The notes: generated by a model not told the origin, from the letters alone. Shown: positions 1-64,000, counted from the first letter of the stretch. The stretch: DNA of 64,000 bases from an uncultured delta proteobacterium (GCA_963783145.1 CAWAMM010000011.1:271436-335435); one strand, 5' to 3'. A program made the numbers and translations.

Positions 1-259
1 ATGTGCGAATCGAAGCGTACCTGACGACTGCTGCGGCCGGCCAATCCAGAATCGTCATTCCGGCCAGGAAGTGTTCCAGCTCGGCCTGACTCCTCTCTCG
101 CCGCGTCGACTTCGAGACACCGGTCCAAAGTTCCGCAACTGCAATGCACGATAGAACGATATCGGCGGGGGCAAGTCGGGCGAGTCTTCGTGCGGCCGCT
201 CTGGGATTACCCTTCATAGCGTATATGCAAATGTCCGAATCGAGCATTACTTTGGACAT
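1..259 (-). CDS. vapC: VapC PIN-domain toxin (truncated by window edge)
   Basis: Not in ORF track; hand translation gives MSKVMLDSDICIYAMKG...IVLSCIAVAELWTG..., the PIN N-terminal LDxD and AEL motifs; its ATG overlaps the vapB stop (TAATG). Confidence 0.88.
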   Translation of the reverse strand, partial: MSKVMLDSDICIYAMKGNPRAAARRLARLAPADIVLSCIAVAELWTGVSKSTRRERSQAELEHFLAGMTILDWPAAAVVRYASIRT

Positions 260-513
260 TACCAAGGCTTGGTCTGCTTGATTGGCGTATCTTCGATTTC
301 ATCAGGGAAGTCATCTGGCAGGGGATCTCGTCTGGCGAAGTACTCTTTCCAGGTTTTCCACGCCCGCGGTTCACGAGGCGTCAGAATGAGCTTCTCACCC
401 TTGCGCTCGATGAGCACCTCATCAACCTCGAGGCGGAATTCCTTGGGAATTCGCACCGCCTGACTGCGCCCGTTCTTGAATACTTTCGCGACCTTTGAAA
501 CCTTCGCTGCCAC
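259..513 (-). CDS. vapB: VapB antitoxin, AbrB/MazE-type DNA-binding fold
   Basis: AKVFKNGRSQAVRIPKEFR motif; directly upstream of PIN toxin. Confidence 0.92.
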   Translation of the reverse strand: MAAKVSKVAKVFKNGRSQAVRIPKEFRLEVDEVLIERKGEKLILTPREPRAWKTWKEYFARRDPLPDDFPDEIEDTPIKQTKPW

Positions 514-514
514 A

Positions 515-530
515 AATGATATATATCATT
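515..530. promoter_or_regulatory. vapBC operator overlapping probable -10 box
   Basis: Perfect 16-bp palindrome AATGATATATATCATT, 1 nt upstream of the vapB GTG. Confidence 0.7.
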
Positions 531-554
531 GATACATCACACGGCGCGACCTCG

Positions 555-585
555 AAAAAAGGCGCGGCATCGATGATGCCGCGCC
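555..585 (-). terminator. Intrinsic terminator after ilvC
   Basis: 11-bp stem GGCGCGGCATC/GATGCCGCGCC with A6 run on plus strand (U6 on minus). Confidence 0.8.
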
Positions 586-644
586 TCTTCTCATTCGAGA
601 TCCTTCGAAGACTCAGGGATGACTCCTCGCCTTCGGCTATGGAG

Positions 645-1661
645 TCAATTTCTCGCCTTATCCACCAACCGATCGCTTGCCAGCCATGGCATGAAGGAGC
701 GCAGCTTCTTTCCCACTTCCTCGACCGGATGATGCTCACCTTCCTTGCGCATCTCGCGGAAGTGCGGAAGACCCGCGCGGTACTCATTGATCCATTCGTT
801 GGCGAACTTGCCTGATTGGATATCGGCGAGGATCAGCTTCATCGCCTTGCGTGCGTCCTCGCTGACGACTTTCTTGCCGCGCGTCATGTCGCCGTATTCG
901 GCGGTGTTGCTGATCGAATAGCGCATGTTGGAGATACCGCCCTCGTAGATCAAATCGACGATCAACTTCACTTCATGCACGCATTCGAAATAAGCCATCT
1001 CGGGCGCGTAACCTGCCTCGACCAGCGTCTCATAGCCGGCGCGAATGAGTTCTGTCAGCCCGCCGCATAGTACCGATTGCTCGCCGAAGAGATCGGTCTC
1101 GGTTTCTTCCTTGAAGGTAGTCTCAATGATGGCCGCGCGCGCGCCGCCGATTGCCGCTCCATATGCGAGGCCGATCTTCGCGGTGTCTCCGGACGGATCC
1201 TGCTGCACTGCGAGGAGACACGGAACGCCCCGCCCTTTCGCATACTCGGAGCGGACCAAATGCCCAGGGCCCTTGGGCGCGATCATGAAAACATTGACGT
1301 CCTTGGGCGGCTTGATGAAACCGAAATGGATATTGAAGCCGTGACCAAAGGCGAGATACTTGCCGGGTTTGAGCGCAGGGACGATTTCTTTTTCATAAAT
1401 CTCGCCGCCCTGTTCGTCGGGCACCAGGATCATGATGATGTCGGCTTCCTTCGCGGCCTCCATGGTGTCGAGCACCTTGAGGCCGTTCTTGGTGGCCTTC
1501 TCGATGCTCGCACTGCCCTTGCGAAGGCCGACTCGCACATCCATCCCGCTGTCGCGCAGATTCAGCGCATGCGCATGACCCTGGCTTCCGTAGCCGATGA
1601 TGGCGATCTTCTTATCGCGAAGAAGGCTCAGGTCGGCGTCGCGATCGTAATAGACTTTCAT
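645..1661 (-). CDS. ilvC: Ketol-acid reductoisomerase
   Basis: [36 protein letters not shown] motifs. Confidence 0.98.
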
Positions 1662-1663
1662 GC

Positions 1664-2194
1664 TTATTCTCCTGCCTTTTGCGCCGGGCGCCGATTGTGA
1701 TTGTCACTGGGTTGGACCGCTCGCGCCATCGCGATTTTTCCCGAGCGCACGATCTCCTTGATCCCAAGCGGGCGGACCAGCGCGATGAATGCCTTGATTT
1801 TTTCTTCGTTGCCGGTGAGCTCCACGGTCACCGCGGTTCGGCCGATATCGACCACGTGGGCGCGAAAGGCGGTGACGATGGAATCTAGTTCGGAGCGAGT
1901 ACGCTCATCAACCGCGACCTTGACCATCACCATTTCGCGGTCGACGATGTCGACGCCCTGGAAATCCGTGACCTTGATCACGGAGACCAGCCGGTTCAGT
2001 TGTTTGTTGATTTGCTCGAGGATCGCGTCCTCTCCGGAGGAGACCAACACGATGCGCGAGACCGTCGGATCCAGCGGATCCTCGTTCACGGTGAGCGACT
2101 GGATGTTAAAACCGCGGCCCGAAAAAAGACCGGCCACGCGGGCCAGCACGCCGAATTCGTTCTCGACCAGTACCGATATTGTGTGGCTTGGCAT
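1664..2194 (-). CDS. ilvN: Acetolactate synthase small regulatory subunit
   Basis: ACT domain [25 protein letters not shown]; adjacent to ilvC. Confidence 0.96.
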
Positions 2195-2231
2195 TCGGTG
2201 GTGTTCTAGCTCTCATGGCCGGATCCGCGGC

Positions 2232-2468
2232 TCAGTGTGCCTCGTGATGATTTTGATGACGCCCAATGATTGCCATCAGCTTGTCTTTCGAGGCCAGCTT
2301 GAGTTTTTGGATACGCTTTTTTTCGAGTTCCTCTTCGGTGCTTAGGTGGATTTTGTCGCGGAAGGCTTCCAGTTGATGCTTGAGCTCCTGATGTTCGAAG
2401 TACAGGGCGCGCATCGCGTCGTCATGAGTCATCAATTGCTGAACGATCTCTTCGTCTCGTCGCTCCAT
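2232..2468 (-). CDS. DUF465/YdcH-family small coiled-coil protein
   Basis: LYFEHQEL...IQKLKLASKDKL pattern, 78 aa. Confidence 0.75.
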   Translation of the reverse strand: MERRDEEIVQQLMTHDDAMRALYFEHQELKHQLEAFRDKIHLSTEEELEKKRIQKLKLASKDKLMAIIGRHQNHHEAH

Positions 2469-3247
2469 GGGTTCTCCTTGGCGGCGGCAACTGGAGGTGC
2501 CGCCACGGGTTTGAACGTGGCTTCCGCGCTGCGGATATAGAGCGGTTCGAGGGTCGCGGGCGTATCGATCTCGCCGCGCGATATCCTCTCCGCCGCCAAC
2601 GCCGCGACGTATCGGCCGCGCGAGTTATCCACTCCTTCCAAAACTGTGGATCGTATTCCTCGCTCGTTGAGTAACAACGATGCTTCCTTCGCTTTCGAAT
2701 CTCCGATCAGTATAACTCCATCCGAAAGCTCCGGGTAAAGATTCTGTAACCTTATTACCAAGGGTTGCGAAATCTTGTCCAGCCGATCGGCCCTCACGCG
2801 GTAAAGATTTGTGTAAACCTCTCCCTTGCGCGCATCAAGGATGGGACAAATCGACGTCCCCTCGACTGGCGAGGCCTGCTCGAATGCGGCAAGCGCTAGA
2901 CAATCAAACGTTGAAATACCAATCAAGGCACATCCTAGCGCAAGGACCAACCCCTTCGCATAGCCAAGGCCGACCCGCAGACCGGTGAATGATCCGGGCC
3001 CGAGGCCCACGGCGATACCCTGCAAATCTTTTAACTTGATGCCGGCTATGGTCAGCACTTCGGTGACCGCGCTCGGAAGTTCCGCGCCATGCGAGGCCGC
3101 CGATCGCGTGACCTCGGCGAGGACCTTGCTGTGCGAGACGACCGCCAACGATGCGGTCGCGCTTGCGGTATCCAGCCCGAGCAGCGGGCCAACTTCGGTG
3201 CCCAGCTCGAAAAGTCGGTCAGCCCTGAACAAGATGCGAGATGTCAT
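2432..3247 (-). CDS. tsaB: tRNA t6A37 biosynthesis protein TsaB (start uncertain)
   Basis: LGLDTAS, GPGSFTGLRVG, LDARKGEVY, LEPLYIR motifs. Confidence 0.94.
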   Translation of the reverse strand: MTSRILFRADRLFELGTEVGPLLGLDTASATASLAVVSHSKVLAEVTRSAASHGAELPSAVTEVLTIAGIKLKDLQGIAVGLGPGSFTGLRVGLGYAKGLVLALGCALIGISTFDCLALAAFEQASPVEGTSICPILDARKGEVYTNLYRVRADRLDKISQPLVIRLQNLYPELSDGVILIGDSKAKEASLLLNERGIRSTVLEGVDNSRGRYVAALAAERISRGEIDTPATLEPLYIRSAEATFKPVAAPPVAAAKENPWSDETKRSFSN

Positions 3248-4571
3248 TGAAGATGACGAACGCCATCAAGGCGACAACCAGGAGCAATCCTACTTGAAGC
3301 GCCATCTCACGCGTTCGCAGCGGCAGCGGCTTGCCGCGCAGTCCCTCAAAAACAAAGAACAGCAGATGCCCCCCGTCCAGCAGCGGCACCGGCAGCAGAT
3401 TGAGGATTCCGAGTTCGAGGCTCAGCATCACCATGAACATCAACACCGCCGAGAGACCTTCATGCGCTTGTTCGCCCGCCATGTGAGCGATCATGATCGG
3501 CCCGCCAAGCGCCTGACGTACTGGAGTGGACCCATCGACGATCTGCCAGATGCCGATCACCAGGGTTCCCGCCATATCGATGGTTTGAGTGACGCCGTGC
3601 TCGACCGCCGCGATGGGGCCATAGCGCTGTATGGTTATGCTTTCCTTGCGCGGCGTAACACCAATGATCCAGGTCGCGACTTTGGTGCCGTACACGGTCG
3701 GCTCTTGCTCGCTCTTGGGCGTGATAGTGACTTCACGGCGTACCATCGCGGATCCGGTACCGCGCTCGATACCTAGTTTCAGTGGACTTCCATTGCCGCC
3801 TTTGACCGCGGCGGAAAAATCATTCCAGAACTCGATCGGTTGGCCGTTGAGGGAGACGATGCGATCGCCGGGGAGCAGTCCGGCCGCGTGCGCGGGCAGT
3901 CCGTCCTTGGCCTCACCGACCACCGGCAGCAGCATCGGCACGCCCCACAGAAAGACCATCGTCATCAAGATCGGCGCGAAGAGGATATTCGAAAGCGGAC
4001 CGGCGAGCACGATTGCGAAGCGCTTCCACAAACTCTGAGTGGGGAATGAATGTTTCGCGAAGGATGCGAGCAGCGCCGGCGTTGGATGTTCGGCTAAAAA
4101 AGTTTGCGCATCGGCAACCGAATCGCGCGCATTGATCTCGCGCATCACTTCGGCTTCGTCCGGCCGCAACTCGTAGCCGATAACTTGAGGCACTTGAGTG
4201 TCCGGAGCGCCGAGGCGTTTCGCGAGCGCGAGGATCTTCTGATCCGGATCCTTCGAGGGTAGACTCCAGCGGTATTTTTCGGCGGCTTCGAGGACATCGA
4301 GCGCCAGCTCATGGACGTAATTCTGCAGTTCATCGGGGCGCGGGTCTTCGCCCACTTCCTCGCCGAGCATCCGCACGTAGCCGCCGAAGAAGGTGGCCGA
4401 GATGCAATAGTCGGTCCCTCCCCGTCGCACGCCCCAAATCCGCGGCGGATACCCGATCGAGAATCTGAGAACGCGCACCCCGAGCCGCTTCGCCATCGCG
4501 AAGTGTCCGGCTTCATGTACGACGATTAATACCCCGAGAATGATCGCGGCGGCGGCTATTGAAGTCAGCAA
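3219..4571 (-). CDS. rseP: RIP metalloprotease RseP (M50), one PDZ domain
   Basis: HEAGH, GGYVRM, NLLPVPLLDGG motifs; position after cdsA. Confidence 0.95.
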   Translation of the reverse strand: MLTSIAAAAIILGVLIVVHEAGHFAMAKRLGVRVLRFSIGYPPRIWGVRRGGTDYCISATFFGGYVRMLGEEVGEDPRPDELQNYVHELALDVLEAAEKYRWSLPSKDPDQKILALAKRLGAPDTQVPQVIGYELRPDEAEVMREINARDSVADAQTFLAEHPTPALLASFAKHSFPTQSLWKRFAIVLAGPLSNILFAPILMTMVFLWGVPMLLPVVGEAKDGLPAHAAGLLPGDRIVSLNGQPIEFWNDFSAAVKGGNGSPLKLGIERGTGSAMVRREVTITPKSEQEPTVYGTKVATWIIGVTPRKESITIQRYGPIAAVEHGVTQTIDMAGTLVIGIWQIVDGSTPVRQALGGPIMIAHMAGEQAHEGLSAVLMFMVMLSLELGILNLLPVPLLDGGHLLFFVFEGLRGKPLPLRTREMALQVGLLLVVALMAFVIFNDISHLVQG

Positions 4572-4643
4572 AACGCGCTCCTCCGAAATGTCTCCGAGCG
4601 AATGCCCCCGAGACGAAACGATGCGACTGCACGGGCCGTCGCA

Positions 4644-5435
4644 TCATCGGGAGTAATAGTAAGTCAAAACTGCCGCGAAAACCAGTGAACATGTTCGATC
4701 GAGCAATCCGCCGTGACCGGGGAAAATCCATCCGGAGTCCTTAACGCCGGCGACGCGCTTGAATGCCGAGTTGGCCAGGTCCCCGATGATTGCGAGGATT
4801 GCCACCAGCCCCGCAAAAGTGATCATGGCGGCGATGCTCCATTGTGGGACCAGCCAGGGCCGAAGAACCAGGCCTCCCGCGATCGATGCAATGATGCCTC
4901 CGATCGCGCCCTCGATGGTCTTGCCCGGGCTGACCTTGAATGCGAGCTTATGGCGTCCAATCGCGCGTCCGACGAAGTAGGCGCCGGTATCGGCGAGGAT
5001 CACGAGCAGCAGCATCAGAACGAACAGCTCGATGCCGTTGGGTCCGTTGCGTAGCAGCGCAAAGAATGGAAACAGTATGAAAACTGAACTGTAGCCGATA
5101 AGCGCCAATTTAAGATCTTTCGAAACGCTTTGCGCGCCGAGAGTGGCAACCCACCCTACTAGAAAAGTCATCAAGACAATGACAATTGCCGGAAGGATCC
5201 ATCCGCCATTATGGTCTACCAGATATCCAAGCAGGATCACTGCCGCGAATGCGAACAAACTCCAGCTGGATTCCTGTCCGGTAGACCCATCGCGCATCAT
5301 TTCGCGGACCTCGTACAGGCCCCACAAACCAAACACGCCGACCAGCAGCGTGAAGGCCCAATCGGGGAGAAAAAAGATCGCGGCGAGGAGGACCGGCAGC
5401 GCGACCGCCGCGCTCAGAAGCCTAGTTCTGAGCAC
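4644..5435 (-). CDS. cdsA: Phosphatidate cytidylyltransferase
   Basis: SPGKTIEG, KDSGWIFPGHGGLLDR motifs. Confidence 0.96.
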   Translation of the reverse strand: MLRTRLLSAAVALPVLLAAIFFLPDWAFTLLVGVFGLWGLYEVREMMRDGSTGQESSWSLFAFAAVILLGYLVDHNGGWILPAIVIVLMTFLVGWVATLGAQSVSKDLKLALIGYSSVFILFPFFALLRNGPNGIELFVLMLLLVILADTGAYFVGRAIGRHKLAFKVSPGKTIEGAIGGIIASIAGGLVLRPWLVPQWSIAAMITFAGLVAILAIIGDLANSAFKRVAGVKDSGWIFPGHGGLLDRTCSLVFAAVLTYYYSR

Positions 5436-6207
5436 GCAGCCGGGTGTCGCCGTCGGCGGGAACTCCGCCGAACCTGCGCTCGCGCGCCTGATACGCGGAC
5501 AGCGCGGTCAGAAATTCGCGCTCGCGGAAATCAGGCCATAACGTCTCGGTGAAATAGAGCTCCGTGTAAGCGAGCTGGAACAGGAAAAAGTTCGACACGC
5601 GCTGCTCGCCCGAGGTGCGGATGAAGAGGTCAGGATCCGGCATCGCGCCGGTCGCGAGCGATCTCGACACGGTCGCTTCGTCGATATCCTCGGGCTTCAG
5701 CGTTCCCGCTGCGACCGCATCGGCGATCTTGCGCACCGCCGAGGTGATATCCTGCCGCCCGCTATATGGGAGCGCGAGGCCGAGCGTCATGCCCTCATTC
5801 TTTGCGGTCATGGCGACCGTCTGCTCGAGCGCGTGACGCAACGCCGGCGCCAGCCGATCGCTTTCGCCGAGCGCGAGCACCTTGATATCGCGCTTCATCA
5901 GGCGCTTGCCCTCGGTAATGAGGTAACGGTGAAACAGACGCATCAGAAAATTTACTTCGGTGGAAGGACGCGCCCAGTTCTCATGCGAAAAGGCGAACAG
6001 GCTCAGATATGGGATGCCAAGTTCGCGCGCGGTTTCGACCACCGCGCGCACTGAATCCTTGCCGCGCCGATGGCCTTCATTGCGCCCGAGTCCGCGCCGC
6101 TGCGCCCAGCGCCCATTGCCGTCCATCACGATGGCGACGTGGCGCGGGAGCCGGTCGCGATCGAGAGATAGATTTGGAAATTCTTCGGTTGGTAGTGAAA
6201 TCGCCAC
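5422..6207 (-). CDS. uppS: Undecaprenyl diphosphate synthase
   Basis: HVAIVMDGNGRWA, RTSGEQRVSNF motifs. Confidence 0.97.
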   Translation of the reverse strand: MAISLPTEEFPNLSLDRDRLPRHVAIVMDGNGRWAQRRGLGRNEGHRRGKDSVRAVVETARELGIPYLSLFAFSHENWARPSTEVNFLMRLFHRYLITEGKRLMKRDIKVLALGESDRLAPALRHALEQTVAMTAKNEGMTLGLALPYSGRQDITSAVRKIADAVAAGTLKPEDIDEATVSRSLATGAMPDPDLFIRTSGEQRVSNFFLFQLAYTELYFTETLWPDFREREFLTALSAYQARERRFGGVPADGDTRLRAQN

Positions 6208-6252
6208 TGCTGGATGTGACCCGACGGATGCAGCCCCGATGCCCCCCTGCCG

Positions 6253-6810
6253 TCAGACCTCCATTATCTCCGCTTCTTTCGCTGCGAGGACTTTATCGAT
6301 CTTCTCGATGAATTCGGTGGTGAACTGCTGCACTTTGGCTTCCGCCGCGTGCAGGTCGTCTTCCGAGATTTTCTTTTCCTTGTGCAGGTCCTTGAGCATG
6401 TCATTGGCGTCGCGCCGATGATTGCGCACGCCCACGCGATGGTCTTCGGCCATTTTCTTGACGTGCTTGACCAGTTCCTTGCGCCGCTCCTGGGTCAGCT
6501 CGGGAATCGGGATTCGGATGATCTTGCCGTCGTTCTGAGGCGTCAAGCCCAGGTCGGAACTTTGGATCGCCTTTTCGATTTCGTGCAGCGCGGTCTTGTC
6601 GTACGGCGTGATGACGATGAGCCTCGGCTCCGGCGCCGCCAGCGAGGCCACCTGGCGAATGGGCGTCTTGGCCCCGTAGTAGTTTACCTGAAGTCCCTCA
6701 ACCAGACCTGTCGACGCGCGCCCGGTCCGGACCTTGGTCAGTTCATGACGGAACGCATCCACAGTCTTTTCCATCTCTGAACGCGCTAATTCAATAACCT
6801 CGCCCTGCAT
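6253..6810 (-). CDS. frr: Ribosome recycling factor
   Basis: VRTGRAS, IPELTQERRKELVK; 185 aa. Confidence 0.98.
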   Translation of the reverse strand: MQGEVIELARSEMEKTVDAFRHELTKVRTGRASTGLVEGLQVNYYGAKTPIRQVASLAAPEPRLIVITPYDKTALHEIEKAIQSSDLGLTPQNDGKIIRIPIPELTQERRKELVKHVKKMAEDHRVGVRNHRRDANDMLKDLHKEKKISEDDLHAAEAKVQQFTTEFIEKIDKVLAAKEAEIMEV

Positions 6811-6811
6811 C

Positions 6812-7576
6812 TTATGCCTCGCTCCCGACCCAGGTGCCGATAGTCTCCCCCATCACGGCTCTTCTTATATTACCCGGTTTGCGCAGATTGAAAACGATAA
6901 TCGGTAAACGATTATCCATACACATCGAGATAGCGGTGGAATCCATCACCTTGAGGCCGCGATTGAGCACATCTATATAGGTCAGCCGATCGAAGCGAAC
7001 CGCGCCGGCTTCTTTCAGGGGATCGCGGTCGTAGACTCCATCTACCGTATGACTCGCTTTAAGGATAACGTCGGCGCCGATTTCGAGCGCGCGCAGACTC
7101 GCCGCGCTGTCGGTGGTGAAGTATGGATTGCCGGTGCCGGCTGCGAACAGAATGACGCGACCTTTCTCGAGGTGGCGCACCGCGCGGCGGCGAATGTACG
7201 ACTCGGCCACCGATTGCATCGCGATCGCCGAGAGCACCCGGGTCGGCACCTTGATGCGCTCCAGCGCATGCTGTAAGGCGAGCGCGTTGATGACCGTCGC
7301 CAGCATACCCATCTGATCGGCGGTCGAGCGATCCATCCCGCGCGCCTCGTACTCGCTGCCACGCATCAGGTTGCCGCCCCCGATTACCATCGCGAGCTGG
7401 ATACCGAGGTCGTAAACTTCCTTGATTTCGAGGGCGATCTCAGCGAGCGCGTCGAGATCGATGCCATTGCTGCCGGCGGGCGCCAAAGCCTCGCCCGAGA
7501 GCTTCAGGAGCACGCGATTGTATCGAGGTAGGGGACTCAAACGGTTTTGAACCTCCGCCATCGTTTGCAATCCCAC
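6812..7576 (-). CDS. pyrH: UMP kinase (true start probably ATG at 7561)
   Basis: [22 protein letters not shown] motifs. Confidence 0.98.
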
Positions 7577-7615
7577 CCAGGATGCCGTCGACCTTGTTAA
7601 GTTAGCGGCTTCCAG

Positions 7616-7650
7616 CCCTCACTCTTGTCTCTCCCAGGAGGGAGAGAAGG
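7616..7650. repeat. REP-like CTCTCCC/GGGAGAG hairpin element
   Basis: CCCTCACTCTTG-TCTCTCCC-AGGA-GGGAGAGA between tsf and pyrH; related copy at 9296-9339. Confidence 0.55.
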
Positions 7651-7679
7651 TAAAGGTAGGCAGCCAGACTTCGGACCCT

Positions 7680-8309
7680 TTAGGACTGGGCGCCGTCTTC
7701 CGTTTTCGCCGCGATACCCTCGCCCAGCTGAAAGCGCACGAAGCGCCGGATATCGATTTTTTCGCCCGATTTGCCGGTGTACTCGCCAATCAGATCGGTG
7801 ATGGTCTTATTGGGATCTTTCACCCAACTTTGCTCCATCAGACAGGAATCTTTGTAAAACTTGTCGAGCTTGCCTTCGACGATCTTCGCGATGACCTGCG
7901 CGGGCTTGCCGCTGCCCTCAGCCTGCGAGGCGTAAATCTGCTTCTCCTGCTCCAGCACGTCGCTCGGGATCTCCTCCCGTTTGATGGAGCGCGGATTAGT
8001 CGCGGCGATCTGCATCGCGATGTCTTTCACCAGGGTCTGGAAATCCGCGCCCTTGGCGAAGAAGTCGGTCTCGCAATTAACCTCGACCAGCACCCCGAGC
8101 TTGCCGCCCGCATGAATATAGGAACCGACCGAGCCTTCCGAGGCGACGCGGCCCGCGCGCTTGGCAGCCGACGCGATGCCTTTCTCACGCAGCCATACGG
8201 TGGCCTTTTCGAGGTCACCCTTGCTCTCGGCCAGCGCCTTTTTGCAATCCATTACACCCGCGCCGGTCTTCTCCCGCAGCTCTCTTACGATATTGGCGTT
8301 GACTTCCAT
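7680..8309 (-). CDS. tsf: Elongation factor Ts (short 209-aa form)
   Basis: LREKTGAGVMDCKKAL, EVNCETDF motifs. Confidence 0.98.
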   Translation of the reverse strand: MEVNANIVRELREKTGAGVMDCKKALAESKGDLEKATVWLREKGIASAAKRAGRVASEGSVGSYIHAGGKLGVLVEVNCETDFFAKGADFQTLVKDIAMQIAATNPRSIKREEIPSDVLEQEKQIYASQAEGSGKPAQVIAKIVEGKLDKFYKDSCLMEQSWVKDPNKTITDLIGEYTGKSGEKIDIRRFVRFQLGEGIAAKTEDGAQS

Positions 8310-8358
8310 CGGTCCTGCTCTATGTCAAATTTGAAAAACGTTATTTACAGATACACGA

Positions 8359-8406
8359 ACCCGAGTCCGCGTTTCCCATTCGAAGCGATGGGGACGGGCC
8401 TCGGGT
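8359..8406 (-). terminator. Extended stem-loop between rpsB and tsf (possible attenuator)
   Basis: ACCCGAG...CTCGGGT outer stem, CCCAT/ATGGG inner stem; weak U tract. Confidence 0.45.
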
Positions 8407-8419
8407 CGCTCACTTACTA

Positions 8420-9193
8420 CTATACTGCGGGCGCCGTTTCAGCCGATCCGCCGCCATCGCCATTCGAACTCGGCCCCGAATCATCGATGCCCTTCTGACG
8501 CTCTTCGGCCAGATGCTTGCCCTCGATCGCCGCATCGGCAATCGCCGCGGTGAACAGCTTGATCGCGCGAATGGCGTCGTCGTTGCCGGGGATGCGATAG
8601 GCGATCAGGTCCGGATCACAATTGGTATCAACTACCGCGATCACCGGAATGCCGAGGCGCTGCGCCTCCGACACCGCGATGTATTCTTTCTTGGTGTCAA
8701 TGACCCACAGCGCGTCAGGCAGCTTGCGCATGTTCTTGATGCCGCCCAGCACCAGCATCAGCTTCTCATGCTCGCGGGCGTTGTCGCTCATCTCTTTTTT
8801 GGTGAGCGCGTTTTGCATCTCCGGATCGGCCATGATGTCTTCGAGCTTCTTGAGGCGCTCGATCGACGCGCGAATGGTCTGGAAGTTGGTCAGCATCCCA
8901 CCGAGCCATCGGTTGTTGACGAAGAACATGCCGCATCGTTCGGCTTCTTCCTTGACGATATCCTGCGCCTGCTTCTTGGTGCCGACGAACAGGATAGTGC
9001 CGCCCTGCGCGGAAATATCGCGCGCGAAGTCATAACAGGCGCGGAACATTTTCACGGTCTGTTGCAGGTCGATAATGTAGATGCCGTTGCGGGCCCCGAA
9101 GATGTACGGTTTCATCTTGGGGTTCCAGCGGCTGGTCTGATGGCCGAAGTGGACCCCGGCCTCCAGCAGCTGTTTCATAGAAATTTCGGTCAT
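8420..9193 (-). CDS. rpsB: 30S ribosomal protein S2
   Basis: [30 protein letters not shown] motifs. Confidence 0.99.
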
Positions 9194-9295
9194 AATGTCT
9201 GTTTAGTCCTCAATTTTCGCGAGCGTAGCCCACCAACTTAGCAAGCTATTCGCCTCGTTCCAAACGGTAAATTTTCACAGTTGCCCACCCTCGAA

Positions 9296-9339
9296 CCTCT
9301 CCCGGCGCGGTAGCGCCACCCTCTCCCTTCAGGAGAGGG
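9296..9339. repeat. REP-like hairpin element
   Basis: CCTCTCCC-GGCGC-GGTA-GCGCC-A-CCCTCTCC-CTTCA-GGAGAGGG between rho and rpsB. Confidence 0.55.
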
Positions 9340-9362
9340 AACAAGGAAGGTGGACACCCTTT

Positions 9363-10799
<1,437 letters not shown>

Positions 10800-11053
10800 T
10801 TAACCTGAACTCCGTCCTGAACAGTCGTTCCAATGACGGCATTTGAAATCGTACGTGAAATCCCGCCCGAGTCAGGGCAATCCTGAGGATTAGACCCACC
10901 TAAGCGCTGGCGATCGGGTGCGGATAAGGTTTTCGCCGTGTCTCGGGTGTGAGAGGGGTTGGCCGACAGATTGGCCGAGGTTGCTTTGAACTTAACCCCA
11001 GCGTCCCAAAGTGCGGAAGCTACGATTAAACGTAACCAAGCCTTTAAAAGCTG

Positions 11054-12052
11054 TCAACGGCCTGACAGATGTTCTTTCACCATCGTGTCGATGCGCGATT
11101 GCTCGAGGTTAAGTCCCCGCACGGCAAAAAAGCCGGTGAAGTCCGGTGGCAGCGGTGCGAAATACGTGAGGCGCTCGTGCGTGCGCGGATGCTCGATCGA
11201 CAGATACATCGCATGCAGCGCGTGGCGCTCGAACTCGCCCGCCTCGCCGACGCGCTTATCCTTCGAACCGCCGCCATAGAGCACATCGCCCAGGCAGGGA
11301 TGCCCGATCGATGCGAGATGAACACGAATCTGATGAGTGCGGCCAGTTTCGGGCATCACCGCGACCAGGGTCGAATCGCGCATCCGCTCGACGACGACCA
11401 CATTGCTAAGAGCGTCGCGCGCCGTATGCGAATGAATCGACATCTTTTTGCGATCGGTCGGATGACGTCCGAGGGCATGCTCGATGGTGACGCGATTATG
11501 GGAAACGATCCCCCGTACGATCGCGAGGTAAACCTTCTTCACCGTGCGCGCCTTGAACTGCTCGGATAGCGCCGCCTTCGCAAAGGGCGTCCTCGCCACC
11601 ACCATCACGCCCGAGGTTTCTTTGTCGAGCCGATGGACAATGCCCGGCCGCAACACGCCCCCGGCCTCGGCCATCATGGCGAGTTCGGGAAACCTCGCGA
11701 GCAAGGCATCCACCAGCGTTCCATCGTGATGCCCGGGCGCCGGATGCACCGTCATCCCGGCGGGCTTATTGACGACGATCAATTCATCATCGGCATAGAG
11801 CACATCTATAGATGGCGCCGACTGCGAAACCTCGCGCCGCTCCATCGGCGGCGGCTCCGCGACGGCGACACTGTCGCCCTGATGCACGGCGCTCGACGGC
11901 CGCGATGACGGCGCGCCATTGACGGTCACCAGCCCGGCCTTAATCATCCGGGCGACCTGCGAGCGGGTATATTCGGCGCCCAGCGCGGATGACACGAAGA
12001 CATCGAGCCGCATCCGCTCGTGGTCGGGCGCGACTTTCAGGTCGGCGAGCAT
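11054..12052 (-). CDS. rluD: RluA-family 23S rRNA pseudouridine synthase
   Basis: S4 domain, GIVHRLDKETSG, TGRTHQIRVH. Confidence 0.92.
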   Translation of the reverse strand: MLADLKVAPDHERMRLDVFVSSALGAEYTRSQVARMIKAGLVTVNGAPSSRPSSAVHQGDSVAVAEPPPMERREVSQSAPSIDVLYADDELIVVNKPAGMTVHPAPGHHDGTLVDALLARFPELAMMAEAGGVLRPGIVHRLDKETSGVMVVARTPFAKAALSEQFKARTVKKVYLAIVRGIVSHNRVTIEHALGRHPTDRKKMSIHSHTARDALSNVVVVERMRDSTLVAVMPETGRTHQIRVHLASIGHPCLGDVLYGGGSKDKRVGEAGEFERHALHAMYLSIEHPRTHERLTYFAPLPPDFTGFFAVRGLNLEQSRIDTMVKEHLSGR

Positions 12053-12077
12053 CGATGTCGATTTAAGCGGAGTCGGA

Positions 12078-12266
12078 TTACAGGAAGAATCCCCAATGCG
12101 AGCCTCCGGTGGGCTTCGAGGTGCAGGTCTGGGTGCCGTCGCTGGCGGTGGTGCAGGTAGTGCTGGTCGACGGCGGGGAACTGCTGGAAACGTCGATACA
12201 TCCGCAGCACGCGAATATCGCGACGAATGCCAGCGCGCGAATGATGTGGTTCAGGTTGATTCGCAT
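12078..12266 (-). CDS. Small putative lipoprotein
   Basis: Signal peptide ending ACCG-C, Ser/Thr-rich mature part with CTTASDGTQTC; GAAGG RBS. Confidence 0.55.
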   Translation of the reverse strand: MRINLNHIIRALAFVAIFACCGCIDVSSSSPPSTSTTCTTASDGTQTCTSKPTGGSHWGFFL

Positions 12267-12314
12267 CGTACCTTCATTTTAGCCATCAAGCGGCTCGCTC
12301 GCGAGAGCGCTAAA

Positions 12315-12536
12315 TTACTGCACCGGCGCAGGCTGGGCGCCTCCGGGCGCGATGTCCGGAGCGGGAGGTTGCGCGGGCTGCGCGCAGGTTACATCGGGGC
12401 GGCTGAGGAACATCAATCCCGCGGTTTGAGCCTTGCAGTTGGTGCCCAGCGGGCTATTAACCGGCTGCGAACTGTAGAAGCATCCGGAAGAGAGGATGGT
12501 GATCAATGCCGCGAGGATAAGATGACGAGGTTTCAT
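12315..12536 (-). CDS. Small putative lipoprotein
   Basis: From ATG 12536: MKPRHLILAALITILSSG-C lipobox, Cys pair, Pro/Ala/Gln tail; GGAG RBS. Confidence 0.6.
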   Translation of the reverse strand: MKPRHLILAALITILSSGCFYSSQPVNSPLGTNCKAQTAGLMFLSRPDVTCAQPAQPPAPDIAPGGAQPAPVQ

Positions 12537-12643
12537 CAGGTCGAAGCTCCAGTTGGCGATGCGGAGAACGATTCCGGAACCATTACGAGTGTGACTTACT
12601 GCATTTGCCAATGGTAGAAGAGCGCGGGGCTTCGTAAACAGGC

Positions 12644-14509
12644 ATGAAAACACGCGCTTCCCGAATATTTACTGGATGGGCCGGCTTGCTCGGCATCTTC
12701 ATCGCGATCGCTGCGACCGCCGCGACGTCGCGTGCAGCCGATGCTCCCGATGTGTCAACTCCGGCGCGCGGGCGTATCGTCATCCTGATGATATGGGACG
12801 GGCTGCGGCCTGACTTCGTCACCAAGCGCGACACCCCGAATCTCTATGACCTCGGGCGCGAGGGCACCCGCTTCGACCGCCATCATTCGATCTACCCGAC
12901 CCTGACAATGGTGAATGCGGCCGCGCTCGCGACCGGCGCCTCGCCGGGCGTGAATGGCATCGTCGGCAACGTGATGTACCTCGCTCCGATGCTGGCAGGT
13001 AAAGCTCCCGCGCTCGACTCGAAGCTCGCCAAACCTGTGATGCTCGAAAGCACGCCACTTCTGGCCGATCTCGACGGCGACGCTGCGTTTGCCGGGCATC
13101 TGCTCGGCCTCGATAGCGTGGCGCAGCAACTCGAGCGCGAAGGTGGTTACGTCGCGATTGCGGGCAAGCAGGGACCGACCTTTCTCTTCGACGATCGGGT
13201 GGAAACCGTCAAGGACGGCCACGATTCGCTCGGCAATCCGCATAAGGACTATCTCTTCGTGACCGATGACCTTGCGGAGCCGCCGCGGGCAGAGGTCGGG
13301 AAGGCGCCCGCCGGCAGCCATGAGGGCGTAGCCGATTCCGCACGCGACGTTTATTTCACCCGCATCGTCACCGAGGACGCGATCCCGGCGGCCAAACGCG
13401 CCTCCGACGCGGGCCGGCCTTCGCTCATCGTGCTCTGGGAGCACAATCCCGACCTGACGCAGCACATTGCGGGCCTCGGAACGATGCCGGCGCTCGAGTC
13501 GCTCAGCGGCGCCGATACCAATCTCGGCAGGGTGCGCGCGGCGCTCGACAGCAACGGCATCGCGGACCGTACCGATGTCATCGTGGTGTCGGATCATGGC
13601 TTCGCGACGGTGCGGATGACGATCGATCTGAATGCGCTGCTGGCCGGTGCGGGCCTCAAGAAGGACCTCGACAGCGACGATGTGGTCGTCGCACGCAACG
13701 GCGGCAGCGATCTCGTTTATCTATCGAAGACGGCCTTCCCGACCGAGAACGCGCGCCACGATGAACTCCAGAAGATCGTCAATTTTGCCGAAGCCCAGGA
13801 ATGGTGCGGGCCGATCTTCTCGCGCCAGCGCGCCCCGATGCTGATCGAAGGCAAGCATCGCCGCAAGCCGCCGCCCGAGGCATCCTTTCTAGGCTGGATC
13901 GATGGTACCTTTGCGCAGGAGGCCATCGGCATCCTCAATTCAGTGCGCTCGCCTGACCTTACGATCTCGTTTCGCGAAATCGCCGATCAGGACAACGCCA
14001 AGCTTACCGGTCCGGATGTGCCCGCATTTGCAATCGCGGCCAACGGGCAGACCTCGGTGAAGAACAATTCCAAGACCCTGGTACATCCGGTGCGGGGCAT
14101 CATGTATGCCGACGCGGGCCCTTCGTTCACTACGGGAATGGGCATGCATGGCGCGGCAGGCGCGGCCGAGATTCATAACGTCTGCGCGGCAATCGGGCCG
14201 GACTTCAAGCGCGGTTTCGTCGACGCCAATCCGACCGCGAATGTCGATGTTGCGCCGACCATTACGCGCATCCTGCAGCTGGCGCCCAACGTCGGGCCTG
14301 GGGGCGCGCATGCGACCGGCCGGATATTAACCGAAGCGTTTCCGGGTGAGCGTCAATGGGTCGGGACCGCGCGAACCCTTGCGCCGAGCACCAAGCTGAC
14401 GCTGCAAGGGGTCGAGGTGACCAATACCTTGCGCATCACGCGGCTGGGCGATCATGACTACCTGGATAATGCGACCGAGGCGCGCAATCCGCTCGGCAGC
14501 AGCCCCTAA
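12644..14509 (+). CDS. Secreted alkaline phosphatase-superfamily enzyme (nucleotide pyrophosphatase/phosphodiesterase type)
   Basis: Signal peptide; WDGLRPD, PTLTMVN (Thr nucleophile), PDLTQH, SDHG, GMHG. Confidence 0.88.
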   Translation: MKTRASRIFTGWAGLLGIFIAIAATAATSRAADAPDVSTPARGRIVILMIWDGLRPDFVTKRDTPNLYDLGREGTRFDRHHSIYPTLTMVNAAALATGASPGVNGIVGNVMYLAPMLAGKAPALDSKLAKPVMLESTPLLADLDGDAAFAGHLLGLDSVAQQLEREGGYVAIAGKQGPTFLFDDRVETVKDGHDSLGNPHKDYLFVTDDLAEPPRAEVGKAPAGSHEGVADSARDVYFTRIVTEDAIPAAKRASDAGRPSLIVLWEHNPDLTQHIAGLGTMPALESLSGADTNLGRVRAALDSNGIADRTDVIVVSDHGFATVRMTIDLNALLAGAGLKKDLDSDDVVVARNGGSDLVYLSKTAFPTENARHDELQKIVNFAEAQEWCGPIFSRQRAPMLIEGKHRRKPPPEASFLGWIDGTFAQEAIGILNSVRSPDLTISFREIADQDNAKLTGPDVPAFAIAANGQTSVKNNSKTLVHPVRGIMYADAGPSFTTGMGMHGAAGAAEIHNVCAAIGPDFKRGFVDANPTANVDVAPTITRILQLAPNVGPGGAHATGRILTEAFPGERQWVGTARTLAPSTKLTLQGVEVTNTLRITRLGDHDYLDNATEARNPLGSSP

Positions 14510-14611
14510 GCCATCTACCCGATTGCCAGACGTGCTATACTGAAGAATTGTCGCCGCTCCGCTCGTCGGGAGCGGCGACTGTCCTTATGGGAACAACGAT
14601 TTTCGACATCG

Positions 14612-14810
14612 AAAAACGCAAAAACAAACCCACTTTATCCGCGAAATTGCTGCGCTTTATGGAGGCGGTGGGTCCGAGGCTCATCAGGTCCGTCACTTCG
14701 CGTTCCACCCCGGCGGCCATCGGAGTTCGCGGTTATCAGTGCGCCTGCCATCTTCTCTCGCAGAAGAATGCGAGCGAAACGACGAGATCAAAAACGCAAA
14801 AACAAACCCA
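14612..14810 (+). repeat. Perfect 21-bp direct repeat AAAAACGCAAAAACAAACCCA (14612-14632, 14790-14810)
   Basis: Identical copies 178 bp apart in a ~650-bp intergenic region. Confidence 0.85.
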
Positions 14811-15158
14811 TTACGGTTCAGGCGAACAAACATCGAAAACGCGCACCAACTATGGCCTTTTTGACCAGATCTGGTCCTCGCCTTAGGGCAAAACCCATCA
14901 TCCTGCCGCGGACCGCGCAATGACTAGCGCTTGGTGCGGTGACATCCCGCGCAACAATTTGTAGGAATCATGGTTAACTGCCTGTCGATGTAGGAAATTC
15001 GTACTCCTTGAGTTGCGACCCGATGGCATGATTTTGCCGCTCGGCGGTCGAAAATCACCGCGCGAGCATTCGGGAAATTTCTCCGTTTGGGTGGTGATTC
15101 CGGCGGCTATGCTCGGCTTCGACAATGATAGGGCTGATAAGAACCCGGCTCGCAGCGT

Positions 15159-17318
15159 TTGACCATTCGGGCGCGGAAATTGCTGCCTCCTGCGTCGAAT
15201 ATGAAGCATCGGGGGCAGCCCGCACGATCGATATCTGTCCGCAGACCTCCGCTCGTAACCGAGATCGATACCTTTGCCATCTCCGCCCCGGCCCCCCAGA
15301 TCGCGCTGGCCTCGAGGCACTACAACCAGGCGAACAAGCTGCTGACCAAAGGCAAGTTGATCGAAGCCGAGCGTGCGTATCGGCAAGCGCTCCAGCTTGC
15401 TCCAGCCGATCCGCAGGCGTGGGCAAACCTGGGCTGCACCTTATGGAAGCTTGATCAGAATACCGAGGCGGAGGAGGCGTTGAGGCGCGCAATCGCGCTG
15501 CGGCCGGACCTTTTCGAGGCTTACAACAATCTCGGCGGCGTCCTCGAAGCGTTGGGGCGACTCGAAGAAGCGGGGCAACAATACCGCAAAGCTATCAGCC
15601 TCGACGCCAAACAGCCTCAGCCGTACTGCAATCTCGGTGCGGTGTTGCATCGCCTCGGCAAGTTTGAAGAAGCGAAAATCCAATACGCGCGGGCGCTTTC
15701 GCTGAAGCCCGACTTTGCGGAGGCGTGGTCGAATCTCGGCGCGGCATTCCTGGCGCAATCGAAATTCGGCGACGCCGAGGCGTGTCTGCTGCGCGCGGAG
15801 GGACTCGATCCGCGCAATCGACAGGTGCTGGGCAATCTCGCCGATGTGCTGCGGATCCAGGGAAAATTCGGCGAGGCTACGGAAACCTATCGGCGCGCGC
15901 TCAAAACCGACCGAAGCAATGCCCCGCTGATGGTAAAGCTGGCGCTCGCCCAGGAAGTGATTCTTCAATCCCACGAAAGCGCAATGGCGCGCCGCCTCGA
16001 AGTGACCGCCGCGCTAAACGGTCTGATTGATCGGCGCGTGAAGCTGGATGATCCGCAACGTGAAATCGGGATGACGAATTTCTATTTCGCGTATCAGAAT
16101 GTCAACGATCGCGAGCTCCAGTCATTGACTGCGAAGTTCTATCTGAACGCCTGCCCGCGCCTGGGACGGACGGCGCCCCACTGTTCGTCCGCCGCCGGCG
16201 CATCAGGTGGCCGCCTGCGCATCGGGTTTGCCTCGACCAGTTTGTTCCAACACACAATCGGCAAATTCTACCATGGCATCATTGAGAAACTGGCGCGCAA
16301 TCGCTTCGAGGTGGTGGTGATCCGTCCGCCGCAGGACTCGGACGACCTCGGCGATGCGATCGGACGCGCCGCCGATCGAAATGTCGAAATACCCTACGAT
16401 TTGTATCGAGCGCGCGACCTGATCGCCGCCGAGCGCCTCGACGTCCTGTTTTATCCCGACCTCGGGATGACGCCGCTAACCTACTTCCTCGCCTTCGCGC
16501 GCCTGGCGCCGGTGCAATGCGTGAGCTGGGGGCATCCGGTAACCACCGGCATTCCCGCCATCGATTATTTCATTTCCGCAAAAAGCATCGAGCCTCGCGA
16601 AGCGCAATCGCACTACTCAGAACGGCTGATTCTGCTCGACCGGCTGCCGACCTACTACCGGCGGCCGCATCACAGCGTGGGGGCGTTTACTCGCGCAGAG
16701 ATGGGATTCCCCGCCGAGGCCACGCTCTATGTATGCCCGCAAAGCCTGTTCAAGCTGCATCCGGATTTCGACGTGGTGCTGGCGACCCTGCTGCGGCGCG
16801 ATCCCAAGGCGCGGCTGCTGCTGCTTTCCGGGGTCCATAAGCATTGGGACCGGTTGCTCGCCGCTCGTATCGCTAAAACTTTTCCGGATGTCGCCACGCG
16901 GGTGATTTTCGTGCCGCGCATTCCGCAGGCAGACTTTTTCCGCCTCCTGATAATGGCCGATGTGATCCTCGATACGCCATTTTTCGGCGGCGGCAATACC
17001 AGTTACGAAGCGTTCGCGATGGGCTTGCCGATCGTCACCTGGCCGGGCTTGTTCATGCGCGGGCGGGTGACCGAGGGTTGCTACCGGCAGATGGGATTCA
17101 CCGAGCTGGTGGCCGATAGCCTCGACTCGTACGTCGAGATCGCCTTGCGCCTCGCCAACGACGGCGCATGGCGTGAGCGCGTCAGACATGAAATCGCGGC
17201 GCGATCATCGGCGCTCTATGAAGACCCGGCGGTGGTCGCTGAGCTGGAAGATTTTTTTTGCGCCGCGTCCGACGCGCATCGGGGCGGGGATCGCATCACG
17301 CAATGGGGGTCATCATGA
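15159..17318 (+). CDS. TPR-containing O-GlcNAc transferase (SPINDLY/GT41 family); start uncertain
   Basis: About 6 TPRs, then LRIGF..HTIG, APVQCVSWGHPVTTG, QSLFKLHP, LDTPFFGGGNTSYEA. Confidence 0.88.
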   Translation: MTIRARKLLPPASNMKHRGQPARSISVRRPPLVTEIDTFAISAPAPQIALASRHYNQANKLLTKGKLIEAERAYRQALQLAPADPQAWANLGCTLWKLDQNTEAEEALRRAIALRPDLFEAYNNLGGVLEALGRLEEAGQQYRKAISLDAKQPQPYCNLGAVLHRLGKFEEAKIQYARALSLKPDFAEAWSNLGAAFLAQSKFGDAEACLLRAEGLDPRNRQVLGNLADVLRIQGKFGEATETYRRALKTDRSNAPLMVKLALAQEVILQSHESAMARRLEVTAALNGLIDRRVKLDDPQREIGMTNFYFAYQNVNDRELQSLTAKFYLNACPRLGRTAPHCSSAAGASGGRLRIGFASTSLFQHTIGKFYHGIIEKLARNRFEVVVIRPPQDSDDLGDAIGRAADRNVEIPYDLYRARDLIAAERLDVLFYPDLGMTPLTYFLAFARLAPVQCVSWGHPVTTGIPAIDYFISAKSIEPREAQSHYSERLILLDRLPTYYRRPHHSVGAFTRAEMGFPAEATLYVCPQSLFKLHPDFDVVLATLLRRDPKARLLLLSGVHKHWDRLLAARIAKTFPDVATRVIFVPRIPQADFFRLLIMADVILDTPFFGGGNTSYEAFAMGLPIVTWPGLFMRGRVTEGCYRQMGFTELVADSLDSYVEIALRLANDGAWRERVRHEIAARSSALYEDPAVVAELEDFFCAASDAHRGGDRITQWGSS

Positions 17319-18607
17319 GTGGGCGCATCGGGCATCACGACATCTGTCAGTCGGTCTGTCCCGCCTGCGGATTCCAAATCGCTGCGCCGTTTTTCCATGG
17401 CGGGGCGCAGCCGCTGGCGACTCTCGCCTGGCCCGCCAGCGAGGAGGCCGCGCGCTCGATGCCGCGGCTGCCGGTCGATTTTGTGCGCTGTGTCGAATGC
17501 GGACACGTTTACAATCCCGCCTTTGACTACGCGCAGGTCCCATACAACGATAAGCCGAACCTGATGTTCAATCGCGGCGCGCTGTGGTCCGAATTTCTCA
17601 AAGACACCATGGGCCAGATGCTGCATCAGCTCCCGGCGCATCCGGTGATCGTTGAGATTGGACACGGTGATGGCAGCCTGCTGGCGGCACTCGCGCACGC
17701 GCGTCCGGGCGGTTCTTTCATCGGATTCGATCCGCACGGCGCGACTCAAAGCGAGGGTAACCTCGAGCTGCGCGCGGCGCTGTTCGAGCCGGAGCAGCAT
17801 CTGGCGGAACTAGCACCGGACCTGGTGATCAGCCGCCACGTGCTGGAGCATCTTCATAGCCCGCTCGCATTTCTGCAGCGGATTGCGTTCGCGGCGGCGC
17901 GGCTGGGACGTGAACAGCTCGCGTACTTCGAAGTGCCGTGTGTCGATCGCGCGCTCGCGACCGGCCGCACGGTAGACTTTTACTACGAGCACAATTCGCA
18001 ATTCAGCAGCCAATCATTCCGCAAAATGCTTTCGCGATGCGGCGCCGTTATCAACTGCGTCGGTCATGGCTACGGAGGCGAGGTCATCTACGGATATGTG
18101 ACTTTGGGAGGACAGCAGCGGCGCTTAAAGATTGCCGACGAGGCGGGCGAATTCCTCGATGCTGCCGAAGCGGGGCTGGAGCGGATTCCGGCTCAGCTCG
18201 AAGAGCTCGCGGCGACAGGGGTGCGCGTCGCGATTTGGGGTGGGACCGGAAAATCCGCGGCTTTCATCAATCGCTATGGGCTCGACCGGGTGCGATTTCC
18301 GCTCGTAGTGGACTCCGATTTCGCCAAGGTCGGCACCTTCGTGCCGGGTACCGGGCAGGAAATCCGCTCACGCGAATGGCTCAAGGAGAATCCCGGCGCC
18401 GTCGTCATCATTCCGCCGCAATGGCGCGCGCTCGACATAGTGCTGGAAATGGAGCGGGCCGAAATTTCCTTCAAACAGATCTTGATCGAGCACCAGGGCG
18501 CGCTGATCGACTATTTCGCCGGCGCGCACCCTTACGAACTTGGCAAGTTTCAGCGGATGGTGCCTGATGCGCCCAGTAGCGAGTGTCACCTTCACCCCGC
18601 GGCGTGA
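17315..18607 (+). CDS. SAM-dependent methyltransferase of NDP-sugar C-methyltransferase architecture
   Basis: CPACG...CVECG Zn site, EIGHGDG, HVLEH, YYEH, C-terminal WGGTGK/VVDSD..KVG domain; ATGA overlap with OGT stop. Confidence 0.8.
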   Translation: MSGRIGHHDICQSVCPACGFQIAAPFFHGGAQPLATLAWPASEEAARSMPRLPVDFVRCVECGHVYNPAFDYAQVPYNDKPNLMFNRGALWSEFLKDTMGQMLHQLPAHPVIVEIGHGDGSLLAALAHARPGGSFIGFDPHGATQSEGNLELRAALFEPEQHLAELAPDLVISRHVLEHLHSPLAFLQRIAFAAARLGREQLAYFEVPCVDRALATGRTVDFYYEHNSQFSSQSFRKMLSRCGAVINCVGHGYGGEVIYGYVTLGGQQRRLKIADEAGEFLDAAEAGLERIPAQLEELAATGVRVAIWGGTGKSAAFINRYGLDRVRFPLVVDSDFAKVGTFVPGTGQEIRSREWLKENPGAVVIIPPQWRALDIVLEMERAEISFKQILIEHQGALIDYFAGAHPYELGKFQRMVPDAPSSECHLHPAA

Positions 18608-20451
18608 ATTGCACCGCCGCTCAAAATACGGCCACCGTCCTGGAAGCTGCGTAGGATGTCCGTCTTGGTGACGATACCGATCAGGCGGTCGTGATCGTCG
18701 GTGACCAGCAACATCTGATCCCCACCCTCGCGCACCAGCAGGCGCAGCGCCTCGCCGAGGTCGCAATCGGCCGGTACGCGGGTACTATCGCGCCGCGCCA
18801 GATCGCCGACCTTGACCGCGTCCCATTGCGCGGGATCGGTCCGCGGCAGCACCGCGGTTTCGATGGTGCCGATGACTTTGTCGTGGTCATAAACCGGAAA
18901 GATCGTGTGGCTACAATGCGCGGCGATGCTGGCGCGAAAGTCTTTTACCGTAGTGTCGGCTTGAACGCTTATCACCTGGGTTTGCATTACGTCGCGCACC
19001 GTCGCCCCGCTCAGTTCCGCGATCTTCACCATCTCGTGCAGATGCTGATCGGCTGACACCGAGGCCTCGCCCGAGACCGCGTAGGCGACTGCCGCGCCGA
19101 TCAGGCTGGGGATCAAATACGAGTGACCGCCGGTGGTTTCGGCAACGAACACCACCGCGGTGAGTGGGGTTTTATAGCCGCCCGAGATGAATGCCGCCAT
19201 CCCTACCGCGGCGTACAAGTCGACTGCGTTGGTATGCACCACCGACTGGCCGAACGCGTTCCCGATGCATCCGCCGGCCAGCAGCAACGGCACGAACATC
19301 GCGCTGACCCCGCCGGAGCCAAGCGAGCAGATGGTCGCGGCAAGTTTGAAAATCGCAAACACGATCAGCATATGCGAGGGATGCGGACGCACGAGGATTT
19401 CGCGCACCGCTTCGTAGTTGGGCCCGATCGGAATCAGCACGCCATGGTAGATGCTGATGAAGATGAGGCCGCAGAGCCCGGTTCCGAGCCCGCCAATCAC
19501 GAGCTTGGCAACATGCGGAATGTGCAAGGTTACAAAAAAGCGCCTGACTCTGCGGAAAGTAATGTCGTAAACAATCGCAATCAGGCCGATGATCGTGCCG
19601 AGCAGTGCCGACCACAACAAGTCGGCCTCGCTGAAGCTGGTGCTGCCGGCGAAGCCGAACAGCGGCTCTGAGCCGACGAATGCCACCAGCGTCGCATACG
19701 AGATCACTGAGGCGATTAGGGACGGCAGCAACGCCTCATGCGCGAGGTCGTCCTTGTACGGCATCTCGAGGGCAAACACGAGTCCGGTCAGCGGCGCGCG
19801 AAACACCGCCGCCATCCCGGCCGCCGCTCCGCTGATGAGCATGATGCGGCGATCGCGCGGCTCCAGTCCGAAGCGGCGCAGCCTGCTCCATAGCCATGAA
19901 CCAATCGCTCCACCACCATAGATGCTCGGTCCTTCCAGCGCGGCGCTGCCGCCGGATCCGACCGTCGTCACCGCGGCGAGGATCTTCCACCAGAACGACC
20001 GCACGTCGATGTCGCCCTGATGTTCGTGATAGGAGCGAATGATTTCTTCGGTGGAATGCAGGTCGGGATCAGGCGTGCGGTATTGCATGATGATCCCGGT
20101 GAGCAGGAATCCACTCAGCAGGCCCACCACGATCGCCCAGTGATGTAACAGGTAGTAAGGTAAGACCCGGACCCAAATCGTATCGAGGATCAGGGTGGCG
20201 ATCCCGGTTATGAACAGGCCGGTGATGACGCCGATTATCGGAGCAACCAGCAGCCACTTCTGAATATCGCGCGAATAGGTTGCCGCCAGGTCCTCATTCA
20301 CCAGGGCGGTGTAACGTCGGATGCCGGGTCGGTTAAGCAGTTTGGATTGGAACAGGCGATCCAGGAAAGCCAATGCGTAATCTCCCTTCGCGCGTTGCCG
20401 TTCTTTTTTGCTACGGTCGCTGAAACACTCGGAGCGCCGGGTTGGTTTCAT
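18592..20451 (-). CDS. ClC-family anion channel/antiporter with C-terminal CBS pair (likely start TTG 20373)
   Basis: GSAALEGP, GAAAGMAAVFRAPLTG, KTPLTAVVFVAE, CBS domains. Confidence 0.9.
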   Translation of the reverse strand: MKPTRRSECFSDRSKKERQRAKGDYALAFLDRLFQSKLLNRPGIRRYTALVNEDLAATYSRDIQKWLLVAPIIGVITGLFITGIATLILDTIWVRVLPYYLLHHWAIVVGLLSGFLLTGIIMQYRTPDPDLHSTEEIIRSYHEHQGDIDVRSFWWKILAAVTTVGSGGSAALEGPSIYGGGAIGSWLWSRLRRFGLEPRDRRIMLISGAAAGMAAVFRAPLTGLVFALEMPYKDDLAHEALLPSLIASVISYATLVAFVGSEPLFGFAGSTSFSEADLLWSALLGTIIGLIAIVYDITFRRVRRFFVTLHIPHVAKLVIGGLGTGLCGLIFISIYHGVLIPIGPNYEAVREILVRPHPSHMLIVFAIFKLAATICSLGSGGVSAMFVPLLLAGGCIGNAFGQSVVHTNAVDLYAAVGMAAFISGGYKTPLTAVVFVAETTGGHSYLIPSLIGAAVAYAVSGEASVSADQHLHEMVKIAELSGATVRDVMQTQVISVQADTTVKDFRASIAAHCSHTIFPVYDHDKVIGTIETAVLPRTDPAQWDAVKVGDLARRDSTRVPADCDLGEALRLLVREGGDQMLLVTDDHDRLIGIVTKTDILRSFQDGGRILSGGAIHAAG

Positions 20452-20795
20452 CTCGGCACAGCGCCGCCCACGAAACGTCTCGTCGCCGCTACGTGGTCGG
20501 AGGCCTTATTGGCAACCGATAGTCCCTGCGGTTGAAAAATCGACGATAGTCCAACGGGAACTTAAGTAAAATGCATTCCTTGAGATGTTTATGAAGCAGT
20601 TACTAGAAGTCTAGCTCGCCCCCTGCAACCGCTCTATGCTGGAGGAACTATGGGGAATATAAAACTCCCGAATGGCACGACAATTGGATCATTTTAGCTG
20701 TCAGCAGTCTCATTGTGGCTCATGCATGAGTTTTTGGGGTCGGGGTCGAATCCTTCTCATGCCTTTTTCGTCTATTACCAAAGCATCGGGTAAGC

Positions 20796-21278
20796 ATGAA
20801 AGAAGAAATTCAGCGCAGCAAGAAACTCGAGGTTCCCGGCGATGCCATCGGGGTGCGGATTTTACTGGTCGAGGACAACCCGGATCACGCCTTCGTGGCG
20901 CTGACCGTCGCCCGCCAGGTGTTGGGCGAATGTATCGAGCTCATTCATGCCCAGAACGCCAATGAGGCGGTGGATTTGATCGGGCATTTCACCCCGGAAG
21001 ATCGCCCCGACCTTTTCATGGTCGATCTGCGCTTGCCCGATAATGGCGGGTTCTCGGTGATCTCGGCGGTGCGCGGCAGCCCCGCGTGCGAGAACGTGCC
21101 GCTGTTCGTAATCACCACCTCCGGGTATGACCGCGATATCGCGGAATGTTACGAATTGGGCGCTTCGGCGGTGTTATGCAAGCCGTTGTCGCGCGCCATT
21201 TTCCGGGAGGAAATCGCGCGGGTCGGATTGATTCCCGGCTCGGCAGGTAAGGCGCTCTACCTCACCGTTCGCCAATAA
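20796..21278 (+). CDS. Stand-alone response regulator receiver (Rcp1-like)
   Basis: ILLVEDN, DLRLP (phospho-Asp), TTS, KP. Confidence 0.85.
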   Translation: MKEEIQRSKKLEVPGDAIGVRILLVEDNPDHAFVALTVARQVLGECIELIHAQNANEAVDLIGHFTPEDRPDLFMVDLRLPDNGGFSVISAVRGSPACENVPLFVITTSGYDRDIAECYELGASAVLCKPLSRAIFREEIARVGLIPGSAGKALYLTVRQ

Positions 21279-21434
21279 TTCGCATTAGTTAGGATGCCGA
21301 GGATGGTCGCTAACGCGCCGCCTCGGCGCCTTTGTTTTCCCACCGCCGATCGGACTTCCTCTTCACTTCACGACGTACGCCAGCGTAGGATTCTCGTCAT
21401 CGTTCCGCGCTATTGCGCACGCGAGGATCTCATC

Positions 21435-22676
21435 GTGAAGCCGTATCAATTCACCCACAGTGAAGCCCTGTTCGAACGCGCGAAGAAAGTCGTCCCCGGC
21501 GGCATCTATGGACATCAGACACCGCTGCTGCTCACGCCTGGCTCGTATCCCTCGTTCTTCGCGCGCGGCAAGGGCGCGCACATCTGGGATGTCGATGGCA
21601 ACGAATACATCGACTATATGTGCTCGTACGGCCCCATCGTCGTCGGCCATCTCAACCAGCGCGTCGAGGAAGCGGTGCGCAAGCAGGCTGCCGAGGGCAA
21701 CTGCTTCAACGCGCCGACGCCGCGATGGGTCGAGCTCGCCGAGCGCCTCGTGGCGATGACACCGTTTGCCGATTGGGCGGCATTCGCGAAGAACGGCTCC
21801 GACGTATGCACCTGGGCGACCGAGGTCGCGCGGCATGCGACGGGGCGCCCTAAGATCGCGATGGCTGAGGGCGCGTATCATGGTGCGCACGCGTGGGTGA
21901 CGCCGGTTCCCAATGGCGTCACGCCCGAGGATCGCGCCAACATCGTGTACTTCCGCTACAACGATCTCGCGAGCCTCAAGCGCGTCGTCGAGGATAATCG
22001 CGGCAGGATGGCCGGGCTCATCATATCGCCGTTTCGCCACGACGCCGGTCACGATTCGGAGCTACCGGTCGAAGGATTCTTTAGCGGCGTGCGCAAAGTA
22101 TGTGACGACAACGGGATGGTCCTGATCCTCGATGACGTGCGCGCCGGCTTCCGCCTGCACATGGGCGGCTCGGGCGAGGTCTTCGGCGTGCGGCCTGATC
22201 TATCGACCTACTGCAAGGCCATCGCCAACGGCTATCCGCTCTCGGCGTGCATGGGCATCGACAGTCTGAAGAAAGCCGCCGCGGAGGTTTTCTTCACCGG
22301 ATCATATTTCACCAGCGCAGTGCCGATGGCGGCCGGCCTCGCAACACTTGACGAGCTGGAGGCAATCGGCGGCATCGACAAGATGCGGGCCCTGGGTGAA
22401 ATGCTGCGCGACGGGATGCTCGCGCAGGCGCGCAGTCACGGCATCGCGGTGACATGGTCAGGTCCGCCGGCGCTGCCGTACATGAGTTTCAAGGCCGATG
22501 CTGACAAACATTCGCGCAACAAGCTTTTCTGCGGCGAGGCAGCAAAGCACGGAGTCTATCTACATCCGCGTCACAACTGGTTCCTATCGGCAGCGCATAC
22601 TGAGGAAGACATCAAGCGCACGCTGGAGGTGACGGATGAGGCTTTTGGGGCGGTGAAGAAACAGTTCGGAGAGTGA
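21435..22676 (+). CDS. Class III PLP aminotransferase, glutamate-1-semialdehyde aminomutase-like
   Basis: WDVDGNEYIDY, ILDDVRAGFR, KAIANGYPL; start GTG 21435 after GAGGA. Confidence 0.85.
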   Translation: MKPYQFTHSEALFERAKKVVPGGIYGHQTPLLLTPGSYPSFFARGKGAHIWDVDGNEYIDYMCSYGPIVVGHLNQRVEEAVRKQAAEGNCFNAPTPRWVELAERLVAMTPFADWAAFAKNGSDVCTWATEVARHATGRPKIAMAEGAYHGAHAWVTPVPNGVTPEDRANIVYFRYNDLASLKRVVEDNRGRMAGLIISPFRHDAGHDSELPVEGFFSGVRKVCDDNGMVLILDDVRAGFRLHMGGSGEVFGVRPDLSTYCKAIANGYPLSACMGIDSLKKAAAEVFFTGSYFTSAVPMAAGLATLDELEAIGGIDKMRALGEMLRDGMLAQARSHGIAVTWSGPPALPYMSFKADADKHSRNKLFCGEAAKHGVYLHPRHNWFLSAAHTEEDIKRTLEVTDEAFGAVKKQFGE

Positions 22677-22738
22677 GCGAGTCGCGGCGGCGACAGATTG
22701 TTCGTACCTGTGCTAGATCTATCATCGGAGCGCGGAGC

Positions 22739-22966
22739 TTGGAAAAGAACGTCCAGAAGTTTTCCGTCATCGTGGAGCGCGAAGACGGCTGGTATATCGC
22801 CGAATGTCCTGCCCTGCCCGGGTGCGTTTCGCAGGGTCGCACCCTGGACGAGGCGCTCAAAAACATCCGCGAAGCGATCGAGCTCAGTCTCGAAACGCGT
22901 GCGGCACACAAGATTGGAAGTCGCCGAAAGACGTTCGAAATCGAAGTTCAGCAAGCAGCTGAATGA
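22739..22966 (+). CDS. hicB: HicB-family antitoxin
   Basis: ECPALPGCVSQGRTLDEALKNIREAIEL; likely TTG start at 22739. Confidence 0.9.
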   Translation: MEKNVQKFSVIVEREDGWYIAECPALPGCVSQGRTLDEALKNIREAIELSLETRAAHKIGSRRKTFEIEVQQAAE

Positions 22967-23184
22967 ATCGGTTGCCGGCTTGTTCGGGCACGAGAGCAAT
23001 TCGCGCATTCGAACGTGCAGGGTGGAGGCGCGATCGTCAAAAAGGCGATCATGTGTCGCTGATCAAAGCAGGTTCATCGCGGGTGCTCACCGTCCCACTG
23101 CACAAAGAACTCGCAACTGGAACGCTACGCCGCCTGATTCGTGATGCGGGACTGACCGTCGAAGAATTCGTCAAAAAACTCTGA
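22963..23184 (+). CDS. hicA: HicA-family mRNase toxin
   Basis: RQKGDH, TVPLHKELATGTLRRLIRDAGL; ATGA overlap with hicB. Confidence 0.92.
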   Translation: MNRLPACSGTRAIRAFERAGWRRDRQKGDHVSLIKAGSSRVLTVPLHKELATGTLRRLIRDAGLTVEEFVKKL

Positions 23185-23211
23185 ACAACTCTTTGCTGCG
23201 CGATCATCGCA

Positions 23212-23859
23212 CTACGAGTTGATTGCGATGCCGCGGACAAACAGGTCCAGCACTGCGTCGAACACCTTGCGCGGACTGCTGCCCTTCGCCCATTGCGGAA
23301 AGTGGCCGTCGATGTACATCCGCGCCACACCATAGGCCGTCGCGCGCGCCGCCAGCGCAATCTCGCCGATACGGTCCCCTCGCAACAGGCTACCCTCGCG
23401 CGCTTCGTTCAGCACGTCATCCATTAACGCGCGGATTTTTTCGTTGTCGGGACCGAGGGAGGCCGAGGCTTCATAGTCGATGAGCTTGCGGTTCGAGACG
23501 ATTGCGAATTGGGTCGGATGCGCGATGACCCATCGCATGTAGGCGGTGCCCAGCGCGCGAAACCGTTCGATAGGGCCGGCACTTCGATGGCGCGCGAGCT
23601 CGTCCTTCATTGCCTCGAGCAGCAGTCGGGTTGCCTGTTCCGCGACCGCGGTCAGCAGCGCGGTCCGAGTCGGAAAGTGACGAAACGGCGCGCCCGATGA
23701 AACCCCAACGCGCTTGGCGGCTTCGCGCACGCTGACCTTCTCGACTCCGCGCTCCTCGATCAGTTTGACCGTTGCGTTGACCAGCGCCTCTTTCAAATTG
23801 CCGTGGTGATAGCGGGGACGTTTGACCGGCGCGGGCCGTTTGACAACACGAAGGCGCAT
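23212..23859 (-). CDS. TetR-family regulator
   Basis: YHHGNLKEAL, SVREAAKRVGVSSGAPFRHF. Confidence 0.92.
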   Translation of the reverse strand: MRLRVVKRPAPVKRPRYHHGNLKEALVNATVKLIEERGVEKVSVREAAKRVGVSSGAPFRHFPTRTALLTAVAEQATRLLLEAMKDELARHRSAGPIERFRALGTAYMRWVIAHPTQFAIVSNRKLIDYEASASLGPDNEKIRALMDDVLNEAREGSLLRGDRIGEIALAARATAYGVARMYIDGHFPQWAKGSSPRKVFDAVLDLFVRGIAINS

Positions 23860-23890
23860 GTCGGCGATCCTACCAGACCTTGCAGCGACA

Positions 23891-23951
23891 ATGTAAGCGC
23901 TGGGTACATCTCTTGACCGCCGCGCACCGTCGATGTAAGCATTGCTTATTT
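23891..23951. promoter_or_regulatory. Two TetR-type operators, consensus ATGTAAGC-N3-GCTTACAT
   Basis: ATGTAAGCgctGGGTACAT (23891-23909) and ATGTAAGCattGCTTATTT (23933-23951) between divergent tetR and DUF2147. Confidence 0.7.
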
Positions 23952-23978
23952 CAACGAGTTGCCTATCAGGAGGCTCCT

Positions 23979-24380
23979 ATGAAACTTGCACTGTTTGCCC
24001 TGCTGTTCGTTCTGGCGGCGTCGCCCGCATATGCGCTGACGGGCCGATGGATCACGCAAAGCGGCAACCTCGAAATCGAGATCGCACCGTGCGGCGACGC
24101 CTTATGCGGCACCGCGGTGAAAGTTCTCGCCAACCATTCGATGAGCAATGCGAATGTCGAAATGGGGAACAGCGCCGCGCCTGCGCTCGGGTTAAAGGTG
24201 CTGCTGGATTTCGTTTCCGATGGCGACAACCGCTGGTCTGGTCACATCTACAATCGCGAGAACGGCAAGACCTATCGATGCCGGATGAGTCTCCTCAGTT
24301 CCGGCGATCTGGAAGTCCGCCCTTACATCGGTCTCCCGCTTTTCGGCCAAACTCAGGTCTGGCGCCGCGCCTTCGACTAG
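23979..24380 (+). CDS. DUF2147 secreted protein
   Basis: Signal peptide; GRW, PCGDALCG, WSGHIYNRENGKTY, GQTQVWRR; AGGAGG RBS. Confidence 0.85.
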   Translation: MKLALFALLFVLAASPAYALTGRWITQSGNLEIEIAPCGDALCGTAVKVLANHSMSNANVEMGNSAAPALGLKVLLDFVSDGDNRWSGHIYNRENGKTYRCRMSLLSSGDLEVRPYIGLPLFGQTQVWRRAFD

Positions 24381-25789
24381 ATTTCCGGCCACTTGTCGTT
24401 CCAGGGCCGCGCCTGCTCGTACGCATACGATGCCTGCAGCACCAGGTCGTCGCGATGACGCTCCGCTACAATCTGTAGGCCGCAGGGCAGGCCGCTATCG
24501 GTAAATCCGGCGCGCACCGAGGCCGCGGGGTGCCCGCTCAGGTTGATCGGATAGGTGAATACCACCGCCTCGAGTGGGCTCTCGAGCTTTTTGCCGTCGA
24601 TTTCGCTAGGCATCGGCCCCCTGGCGGGAAATGCTTCAGTCGGTAGCGTCGGAGTGAGCAGCAGATCGAAGCGCTCGAAGATGCCGCGCATCCATTCGTT
24701 GAATTTGAGCCGCGTGCGGTAGGCCTCGCCGTAATGGCGCCAGGTCAAATGCTTTGCCGCTTCGGTACCGCTCAGAAACGCGCGCCCGAATTCACTCCGA
24801 TGCGGATCGATGTATTCCCACAGCATCGCGAGACCCTGCCCTCCGCCGACCCGCTGCCACGCGTTCCCCGTCTCCGGCGGCTTGTCCGTAATGATGCTGA
24901 CCTCATGCCCCATATCCTTGAAGACTGCGACCGCCTTTTCCACTTCGCGGGCCACGTCATGCTGCACGATGTGGCCGAAGTCGGGATGGAACGCGATGCG
25001 TAATTTCTTCGGCAGCCGATCGAGCATCGCGGCGTAGGAGATCCCCGGATGCGGCAACGAATCCGGATCGACCGGATGATACCCCATCGCGACATCCATG
25101 AAGATCGCCGTATCCCGCACCGTACGCGTCAGCGCGCCGACGACCGCGGTGTCATTCCACTGCTGCATTCCGAGCGAGGGATTATTCGGGATGCGGCCGA
25201 ACGACGGCTTGAGCCCGAAGCATCCGACGTAGCACGCGGGGATGCGAATCGAGCCGCCGCCATCGGAGCCGGTCGCGAGCGGCACCACGCCTCCCGCGAT
25301 CGCCGCGGAACTTCCGCCCGAGGATCCGCCCGGTGTGCGCTCGAGGTTCCACGGATTGCGCGTAGGCCCGAACAGCACATTCTTGGTGAAGGCGGTATAG
25401 CCGAATTCGGGCGCGTTGGTTTTCCCGATCACGATCGCGCCGGCCGCCTTGAGTCTCGCGACCTGCACCGAATCTTCCTTGGGGATCAGATTTTTGAACG
25501 GCACCGAACCATGCGTCGTCGGCAACCCCGCCACATCTTCGAGGTCCTTGACTCCGAGTGGCAATCCGGCGAGCGGTCCGACTGCTTCCTTGCGCGCGAT
25601 TTTCTCATCCATCGCGCGCGCCTCGGCCAGCGCCTGATCGCTGCGCAGGGCGACGAACGCGTTGAGCTTCGGATTGGTCGCCTCGATGCGCTCGATAGTC
25701 GCCGCCATCAACTCACTCGGCTTGAGCTCGCGGCGTCGAATCATCGCAGCAAGTTCATAGGCTGGTTTGAAATGCAGATCGGCCGGCAT
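24377..25789 (-). CDS. Amidase-signature family enzyme
   Basis: GVKDL, GGSSGGS, GSDGGGSIRIPA. Confidence 0.93.
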   Translation of the reverse strand: MPADLHFKPAYELAAMIRRRELKPSELMAATIERIEATNPKLNAFVALRSDQALAEARAMDEKIARKEAVGPLAGLPLGVKDLEDVAGLPTTHGSVPFKNLIPKEDSVQVARLKAAGAIVIGKTNAPEFGYTAFTKNVLFGPTRNPWNLERTPGGSSGGSSAAIAGGVVPLATGSDGGGSIRIPACYVGCFGLKPSFGRIPNNPSLGMQQWNDTAVVGALTRTVRDTAIFMDVAMGYHPVDPDSLPHPGISYAAMLDRLPKKLRIAFHPDFGHIVQHDVAREVEKAVAVFKDMGHEVSIITDKPPETGNAWQRVGGGQGLAMLWEYIDPHRSEFGRAFLSGTEAAKHLTWRHYGEAYRTRLKFNEWMRGIFERFDLLLTPTLPTEAFPARGPMPSEIDGKKLESPLEAVVFTYPINLSGHPAASVRAGFTDSGLPCGLQIVAERHRDDLVLQASYAYEQARPWNDKWPEI

Positions 25790-25996
25790 AGTTCGTATCC
25801 TCAAAGAAATGTTGATATCGCCAGAGTCTTACTACGAAGCCTGGAAAATTAGAACGAAAGCGGGCGACCATGCTCTGACCGAGAGAATTGTCGCCAAATC
25901 CGATAGACCGTGGCCCCTCTTCACGATATTTTCGCTCCACACGGCTCCCGTTCGTTTTAGAACCGCTTCGCGAGCAGAGCGCGGCCGCAAAACTCC

Positions 25997-28900
25997 ATGA
26001 CCCTTAACGGTGAGCCAGACCAGACACATGTACCGGGTTCGTTTGTCGGACGCGCCCGCGAATTGGCGGAATTGCACGCCGGGCTCGAAGGAGCCGTCGC
26101 TGGGCGAGGCGGATCGTTTCTGATCTCCGGCGAACCCGGAATCGGAAAGACCCGGCTTGCGGAGGAAGTGGCCGCGACAGCGCGTGCGCGCGGGACACGT
26201 GTATTATGGGGCCGCTGCTGGGAGGGCGGCGGAGCACCGGCCTATTGGCCGTGGATCCAGGTGATTCGAGGATGCCTCGGCGCGGCAGACTTGGCGGAGC
26301 GCCGCTCAGTGCTCGAGTCGGAACACGCATCTGCGGTGGTCGAAACCGTCGGCCAGCTCGTTCCGGAGCTTTATGCAACCGCAGGACGGGCCGGCAAACC
26401 CCCGGTCACTTCGCGCCTTGATCCGGAGCAAGCGCGCTTTCGGCTGTTCGATTCGGTCGCGACTCTACTCAAGGAATTCGCGCGTCGTGGACCGCTGGTG
26501 ATCGTGCTTGATGATTTGCACGAAGCGGACCTCTCGTCACTGACGATGCTGCGTTTCGTCGCGCGCGAAATTACCCCCTCTAACGTCTTCATTATCGGCA
26601 CCTATCGCGAGCTCGAAGTTCAACGATCTTCCGAGCTGAGCCAACACTTCGCTGACCTGAGTCGCGAGGCTCGCGTGCTCCCGTTGACGGGTCTGAGCCG
26701 GGCCGAGGTTGCACAGTTCTATGGGTTCAATGCGGGGCAAGCTCCGGATGATGATCTGGTGTCGCGGCTGCACGCCGCGACTGCCGGCAACCCACTGTTC
26801 GTCGATGGGGTGGTCCGCATAATGATTGCGGACCGCGATGCCGGCCTAAAAGCTGTATCTTCGAATCAGTTCAAGATCCCCAACACGCTGCGCGAGGGAA
26901 TTCATCGCCGGTTGGCGTCGATATCGGCGGAGACCCGCTCGCTGCTGGATGTCGCCGCAACAATCGGCAATGAATTTCAAGCGGAGCTGTGCCTGGGGGT
27001 CGCAAACATTTCGCGCGAGCAGCTCAATTCGCGGCTCGATGAGGCGGTGGCCGCAGGAATCGTGGCGCGGCTCGATCAAGGCAGCTGCCGATTTGTGCAT
27101 GCCTTGATTCGCGCGGCGGTGCATGAGGCGCTCGACACCAACACGCGGCTTCGAATTCATGGCATGATCGCCGCAGCCCTCGAAGAGAAACACGCGGGCA
27201 ATTTGCAGGGTCACCTAGCGGAACTGGCGCACCACTTCTGGGAGGCCGGCATATCGGAGAAGGCAATTAAATACTCGCGCCGCGCCGCCAAAGCAGCCAA
27301 CGCGGTTTTCGCCTACGGGGTCGCGGCCGCGCACTGGCGTCAGGCTTTGGCGCTGACTGAAGGTCAGAACGACGCGCGCAGGGCCGATCTGCTTTTTGGC
27401 CTCGGTTGGGTCGCGGCCTTCCATCTCGACTCCGCCGAAGGCGTCGCAAACCTCGAAGCGGCGCTGCACCTTTACCGGGAATTGCAGGATGCGGAGAAGG
27501 TTGCGGTCGCAAACGCGATGTTGGGCCTCGCCATCGCAGCCCATCCCGAATACTCGCCAGGAATGAACATTCCGCGCGCGCTGGAACATTTCCGCCAGGC
27601 TCTGGAGTGGAAAGGGGACTGGACCGATCTCGGAACCCTGGGATGGCTTCATCAAGGCATGGCGATCGCCCTCCACCAGGCGGTGCGTATCGACGAAGGA
27701 CTCGAGGCCGTCAAGCAGGCGAGGCAAGCATTCGAGCGAGATTCCAACCCGGCGTGGATGGTATCCACCTCGGTTCACGCCCAGCTCCTTACGATCAAAG
27801 GAAGGCATCGGGAGGCGGCCGCCCTGTTCGACGAGGTCGGAGATATCGTGCAGGATGTCGCGGACCCGGAGGTCTTTCGGTCTTCCCGGTGGTACGCGGG
27901 TTGGTGTCGAATGCTGCTGCGCGATCCCATCGAGGCGAAGCGATTGTATACCGCCGGAATGGATCGGCCGGGCCTTTCGCCTTTTCAACGCGAGCGTCAT
28001 TTCGAGTTTCTTGCGCTTACCGAACTCCTGATGGGAGACCTTTCCCGCGCAAAAACACTCGCGGCTGAACATAGGGTCAACCCAACCTTTCGAGCGTCGA
28101 TCGCGTTCCGGGAAGGAAATTGGGAAACCGCCATTCGAATCTATCAGGGCGTAATAGAATGGACGCGGCGAACCGGTTACCGCTGGGACGAGGCCAATTG
28201 TCTGTCGATTCTGTTTGACGTGATTCGCGTCAGCGGAGACCTCGAACGAGCCACCGAGGTTTTTCGGCAAGCCCTCCGATCCTACGACCCCGGCGTTCTG
28301 CTCTTCGAGATGAACACTCGGCCACAAGGGGTGCTGCTCGCGCTGGAGGCGGGTCGGCACGACGAGGCGATCGAACATCTGACGGTATGCCGCGCGATCC
28401 TTGCGCAAGGTGAGGACTGGCTCGGCCGCGCCGGCCTGGTCGCGCGCGCCGAGGGCGCGCTGGCCGCCGCCGAGGGCCGAGACTTCGCGACTCACTTCGA
28501 AAAGGCGATCGCGATCTTCCAGCGGTACTGCATGCCCTGGGAAGATGCCGACACTCTGTACCAGTGGGGAATCGCGTTGAACGGCGCCGGGGAGAACTCA
28601 CACGCGAACGAGAAGTTCGACGCCGCCATTGAAATCTATCGACGTCACGGAGGGGGTCAACGTTGGATCGATCGCGTGGAAGTTGCCCGACCGGCCGCTG
28701 CTCGAGGATCTGGAGAACCTGCGCTGGCCGCGTTCGCCCCCGCGGTCTTCAAGCGAGAGGGCGATTTCTGGGCCATTACGCATGAGGGAAAAACCTCTCG
28801 TCTCCGCAACTTGAAAGGCTTGTCTTACATCGCACATCTCCTTGCGCATCCCGGCATCCGCCTTCACGTCTGCGACCTGGTCGCGATGGTCGAAGGTGGC

Positions 28901-29338
28901 GGGGTTGATGTTCCCACGGCGTCACTCGAACAAGTGCGCGCCGACGGGCTCGAACCTGAACGTGATCTCGGCGACGCGGGAGAGACCCTCGACGCGCAAG
29001 CGATATCGGCATATCGGCGCCGCTCGAGGGAGCTGCGCGAGGAGCTCGCGGAGGCCGAGAGGAACCACGACTCCGGAGCACTCGACCGCGCAGGCCGCGA
29101 GCTGGAGCAGCTAACCGGCCAGCTAAGCGCCGGGGTTGGACGGGGCGGTCGCGCCCGTAGAACTTCATCCCACGTCGAAAGGGCGCGCGCGCTGGTGACG
29201 AAGAACATTCGGGCCGCCGTCGAACGGATCCGGGACAACGACGTGAAACTTGGCGACCACCTCGCGGCCAACATCCGAACCGGCGCGTTCTGCGCCTATC
29301 TGCCCGATTTGGAAAGTAGTCTGTTCTGGCGAACGTGA
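25997..29338 (+). CDS. STAND/MalT-like AAA ATPase with TPR region and C-terminal putative DNA-binding domain
   Basis: FVGRARE, Walker A GEPGIGKT, Walker B VLDDLH, helical repeats, C-terminal FKREGDFW...KGLSYIAHLL...ERAR...IRTGAFCAY domain. Confidence 0.82.
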   Translation: MTLNGEPDQTHVPGSFVGRARELAELHAGLEGAVAGRGGSFLISGEPGIGKTRLAEEVAATARARGTRVLWGRCWEGGGAPAYWPWIQVIRGCLGAADLAERRSVLESEHASAVVETVGQLVPELYATAGRAGKPPVTSRLDPEQARFRLFDSVATLLKEFARRGPLVIVLDDLHEADLSSLTMLRFVAREITPSNVFIIGTYRELEVQRSSELSQHFADLSREARVLPLTGLSRAEVAQFYGFNAGQAPDDDLVSRLHAATAGNPLFVDGVVRIMIADRDAGLKAVSSNQFKIPNTLREGIHRRLASISAETRSLLDVAATIGNEFQAELCLGVANISREQLNSRLDEAVAAGIVARLDQGSCRFVHALIRAAVHEALDTNTRLRIHGMIAAALEEKHAGNLQGHLAELAHHFWEAGISEKAIKYSRRAAKAANAVFAYGVAAAHWRQALALTEGQNDARRADLLFGLGWVAAFHLDSAEGVANLEAALHLYRELQDAEKVAVANAMLGLAIAAHPEYSPGMNIPRALEHFRQALEWKGDWTDLGTLGWLHQGMAIALHQAVRIDEGLEAVKQARQAFERDSNPAWMVSTSVHAQLLTIKGRHREAAALFDEVGDIVQDVADPEVFRSSRWYAGWCRMLLRDPIEAKRLYTAGMDRPGLSPFQRERHFEFLALTELLMGDLSRAKTLAAEHRVNPTFRASIAFREGNWETAIRIYQGVIEWTRRTGYRWDEANCLSILFDVIRVSGDLERATEVFRQALRSYDPGVLLFEMNTRPQGVLLALEAGRHDEAIEHLTVCRAILAQGEDWLGRAGLVARAEGALAAAEGRDFATHFEKAIAIFQRYCMPWEDADTLYQWGIALNGAGENSHANEKFDAAIEIYRRHGGGQRWIDRVEVARPAAARGSGEPALAAFAPAVFKREGDFWAITHEGKTSRLRNLKGLSYIAHLLAHPGIRLHVCDLVAMVEGGGVDVPTASLEQVRADGLEPERDLGDAGETLDAQAISAYRRRSRELREELAEAERNHDSGALDRAGRELEQLTGQLSAGVGRGGRARRTSSHVERARALVTKNIRAAVERIRDNDVKLGDHLAANIRTGAFCAYLPDLESSLFWRT

Positions 29339-29366
29339 TCGTGCCCGATCCGCCTTAATTCCGGAC

Positions 29367-29381
29367 GTTACAATTTGTAAC
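29367..29381. promoter_or_regulatory. Palindrome GTTACAA-T-TTGTAAC upstream of cupredoxin gene
   Basis: Perfect 7-bp inverted repeat in the short intergenic gap. Confidence 0.5.
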
Positions 29382-29443
29382 CCCCGTTTTCCCGCCTGAA
29401 GCGATGAAGCAGTGTAAACATTCGCGATTCGGGGAGTTCTGTC

Positions 29444-30265
29444 GTGAAAGAGACTTCTGTCTTTTCGAGATGGGTTTGCGGGATGATCGTGGCCGCTTGT
29501 GCGACCATCGCGCTGATCGGTTCGACCACACATGCGCAAACCGGTGGGGAGGATGATCAGTCAGCCGAGGTGGTAGCGGGCAAAAAGGTCCCGCCTCCTC
29601 CGCCTCCGCCACCACTTCAGATTGGCGGTTCCTGGACCGGAACTATTCAGGACAGCCAACAAGGGGCCGGCACCATCAGCTTTACATTCACGGAAAAAGC
29701 CTCGTCAAAGACCAAATCAACATTGAAAGGAAGCTGGAGCGCGAGTTTTCCAGCCACGGCGTCCTCCGCCGCGTCGACCGACACCGGCACCCAAACCGGC
29801 TCCGTAACCGCCACCTCTCTTGCGATCACCTTGACCCCCAAAAAAGGGGACAAATTGAACTGCAAATTGGTCTTCAACAGTATCGAGGCGACCGCGGCGA
29901 ACATCAGCGGGACCTATCGCTTCTCGGGCGCCTGCAAGCCAAAAAATAGCGGAACCGTGGCTATCCAATTGGTGCCCCAGGTCGTGACTCCTTCGGTCGT
30001 TATTGAAGATGATTTCTTCTCGCCCGCCAACCTGGCAATTAGCGCGGGGCAGACCGTGCGCTGGACTAACAACGGCGGCGAGCCGCATACGGTTACCAGC
30101 AATCCCGGGCCCGAGAAATGCGGGCCGACCTCAGCCGAAGCGTTCGCATCGTCAACGATGAACCACAACGCTACTTTCGAGCATACGTTTAACAGTTCAG
30201 GCACCTTCGCCTATCACTGCGAGGTGCATGGCTGCCCGATGAACGGTACCATCACGGTGAAGTAG
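29444..30265 (+). CDS. Secreted protein with C-terminal plastocyanin-like cupredoxin domain
   Basis: Signal peptide, Pro8 tract, FSPANLAI..GQTVRWTN..PHTV and YHCEVHGCPM (His/Cys/His/Met type-1 Cu ligands). Confidence 0.85.
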   Translation: MKETSVFSRWVCGMIVAACATIALIGSTTHAQTGGEDDQSAEVVAGKKVPPPPPPPPLQIGGSWTGTIQDSQQGAGTISFTFTEKASSKTKSTLKGSWSASFPATASSAASTDTGTQTGSVTATSLAITLTPKKGDKLNCKLVFNSIEATAANISGTYRFSGACKPKNSGTVAIQLVPQVVTPSVVIEDDFFSPANLAISAGQTVRWTNNGGEPHTVTSNPGPEKCGPTSAEAFASSTMNHNATFEHTFNSSGTFAYHCEVHGCPMNGTITVK

Positions 30266-30378
30266 GCCTTCCTTTCGCGGGCATCGCCCTGACCCCACCG
30301 TGAGTCAGGGCGGTGCGTCACGCGCCAGCGCTTGCGACAGATCCGCCGATGTCGTAACAACCCTCCGACGTGCGCGAG

Positions 30379-30407
30379 TTGACTACCTAACATCCGTTAG
30401 GTAGATT
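30379..30407 (+). promoter_or_regulatory. Sigma-70 promoter with overlapping TetR operator
   Basis: TTGACT-N17-TAGATT; perfect inverted repeat CTACCTAAC-N4-GTTAGGTAG at 30383-30404. Confidence 0.8.
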
Positions 30408-30426
30408 CGGAGGGCAGAGACAATCG

Positions 30427-31113
30427 ATGGGGCGGAGCATCCATAAAACCGCGACGCGCGGCAAAGTGGTCGAGATTCAGCGCTCGCCGGACACCCGCAA
30501 TCGGGTCTTGTCGGTGGCGCAGACGCTATTTGCCGAGCACGGCTATCGCGGCACCAGTTTGCGCGATATCGCGCGCCGCATCGGCATCAAGGCGCCCTCG
30601 TTACTGCATCATTTCCCCTCCAAGGAACAACTCTACGTCGCGGTGCTGGATCGTATTTTCGAGGGGATGGAGGAATCGGCTCAGACCATGCTCTCGGGTC
30701 GCGGCGGGTATCACCAGGCTTGCCGAGCGGCGATCGTCGGCGCCATCGATTACATCGCGGCGAGTCCCGATTCGATGCGTATCATCTGGCATGAAATGAC
30801 CGAGGAGAGCGGGGTCGGACGCCAACTCCTGAAGCGTCGCGTGCCGCCGCTGTTTGCGATGGGCGTGAACTTTATTTTTCGCGGCCAGCGCGCGGGCGAG
30901 TTTCGGGAGGAAGTCGACCCGTTTCATTTTCTGCTGAGCCTCAATTCCATCACGATCGGATTCTTCACCACTGCGGCGATGGTGCGGCGGCTCTGGAACA
31001 ACAATTTACTGGAGCCGGCCGTGATCGAACGGCGCAAGCGTGAAGTTATCGATATGGTCGAGCGGACTCTGTTCGTGGCGCGCAAAGTTTCCACCGAGCC
31101 GCCGCAGGTCTAG
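30427..31113 (+). CDS. TetR-family regulator
   Basis: LFAEHGYRGTSLRDIARRIGIKAPSLLHHF. Confidence 0.93.
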   Translation: MGRSIHKTATRGKVVEIQRSPDTRNRVLSVAQTLFAEHGYRGTSLRDIARRIGIKAPSLLHHFPSKEQLYVAVLDRIFEGMEESAQTMLSGRGGYHQACRAAIVGAIDYIAASPDSMRIIWHEMTEESGVGRQLLKRRVPPLFAMGVNFIFRGQRAGEFREEVDPFHFLLSLNSITIGFFTTAAMVRRLWNNNLLEPAVIERRKREVIDMVERTLFVARKVSTEPPQV

Positions 31114-31164
31114 GCCGCTGCCGCCAACCAATTCTCGAAATCGCACAAGGAGATTCTCTCAGCG

Positions 31165-32358
31165 ATGAAACTGGGAACATTCTACGAGCATCAACTGCCC
31201 CGCCCCTGGAACGAAGGCGACGAACTCAAACTTTTTCAGAACGCGCTCGATCAGGTTGAACTGGCCGACCAACTCGGCATCGATCATATGTGGGAAGTGG
31301 AGCATCACTTCCTCGAAGAATATGCGCATTCGTCGGCGCCGGAAATTTTTCTGGCGGCGTGCAGTCAGCGCACCAAGAACATCCGCCTCGGCCACGGCAT
31401 CACGCTGCTGCCGCCCGCATATAATCATCCCGCGCGGGTGGCGGAGCGTATCGCGACGTTGGACCTGGTGAGCAACGGCCGCGTCGAGTTCGGCACCGGT
31501 GAATCCTCGGCGCAGCTAGAACTTGGAGGTTTCGGGATTCCGCGCGAGGACAAGCGCGACATGTGGCTGGAATCGCTTGGCGCGATCGCGCGCATGTTCG
31601 TGGAAAACCCGTTCCTCGGTCATGAGGGAAAATACTTCAACATGCCGGTGCGCAATGTGGTCCCCAAGCCGGTGCAGAAGCCGCATCCGCCGCTCTGGGT
31701 CGCGTGCTCGCGGCGCGAAACCATCCACCTCGCGGCCAAGCTCGGGATCGGCGCGCTCACCTTCGCGTTCATCTCGCCCGAGGAGGCCAGGCAGTGGGTC
31801 AACGACTACTACACCACGCTGGCCAACGAATGTGAGCCGATCGGATACGCAATCAACGCGAATATCGCGATCGTCACCGGCTTCATGTGCGATAAAGATG
31901 AGCAGCGCGCGCGTGCGATGGGCGAGGAAGGGCTGAACTTTTTCTCCTACGCGCTCGGCCACCATTATTTCTTCGGTCAGCATGAAGTAGGGAAAACCAA
32001 CATCTGGACGAATTTCAAGAACAACAAGTTCCAGATGCCAGGGATGGGCGGTGAGGCGGCGTGCGTCGGCACTCCGGATAAAATTCGCGCCAAGCTGCGC
32101 GAGTACGAAGACGTCGGCGTCGACCAGGTGGTGTTTATTTCGCAGGCCGGCAAGAACAAGCATGAGGACATCTGCAGCTCGCTCAACTTGTTCGGCAAAG
32201 AAGTGCTGCCGGAGTTCAAGGAGCGCGAGCAGCAGAATGCGAAGAAGAAGGCCGAGCGCCTCGCACCCGTGATCGAGAACGCGATGAAGCGCAAGCGCCA
32301 GCCGAGCGTGCCGAAGCACGAGGGCCCGACCATCGTAACCGCCGCGCCGTTGCCATAG
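31165..32358 (+). CDS. Luciferase-like (LLM) flavin-dependent monooxygenase
   Basis: WEVEHHF, RIATLDLVSNGRVEFGTG, PKPVQKPHPP. Confidence 0.92.
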   Translation: MKLGTFYEHQLPRPWNEGDELKLFQNALDQVELADQLGIDHMWEVEHHFLEEYAHSSAPEIFLAACSQRTKNIRLGHGITLLPPAYNHPARVAERIATLDLVSNGRVEFGTGESSAQLELGGFGIPREDKRDMWLESLGAIARMFVENPFLGHEGKYFNMPVRNVVPKPVQKPHPPLWVACSRRETIHLAAKLGIGALTFAFISPEEARQWVNDYYTTLANECEPIGYAINANIAIVTGFMCDKDEQRARAMGEEGLNFFSYALGHHYFFGQHEVGKTNIWTNFKNNKFQMPGMGGEAACVGTPDKIRAKLREYEDVGVDQVVFISQAGKNKHEDICSSLNLFGKEVLPEFKEREQQNAKKKAERLAPVIENAMKRKRQPSVPKHEGPTIVTAAPLP

Positions 32359-32376
32359 CATTTTCGAACTACCAGG

Positions 32377-32405
32377 GCCGGTCCCGTTATCGGGCCGGCC
32401 TTTTT
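32377..32405 (+). terminator. Intrinsic terminator
   Basis: GGCCGGTCCCG/CGGGCCGGCC stem followed by T5. Confidence 0.75.
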
Positions 32406-32456
32406 CATACTTGCTTTGCTCCACATCTGGAGTAGGTTGTCCAAATAGAGAGTGTT

Positions 32457-32888
32457 ATGCGGACCAGCGAAGCTATCGAGCCCGCCCGCCAAATCGAGAA
32501 CGGAAATCGCCAGGATCCCGAGGTTCGGCGGCGATTGTCAGGCCCTGCAATGCGAGCGTTTTTCAATCTGGCCAGGAAATGGAACCTCGGCGTCAATCAA
32601 CAGCGCGGCCTGCTCGGATGGCCGGCGCCGTCCACCTACCACAAATACAAAGCGGGTCAGGTTGGCGGCCTGTCCTTCGATACATTGACCAGAATTTCAC
32701 TGCTGCTGGGCATCTACAAAGCGTTACATATTCTCTACCCGCAGGCCGAATTGGCGGATCAGTGGATTAAGCTGCACAACGCGAATCCGATGTTCGGCGG
32801 TAAAGCGCCGCTCGAGGTGATGATCGACCGCGGCATCGACGGGCTGTTTCAGTTGCGACGTTTGTTGGACGCGCGCCGCGGCGGCTGA
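32457..32888 (+). CDS. Xre/MbcA/ParS-family antitoxin
   Basis: LSGPAMRAFF..W, RISLLLGIYKALHIL, LRRLLDARRG; upstream of RES gene. Confidence 0.88.
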   Translation: MRTSEAIEPARQIENGNRQDPEVRRRLSGPAMRAFFNLARKWNLGVNQQRGLLGWPAPSTYHKYKAGQVGGLSFDTLTRISLLLGIYKALHILYPQAELADQWIKLHNANPMFGGKAPLEVMIDRGIDGLFQLRRLLDARRGG

Positions 32889-32889
32889 C

Positions 32890-33558
32890 CTGAATCCTCC
32901 AATCCATCACTTCAAATGGCGCGGGGCTCATCGGATGATTCCGAGCCGCTATCCGTCGGTTGGAATCCTGGATGAAATCGCAACGCCCGAAGATCTCGCG
33001 GCGATTTTCGAACTCGAAGGATGGACCAACGATCGCATCAGCAACGAGCTCGGCATCCTGCACACGATTTCACCGGAGGAGTGGGTGACGGCACAGCCGA
33101 TGGCCACCGTCATCATGGGCGCGTTTTGTCATCCGCGCCCCGCGGGCGGACGCTTCAATGATCATCGTCGCGGCGCGTGGTATTGCGGCGTCGCGCTCAA
33201 GACCGCGCACGCGGAGGCGATCTTCCATCGAACCCGCGAGCTCGAAGAGATTGGCGGATGGTTCGACACCTCAGTTCAGATGGCCGACTATCGCGCCGAT
33301 TTCAACGCCGATTTCCACGACATTAGCGGGCGCGGATTTTCCGCTTATCTGGGGCCCGATGACTACCGCGCCTCCCAGAAAGTCGCGGCCTCGCTGTTGG
33401 AAGATGGCTCGAACGGAATCGTGTATCCGAGCGTACGCGATCGCGACGGAACATGTCTTGCCTGCTTCAGACCGCGATTGGTTGCGAAGGTCAAGCTCGC
33501 GGCAGCATACGAATATCGATGGTCGCGGACCTCGACCCCCACCGTCCGGAAGCTGTGA
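32890..33558 (+). CDS. RES-domain toxin (NAD+-consuming family); probable CTG start at 32890, first ATG 32935
   Basis: HRMIPSRYP, GRF, AEAIFH, GIVYPSVR (R-E-S residues). Confidence 0.88.
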   Translation: MNPPIHHFKWRGAHRMIPSRYPSVGILDEIATPEDLAAIFELEGWTNDRISNELGILHTISPEEWVTAQPMATVIMGAFCHPRPAGGRFNDHRRGAWYCGVALKTAHAEAIFHRTRELEEIGGWFDTSVQMADYRADFNADFHDISGRGFSAYLGPDDYRASQKVAASLLEDGSNGIVYPSVRDRDGTCLACFRPRLVAKVKLAAAYEYRWSRTSTPTVRKL

Positions 33559-33619
33559 GCATTGGGCCAGCTTTTTCATTAACGACTGGAGATGCCGAAT
33601 CATCTATAATTGAGCGCCG

Positions 33620-34162
33620 ATGAAGATCAGGAATTTTGTGATTTTGGGGATGGTCGCGCCGGCGATCTTGGCGGCGGCGATTGCACGCGCGGACAGCGTC
33701 ACCGATAAACTCCTCGGTGAGCCGAGCGCTAAAGCCGCGATGGTACACAGCGGCGACGTGCAAGCGATTATTAAACCGTCGGTGCGTCAGGCCGCGCCCG
33801 GACAGGACATCGCGGTGAGCGCCGACTTCACCATCGGTTCAGGTTGGCACATCTACGGAAAACCGATCTCGACCGACTATGTGCCAACGACCATCACCTT
33901 CGACAACGCACTGGTTGCGAAGCAATCGATGGATTTCCCCAAGCCTGAGATGGTCAAGTTCGAGGCGCTCGGGCAGACGCTGCCGGTCTATAAAGGAAGC
34001 GTGCATGCGGGCGGCGACGTGAAGCTGCGGCCTGACCTGAAGCCGGGCGACTATACGCTCGCAGGCAAGGTCGAGTTCCAGGAGTGCAGCGACAACATCT
34101 GCAAGATGCCGCAATCGCTGTCGTTCGAAATCCCCATCACGGTCGCGTCGTCAGCGCACTAG
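33620..34162 (+). CDS. Stand-alone DsbD N-terminal (DsbD-alpha-like) periplasmic domain
   Basis: Signal peptide; GWHIY, FPKP, VYKG, QECSDNICKMP. Confidence 0.82.
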   Translation: MKIRNFVILGMVAPAILAAAIARADSVTDKLLGEPSAKAAMVHSGDVQAIIKPSVRQAAPGQDIAVSADFTIGSGWHIYGKPISTDYVPTTITFDNALVAKQSMDFPKPEMVKFEALGQTLPVYKGSVHAGGDVKLRPDLKPGDYTLAGKVEFQECSDNICKMPQSLSFEIPITVASSAH

Positions 34163-34182
34163 GCGGAAAAATCGAACCTGGC

Positions 34183-34395
34183 CTAGTTCGAAACGTGACT
34201 AGCGTTGAGCTCGCGAGCGCGAGGGTTCTTTGGAACCAGCAGCGTGCTGAAGATCGTAGCTAATCCGATTATGAATGTTTGAACCACCATAAAAAGTAAA
34301 AGATGGTTGGCACTCATCAGATAATAGAGACAAAGATTCGGTGGAAAGGAAATCAGCAAAAAGACGAGCGAGCGCTTAATGAACAGTTTGAGCAT
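34183..34395 (-). CDS. Small two-TM membrane protein
   Basis: Two hydrophobic segments; AT-rich. Confidence 0.45.
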   Translation of the reverse strand: MLKLFIKRSLVFLLISFPPNLCLYYLMSANHLLLFMVVQTFIIGLATIFSTLLVPKNPRARELNASHVSN

Positions 34396-34471
34396 TTGTT
34401 CTTTTCGACGCCGAGTATCGCCTTTCCCTCACACCCATTAAAGCGGATTTCAAATTCCGCTGCCAGTCACG

Positions 34472-34502
34472 AAAAAAGGGACGGACCTTGCGATCCGTCC
34501 CT
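34472..34502 (-). terminator. Intrinsic terminator
   Basis: GGGACGGA/TCCGTCCC stem with A6 on plus strand. Confidence 0.75.
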
Positions 34503-34525
34503 CGCGATAACCAATAGCTGCGAAT

Positions 34526-35728
34526 CTATACCGGTAGTTTGTAGGCGTTGGCGACGTTCTCGCCGAGGATGGCGCGACGTCCCGATTCCTTCATCGGCGC
34601 GATGAGTCCGCGTAGCTCTTCCAGGTAGTTGCCCGGATGATCGGGATGCGGATAGTCACTCGCCCAAAAGAATTTATTCTCGCCCACTAGTTCCATCATC
34701 GCGGCGATGGTGCGCTCGTCGGGATCCGCCGAAATGTAGCATCGATTCTTGAAGTAATAGGACGGCTTCTCCTGCAACCGTACCGTCGCGCCCAGCGTGG
34801 TGCCGGTGAAGATCGCGTCGGCGCGATCCAGCCAGTACCCGATCCATCCCGCGCCGGATTCGAGCACGATCAGCTTCATCTTCGGGAAGCGATCGAACAC
34901 GCCGTACTGGAAGAAGGTCGCCAGCGCATGCTGACAGCCCTGCGCGGCAAACAGATCGTGATACCAGGCGGCCCAGCTGAAGTCGTCGAAGCGATGATGC
35001 ACGCTGAACGCCATCGGCTCGAAGGTCGGATGAATCGCCAGCGGCACATCGAGGTCCTGCGCGGCCGCGAACACGCGATCGTGATCGGGATGCCCATGGG
35101 GCTTGCGCGTGATGGTGAATGGCGCGACGAATGCGCCTTTGCATCCGTCTTTCACCGCGCGCTCGAACTCTTTCGCGGCGGCGTCAGGATCGCCGAGCGA
35201 CAAATGCGCAATCGGAACCAGGCGTCCGCCAGTGTCGCGGCAGAAATCCGCGATCCATCGATTGTACGCGCGGCAGTACGCCTGCGAGAGTTCCGCGTCG
35301 AAAAGTTCCGCCTCCCACAGCAGCCCGATGGTCGGGTAGAGCAGCGCCTTTGCCATGCCCTCCTTGTCGATCAGCTCGATGCGCTCCTTCGCGTTCATGG
35401 TACCGAAGGCCGCGCCCTTCATGTAGGTCTGCTCCGGCGTGGGACGCATCGTGCGCGCGTCCTCGGGGCGAAGCTTGCCGCTCATCATCGCCTCGCGCAG
35501 CTGCTTCGCCTCGTTGATGTTCTTGCCCATTCCTCCAAGAGAGCCGAGCACGCCGGGCTGCGTCATCTTGGCCCGCTTCTGATCGATTTCGAGGTATTCG
35601 TAGCCGTCTTCGCCGACCCGGATGCGCATCGCGCGCTCGCGATACTTGGGGTCGATATATTTTTCCCATAGATCCGGCGGTTCCAGGATGTGACCGTCGG
35701 CATCGATGACCAGCGCTTCAGCAGGCAT
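34526..35728 (-). CDS. Amidohydrolase_2 family protein
   Basis: IDADGH, AYNRWIAD, ESGAGW, WASDYPHPD. Confidence 0.9.
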   Translation of the reverse strand: MPAEALVIDADGHILEPPDLWEKYIDPKYRERAMRIRVGEDGYEYLEIDQKRAKMTQPGVLGSLGGMGKNINEAKQLREAMMSGKLRPEDARTMRPTPEQTYMKGAAFGTMNAKERIELIDKEGMAKALLYPTIGLLWEAELFDAELSQAYCRAYNRWIADFCRDTGGRLVPIAHLSLGDPDAAAKEFERAVKDGCKGAFVAPFTITRKPHGHPDHDRVFAAAQDLDVPLAIHPTFEPMAFSVHHRFDDFSWAAWYHDLFAAQGCQHALATFFQYGVFDRFPKMKLIVLESGAGWIGYWLDRADAIFTGTTLGATVRLQEKPSYYFKNRCYISADPDERTIAAMMELVGENKFFWASDYPHPDHPGNYLEELRGLIAPMKESGRRAILGENVANAYKLPV

Positions 35729-35760
35729 GTTTTTCTCTCCTCAAATGAGAAAATTCCAAA

Positions 35761-36684
35761 TCAGAAAATCGCGATCGGATTGACCGGCGAGCCGGTCCCG
35801 CGTTCGAGGATCAGCGGCGCCATGGTGAACATGAATTCGTAGCGCGAATGCTTCTTGGCCTTCTCCGCCAACGAATCGAAGTCGCCATTGTCGATGAGAT
35901 GGATGCCCTGCATGACCAGCGTCCCCACGTGCACCGGCAGCATCAGGCCCTCGTAGCCACTGGGCATCACGTCGCTCACCGCGTCGGAGCCGAGCACCGC
36001 GATCTTGCGTTCATGGAGCCACTTGAGGCAACTCGCATCGAGGCCGGGCAATCCTTGCGCTGGATCCCACGCGCCCTTGGCCTTGCGATTGGCGGCGCGC
36101 CCTGTCCTCACCAGCAGGACGTCGCCCTCTTCGACCTGGACCTCGTGATCCTTCTCGGCAGCGTCGAGGTCTTGCGGAAAAATCGCCTCGCCCTTTTCGA
36201 GCCAGTCGACCTTTTTGAGCTTGGGAATATCGAGCAGCACGCCGCGGCTGACGACGCCGGTGCGGGTCACATCGATCGGGCATTTGCGCGCGCCATGCGA
36301 GCCGACTTCGCTCGCAGCAAAGCCGTTGTACATCTTTTGTTCCCAGAACACGTGGCAGAGCGCGTCGATGTGGGTGGTCGCCATCCCATGGAATGAAATC
36401 GCGAAATAATCGCCCGAGTAGGGCAGCGGCGTATGATGCGCATCATGCCCCGATTGCACCATCAGATGGGTGACAGGCGTCGGATTGTCCGCCGCAGGTG
36501 TGACCGGCAGTGGCAGCGCGCAGGAGGCGGTCTCGCCGCTCTGCACCAGCTTGCTCGCACGAGCAACCTGCTTATCGGTGATATAGTTCAGCGCGCCCCG
36601 CTGATCATCCTTGCCCCATTTTCCCCAGTTGTTGCACTTTTCGAAGAGTCCTTTGATCTCGGCAGACGTGAGCCGTTGCGCCAT
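35761..36684 (-). CDS. Cyclase (kynurenine formamidase-like) family metallohydrolase
   Basis: NWGKWGKDDQRG, HG..THIDALCH, GTGSPVNP; ATG 36684 after AAGGAG. Confidence 0.88.
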   Translation of the reverse strand: MAQRLTSAEIKGLFEKCNNWGKWGKDDQRGALNYITDKQVARASKLVQSGETASCALPLPVTPAADNPTPVTHLMVQSGHDAHHTPLPYSGDYFAISFHGMATTHIDALCHVFWEQKMYNGFAASEVGSHGARKCPIDVTRTGVVSRGVLLDIPKLKKVDWLEKGEAIFPQDLDAAEKDHEVQVEEGDVLLVRTGRAANRKAKGAWDPAQGLPGLDASCLKWLHERKIAVLGSDAVSDVMPSGYEGLMLPVHVGTLVMQGIHLIDNGDFDSLAEKAKKHSRYEFMFTMAPLILERGTGSPVNPIAIF

Positions 36685-36790
36685 GGTAGTGTCTCCTTGC
36701 AGAGTCGATTTTTTCGTATAGCACGAACTGCGCAACGCGGAACAACTGAGATTTTTGAACGATCGGTATGTGTTTGGGAGAGAATCAGCC

Positions 36791-38296
36791 GTGGGCAACT
36801 TCGAGATAGAAGCGGCGCGCACCTATCACGAGATCACCAAGCATTCGTACACCAGCGTGCGCGCGGGGGCGTATGCGCTCGATTGGGACAATCGCCCAGG
36901 GCCCTACAAGATTTATCCCGAAGCGGGAACGATGGCGTTGCCCCGCGATATCGATTTGCCGACGATGCCCACGCTGGAGGCCATCGCGACGCCGGCGGAC
37001 GGGGCCAATGACCTCGACCTGACCACGCTTACGCGGATCCTCTTCTGCGCCAATGGGTTGACGCAACGGCGCAAAGTTGGTGGCGAGGACTATCACTTCC
37101 GCGCCGCAGCCTCGGCGGGCGCGCTTTACCCGATCGAAACCTACATCGCGGCGGCAAATGTCGACGGGATGGAGACCGGGCTTTATCACTTCTCGCCCGC
37201 GGACTTGAAAGTGCGAGGGCTGCGGCGCGGCGATTGGCGCGAGGTGATCGCACATGCGACAGCGCAGCGGCCCTCGATCGCGAATGCGCGCGCGATTCTG
37301 ATCATGAGCGCGATCTTCTGGCGCAGTGCATGGAAATATCACGCCCGCGCGTACCGGTACTGCTTCTGGGATACCGGGACCATCCTGGCGAATCTGCTCG
37401 CAGCGGCGGCCGCCGAGGGTATCAGCGCCGACGTCGTCACGGCCTTCGTCGATCGGGACCTCGAGACGCTGATTGGAGTGGACGGCGAGAGCGAGGGCGC
37501 CATCTGCGTCGTCGCGCTCGGCTCAAGCGGCGCGGCGATGACGAAATCGCCAGAGCTGACAGCGCTGGGAATGGAATCGATCCAGCTTTCGCGCGAGGTC
37601 GTTTACCAGCCGCTGGTCAAAATGCATCACGAGTCGCGCCTGGCTTCGTCGGAGGAAGTGGCGAAGGTGGCGAGCGCCCGCGTCGCGCTGCCCCAGGCCA
37701 CCGGCGGTGAGCAACTGCGTTTCGACGCGATTGAACCTGCCGATGCGCGCGGTCTTGGCGAAACTATACTCCGGCGCGGCTCGGCGCGAGCTTTCGCCCT
37801 CGAGGCAATCGGCGCCGATGAATTGACAACGATTCTTTCGGCGTCGAGCGGGCATCGCAACGTCGATTTTCCGCGCCTGACCGATACTTACCTCATCGTC
37901 AATGCCGTATATGACCTCGCTTGCGGGGCCTACTACTTCAATCGCGAGGCGCAGTCGTTCGAGCTGCTGAAGGCAGGCGATTTTCGCGCCTCGGCCGGCT
38001 ACCTATGCCTCGAGCAGATGCTTGGCTATGAGTGTTCGGCGCTGATTGTCTACATGGCAGACCTCGATCGCGCGCTCGAGGCGCTGGGAAATCGCGGCTA
38101 TCGCGACGCCCATCTGGAAGCCGGAATCCTCGCGGGTCGCGCTTATCTTGCGAGCTATGCGCTCGATCGAGGCGCCACTGGTCTGACCTTCTATGATGAC
38201 GACACGACCAAATTTTTCTCGCCGCACGCCGAAGGAAAGAGTCCGCTTCTGATGGTCGCGCTCGGGGTTCCGCGTTCCACATCGAAATCCGAGTAG
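36791..38296 (+). CDS. SagB/ThcOx-like protein with tandem nitroreductase domains
   Basis: YHEITKH, RAAASAGALYPIE, WKY..RAYRY..WDTG; second domain ILRRGSAR, RGYR...EAG. Confidence 0.88.
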   Translation: MGNFEIEAARTYHEITKHSYTSVRAGAYALDWDNRPGPYKIYPEAGTMALPRDIDLPTMPTLEAIATPADGANDLDLTTLTRILFCANGLTQRRKVGGEDYHFRAAASAGALYPIETYIAAANVDGMETGLYHFSPADLKVRGLRRGDWREVIAHATAQRPSIANARAILIMSAIFWRSAWKYHARAYRYCFWDTGTILANLLAAAAAEGISADVVTAFVDRDLETLIGVDGESEGAICVVALGSSGAAMTKSPELTALGMESIQLSREVVYQPLVKMHHESRLASSEEVAKVASARVALPQATGGEQLRFDAIEPADARGLGETILRRGSARAFALEAIGADELTTILSASSGHRNVDFPRLTDTYLIVNAVYDLACGAYYFNREAQSFELLKAGDFRASAGYLCLEQMLGYECSALIVYMADLDRALEALGNRGYRDAHLEAGILAGRAYLASYALDRGATGLTFYDDDTTKFFSPHAEGKSPLLMVALGVPRSTSKSE

Positions 38297-38457
38297 GCCC
38301 CTGCTGATTGTCTAATCAGCACCTCCACCCTGGTTACTAACTGGATATCCTCCAATCGGCCTAGACTTGATGCTCGACAAATAGGCGGCTGCCTAGGCAC
38401 TGCGCATTTTGCAATGTAGCGACCATTCAAAACGCAACGCAATTTGTTGCAGTTTGG

Positions 38458-38473
38458 TGGCATTCTTCTTGCG
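38458..38473 (+). promoter_or_regulatory. Sigma-54 (-24/-12) promoter
   Basis: TGGCAT-TCTTC-TTGCG with exact GG-N10-GC spacing, about 75 bp upstream of the APC permease; AT-rich region and inverted repeat GCAAC-N7-GTTGC just upstream. Confidence 0.72.
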
Positions 38474-38547
38474 CTGAAGCTCACGACCAAGCTGTCCCCG
38501 GGTGGGAAGTTCTCGTCCCGAAAATAATCGACGGCTAAGGAGGAGAG

Positions 38548-40218
38548 ATGGCTGAGCAAGAAGCGCCAAAGATGAAAGCGACGCTCGGGCTCACGGGAGT
38601 AACCGTGAACGCGATGGCGTTGATCGCGCCAGGAGCATTCCTTTGGATCACGTTCTTCACGCAAGCGAACCAGGCCTATCCATCGGCAATCGCAATGTGG
38701 GCGGGCATTTTCCTGGCCCTTTGCCTCGCGTATGCGACCGCGATTTCGTATTCGGAGCTGGCGAAATTGTATCCCGGCGCGGGTAGCTCGTATTTGTTCG
38801 CCGAGCAGGCATTTTTGAATACGACTAAGGCGTACAGATTTGCGCGCATCGCCAAATTCATAATCGGATGGTCGTCGCATCTCTATTACTGGGTTTATCC
38901 CGGGGTCATGGTCGCCACCATGGGCGTCATGATCGGATACATCGTGGGGACGCTGGCGCCGGGCGTGATGAACGCCGGGGTGCCGGGCCCGGTTTTCATG
39001 GCGTTGATCGCGATCATCTTTTCCTATGTGGTCGCATACATCGCGTTCCGCGGCGTGAATGGCTCGACCGGAGTTAACGTTGCGATTAACGGGATCCAAA
39101 TCGTCGCCCTGTTATTCTTCTCGGCACTCGCGATCGCATACCGCATTTCGCATCCGGAAGGTTCCATGGGCCTCGCGCTCGACCCCAATGGCAACACCAT
39201 TCCGGCGACTCTTCACTACGCTTTGGCGGGAGATCATCCCGCGCACGCTAGCGCGTTGTCGGTTATCTTGCCCCATGGGATGAGCAACACCATCATGCAG
39301 GCCACCGTTGCGATCCTGCTGCTGGTGGGCTTCGAATCAGTCACCGCGATGGGCGAGGAAGCGATTAATCCCAAGAAGGACATTCCGCGCGGCGTCCTGC
39401 TTTCGCTCACCATCCAGGGGCTGTTCTGCTACCTGATCGAATACTTCGCAGCAAACTACTTCCTGAGCAGCGCTTACAGCCTTGCGGAAGCAAAGGGTTC
39501 GGCGGCGCCTATCGGCGACATGATGGTCATCCTTGGGAATGCGCTGCTCGGCGGGCATGGCCAGGCCTTTATGTTGTTGGAAGCGTTCACGGTGTTCCTG
39601 GCTCTCATCGGAACCACCCTGAGCTGCATCAACACTGGCGCGCGGGTGACCTACGCGATGGGTCGTGACGAAGAAGTTCCCGAGCACTTCGGAATGCTGC
39701 ACGGCGAAAACCTGACCCCGCATCGCGCGATCTGGGTCCTCGCTACCATCTCCGCACTGATCGGCGCATATGGCGCACTGTACTATTTCGGTGGCGGCTC
39801 GGCGCCCGATGACAAGACCATCGCGACGCTGCCGCACAGCTTCTGGTACAGCATCGGGATCGGAAGCAATGCGTACCTCGCGTCGCTGCCCAACGGATTG
39901 CTGTTGGTGACGTTGCTCTCTAACTTCGGCACCTTCCTGCTCTACGGACTCACTAACATCGTTTGCATCATCGCTTTCAAGGAGCATCACGAGTTCAATG
40001 GCTTCAAACATATGATCGTGCCAGTCTTCGGAGCGTTGGCGAACTTTGCCTGCCTTGCGTTCTATATCATCGGCCCGCTGGAGGGGATCGGTAGCCCGAA
40101 AGAGCCGCTGATCGCAGTCGGGATCTCGATAATCTTCGGCGCCTACGGAGCCTTCTACTTCGTGCGCAACTCCAAGAAGAGAGGCCGGAGCACGCTGATG
40201 GTCGCGAAGCCTGCGTAG
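38548..40218 (+). CDS. APC-superfamily amino acid/amine permease
   Basis: About 12 TMs; YSELAKLYPGAGSSY, GFESVTAMGEEAINPKKDIP, ARVTYAMGRD; AAGGAGG RBS. Confidence 0.92.
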   Translation: MAEQEAPKMKATLGLTGVTVNAMALIAPGAFLWITFFTQANQAYPSAIAMWAGIFLALCLAYATAISYSELAKLYPGAGSSYLFAEQAFLNTTKAYRFARIAKFIIGWSSHLYYWVYPGVMVATMGVMIGYIVGTLAPGVMNAGVPGPVFMALIAIIFSYVVAYIAFRGVNGSTGVNVAINGIQIVALLFFSALAIAYRISHPEGSMGLALDPNGNTIPATLHYALAGDHPAHASALSVILPHGMSNTIMQATVAILLLVGFESVTAMGEEAINPKKDIPRGVLLSLTIQGLFCYLIEYFAANYFLSSAYSLAEAKGSAAPIGDMMVILGNALLGGHGQAFMLLEAFTVFLALIGTTLSCINTGARVTYAMGRDEEVPEHFGMLHGENLTPHRAIWVLATISALIGAYGALYYFGGGSAPDDKTIATLPHSFWYSIGIGSNAYLASLPNGLLLVTLLSNFGTFLLYGLTNIVCIIAFKEHHEFNGFKHMIVPVFGALANFACLAFYIIGPLEGIGSPKEPLIAVGISIIFGAYGAFYFVRNSKKRGRSTLMVAKPA

Positions 40219-40297
40219 TCGCAAATCAACTCGGTAATCCCGGGGGCGGTCCGCCAATAAGCGGCATCGCCCCCGAGGCATTTGCACGGAAAGTGGG

Positions 40298-41152
40298 TTG
40301 GGAGCTTTGGCCAAAGAGGATTCTGAACCGGATGTCGCGGGCGAACCAATTCCCGCCGCGTTCGAGTTGGCGATGCTATCTGACGTTGGCGGGAATCGCT
40401 CCAACAACGAGGATTTCTGCGGGCATCTGGTCGAGGGACCCGAGGAGATCGTGTTCGCGGTCGCCGATGGCGTCGGCGGCTACGAAGGTGGCGAAGTCGC
40501 CAGCAAAATGGCGGTCGAGACTACGCTCCGGGCTTACCGCGAAAGTCCCCGCGAATGGGGCGCCAGCAAGCGACTCCATCGGGCGGTCCAGAACGCCAAT
40601 ATCGAAGTTTACAATTTTTCATCCACGGTCCCTGAACTGCGCAGGATGGCGACCACGTTGACCGCAGTCGCAATCCAGAACGGCATGCTCAATGCCGCCC
40701 ACATCGGGGATTGCAGGCTCTACCTCCTCCGCGCCGGCAAGATCACCCAGATGAGCAAAGATCACACGATGGTCGGTGAACGGGTGCGCATGGGTCTGAT
40801 GACGGAGGCCCGCGCCAAACATCATCCGGATCGCTCGGCGCTGCTGCGCAGCCTCGGCCGAGAGCTGATCGTATCGATCGATCGCATCACGATGGCGCTG
40901 CGCAAGGGCGATGAGCTGTTTCTGTGCAGCGATGGCCTCTATACCGTCCTCGAGCCCGCCGATCTGGTTTCCCTCACGCGGGAGTTTTCCGCCGAAGACG
41001 CCTGTGAAAAACTGATCCGCAATGCGAATAACCTCGGCACCAGCGATAACCTTACGGTCGCGCTGTTCAGGCAATTGGCCGAAACGCCGGAACTCGAGCC
41101 GCCCTCCGGATTGCTGGGGCGCCTAAAGCACCTGTTTTCGCGGCGAGGCTGA
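40298..41152 (+). CDS. PP2C/PPM-family Ser/Thr protein phosphatase
   Basis: RSNNED, VADGVGG, HIGDCRLY, LCSDGL, SDNLT. Confidence 0.95.
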   Translation: MGALAKEDSEPDVAGEPIPAAFELAMLSDVGGNRSNNEDFCGHLVEGPEEIVFAVADGVGGYEGGEVASKMAVETTLRAYRESPREWGASKRLHRAVQNANIEVYNFSSTVPELRRMATTLTAVAIQNGMLNAAHIGDCRLYLLRAGKITQMSKDHTMVGERVRMGLMTEARAKHHPDRSALLRSLGRELIVSIDRITMALRKGDELFLCSDGLYTVLEPADLVSLTREFSAEDACEKLIRNANNLGTSDNLTVALFRQLAETPELEPPSGLLGRLKHLFSRRG

Positions 41153-41227
41153 ATCTCGGCTCATTGATCGAGTCTTCGCGCGGGTGTTATGGTCCGCGCC
41201 CATGCGCTCGGGAGCGGCGCCAATCTC

Positions 41228-42244
41228 ATGCGCGAGGTCAGTGTTGGTGAGAAGCTTGATCAGTACCAATTGACCGAGGTGATCGCGCGCAGCGGGATGG
41301 CGTCGATTTTTAAAGCGATCGATGCGCGTTCCGGCCAGACCGTCGCTATCAAAGTGCCCTACGTCCAGTTCGAAAGCGACGTGGTCTTCTACTCACGTTT
41401 TCAGCGCGAGGAGGAAGTCGGCCGCCGGCTCGACAATCCGCACATCGTCAAAGTTCTCACCCCCGAAAAGAAAAGCCGGATGTATATCGCGATGGAGTAC
41501 ATCGACGGCATTTCGCTGCGTGCGATCATGCGCGACTTCCGCCCCATGCCGGTCGACAAGGCACTCGGCTATGCGCGCCAGCTTTGCGATGCGCTGGTCT
41601 ACATGCATGGCGAGGGCGTGGTCCATCGCGATCTCAAGCCGGAAAACGTTCTGGTGACCGAGGATGGGGTCCTGAAAATAATGGACTTCGGCATCGCGCT
41701 CGATGAATCGGCGCGCCGGCTCACCTGGTCGGGCCTTTCGTCGACTATCGGCACGCCTGACTACATGGCGCCGGAACAGGTCAGCGGACGGCGCGGCGAC
41801 GTGCGCACCGACATTTACGCGATGGGCACCATTCTCTACGAGATGTTGACCGGCGAGATGCCTTACCCGAGCGCGAACGTCTACGCGATGATGAAGGCCA
41901 AAACCACCGAGGATCCGCAACCGCCGACCCGCTTTCGCCCCGACCTCGATCCCCATCTCGAAGAGATCATCCTGCACGCGATCGAGCGCTCGCCGCGGGA
42001 CCGCTACGCCACCACCGAGGAGATGCTCAAGGAATTGCAGGATCCGTCGCAGGTCGTGATCCACAATCGCGCGCTGGCGCTGCATCCGACCAGCCTCAAA
42101 AAGCGGCGTTTCCGCCGAGCGCTCGCGGTCGGCGGGTTCTTCGTGTCGTTGATCGCGGCGTTCCTGTTTCTGATTTGGCTCGCCAATCGGTATCCCGCGC
42201 CGGCCGGCAAGCCGCACCACTCGTATCGAGGTGAGGTGAAATGA
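41228..42244 (+). CDS. Hanks-type Ser/Thr kinase with C-terminal TM anchor (alternative start 41189)
   Basis: VAIK, HRDLKPEN, DFG, GTPDYMAPE; one TM helix then a ~19-aa tail. Confidence 0.96.
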   Translation: MREVSVGEKLDQYQLTEVIARSGMASIFKAIDARSGQTVAIKVPYVQFESDVVFYSRFQREEEVGRRLDNPHIVKVLTPEKKSRMYIAMEYIDGISLRAIMRDFRPMPVDKALGYARQLCDALVYMHGEGVVHRDLKPENVLVTEDGVLKIMDFGIALDESARRLTWSGLSSTIGTPDYMAPEQVSGRRGDVRTDIYAMGTILYEMLTGEMPYPSANVYAMMKAKTTEDPQPPTRFRPDLDPHLEEIILHAIERSPRDRYATTEEMLKELQDPSQVVIHNRALALHPTSLKKRRFRRALAVGGFFVSLIAAFLFLIWLANRYPAPAGKPHHSYRGEVK

Positions 42245-43677
42245 TCCGCTACCGCAGAGTATTTTCCGTGACCATCGCCGCGGCTGCCATGGCGCTCGCT
42301 TCACTTCCTTCACTGGCGCATGCGCAAAACGCCGGCGCGCCGTTCCCGCTCGATCAATCGCTCAACCTGGCCTGGGTGCTGATCGCGGGATTCCTGGTGA
42401 TGTTCATGCAGGTCGGCTTCGCGATGCTGGAGACCGGCTTCACCCGCGCCAAGAACGCGGTCAACACGATGGCGATGAACTTCATCATCTACCCGATCGG
42501 CATCGTCGGCTTCTGGCTCACCGGTTACGGACTCATGATGGGAGGCGTCGGGCACTGGTCGTCGCTCGGCGCGACCGGGCTCGAGCACTACGAGGTTTCG
42601 ATCACCCTGGGCGGACATGCTTATGGACTGCTCGGTGCGAGCAAGTTCGCGCTGCTTAACGTCAGTCACGATCCTTCGAGTCTCGCGATGTTCCTGTTCG
42701 CGGTCGTCTTCATGGATACCGCCGCGACCATTCCGACCGGTGCGATGGCGGAGCGCTGGAAGTTTTCCGCCTTCGTGATTTATGGGTTCTTCATCTCGAT
42801 GTTCCTCTACCCACTGTATGGAAACTGGGTGTGGGGCGGCGGATGGCTTTCGCAGCTCGGCGTCAACCTTGGTCTGGGACATGGGCACGTCGATTTCGCA
42901 GGATCGTCGGTGGTGCATATGACCGGCGGAATCACCGGTCTGGCCGGCGCGATCGTGCTCGGGCCGAGGATCGGAAAATTTCGCCGCGACGGGCAGTTGA
43001 CCGCGATCCCCGGCCATAACATTCCGATGGCGATGATCGGCACGCTGATCCTCGCGTTCGGATGGTTCGGCTTCAACGCGGGCTCGACTCTGGCGGCCTC
43101 GGATCCCAGGATCGGCTTGATCGCGGCGAATACCATGATCGCCTCGGCCGCGGGAGCGCTCTCGGCGCTCTTTTATCTGTGGTTTCGCTTCCACAAGCCC
43201 GATGTCTCGATGGCTTGCAACGGGATGCTGGGCGGACTGGTCGCGATCACCGCGCCGTGCGCATTTGTCACGCCGCTGGCCGCGCTGTTGATCGGCGTGA
43301 TCGCGGGCTTGCTGGTGGTCGCCTTGGTGCTGGTGCTGGAGCGGCGCTTCCGCATCGACGATCCGGTTGGCGCGATCGCGGTCCATGGCGGCTGCGGGAT
43401 TTGGGGCGCGCTCGCGGTGGGAATCTTCGCGGACGGCAGCTATGGCGACGGCTGGAACGCGGTGGCCGGACCGGTCCGGGGCATCCTGTACGGAGATGGC
43501 GGACAATTCGTCGCGCAACTGATCGGCGTCACCGTCAACATCGTCGTGGTGTTCGGACTGGCGCTCGCGTTCTTCATGATCATCGAACGCACCCTCGGAA
43601 ATCGCGTCATTCCGGAAGTTGAGTGGAGTGGCCTCGACTCGCTCGAAATGGGCACCGACGCATACACCAACGTGTAG
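42241..43677 (+). CDS. amt: Ammonium transporter (Amt family)
   Basis: FMQVGFAMLETG, DFAGSSVVH, GWFGFNAGS, DDPVGAIAVHG; ATGA overlap with kinase stop. Confidence 0.96.
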   Translation: MIRYRRVFSVTIAAAAMALASLPSLAHAQNAGAPFPLDQSLNLAWVLIAGFLVMFMQVGFAMLETGFTRAKNAVNTMAMNFIIYPIGIVGFWLTGYGLMMGGVGHWSSLGATGLEHYEVSITLGGHAYGLLGASKFALLNVSHDPSSLAMFLFAVVFMDTAATIPTGAMAERWKFSAFVIYGFFISMFLYPLYGNWVWGGGWLSQLGVNLGLGHGHVDFAGSSVVHMTGGITGLAGAIVLGPRIGKFRRDGQLTAIPGHNIPMAMIGTLILAFGWFGFNAGSTLAASDPRIGLIAANTMIASAAGALSALFYLWFRFHKPDVSMACNGMLGGLVAITAPCAFVTPLAALLIGVIAGLLVVALVLVLERRFRIDDPVGAIAVHGGCGIWGALAVGIFADGSYGDGWNAVAGPVRGILYGDGGQFVAQLIGVTVNIVVVFGLALAFFMIIERTLGNRVIPEVEWSGLDSLEMGTDAYTNV

Positions 43678-43754
43678 TCTCGAGGCGAGCGCGCATCCGC
43701 TCCGGTAGAATCAGATCGTTCGTCTCAACTTCAACCGCTCAGACGGAGGTCTGC

Positions 43755-44453
43755 ATGATTCTGGAGAGACGGAGATTTATCGGGCGCGCGTGCAAAACCG
43801 CGCTCGCGGTGGCCGGCGGCTACGTGGTCGCGGTCAACCCCGCGCAGGCGGCGGAGGACGAAAAGGGCGAGGGCGACCTTGGACCCATCGAGGATCTGAT
43901 GCGCGAGCATGGTGTCCTGCGCCGCGTGCTGCTGATCTATGAGGAAGGGTTGCGCAGGATCGCCGCGCACCAGGATTTTCCCGGCAATCCGTTTCTCACC
44001 GGCGCCCAGCTCATCCGCAAATTCATCGAGGATTATCACGAGAAGAACGAGGAGAAATTTATCTTCCCGAAGCTGCACAATGCTCTTGGCGAGGCCGGCC
44101 GCGACGTTCCGATCCTGCTCCAGCAGCATCAGGCGGGCCGGCAGCTTACCGACATTATAATTCGCGTCTCGACTTCGAATGCGAAAGACACCCGCCTCGT
44201 CGATCCAGTCACGCAGTTCATCCGGATGTATCGGCCGCATGCCGCGCGCGAAGACACCATCGTGTTTCCCGCGTTCCATCAGGCGGTCAGCGAAAAGGAG
44301 TTCGACGCCGTCGGCGAGCAAATGGAGAAGCAGGAGGAGAAACTCTTCGGCGAGGGCGGCTTCGCGAAGATCGTCGAAGCGGTCGCCGAGGAGGAACGCG
44401 CGTTGGACATCTACGAACTGGACCGCTTCACTCCCAAACTCGAAGCCAATTGA
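43755..44453 (+). CDS. Hemerythrin-like domain protein with Tat signal
   Basis: ERRRFI + AQA cleavage site; LMREH, YHEKNEE, QH, HAAREDTIVFP; GGAGGT RBS. Confidence 0.85.
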   Translation: MILERRRFIGRACKTALAVAGGYVVAVNPAQAAEDEKGEGDLGPIEDLMREHGVLRRVLLIYEEGLRRIAAHQDFPGNPFLTGAQLIRKFIEDYHEKNEEKFIFPKLHNALGEAGRDVPILLQQHQAGRQLTDIIIRVSTSNAKDTRLVDPVTQFIRMYRPHAAREDTIVFPAFHQAVSEKEFDAVGEQMEKQEEKLFGEGGFAKIVEAVAEEERALDIYELDRFTPKLEAN

Positions 44454-45532
44454 ATAACTCAACGTTACGGATCACGAAAATCATTGCCGCGCTGATGTTC
44501 CTGAGCTATGCGCTCTGCCCTGCGGCGATCGCCGCGGACGTATGCTCACCCTTCGGCGATACTCCCGCGCAGATCAATCACGGCGTGATCGCGAGCTCAT
44601 TCGCAGCGCACAATCCGATTTGCTTCGGCGGCCGCGTGCTCGGTCCGTGGAAGGATTCTGACGGCTCCGATCGCTATGCCTGCATCTACGAACCCGCGGG
44701 GCGTAGCCGCGACAATCCGCTCCCGCTGGTGGTGTTCATCCATGGCTCGATCGCGACGGCGGATTCGATCAAGTTGACCGGCCTGGTCGGCGAGATTGGC
44801 AAGGCTGACCTTGGTGGGAAGAAGCCCGGCTTCATTCTCCTCGCGCCCGAGGGGCGCTACACCGCGCACTACTATCCCGGCCTCGATTCCAACGCGATGG
44901 GGTGGGACAACTGGTACCGTCAGCTGAGCCCCTCGGGTGATGTGACCGTTGGTGGAACGACCTACAAGGAAAACGTTGACGCGGCGACCATCGATCATTT
45001 TATTCAGGACGAAACTGCGACTGGCGAGGTCGATCCGGTGCGCATCTACCTGACCGGATGGTCCAACGGCGCAGCGATGGCGCTGCTGTATGCGCTGAGC
45101 CGCCAATCGATCGCGGCGGCGGCGGTCTACTCGGCGCCCGATCCTTTCGGCGCCTTCGATGATCCATGTCCGCAGGCGCCGGTGACCCGCGCGCCGACCT
45201 CAAATGCGCAGGTGCAGATCTTTAATCCGCGCATTCCGCTGCTGCACGTGCGCAACGGTTGCGACATCGGTGGCATCTGTCCGAACGGGAATAATTTTGC
45301 GCGGCAGATGCGCGCAATCGGGGTCAGCCTCGACGATGTGATCCTCGATCCCGAAGGCAAACCCGTTACCTCCTGCGACGACACTTGCGGCACCAGCCCG
45401 AGGGCGGCGGGCGACGTCGGCGCCGGCGGAACAATTCGCGGCATCCTGCATCATATGCAGTGGCCGAAAGCATCGAATTCGCGGATGCTGGAGTTCATGA
45501 AGCAGCATCCGCTGCCTGCGGCGGCAAAGTAG
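44450..45532 (+). CDS. Secreted alpha/beta hydrolase (PHB depolymerase/LpqC-like esterase)
   Basis: Signal peptide; PLVVFIHG, IYLTGWSNGA nucleophile elbow, several Cys. Confidence 0.78.
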   Translation: MNNSTLRITKIIAALMFLSYALCPAAIAADVCSPFGDTPAQINHGVIASSFAAHNPICFGGRVLGPWKDSDGSDRYACIYEPAGRSRDNPLPLVVFIHGSIATADSIKLTGLVGEIGKADLGGKKPGFILLAPEGRYTAHYYPGLDSNAMGWDNWYRQLSPSGDVTVGGTTYKENVDAATIDHFIQDETATGEVDPVRIYLTGWSNGAAMALLYALSRQSIAAAAVYSAPDPFGAFDDPCPQAPVTRAPTSNAQVQIFNPRIPLLHVRNGCDIGGICPNGNNFARQMRAIGVSLDDVILDPEGKPVTSCDDTCGTSPRAAGDVGAGGTIRGILHHMQWPKASNSRMLEFMKQHPLPAAAK

Positions 45533-45650
45533 GATCGCATTCACGGTGGCAGCGGCACCCGCTTGACGTAACTTTTCACTCTCTGCGATAGGTGAAGTAA
45601 CAAATCGAAACCACAGCCGGGTCGCCGCGACTCGCGCGGGAGCAGAAGCC

Positions 45651-46457
45651 ATGGCCTACAGCGAAATTCTCTTCGAGAAGCAGAACGCGATCGCGACCGT
45701 CACCATCAATCGTCCACACGCGATGAACTCCGGCACCATCAGGACCTGGGGCGAAATCGCCGATGCATTTCATGATGCCGAGCGCGACAACGACATCCGG
45801 GTGGTAGTCCTGACCGGCGCGGGCCGCGCGTTTTGCGCCGGCGACGACGTGAAGGAGATTTTCCTGAATCCCGAGTTTCGCGATGCGAAACCCAACGCCG
45901 CCAAGGAGATCGAGGAGTGGCGCTCGCATGCGCCGGTCGCGCTGGATTTTCTCATCGAGTATCCCAAGCCCACCATCGCGTCGGTCAACGGCGCCGCAGT
46001 CGGCTACGGATGCGACATCGCGCTGATGTGCGACATGCGGGTGTGCTCGGATCAAGCGCGCTTCGGCGAGGTTTTCATCCGCCGCGGATTGATTCCCGAG
46101 GCGGGCGGCCTGCTGGTGTTGCCGCGGCTGGTCGGTCTGGCGCGCGCCTACGAATTGATCCTTACCGGCGACATCATCGATGCGAAGGAAGCCGAGCGCA
46201 TCGGGATGGTGAATCGCGTGGTGCCGCATGCGCAACTCGGCGAGGCGACGATGGCGCTCGCGACCAAGCTCGCGCAACAGGCGCCGCTCGCCCAGCGGCT
46301 CGCGAAGGAAGCGCTGCGGGTGGGACTCAATCTCAACTTGCCGTACTTTTATGGCTACCAGCGTCACGGCCAGCATCTGATGTTCGGGACCAAGGACCAC
46401 CTCGAAGGCGCGAAGTCGTTCGTTGAGAAGCGCCCCGCAGACTTCAAGGGCGAATGA
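45651..46457 (+). CDS. Enoyl-CoA hydratase/isomerase family
   Basis: GAGRAFCAGDD, KPTIASVNGAAVGYG, GLIPE. Confidence 0.93.
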   Translation: MAYSEILFEKQNAIATVTINRPHAMNSGTIRTWGEIADAFHDAERDNDIRVVVLTGAGRAFCAGDDVKEIFLNPEFRDAKPNAAKEIEEWRSHAPVALDFLIEYPKPTIASVNGAAVGYGCDIALMCDMRVCSDQARFGEVFIRRGLIPEAGGLLVLPRLVGLARAYELILTGDIIDAKEAERIGMVNRVVPHAQLGEATMALATKLAQQAPLAQRLAKEALRVGLNLNLPYFYGYQRHGQHLMFGTKDHLEGAKSFVEKRPADFKGE

Positions 46458-46488
46458 GCGTCGCGACTCACCACGCACATAGGATGAA

Positions 46489-47763
46489 ATGATCGCGCGA
46501 CTGGGGAGGGTCGCGAAGGCGTGGTTTTGTATCGCGCTGCTGACAGCCGCAGTCGTGTGCGCGCAGGAGCCCACGCCGATTGTCGATACGGCGCCGGTCG
46601 GTACCCGGCAGAACTACTTCCGCACGCCCTACCGCGAAGGGTCGTTCCGCCACATGGATCAGATCTTCCCGTTCCACGTGGTGCATCGCGCGGGCGCGGT
46701 GTCGGAACTGCCGCGCGCCGATCGCCAGATGGGCGAAGTTACTTACCAATGGAAGGGTCGCGCGCATACCCTCGAGCAGCTGCTGCAGCAGACCAAAACC
46801 ACCGGCTTCCTCGTGATCAAGGATGGCAAGATCGTGCAGGAGCGTTACTTCGGCGGCGCGAGCGAGAGCTCGACCTTCACCTCGATGTCGGTGGCGAAGT
46901 CGTTCACCTCGACTCTGGTCGGCCTCGCGCTGGCCGACGGAAAAATCAAAAGCCTCGACGATCCCATCACCGATTATGTGCCGGAGCTGGAGCGCACCGG
47001 CTACGATGGCGTGCCGATCAAGGCAATCCTCCAGATGTCCTCGGGGGTGAAGTTCAGCGAGCGCTACGTGTGGGGGCTCTACTCGGACATGGACTTGATG
47101 TTCGAGCGCGCGATGGTGGATGAGGCGGCGCCGCTCAACGACTATCTGAAGGGCCTGGTCCGAGGCCTACCGCCAGGCACAAAATTTAACTACAAGGGCT
47201 CGGATACGCAGGCGCTCGGATGGATGGTGCGCCACGTCACCGATGAATCACTCGCCGATTATCTTTCGGAAAAAGTCTGGCAGCCGATGGGCATGGAGCG
47301 TGACGCGTTTTGGAATACCGATGCGCCCGGCCCCAACGGCATGGAGGCCGCGTTCACCTGCCTCAACGCGACCCTGCGCGACTTCGGCCGCTTCGGGCTG
47401 ATGTTTCTGAATCATGGTAAATGGAACGGCAAGCAGATCGTGCCCGCCGATTGGGTCGAGCGCGCGACGGTGCCCGATGATCCGCAGGTGCAGCCGGGCC
47501 GGCTCATCAAGCATTCGACCCTCGGTTACGGATATCAATGGTGGACCTTTCCCGACGACGGCGCGTATTCCGCGGAGGGAATATATTTCCAGTTCATCTT
47601 CGTGAATCCGAAAGAGAACCTGGTCATCGTAAAAACCAGCGCCTACGATCGTCCGTGGGATGCCGATTTCGAAGGGCAGACTTACACCGCTTTTTGGGCC
47701 ATCGCGGGGGCTCTGCGAGACAATCACGCCCCGAATCCCCTGAGGCTTAGGAACTTAGCCTGA
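46489..47763 (+). CDS. Secreted serine hydrolase (class C beta-lactamase/NylB-like)
   Basis: SMSVAKS (SxxK), LQMSSG, FNY, YGYQWW. Confidence 0.88.
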   Translation: MIARLGRVAKAWFCIALLTAAVVCAQEPTPIVDTAPVGTRQNYFRTPYREGSFRHMDQIFPFHVVHRAGAVSELPRADRQMGEVTYQWKGRAHTLEQLLQQTKTTGFLVIKDGKIVQERYFGGASESSTFTSMSVAKSFTSTLVGLALADGKIKSLDDPITDYVPELERTGYDGVPIKAILQMSSGVKFSERYVWGLYSDMDLMFERAMVDEAAPLNDYLKGLVRGLPPGTKFNYKGSDTQALGWMVRHVTDESLADYLSEKVWQPMGMERDAFWNTDAPGPNGMEAAFTCLNATLRDFGRFGLMFLNHGKWNGKQIVPADWVERATVPDDPQVQPGRLIKHSTLGYGYQWWTFPDDGAYSAEGIYFQFIFVNPKENLVIVKTSAYDRPWDADFEGQTYTAFWAIAGALRDNHAPNPLRLRNLA

Positions 47764-47913
47764 GCGGACCGAAAATGCCCTTCCCTTAGGCAAATGCCCG
47801 TCCATGATCCATCGTAGCGCCCTGAAATCGACTCTTGGCCTTCTGAAACTATGGTCGGCAGGTAAAAAACCGCTTCTAATTCGCCTTTGATGCCATTTTC
47901 ACCTAAGAAAAGG

Positions 47914-47942
47914 TTGACACAAATCTCGATTCTGAATATCTT
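47914..47942 (+). promoter_or_regulatory. Sigma-70 promoter of lrp-gltBD
   Basis: TTGACA-N17-TATCTT, 26 bp before the lrp ATG. Confidence 0.7.
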
Positions 47943-47968
47943 CGGCGGTTCCTGATCGAGGTTCCCTT

Positions 47969-48531
47969 ATGAAATTAGGCTCCGAAGCGCTGGAGCTCGA
48001 CGCCATCGACCTCCAGATTCTCGAGACTCTGCAGGACCAGGGGCGCATCCCTCTGGTCAAGCTCGGCGAGCAGGTCGGCCTGTCGTCGCCGTCGGTGATC
48101 GATCGGGTCAAGAAACTCGAAGATAGCGGAATCATCACCGGCTATCAGGCGACCGTCGACGCGCGCAAACTCGGCAAGGATGTCACCGCGTTCATCGGCG
48201 TTTCGATCGGACATCCGAAGGCGACCGCGACTTTCGAGCACACCGTCGCGCTGGTCGACGACGTGCTGGAATGTCATCACGTCACCGGGGAACACTCGCT
48301 GTTACTCAAGATCAAGACCGACAACACTTCGTCGCTGGAGCGGCTCATCAGCACGATCCGCTCGATCGAGGGAGTGTCGCGAACGGAAACCATGGTGGTG
48401 CTGTCGACGCATAAGGAGCGTGCGGCCATTTCGGTCGGCGCCGCGGATGAACCCGAAGTGGCCGGCAATGGTCACGCGCGCAAGCATCGCCACGGCATCG
48501 TGAAAACGATCGTCGCGGACCCTAAGAGGGT

Positions 48532-48535
<4 letters not shown>
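47969..48535 (+). CDS. Lrp/AsnC-family regulator
   Basis: [33 protein letters not shown]. Confidence 0.93.
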
Positions 48536-53097
<4,562 letters not shown>

Positions 53098-53190
53098 GCG
53101 GCGAAATGGCGGAGGCGGAGGGCTATCGACAGGTTTCGGGAAAAGGAAGAATCGGTTTTCGATGAGCGAGATTCGGCGGGTCGGGATTAA

Positions 53191-54639
53191 ATGGGCAAGA
53201 TAACGGGCTTCATGGAGATCAAACGGGAAACGCCCTCGCGGCGGCCCGTCAAGGAGCGCCTCCAGGACTGGCGCGAATATGACCTCAAGATGCCCGAGGA
53301 CAAGCTGCGCGCGCAGGGAGCGCGTTGCATGGATTGCGGGATCCCCTTCTGCCACAAGGGTTGTCCGCTCGGCAACATCATTCCCGATTGGAACGATCTG
53401 ATTTACCGCGGGCGCTGGAAGGACGCCATCGACCGCCTCCATTCGACCAACAATTTCCCCGAGTTCACCGGGCGCGTGTGTCCGGCGCCCTGCGAAGAAG
53501 CCTGCGTGCTCAACATCAACAACGATCCCGTCACCATCAAGCTGATCGAAAAGAACATCATCGATCACGCGTGGTCAGAGGGTTGGGTCACCGCGCAACC
53601 CGCGCCGCGCGCGACCGGGAAGCGCGTCGCAGTGGTCGGCTCGGGCCCCGCCGGCCTCGCCTGCGCGCAGCAGCTCGCGCGCGCCGGTCACGCCGTCACC
53701 TTGTATGAGCGGTCGGATCGCGTCGGCGGCCTGCTGATGTACGGCATTCCCGATTTCAAAATGGAGAAGCATCTGGTCCATCGCCGCGTCGAGCAGATGA
53801 AGGCCGAGGGCGTCGAGTTTGTGACTAGCTGTCGCGTCGGCATCGATATCACCGCCGATGAGATGCGCGCGAAGTTCGATGCGATCGCGCTCACGATGGG
53901 GGCGACCAAGCCGCGCGATCTTCCGATTCCGGGGCGCGAGCTCAAGGGCGTCCACTACGCGATGGATTTCCTGCCGCTGCAGAACAAGCGCAATCAGGGC
54001 GACATCATTCCCGAGGACATTTTCATCACGGCGAAGAATAAGCGCGTGGTGATCCTCGGCGGCGGCGATACTGGCTCCGATTGCCTCGGCACCAGCAATC
54101 GGCAGGGCGCGCTCAGCGTGCATCAGTATGAGTTGCTCCCGATGCCGCCCGACTCTCGCACAATTGAGATGCCGTGGCCCGATTGGCCGATGATCCTGCG
54201 CACGTCAACCTCGCATGAGGAGGGTGTGAATCGCGACTGGAGCATCAACACCAAAAAGTTTTCCGGCGAGCACGGTCGCGTCACCAAGCTGCACGGCATC
54301 CGGCTGGAGTGGGAACGCGCCTCCGATGGGCGGATGGCGATGAAGGAAATCGAGGGCAGCGACTTCGAGCTCGATTGCGACCTGGTGCTGCTCGCACTGG
54401 GATTCCTTGGCCCCGAGCCGGACGGAATCATCTCGCAGCTCGGCCTCAAGCTCGATCCTCGCAGCAACGTGCTATGCGATAACTACCAGTCTAGCGTGCC
54501 GGGAGTCTTCGCGGCGGGCGATACGCGTCGAGGACAGTCGCTGGTGGTCTGGGCGATTTGGGAAGGCCGCGAATGTGCGCGTGCCGTCGACGCGTACCTG
54601 ATGGGCGAGTCGTTTCTGCCGGCCAGTCCCGAGCTCTAG
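53191..54639 (+). CDS. gltD: Glutamate synthase small subunit
   Basis: [34 protein letters not shown]. Confidence 0.99.
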
Positions 54640-54641
54640 AG

Positions 54642-55271
54642 GTGCTGCGGCTCTACGACTATCTGTCCTCGGGCAACGGCTACAAGGTTCGGCTGTTACT
54701 CACGCAGCTCGCGATTCCATTCGAGCTGATCGAGCGCGACATCATCAAGGGCGAGACGCGCACGCCCGAGTTCCTCTCAAAGTTTCCCAACGGCAGGATT
54801 CCTGCGATCGAGTTCGAGGACGGCAAGTTGCTCTTCGAGTCGAATGCCATCATCAGCTACTTCGCCGACAACACGCAGTTCCTTCCGCAAGATAGATTTG
54901 AGCGCGCGCAGGTCCTGCAGTGGCTGTTCTTCGAGCAGTACAGTCACGAGCCCTACATCGCGAGCGTGCGATACCTCGTGCACGTAGGCCCCGAGGTTCC
55001 CGATCCTCGGCGCGCGATGCTCGACACGATGATTCGGCGCGGCTACGACGCGTTCGACGTGATGGAGAAGCATCTCGCCTCGCGCGAATGGTTCGTCGGC
55101 GCCGGTTACTCGATCGCCGACATCGCGCTTTACGCATACACGCACGTCGCCGACGAGGGCGGATTCGATCTAAGTAAGTATCCTGCGATTCGCGGATGGC
55201 TCTCGCGGGTGAAATCGCAGCCGCGTCACCTTGCGATCACCGAACGCCCGGCCTCATCGGCGCAGGCCTAG
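54642..55271 (+). CDS. Glutathione S-transferase family
   Basis: SGNGYKV, PNGRIP, ESNAI, SIADIALYAYTH; GTG 2 nt after gltD stop. Confidence 0.92.
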   Translation: MLRLYDYLSSGNGYKVRLLLTQLAIPFELIERDIIKGETRTPEFLSKFPNGRIPAIEFEDGKLLFESNAIISYFADNTQFLPQDRFERAQVLQWLFFEQYSHEPYIASVRYLVHVGPEVPDPRRAMLDTMIRRGYDAFDVMEKHLASREWFVGAGYSIADIALYAYTHVADEGGFDLSKYPAIRGWLSRVKSQPRHLAITERPASSAQA

Positions 55272-55856
55272 CGCGTCGAGCTTTTTGATCATCCAGTCGA
55301 CGCGATCCTCGCCCCAAAACGGCTCACCCTCGACGACGAAAGTCGGAACCCCGAAAATCTGATCACCCGCAGCTTCCTCGAAGCATCGATCCAGTTCCGC
55401 GCGCGCATCGGTATCAACGTAGAGATGGAACTCCGATGGGTCGAGGCCTACTTCCTGTAGGACACCATCGATGGCGTCGGGCTTTTCGACGTCGAGCTCG
55501 TGTTTCCAGAAGCGCTCGAAGATGCGCTCGGAGTATAGCAAAAAGCGATCATGCTGTGCGGCGAACTGGCCGCCATAGAAGGCGAGCCGGCAGGAGAAAA
55601 TCTTCTTCGGCGGATAAATGACGAGGCCGCGCTCCTTCGCGATGCGCCGCGCATCGAGGTAGAGGTAGCGGACCTTGCGCCGCTCGACCGCGGGATCATT
55701 GAGGTTGCCGTAGGTCTTGTAGATGTTCACGCCGTAGGGGATGAAACGCACCTTAACACGATGCGTGCGCTCGAGGTCGCGCGCCGGCGCCCACGCCAGA
55801 TAGGTGAACGGGCTGGTGTACGCGAAGTAGAATTTGATTTCGAGGTCGTGGTCCAT
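55254..55856 (-). CDS. DsbA-fold HCCA isomerase / kappa-GST family
   Basis: YTSPFTYL, IFGVPTFVV..EPFWGEDR. Confidence 0.88.
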   Translation of the reverse strand: MDHDLEIKFYFAYTSPFTYLAWAPARDLERTHRVKVRFIPYGVNIYKTYGNLNDPAVERRKVRYLYLDARRIAKERGLVIYPPKKIFSCRLAFYGGQFAAQHDRFLLYSERIFERFWKHELDVEKPDAIDGVLQEVGLDPSEFHLYVDTDARAELDRCFEEAAGDQIFGVPTFVVEGEPFWGEDRVDWMIKKLDALGLRR

Positions 55857-55857
55857 T

Positions 55858-57138
55858 TCAATAATCGTCCGGCAGCGCGAGCGCGAGAAAATCGGCGAGG
55901 TGAATCACCCTGATGCCAGCGCCGCGCCGCCGCAGTTCCGCGGCAATCTGAAATTCGCATCCCGGATTCGAAAGCACGACATAATCGGCGCCGGTCGCGA
56001 TGATGTTGTCGGCCTTCCGTTTCGCCAGCGCCCGCGCCATTTCCGGCTCGGTGAGATTGTAGCTCCCCGCGGAGCCGCAGCAGAGATCCGATTCCGCGAG
56101 ATCGATCAGGCGCACACCCGGAATCGATCGCAGCAACTTGCGCGGATTGTCGCGCACGCCGAGGCCGTGCACCAGATGGCACGCATCGTGGTACGTGACG
56201 GTGCATTCGAGCTTGCGAAATTGCGGCATCCGCTCTAGGAGCAGCGCGCTGAGGTCCCGCACTTTCGATTGCACCTCGCGCGCATCATCCGCCGCCGGAT
56301 CCTTTTTCAGGATCGCGGCGTATTCGGCCATCGCCGTCGAGCATCCCGAGGCCGCCGAAACGATCGCATCGGGTGCGAGCATTTTGAACGCGCGAACATT
56401 GCTGCGTGCGAATTCGATCGCGCGCGCGTCATTGCCGGCGTGCAGATCGAGCGCGCCGCAGCATACCGTCGCGGGCAGCTTGAGCACTCGATACCCCGCC
56501 GCGGCGAGCAGTCTTTCGCTGTTGCGATTTTCCGAATCCGCGAGCACCTGCGCGACGCATCCATGATGGACGACCACGCGCGGCGCATCGGGCGCGGCAT
56601 GAGTCTCGGCGTGAACCAGAGGCGGCTGAGCGCGGCGCACCAGCGATGGAAGCAGTTCGACCCACTCCCGCAGTGCTTTGGGGAGGATCGCTTCGATTGA
56701 ACTGCGCAGATGAAAGCGCTCCGCGAGCGCGAGCGGCGCGAGCATCGCGCGCAAACGATTCGGATACGGGAAGACCGCGCTGATGAGCGCGCGTTTCGCC
56801 CGATCCAGCGGTCCCCGCTGATGATGATGCTCGACATACGCGCGCGCGTCCTCGATCAGGCGCCCGTAGTGGACGCCCGAGGGGCACGCGGTTTCGCATC
56901 CGCGACAGCCGAGGCACAAATCGAGGTGGCGGGCCGCGTCGTTGTCGAGTTCGAGGTGGCCTTCGGCGAGCGACTTCATCAGATAAATGCGGCCGCGCGG
57001 CGAATCCATCTCGGCGCGCGTGATGATGTAGGTCGGGCACGCCTCGAGGCAGAGCCCGCAATGAACGCAGTCGAACAGCAACTCGTAGTCAACCACGTCG
57101 CGAACGGGTTGGGTGGGACCGGCGGCAAGCTCGGGCAT
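55858..57138 (-). CDS. glcF: Glycolate oxidase Fe-S subunit
   Basis: CVHCGLCLEACPT, CLGCRGCETACP, two CCG domains; start ATG 57138. Confidence 0.93.
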   Translation of the reverse strand: MPELAAGPTQPVRDVVDYELLFDCVHCGLCLEACPTYIITRAEMDSPRGRIYLMKSLAEGHLELDNDAARHLDLCLGCRGCETACPSGVHYGRLIEDARAYVEHHHQRGPLDRAKRALISAVFPYPNRLRAMLAPLALAERFHLRSSIEAILPKALREWVELLPSLVRRAQPPLVHAETHAAPDAPRVVVHHGCVAQVLADSENRNSERLLAAAGYRVLKLPATVCCGALDLHAGNDARAIEFARSNVRAFKMLAPDAIVSAASGCSTAMAEYAAILKKDPAADDAREVQSKVRDLSALLLERMPQFRKLECTVTYHDACHLVHGLGVRDNPRKLLRSIPGVRLIDLAESDLCCGSAGSYNLTEPEMARALAKRKADNIIATGADYVVLSNPGCEFQIAAELRRRGAGIRVIHLADFLALALPDDY

Positions 57139-58331
57139 CAGAGCGCTCCCACGAAGCATCCGGGATTGAAGATGTTCGCCGGATCGAAAGTGCCCTTCAG
57201 CCGCTTCATCAGCTTGAATACGCCGGGATTCGGACGATCGAAGAATTCGATCTGCGGCCGAATCGACGCGGGCGCCGATATGACCTGCACATAACCGCGC
57301 GCGGAATGCGCGAGCGCGCGCCATTGCGCGATGCGCTGAGGATCCGCGGCTTGCGACCAGAGCTCCGCGATTCCGGAACCGACATGCGCGACGTACTCGG
57401 CCGCCGACTCGCGAGCGCATCGCGCGAGCTGGTTCGGCAGCATCGAGATACGTGCCGCGATCGCGCTGTCGCCGAAGCTGAGGTCGCGCAGCGCGGAGTA
57501 GAGTTCGACGGCATGTTGTCCTTCGAGGAGTTCGAGGTCCGGCCCCAGGGCATTCGCAACCCGCTCGCCGAGGTAGTTGAGCTCGCTGTGAATGCCGCCG
57601 AAACCCGCCAGCACCAGGAAGCGAACCGACGCGCCGATCGCGGCGCTGGCCGCGCGGCTGGCCACTTCGAGATGAATTAACGGACCCTGATCATGAAGTG
57701 TCGAGGCGGCGGCAAAGGCCGCGTCCGCATCAGGAAAGGCGGCCACCGCGAGTGTGTAGTTTTCCGGGATCGGTCGCACCTTGAAGGTCGCCTCGGTCAC
57801 GATGCCGAGGGTGCCGAACGAACCGGTCATCACCTTCATCAGATCGTAGCCGGCGACATTCTTGACCACGCGGCCGCCGGCGCGAACGATGCGCCCGCCA
57901 TGACCGACGTACTGGATGCCGATGAGAAGATCGCGCGCGGTTCCTTCGGAAAGTCGCAGCGGACCCGCATGCGAGGCTGCGATCAGCGAGCCCAGTGTCG
58001 TCGCGTTCGGGTCGCGAGGATCGACCGGCAAGCGCTGACCGCGTTCCGCGAGTGTCGCATTCATCTCGCCGATGGTGACTCCCGCCTGCGCGACCACCGT
58101 CATGTCCTCGGGTTCGTACGCGACGATGTTGGCCATACGCCGCAAGGAGATTCCGATTTGCACCGGCGCGCGCCTGATCAGGGTGAGCGTCCGCGCGGCG
58201 CCGAGTGGCGCGACTGAGATCTTGTTCGCCTCGCACTTGCGCACGAGGTCCGCGATCTCCTCGATGCTTTGGGGCTCGACGATCGTTTCAAAAGCGCCGG
58301 TCGCACCTTGCTCTTCGAACACCGTGCTCAC
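57138..58331 (-). CDS. glcE: Glycolate oxidase FAD subunit
   Basis: GGRVVKNVAGYDL, GSFGTLG, FDPANIFNPG; GTG overlaps glcD stop. Confidence 0.92.
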   Translation of the reverse strand: MSTVFEEQGATGAFETIVEPQSIEEIADLVRKCEANKISVAPLGAARTLTLIRRAPVQIGISLRRMANIVAYEPEDMTVVAQAGVTIGEMNATLAERGQRLPVDPRDPNATTLGSLIAASHAGPLRLSEGTARDLLIGIQYVGHGGRIVRAGGRVVKNVAGYDLMKVMTGSFGTLGIVTEATFKVRPIPENYTLAVAAFPDADAAFAAASTLHDQGPLIHLEVASRAASAAIGASVRFLVLAGFGGIHSELNYLGERVANALGPDLELLEGQHAVELYSALRDLSFGDSAIAARISMLPNQLARCARESAAEYVAHVGSGIAELWSQAADPQRIAQWRALAHSARGYVQVISAPASIRPQIEFFDRPNPGVFKLMKRLKGTFDPANIFNPGCFVGAL

Positions 58332-59788
58332 AGCGGGACTTGCCTTCGAGGCGAAGTAACTTCGACGCATCCGCCGGGGGTGGGAATGACTTTGCCGGGA
58401 TTCGAGCGCCCGTCAGGATCGAAGACGCGGCGCAGCTCCGCCATCGCGATCAAATCGTCGGGCGAGAACAGCAACGGCATTTCGCCCATCTTCTCGACCC
58501 CGATGCCATGCTCGCCGGTCAGACTGCCGCCCAGCTCGACGCATGCGGTCAGGATTTCGCGGCCCGCTTCGATCGCATGCTGCACCTGGCCCGCGATGCG
58601 CTCATCATAGAGCACGATCGGATGGATGTTGCCGTCGCCGGCGTGAAAGACGTTTCCGATCGCGAGGCCGTGGCGCTCAGCGACCGCGTGGATGACGCGC
58701 AGAATGTCCGGCAGGCGCGTGCGCGGCACCACGCCGTCCTGGGTGGCGTAGTTGGGCGCGAGCCTGCCGACGGCTCCGAAAGCCCGTTTGCGCGCTTTCC
58801 ACAGCAGCGCGCGCTCGGCCTCATCGCGCGCGAGCTTCGCTTCGGTCACGCCGCACGCGCGCATCAATTCGATCGCGGCCGCGGCGCGCTCATCGAGGCC
58901 GACTTCGAGGCCATCAAGTTCTACAATCAGTACGGCGCCCGCATCGGGCGAAAATCCGACATGAAATGCCGCCTCGACCGCCTTGAGGATCAGCCGATCC
59001 ATCATCTCGATGGCGCCCGGAATCATTCCCGAGGCGATGATTTTCGAGACCGCCGCGGTCGCGTTTTCCACATCCGCGAAGGTCGCGAGAATCGTGCGAT
59101 GGCCCTCGGGCTCGCGCATCAGCCGCAGCGTTGCCGCCGTAACCATCCCGCAGGTGCCTTCCGAGCCGACCACCGCGCCCACCAGGTCGTAGCCGCATCG
59201 CTCATCGACCGGGCCCCCGAGCGCGACGACTTCGCCATCGGGCAGTACGACTTCGAGGCCGAGGACGTGATTGGTAGTGACGCCGTATTTCAATGTATGC
59301 GGGCCGCCGGAATTTTCCGCGACGTTGCCGCCGATGGTGCATGCCTGCTGTGACGAAGGATCCGGTGGATAGAAATATTTATTCGCCTTGACCGCGTTGG
59401 TCACATGCAGATTGACCACGCCGCTTTGCACCTCGACGCGGCGATTGGCGAGGTCAATCGCCAGGATGCGATTCATCTTCGAGGTGCAGATCATCACCGG
59501 CGCCAGCGGCAGCGCACCGCCCGAGAGCCCGGTGCCCGCGCCGCGAGGAACGAACGGAATCCCGCGCCGATAGAGCGCGCGCAGCACCGCGCTAACCTCG
59601 GCGGTCGAATGCGGCATGACGAGCAGATCGGGCGCGCTTTTCTCCATGGTCCAGCCGTCGCATTCGTAAACCTTTAGCTCGCTGGTGCGCGATACGATCG
59701 CGTCGTTGCCGACGATCGCGCGCAGCTCGCCCGCCAGGTTTTCACCGATCGCGATGCGCCCTGATGATCCGTTTCCATTCACGGCCAC
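58328..59788 (-). CDS. glcD: Glycolate oxidase subunit
   Basis: RGAGTGLSGG, PDPSS, HAGDGNIHP, GEHGIG. Confidence 0.94.
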   Translation of the reverse strand: MAVNGNGSSGRIAIGENLAGELRAIVGNDAIVSRTSELKVYECDGWTMEKSAPDLLVMPHSTAEVSAVLRALYRRGIPFVPRGAGTGLSGGALPLAPVMICTSKMNRILAIDLANRRVEVQSGVVNLHVTNAVKANKYFYPPDPSSQQACTIGGNVAENSGGPHTLKYGVTTNHVLGLEVVLPDGEVVALGGPVDERCGYDLVGAVVGSEGTCGMVTAATLRLMREPEGHRTILATFADVENATAAVSKIIASGMIPGAIEMMDRLILKAVEAAFHVGFSPDAGAVLIVELDGLEVGLDERAAAAIELMRACGVTEAKLARDEAERALLWKARKRAFGAVGRLAPNYATQDGVVPRTRLPDILRVIHAVAERHGLAIGNVFHAGDGNIHPIVLYDERIAGQVQHAIEAGREILTACVELGGSLTGEHGIGVEKMGEMPLLFSPDDLIAMAELRRVFDPDGRSNPGKVIPTPGGCVEVTSPRRQVPL

Positions 59789-59913
59789 GACATTAGCATG
59801 TTCCCCGATTCCCTCAGGTAGCGCGGCAGGTAGGTTTTCTGCGGGCGTTTTAAAGCGGCTGCGATGGTGACTAATATGGTTGGCTCGATTTCGAAACCGA
59901 AAGAGGTTCTACG

Positions 59914-61131
59914 TTGGCAACTTCGGCAAACTCGTTTCCTGAATTGCGGCCATCCAATCGCTTCCTGCTCGGACCCGGCCCCAGCAATGTGCATCCGCGC
60001 GTGATGAAGGCGATGCTCTCGCCGGTGCTGGGGCATCTCGATCCGGATTTCGTCGGCATCATGGAAGATATCAAGAAGATGCTGCGGCTGGTGTTCCGCA
60101 CCTCCAACGAGATCACGTTTCCGGTGTCGGGCACCGGCTCGGCGGGGATGGAATGCGTGATGGCGAACCTCATCGAGGAGGGCGACGAGGTGGTGGTCGG
60201 CGTCAACGGCGCGTTCGGCGGCCGCCTCGCCGAGGTCGCGCATCGGATGGGCGCCAAGGTGCACAAGGTCGAGGCCGAATGGGGCCGTATCGTCGAGCCC
60301 GACCAAATCGCGCAAGCGCTATCGAAAATCCACCGGCCCAAGCTGGTCGCGATCGTTCACTCGGAGACTTCGACCGGGATTCATCAGCCGCTCGATGAGA
60401 TCGCGAAGATGACCCATCGCAGCGGCGCGTTGCTGGTGATCGATGGTGTCACCTCGCTCGGATGCGTGCCGCTCGAAATCGATCAATGGGGCATCGACGC
60501 GTGCTACAGCTGCACCCAGAAGGGCCTCGGCGCGCCGCCGGGACTCGCGCCGGTAACATTCAGTCCGCGCGCGATGGAGGCGATCCGAAATCGCAAGCAC
60601 AAGTGCCGCTCATGGTATCTCGACGTCGGCCTCATCGAGCAGTATTGGGGTCCCGACCGCCTCTACCATCACACCGCGCCGATCACGATGAACTACGCGA
60701 TCTACGAGGCGTTGCGCATCGTGCTCGAAGAGGGCCTCGAGGCGCGCTTTGCACGGCACCTCGCCAATGCGTCCGCGCTGGTGGCGGGCCTCAAGGGGAT
60801 GGGCATCGCGCTGGCCGCGCAGGAGGGCCATCGCTTGCCGCAACTCACCGCGCTCACGATTCCCGACGGCATCAAGGACGCGAAGGTGCGCGAGCGGCTG
60901 CTGAAGCTGTTCAATATCGAGATCGGCGCAGGCCTCGGTCCGTTCAAGGGCAAAATGTGGCGCATCGGTTTGATGGGCGAGGGCTCGCGGCGCGAGCACG
61001 TGATGCTGGTGCTCAACGCGCTCGAAGAAATCCTCGGCTCGATGGGGATGGAACTGTCGCGCGGGCGCGCGCTATCGGCAGCCGACCAAGCCTACGAATC
61101 GATGGGGCTGGGTGCAGGCGAGCCGCGCTAA
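59914..61131 (+). CDS. Alanine/serine-glyoxylate aminotransferase (class V PLP)
   Basis: LLGPGPSN, HSETSTG, SCTQKGLGAPPG, YHHTAP. Confidence 0.93.
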   Translation: MATSANSFPELRPSNRFLLGPGPSNVHPRVMKAMLSPVLGHLDPDFVGIMEDIKKMLRLVFRTSNEITFPVSGTGSAGMECVMANLIEEGDEVVVGVNGAFGGRLAEVAHRMGAKVHKVEAEWGRIVEPDQIAQALSKIHRPKLVAIVHSETSTGIHQPLDEIAKMTHRSGALLVIDGVTSLGCVPLEIDQWGIDACYSCTQKGLGAPPGLAPVTFSPRAMEAIRNRKHKCRSWYLDVGLIEQYWGPDRLYHHTAPITMNYAIYEALRIVLEEGLEARFARHLANASALVAGLKGMGIALAAQEGHRLPQLTALTIPDGIKDAKVRERLLKLFNIEIGAGLGPFKGKMWRIGLMGEGSRREHVMLVLNALEEILGSMGMELSRGRALSAADQAYESMGLGAGEPR

Positions 61132-61345
61132 GTTTTACTCCCTTGAATCGCAAACGGCGGCTAGGATAGAAGCGTCGAGCCTGGAGCGATCTACACCCGA
61201 AGGTTCGCTCGGTAATAATTTTATACAAATAGTAGCAGATATTACGCCTTAAAACTTGTGATGGCGCAGCAGAGTTGCTAATAGCCTTACAAGATAGGTT
61301 CGCGCGTCGTTCGAAGTTTTCAGTCTCGGTGGGAGTTTAGTCAGG

Positions 61346-63109
61346 GTGAAAAGGGGACCTCAGGATTCGATCGAGCAACAGTTTGCCATGGTGTATCCAT
61401 CCACGGGCGAGAAACCTTCCAGCACCGACCAACCTCGCACCCCGAGCCGGCGCGCCTTCCTCAAGGGAGTCGGCGCTGCGACTATCGCCGGCGCGGCAAC
61501 CGCGGTCACGGCCGCGGCCAACGGCGCGATGCCCGATGTCATTTCCGATCTGCATAGCTCGAAACTGAACATCAATGCCCGCCGCTCCAAAGCCTACCAA
61601 AATCGGCTCAAGGCGGCCGCGCAGGATCGCAAGCCCAGGACCGCGGCTTCCACCAACAACGGCGACGAGGCGAAGTATCCCAACGGCATCGCGAATTTCA
61701 CCAAAGGCTTCGCGCACGACGAGATGGGCATCGTGCTGCCGGCGCCCTATACCGCCTACCAGGCCGCGATCCGCAGCGGCAAGCGGCAGGATTTCGACAG
61801 CCTCATTATGGGCGGGACCATCCCGCTGGTCGATCCGCAGTCGGGACTCGCGTTCGACCTCGAGACCTGCGACCCCTCGCAGAATTTGATTCCTCCGTTT
61901 GATACGCTGTCCACTCCCGGTTTTGCCGCGCAGATGATCGAAACCTACTGGCTGGCACTGACGCGCGATGTGGCGTTCTCGCAGTGGGGGTCGGACTCCA
62001 GCATCGCGGCTGCGTGCACGGAATTGTCCGGGTTGGGATCGGCGTACTCGGGTCCGACTACCGGCGGCAAAGTAACCCCGCAGAATATATTCCGCGCCGG
62101 ATTCAACAATGATGGGGCCGGACCCTATGTCTCGCAGTTTTTCATCCAGCCGTTCACCCTGGGCGTGATGCCGTTCGTCGGTTATCAGACCACGCTGCCG
62201 GGCGATTTCGGCACCGATGCCACCTCCTGGCTGAACATCCAGAAGGGCGCTCCGAGTCCGCTCGCTTCGGAAAATCCCGATCCGAATCTGAAGTATCTCG
62301 GGACCGGGCGCGACCTCGCCGAGTACGTGCACAACGATGTGCTCTACCAGGAATATCTCAACGCGGCGTTGATGCTGGCGAACATGCGCGCGCCGCTGAA
62401 TTCGGGCAATCCTTACGGCAATCCCAACCTCAAATCGGAAACCGGATTCATCACGTTCGGGCTGCCGATGGTGCAGGTGCTGGTGGCCGAGGTCATCGCG
62501 CGCGCGATCAAGAACGCATGGTTTCAAAAATGGTTCGTGCATCGCACGGCGCGTCCGGAGGAAACCGCGGGATTGGTTCACTACACCATCACCGCGCAGC
62601 AGAATTATCACCTCGACAGCAGCGTGCTCAACTCGCAAGCTGCGGCGACCGTGTTCAATCGCAACAAGGACACCAACAACGGCATCGGCACCTATTTCAT
62701 CCCGCTCTCGTATCCCGAGGGCTGCCCGCTGCATCCGTCGTATCCCTCGGGCCATGCGACTGCGGGTGGCGCGGCGGCGACGATTCTCAAATGGTTCTTC
62801 AATGACAGCACGCCGATTGCCTCGCTGACCACACCGTTGACCACCGCGGATGACGGTTCGGCGCCGGTTCCCTATACAGGCGCCGATGCGGGTCAGATGA
62901 CGGTGGGTGGCGAAATCAACAAGCTGGCGGCGAATGTGGGCTTCGGGCGCGTGTTCTCCGGCATCCACTGGCGCCAGGATATCGTGCAGGGGATGTTGCT
63001 GGGGGAAAAGATTGCGATCAACTTGTTGCAGGATCAGGCACATCTATACAACGAGAACTACACCGGCTTCAGCTTCACCAAATTCGACGGCACCAAAGTA
63101 ACGGTCTGA
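61346..63109 (+). CDS. Vanadium-dependent haloperoxidase (bromoperoxidase type), Tat-exported; start may be ATG 61388
   Basis: SRRAFLK Tat motif; QKWFVHRTARPE, YPEGCPLHPSYPSGHA, GRVFSGIHWRQD. Confidence 0.9.
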   Translation: MKRGPQDSIEQQFAMVYPSTGEKPSSTDQPRTPSRRAFLKGVGAATIAGAATAVTAAANGAMPDVISDLHSSKLNINARRSKAYQNRLKAAAQDRKPRTAASTNNGDEAKYPNGIANFTKGFAHDEMGIVLPAPYTAYQAAIRSGKRQDFDSLIMGGTIPLVDPQSGLAFDLETCDPSQNLIPPFDTLSTPGFAAQMIETYWLALTRDVAFSQWGSDSSIAAACTELSGLGSAYSGPTTGGKVTPQNIFRAGFNNDGAGPYVSQFFIQPFTLGVMPFVGYQTTLPGDFGTDATSWLNIQKGAPSPLASENPDPNLKYLGTGRDLAEYVHNDVLYQEYLNAALMLANMRAPLNSGNPYGNPNLKSETGFITFGLPMVQVLVAEVIARAIKNAWFQKWFVHRTARPEETAGLVHYTITAQQNYHLDSSVLNSQAAATVFNRNKDTNNGIGTYFIPLSYPEGCPLHPSYPSGHATAGGAAATILKWFFNDSTPIASLTTPLTTADDGSAPVPYTGADAGQMTVGGEINKLAANVGFGRVFSGIHWRQDIVQGMLLGEKIAINLLQDQAHLYNENYTGFSFTKFDGTKVTV

Positions 63110-63185
63110 TAGGTCTCCTCTTGTAACGATTGATCCAGCAGATACGGTTCTATGCCTTATGGATCCCACGAACCGACAGAATCCT

Positions 63186-63515
63186 TCATGCCGTGGTGAC
63201 GAGATGGCCCTTCTTCGCTTTGGCGTTGAATGGGCGGACGCGAATTTCCACGGTGCGGCCGAGCGCCGTAAGCCATGCCGTGAGCCGATCGATGGTGACG
63301 CTTTCCATGCGTCCGCGCAGCACCTTGGACAAGGTGGGTTGATCCGTGCCGCACCGCCGGGCCGCTTCCTGCTGGGTCAGCTTGCGCCGTTTGATGGTTT
63401 CGCCGATCGCGCTGATAAGCGTGCTTTTCGCTGTCAGTTCGGCCGCTTCGGCGGGGGTGAAGCCGATGTCGCGGTAGACATTCCCGCTACTCTTAAACAC
63501 TGGAATCTCAGCCAT
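63186..63515 (-). CDS. HigA-like XRE HTH antitoxin
   Basis: SSGNVYRDIG, LTQQEAA...DQPTLSK. Confidence 0.88.
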   Translation of the reverse strand: MAEIPVFKSSGNVYRDIGFTPAEAAELTAKSTLISAIGETIKRRKLTQQEAARRCGTDQPTLSKVLRGRMESVTIDRLTAWLTALGRTVEIRVRPFNAKAKKGHLVTTA

Positions 63516-63520
63516 TTTTC

Positions 63521-63880
63521 TCAGCCTCCGGCATCCGTTGCATAAGCACGCTTCAAGCGTGCCTCGATTAATTCTGCGTCTGGTTTCGGGAGTTCGATCC
63601 CGAACTTCGATTTCTTTATGAATGCGTGCAATACGTAAATTGCCTTTCGCAGTTTGACGACGTACACGAGCCGATCGGCATCTTTTTCAAACCGTTCACG
63701 TAGTTCGAAAACGCCGCTCCCAAATCTGGCAAGCGGTTTGAAGTCGAGCGGGGTCTCGCCATTCTGCACCTGGCGCAGCCGGTGGCCAAAGGATGCTTTT
63801 ACGGGTCCGGGGAGGGCCGATAGGTCGTCTTTGCTACTACCGATCCAAACAATGGTGCGGATGCTGCCTTTCCCGTCCGC
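63521..63880 (-). pseudogene. RelE/HigB (Gp49-like) toxin lacking a canonical in-frame start
   Basis: Frame continues upstream of GTG 63769 as IRTIVWIGSSKDDLSALP...; VLHAFIKKS motif; no in-frame ATG/GTG/TTG before stop at 63899-63901. Confidence 0.6.
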
Positions 63881-63904
63881 GCAAAATCTCCACCGCAGCT
63901 AGAA

Positions 63905-63930
63905 CGAATATGGCATTGCTACCATATTCG
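63905..63930. promoter_or_regulatory. Probable TA operator
   Basis: Perfect inverted repeat CGAATATGG-N8-CCATATTCG upstream of the toxin. Confidence 0.7.
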
Positions 63931-64000
63931 ATCAATCAGAACGAAGCGGTGGAGTTGCTTCACGAATCGTCTGAGTATTTTCCGCTCGGGGCGATGCTCC

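Follow-up and report, generated by a model that had tools for sequence, protein, structure and literature searches.

A permease, PP2C phosphatase and Ser/Thr kinase gene module linked to nitrogen uptake and assimilation genes in Candidatus Binataceae and other bacteria

In E. coli and most other prokaryotes, amtB is paired with glnK, whose product, a PII protein, plugs the ammonium channel. In eukaryotes, nitrogen transporters are the targets of protein kinases, with yeast Npr1 acting on Mep2 and Gap1 and plant CIPK23 acting on AMT1; yeast Ssy1 and Gap1 are also known as transceptors. The GlnH-GlnX-PknG-GarA/OdhI system of actinobacteria links a Hanks kinase, the soluble and multidomain PknG, to membrane sensors of nitrogen compounds and controls glutamate and ammonium metabolism. 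Hanks kinases are often pleiotropic. The cyanobacterial PII cycle, as outlined in the accessible part of PMC8042125, involves Ser49 of PII, the PPM phosphatase PphA and a kinase that is still unidentified. Finally, the Amt family includes sensor proteins such as Ks-Amt5 and Sd-Amt1 (accessible parts of PMC11152129 and PMC5764959).

In this work, we describe a locus that has features in common with each of these systems. It lies in a window of 64,000 nucleotides (C11:271436-335435) from a Candidatus Binataceae MAG, and we regard it as a nitrogen-starvation operon of a soil bacterium. Our literature search found no paper describing its permease-PP2C-kinase module, which we consider to be real, conserved, linked to nitrogen and previously undescribed.

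The operon and its conservation in Binataceae

The original prediction placed four co-oriented genes behind a -24/-12 promoter, and both the open reading frames and the element can be read directly: the plus strand carries genes for an APC-type permease, PP2C, tail-anchored Hanks kinase and Amt, in this order. The sigma-54 type element, TGGCATTCTTCTTGCG (38458..38473, plus strand), has its GG at 38459-60 and its GC at 38471-72, that is, a GG-N10-GC spacing, and lies 74 nt 5' of the permease ATG. It was recognized by its place 5' of the first gene and by a TGGCAY-N5-YTGC pattern whose GG and GC are separated by 10 nt. At the corresponding position, 61 of the 62 related loci have an element scoring at least 9/10, compared with 2.5% of shuffled sequences, and the genome encodes rpoN (209 bits). 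Taken alone, a loose sigma-54 motif showed no genome-wide enrichment (49 found versus about 57 expected). About 55-68 nt 5' of the -24 element, an imperfect dyad TGCC-N9-CGCA (38390..38406, plus strand) represents a candidate site for a sigma-54 activator. Of 60 Binataceae loci, 58 have the pattern TGC-N9-13-GCA upstream (shuffles: 17%), with 52 of the matches sitting 51-60 nt 5' of the -24 element.

The gene order is not a peculiarity of this genome: it is conserved across Binataceae, being kept in 13 of the 16 genomes fetched. In the set of the 80 best kinase loci, the gene directly 3' of the kinase is amt in 76 of 78 (75 scored by script and L071 by eye), and the gene directly 5' is PP2C in 66 of 75; the permease lies upstream in 57 of 61. 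These counts come from related genomes and hence are not independent. Two Binataceae genera have the permease, PP2C and kinase without a cluster-type Amt. Moreover, one species lacks the permease and the module PP2C but retains kinase and amt, and another has the kinase alone, distant from its partners; therefore, no single partner is obligatory. Downstream of the cluster, an lrp/asnC-type regulator, gltB and gltD (glutamate synthase), identified by Pfam matches (47969..54639, plus strand), are conserved neighbours; of 69 related loci with 5 kb or more of downstream sequence, 56 have lrp-gltB 3' of amt. The best explanation for this arrangement is that the four genes form one sigma-54-dependent transcription unit for nitrogen scavenging, a reading to which, jointly with the mechanism proposed below, we give a probability of about 0.38.

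The four gene products

The permease (38548..40218, plus strand; 556 aa, with some 12-14 TM segments) belongs to the APC superfamily (Pfam AA_permease_2, 76.5 bits against a cut-off of 27), within a narrow and uncharacterised subfamily. It reached no equivalog or subfamily cut-off of the NCBIfam models for named APC transporters (BcaP, cationic, L-type, 2A0306), the best model being TIGR00909 with 101 bits against a cut-off of 556.8, and its relatives of solved structure score at most 26 bits. A search of 1.84 billion proteins yielded 244 representatives at E<=1e-30. Across Binataceae genera the permeases are 77-97% identical. A paralogous permease, on another contig of the same genome, adjoins an NtrC-type regulator.

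The second gene (40298..41152, plus strand) encodes a Ser/Thr phosphatase of the PPM/PP2C family (PP2C_2, 70.5 bits versus a cut-off of 24), whose start is uncertain, either TTG at 40298 or ATG at 40373. Its translation contains the motifs ED, DGVGG, DG and DN, which we take to be the metal-binding motifs of PPM phosphatases, and no hydrophobic segments were found in it, as in a soluble enzyme. Stp1 is its best relative of solved structure (124 bits), and the score against the Stp1/IreP equivalog NF033484, 213.7 bits, is under the cut-off of 230. The match to tPphA (2j82; 101.9 bits) is about level with those to other bacterial PPMs.

The kinase gene (41228..42244, plus strand) lies in an ORF that opens at 41189, and orthologues place the start at M14 (41228), giving a protein of 338 aa with a Hanks-type profile (Pkinase, 161.6 bits). 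The catalytic core had been described as intact and is so: K42 (VAIK), H133-R134-D135, D153-F154-G155 and A181-P182-E183 (APE) are invariant in 67 orthologues. Its best solved relative is PknB (178 bits), and the match to the Stk1/PknB PASTA model NF033483 (281.9 bits, cut-off 450) is confined to the kinase domain. The protein also has, as stated in the original prediction, one TM anchor and no extracellular sensor domain, since its single hydrophobic segment (residues 295-324 of 338) is followed by only about 18 residues. This short tail, WLANRYPA..YRG, is near-invariant among orthologues. The TM helix plus tail reach a conservation of 0.74, not far below the kinase domain with 0.85, and the linker has 0.68. 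The membrane tether, the absence of a sensor domain and the conserved TM helix and tail are suggestive of targets among the transporters.

The last gene (42241..43677, plus strand) encodes an Amt-family ammonium transporter of 478 aa with a signal peptide, twin histidines and a short C-terminal region (Ammonium_transp, PF00909, 387 bits versus a cut-off of 23.2; TIGR00836, 396.2 versus 343.3). Both pore histidines are kept, in agreement with the original prediction: H226 and H382 align with the histidine pair of 6eu6 and 8qj3 and, among the aligned Amt sequences, H382 is invariant and H226 nearly so. The predicted ATGA overlap of kinase stop and amt start is present at 42241-42244, directly preceded by a Shine-Dalgarno-like GAGGTGA, and an overlap of the two genes recurs in 46 of 66 loci; the Binataceae amt thus stands behind the kinase gene and appears to be translationally coupled to it. 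Ser or Thr stands at position 463 in 66 of the 67 orthologues and at position 472 in all 67, and the matching positions of four non-linked relatives have E/I/Q/E and F/E/C/A. This is suggestive of Amt as a target of the kinase, but weak evidence, because the orthologues are close relatives (68-93% identical). Just three residues follow the conserved AY in the C-terminal region of the protein, which has no fused transducer domain, the kinase being a separate ORF.

The nearest solved structures are sensor Amts (6eu6, 233 bits; 8qj3, 205 bits), followed by 2b2f (168 bits) and AmtB (about 160 bits), and the N1-site residues Q57, F60, E64, N80, T163 and T166 are present together with the exit Asn N327. 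The complete N1/N2 ligand set of Sd-Amt1, as given in the accessible part of PMC11152129, comprises Q22, E29, N45, D48, T104 and S107 plus the K44 relay. Measured against that account, the full signature is lacking here, where D48 and K44 correspond to I83 and M79; the same text also includes true transporters in the N1/N2 class.

The module outside Binataceae and the place of PII

Among 42 non-Binataceae metagenome loci with enough flanking sequence, 27 have the permease-PP2C-kinase arrangement, and the remainder were scored as kinase only (six), PP2C only (three) or neither (six). Nearly all complete kinases of the non-Binataceae loci end in a TM helix (33/34), and module kinases, those of other lineages included, form one clade (100/99 support). 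The permeases of these lineages are only 40-49% identical, yet the order and adjacency of the three genes are kept. The gene 3' of the kinase, in 28 non-Binataceae loci, is glnA in 14, gltB in four and another gene or none in 10, and amt occurs in only five of the 42 loci. Based on these data, the kinase/phosphatase pair has its constant partner in the permease, not in Amt, and the evolutionary core is best explained as a three-gene module made up of a distinctive APC-type permease, a soluble PP2C and a Hanks kinase of 320-340 residues with a single C-terminal helix. As the module recurs in several phyla directly beside glnA, gltB, PII or amt, synteny strongly suggests that Ser/Thr phosphorylation is tied to nitrogen uptake or assimilation in several lineages.

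The nature of these neighbours bears on what the kinase may phosphorylate. Cytosolic enzymes (GS, GOGAT) encoded 3' of it fit a cytosolic target or a shared regulon equally well as transporter gating. A possible, if doubtful, alternative is that the permease, and perhaps Amt, acts as a transceptor that reports substrate to the kinase through membrane contacts, with the kinase phosphorylating cytosolic proteins of nitrogen assimilation (PII, GS, GOGAT or a regulator), after which PP2C would reset the system. A kinase with no sensor domain of its own, the permease as its most constant neighbour, glnA or gltB 3' of it in 18 of 28 non-Binataceae loci, and PII encoded in the module or adjacent to it (8 of 80 Binataceae loci; 11 of the 42 metagenome loci that span at least 6 kb) would all agree with this, and Ssy1/Gap1 and GlnH-GlnX-PknG-GarA provide precedents. 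Nevertheless, neither FHA nor other adaptor genes were seen among the neighbours scanned, the glnA/gltB adjacency may be mere membership of a shared regulon, and no observation contradicts transport by the permease.

Alternatively, the kinase and PP2C might simply belong to the nitrogen-starvation regulon and act on targets that have nothing to do with the adjacent genes, synteny reflecting co-regulation only. The genome holds about five kinase and two PP2C matches and therefore each may serve many targets, as pleiotropic Hanks kinases often do; additionally, the accessory genes of the cluster (porin, second permease, second amt, PII) vary among loci. We find this improbable in view of the order and adjacency maintained among such divergent permeases, the recurrent start/stop overlap with amt and the single, well-supported clade of module kinases.

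No PII gene was found within the window, as the original prediction had stated; the two PII genes of the genome lie outside it, at C11:197978 and C11:102462 (120 and 107 bits), both with YRGAEY T-loops, and a GlnD-type gene (138 bits) and GlnE are also encoded. A search of the whole genome for amt and glnK copies revealed three amt genes, none of which adjoins PII, so the missing PII neighbour is not special to the amt of the cluster. In Binataceae, a PII gene of the YRGSEY (Ser49) type heads the cluster, directly upstream of the permease, in 8 of 80 loci, and the other 72 have none in the cluster. Two loci of other lineages, L151 and L152, have PII-amt pairs beside the module, also with YRGSEY, and most module-linked PII of other lineages are devoid of Ser49 (YRGENV, YGGREY, WRGEEY).

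These results do not favour the strict form of the original prediction, in which the kinase/PP2C pair replaces GlnK and gates Amt directly, or Amt is an ammonium sensor driving the kinase. The coupling of kinase and amt, the absence of PII beside any amt, the similarity to sensor Amts and the retention of the N1 residues and N327 speak for it. On the other hand, PII, GlnD and GlnE are all retained, some relatives have PII in the cluster, other lineages have PII-amt pairs beside the module, most other lineages carry the module next to glnA or gltB without Amt, and two Binataceae genera do without the cluster-type Amt. Moreover, the Asp and Lys of the N2 relay described for Sd-Amt1 are Ile83 and Met79, in a class that, in the accessible text of PMC11152129, contains true transporters. 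Both replacement of GlnK and a key role for Amt as partner or sensor are therefore quite unlikely.

In several lineages PII is encoded within the module or at its side, which is compatible with PII as a substrate of the kinase. The pair could then act on the PII T-loop (Ser49) as in cyanobacteria, with PII gating Amt and other targets. The Ser49-type PII of eight Binataceae clusters and of L151 and L152, the resemblance of PP2C to tPphA (about as to other bacterial PPMs) and the vacant place of the cyanobacterial PII kinase, as presented in the accessible part of PMC8042125, make room for such a cycle. It is an unlikely one. In this genome GlnD is present and both PII lack Ser49; PII linked to the module elsewhere mostly lacks it too, and 72 of the 80 Binataceae clusters contain no PII.

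A proposed mechanism and its relation to known systems

The reading that we prefer, tentatively and at the probability of about 0.38 given above, is that the kinase and PP2C tune nitrogen uptake post-translationally through the permease and, in Binataceae, Amt. Nitrogen limitation would lead an enhancer-binding protein to fire the -24/-12 promoter. The tail-anchored kinase, made beside the transporters, would then phosphorylate their cytoplasmic parts, the candidate targets being the permease and, in Binataceae, the C-terminal region of Amt, and PP2C would reverse this phosphorylation. This post-translational control of uptake would be layered over the retained PII/GlnD system and would not take its place. 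The recurrence of the module beside ammonium-assimilation genes in several phyla points to an undescribed, as yet unproven, phosphorylation control of bacterial nitrogen uptake.

As in glnK-amtB, the amt gene is predicted to be co-transcribed and translationally coupled with the gene of a regulatory partner under nitrogen control. The partner, however, is a membrane-anchored Ser/Thr kinase with a PP2C and the PII genes lie elsewhere in the genome, a difference that is partial, as 8 of 80 relatives have PII upstream of the permease. With the sensor Amts Ks-Amt5 and Sd-Amt1, its nearest solved relatives, the Amt shares the N1 residues, the exit Asn and the pairing with a signalling enzyme, but the transducer is encoded by a separate gene instead of being fused, and the N2 Asp and Lys relay, as far as described in the accessible sources, is absent (I83, M79). 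The cyanobacterial PII cycle likewise links a PPM phosphatase to nitrogen signalling, and Ser49-type PII occurs in the clusters of some relatives; in contrast, our host genome has GlnD and no Ser49 PII, and most module-linked PII lack this residue.

Adjacent kinase and PPM genes are also found in the PknB/PstP and Stk1/Stp1 pairs, whose members PknB and Stp1 are the best solved relatives of our proteins. Nevertheless, the kinase described here has no PASTA or other extracellular domains and ends in a membrane anchor, both NCBIfam cut-offs were missed, and the setting is one of nitrogen uptake instead of cell-wall growth. GlnH-GlnX-PknG-GarA/OdhI resembles the locus in the genetic linkage of a Hanks kinase to nitrogen-related membrane proteins, although the kinase family and architecture differ and no FHA substrate gene occurs among the neighbours scanned. 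Finally, the eukaryotic control by Npr1 and CIPK23 differs in that here we deal with a bacterial operon, a PknB-like tail-anchored kinase, candidate phosphosites predicted from sequence and an Amt without a long C-terminal extension. The two are alike in the association of one kinase with both Amt-family and APC-family transporters in nitrogen scavenging, and in the conserved hydroxyl residues of the Amt C-terminal region.

The four-gene cluster and its promoter

The cluster (38458-43677) consists of four genes on the plus strand. The first codes for a permease of the APC type (38548-40218), with 76.5 bits to AA_permease_2, and the second for a phosphatase of the PP2C type (40298-41152), with 70.5 bits to PP2C_2. 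They are followed by a Hanks kinase gene (ORF 41189-42244), with 161.6 bits to Pkinase, and by amt (42241-43677), whose product scores 387 bits to Ammonium_transp. The phosphatase gene has two candidate starts (TTG at 40298, ATG at 40373), and comparison with orthologues places the kinase start at Met14 (41228), giving a protein of 338 aa. The VAIK, HRD, DFG and APE motifs of the kinase are invariant across 67 orthologues, and its single hydrophobic segment (residues 295-324) is followed by about 18 residues; in the PP2C protein no hydrophobic segment was found. The Amt protein carries a signal peptide, keeps the two histidines of the pore and is short in its C-terminal region. The kinase stop and amt start codons overlap in an ATGA just behind a GAGGTGA, and a search for intrinsic terminators between the four genes found none in intergenic position.

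The element TGGCATTCTTCTTGCG at 38458-38473 has the GG-N10-GC geometry of sigma-54 promoters and lies 74 nt upstream of the permease ATG. A single match of this kind would mean little, because the loose -24/-12 motif is not enriched genome-wide (49 observed, about 57 expected), so that the case for a promoter here depends on where the element lies and how well it is kept. At the equivalent place, an element scoring at least 9/10 was found in 61 of 62 related loci, compared with 2.5% of shuffled upstream regions, and where a PII gene or a second amt lies upstream of the permease, the element stands between the two. Another 51-60 nt upstream there is a dyad of the form TGC-N9-13-GCA; such a dyad is present in 58 of 60 loci and in 17% of shuffles. 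Outside Binataceae, 9 of 67 loci have a full-score element ahead of the permease (0.2% of shuffles). The genome carries rpoN. We consider the sigma-54 promoter well supported, and the gene content suggests that it would place the cluster under nitrogen control. A regulon scan of the same genome with motif and dyad returned only two unrelated matches, missed the imperfect dyad of the window itself and was dropped.

Taken together, these data show that the four genes form a conserved unit preceded by a sigma-54 element. Their co-transcription, nitrogen induction and an action of the kinase on its neighbors are what we infer. Two 151-nt contigs from a soil metatranscriptome run (X20) match the permease gene with zero mismatches (39141-39429), with nothing usable elsewhere and no contig joining two cluster genes, a yield too small to conclude that the cluster is transcribed or co-transcribed. 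A Rosetta-stone search for permease fusions among longer proteins found none, a null that is weak evidence. The reading that we favor, with a probability of slightly under 0.4, is that reversible phosphorylation tunes the co-made transporters.

The promoter is immediately preceded, on its own strand, by a nitroreductase-family gene (36755-38296, +; 513 aa), which keeps this position in many Binataceae loci and was seen in no other lineage. Further upstream the window carries an Xre-like antitoxin and RES-domain toxin pair (32457-33558, +). Elsewhere in the same genome, a permease paralogue (L196, G000:C3:79000-95000; gene at 6361-8052, -), 76-77% identical, has its own -24/-12 motif. No PP2C or kinase gene stands beside it; it adjoins genes for a LytTR response regulator, a LytS-like histidine kinase and an NtrC-type sigma-54 activator. 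A second pairing of amt with an APC permease gene was found at L008 (G000:C9:369000-382000), where a second amt (40-42% identical) is preceded by a LuxR-type response regulator and followed by an unrelated 693-aa permease.

Conservation in Binataceae and the PII system

Among 41 relatives examined, 20 of 24 family members have the permease, which was found in none of 16 genomes from other families of the class; the kinase is present in 21 of 24 and in one of 16, the latter at 48% identity. Thirteen of the 16 family genomes with fetched loci keep the order permease-PP2C-kinase-amt, with a porin gene inserted in two. The exceptions are one genome with kinase and amt only, lacking an orthologue of the module PP2C (G009), one with the trio and no amt (G010), and one with permease and PP2C on one contig and a lone kinase on another (G011). 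The last two encode one AmtB-like Amt each, and the Amt type otherwise encoded behind the kinase is absent from both. In two genomes of the same genus (G007, G008; few-contig assemblies, 69-74% complete), permease, kinase and amt matches are split and broken by stop codons, probably as a result of assembly noise rather than pseudogenization.

A wider count was made on the best 80 of 219 kinase loci in a collection of species-representative genomes, 34 of them, by our reading, labeled Binataceae or Binatus and the remaining ones carrying only coarse labels. Among these best 80, amt is the next gene after the kinase in 76 of 78 loci with enough flank (75 identified by script, L071 by inspection), the gene immediately before the kinase is PP2C in 66 of 75 (further upstream in six, missing in three), the permease lies upstream in 57 of 61, and lrp-gltB follows amt in 56 of 69. 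These counts overstate independence, because the genomes are kin. The gene order is conserved beyond this genome; a lack of such conservation would have counted against the original prediction. The overlap of kinase stop and amt start recurs in 46 of 66 loci, a figure that depends on our choice of start codons. Fourteen of 61 loci have a second amt (40% identical) upstream, at least seven loci an OmpL-like porin gene between permease and PP2C (three more by Pfam), and three a second APC permease gene between PP2C and kinase; tandem PP2C genes occur in two (L047, at 4844-6883, and L071), both of which also carry a Ser49 PII gene. In the genus of the window, hemerythrin, esterase, unknown and beta-lactamase-fold genes (43623-47763) separate amt from lrp-gltBD; most other Binataceae have lrp-gltB directly behind amt.

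The absence of glnK from the neighborhood, also part of the prediction, did not hold throughout: a PII gene with the T-loop YRGSEY, that is, with Ser49, lies directly upstream of the permease in 8 of the best 80 of 219 kinase loci. Such loci would fit a phosphorylation cycle dedicated to PII, an improbable reading that we rank below transporter tuning and below transceptor signaling, since PII is found in this position in few of the loci. Ser49 as a general mark of module-linked PII proteins was rejected, as it is not general.

The window covers C11:271436-335435 of a 5.87-Mb genome that is 95.7% complete. This genome carries two true PII genes, both orphan and with T-loops YRGAEY, together with GlnD-type and GlnE-type genes, and therefore has a classical PII system. 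None of its three amt genes adjoins a PII gene; an amt without neighboring glnK is the rule in this genome and no peculiarity of the cluster. Both observations speak against the suggestion that the kinase/PP2C pair has replaced GlnK.

The module in other lineages

The permease subfamily is narrow, with 244 representatives, many of them fragments, at E<=1e-30 among 1.84 billion proteins. By source name its members belong to Dehalococcoidia, Anaerolineae, Chloroflexota, Ktedonobacterales, Armatimonadota and Rectinemataceae. One representative (P0167) comes from a eukaryotic protein set, that of Cyanophora paradoxa, and shares the N-terminal signature NSMALIAPGAFLW.

Scanning metagenome contigs with an alignment of seven distant permease members yielded 80 loci, whose permeases are 40-49% identical to that of the window and whose G+C ranges from 0.42 to 0.69. 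Where at least 2.3 kb of downstream sequence was available (42 loci), PP2C and kinase genes stand right behind the permease in 27, the kinase alone in six, PP2C alone in three and neither in six. The complete kinases are 319-341 aa long with a C-terminal transmembrane helix in 33 of 34 cases, the 34th being a mis-extracted fragment. A maximum-likelihood tree joined 33 module, 10 Binataceae and three module-like kinases in one clade (100/99), with eight other Hanks kinases outside it. The trio was found in a locus whose permease is 100% identical to one that NCBI names Armatimonadota (L191), and in loci with permeases 82% identical to ones named Anaerolineae and Rectinemataceae.

The gene behind the kinase is glnA in 14 of 28 loci, gltB in four, and another or none in 10. 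At least one nitrogen-assimilation gene is present in 28 of the 42 metagenome loci of at least 6 kb (glnA 17, PII 11, gltB 7, amt 5, glnE 2). Of six downstream glutamine synthetases, four exceed the cut-off for type I GlnA, the cut-offs for gamma-glutamylputrescine and type III are reached by none, and a GS-like (PuuA/GmaS) identity was rejected. Based on synteny, neighbors and kinase clade, the conserved unit is therefore permease, PP2C and tail-anchored kinase amid ammonium-assimilation genes, and amt behind the kinase is its Binataceae form. This shows a cross-lineage module tied by position to ammonium assimilation, and both its occurrence beyond Binataceae and its link to glnA were confirmed for three to four named phyla at least.

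The frequency of glnA, gltB and PII as neighbors would suit the main rival to transporter tuning, namely a transceptor that signals to cytosolic targets, PII included; we regard it as possible, though less probable than tuning. Mere co-regulation ranks below both readings and has a slim chance. Among loci outside Binataceae, one fuses HEAT repeats to the module PP2C (L139, 9684-10997), and five (L136, L179, L190, L169, L174) carry PII-family genes with unusual T-loops between PP2C and kinase or directly after the permease.

Amt, candidate phosphosites and known systems

The closest solved relatives of the Amt protein are 6eu6 (233 bits) and 8qj3/8qpf (205), followed by 2b2f (168) and AmtB (about 160). 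The chain residue numbers of 6eu6 and 8qj3/8qpf match Ks-Amt5 and Sd-Amt1 as given in PMC11152129, which defines the N1/N2 sensor site of ammonium receptors and includes true transporters in the N1/N2 class. Compared with that site, the Amt of the window retains Q57, F60, E64, N80, T163, T166 and the exit asparagine N327, whereas the relay lysine is replaced by Met79 and the N2 aspartate by Ile83. With these substitutions the protein is no canonical ammonium receptor, which weakens the proposal of Amt as an ammonium sensor. The resemblance to receptor Amts and the lack of an adjoining glnK would speak for the original prediction, in which the pair replaces GlnK or Amt feeds the kinase as its sensor; with the PII system retained and the sensor site altered, we hold it to be very improbable and place it below the tuning and transceptor readings.

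Residue 463 (EVEW-S-GLD) of 67 kinase-linked Amts is Ser in 51 cases, Thr in 15 and Asn in one, residue 472 (EMG-T-DAY) is Ser in 57 and Thr in 10, and none of these Amts varies at Thr68 of the first cytoplasmic loop. Four non-linked relatives carry E, I, Q and E at 463 and F, E, C and A at 472. Positions that hold hydroxyl residues in linked Amts and acidic ones in some non-linked Amts resemble a phospho-switch, a pattern which, in a sample of close relatives, may serve only as a lead. Cytoplasmic Ser/Thr residues of the permease were uninformative as phosphosite clues, the conserved ones falling in transmembrane segments or general APC motifs. In the Binataceae kinases, the transmembrane helix and tail (FFxSL..IWLANRYPA..YRG) match much of the protein in conservation, with a mean column identity of 0.74 (linker 0.68, domain 0.85). 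Kinases of other lineages terminate within a few residues of the helix, and the lineage with this additional conserved tail is thus the one that has amt after the kinase, a coincidence that is a hint only, because a single lineage is involved.

In a broader and rather unlikely view, permease, PP2C and tail-anchored kinase would together be a nutrient-transceptor system widespread in bacteria and the prokaryotic equivalent of Npr1-/CIPK23-type control. By reversible phosphorylation on Ser/Thr it would regulate how actively ammonium is taken up and assimilated (Amt, PII, GS/GOGAT), and its kinase clade would include Ser49-type PII kinases. For cyanobacteria, PMC8042125 states that no kinase for Ser49-type PII proteins has been identified, and the module may bear on the route of PII phosphorylation. 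The locus would offer a directly testable bacterial case of Ser/Thr control of ammonium uptake, and would assign functions both to the narrow, uncharacterized subfamily of the permease and to a clade of minimal kinases with a tail anchor. The module is carried by Binataceae, Chloroflexota and other uncultured bacteria that are abundant in soil, where it may therefore play a part in nitrogen turnover.

Full-text literature searches turned up no paper that links a bacterial pair of Hanks kinase and PP2C to Amt, this permease or glnA, and in the main text of the Binatota genome paper the words ammonium, Amt, kinase, nitrogen and permease never occur. The textbook form of post-translational control of ammonium uptake in prokaryotes is PII/GlnK, and Ser/Thr phosphorylation is a form of control known in plants and fungi. 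The module is a variation on known kinds and not a new category. With Hanks kinase/PP2C pairs it shares the pairing itself, here operon-encoded and traveling with a permease, and in several phyla its neighbors are amt, glnA, gltB or PII. What sets it apart from the eukaryotic control of Amt and APC permeases by phosphorylation is that it is bacterial and encoded in an operon.
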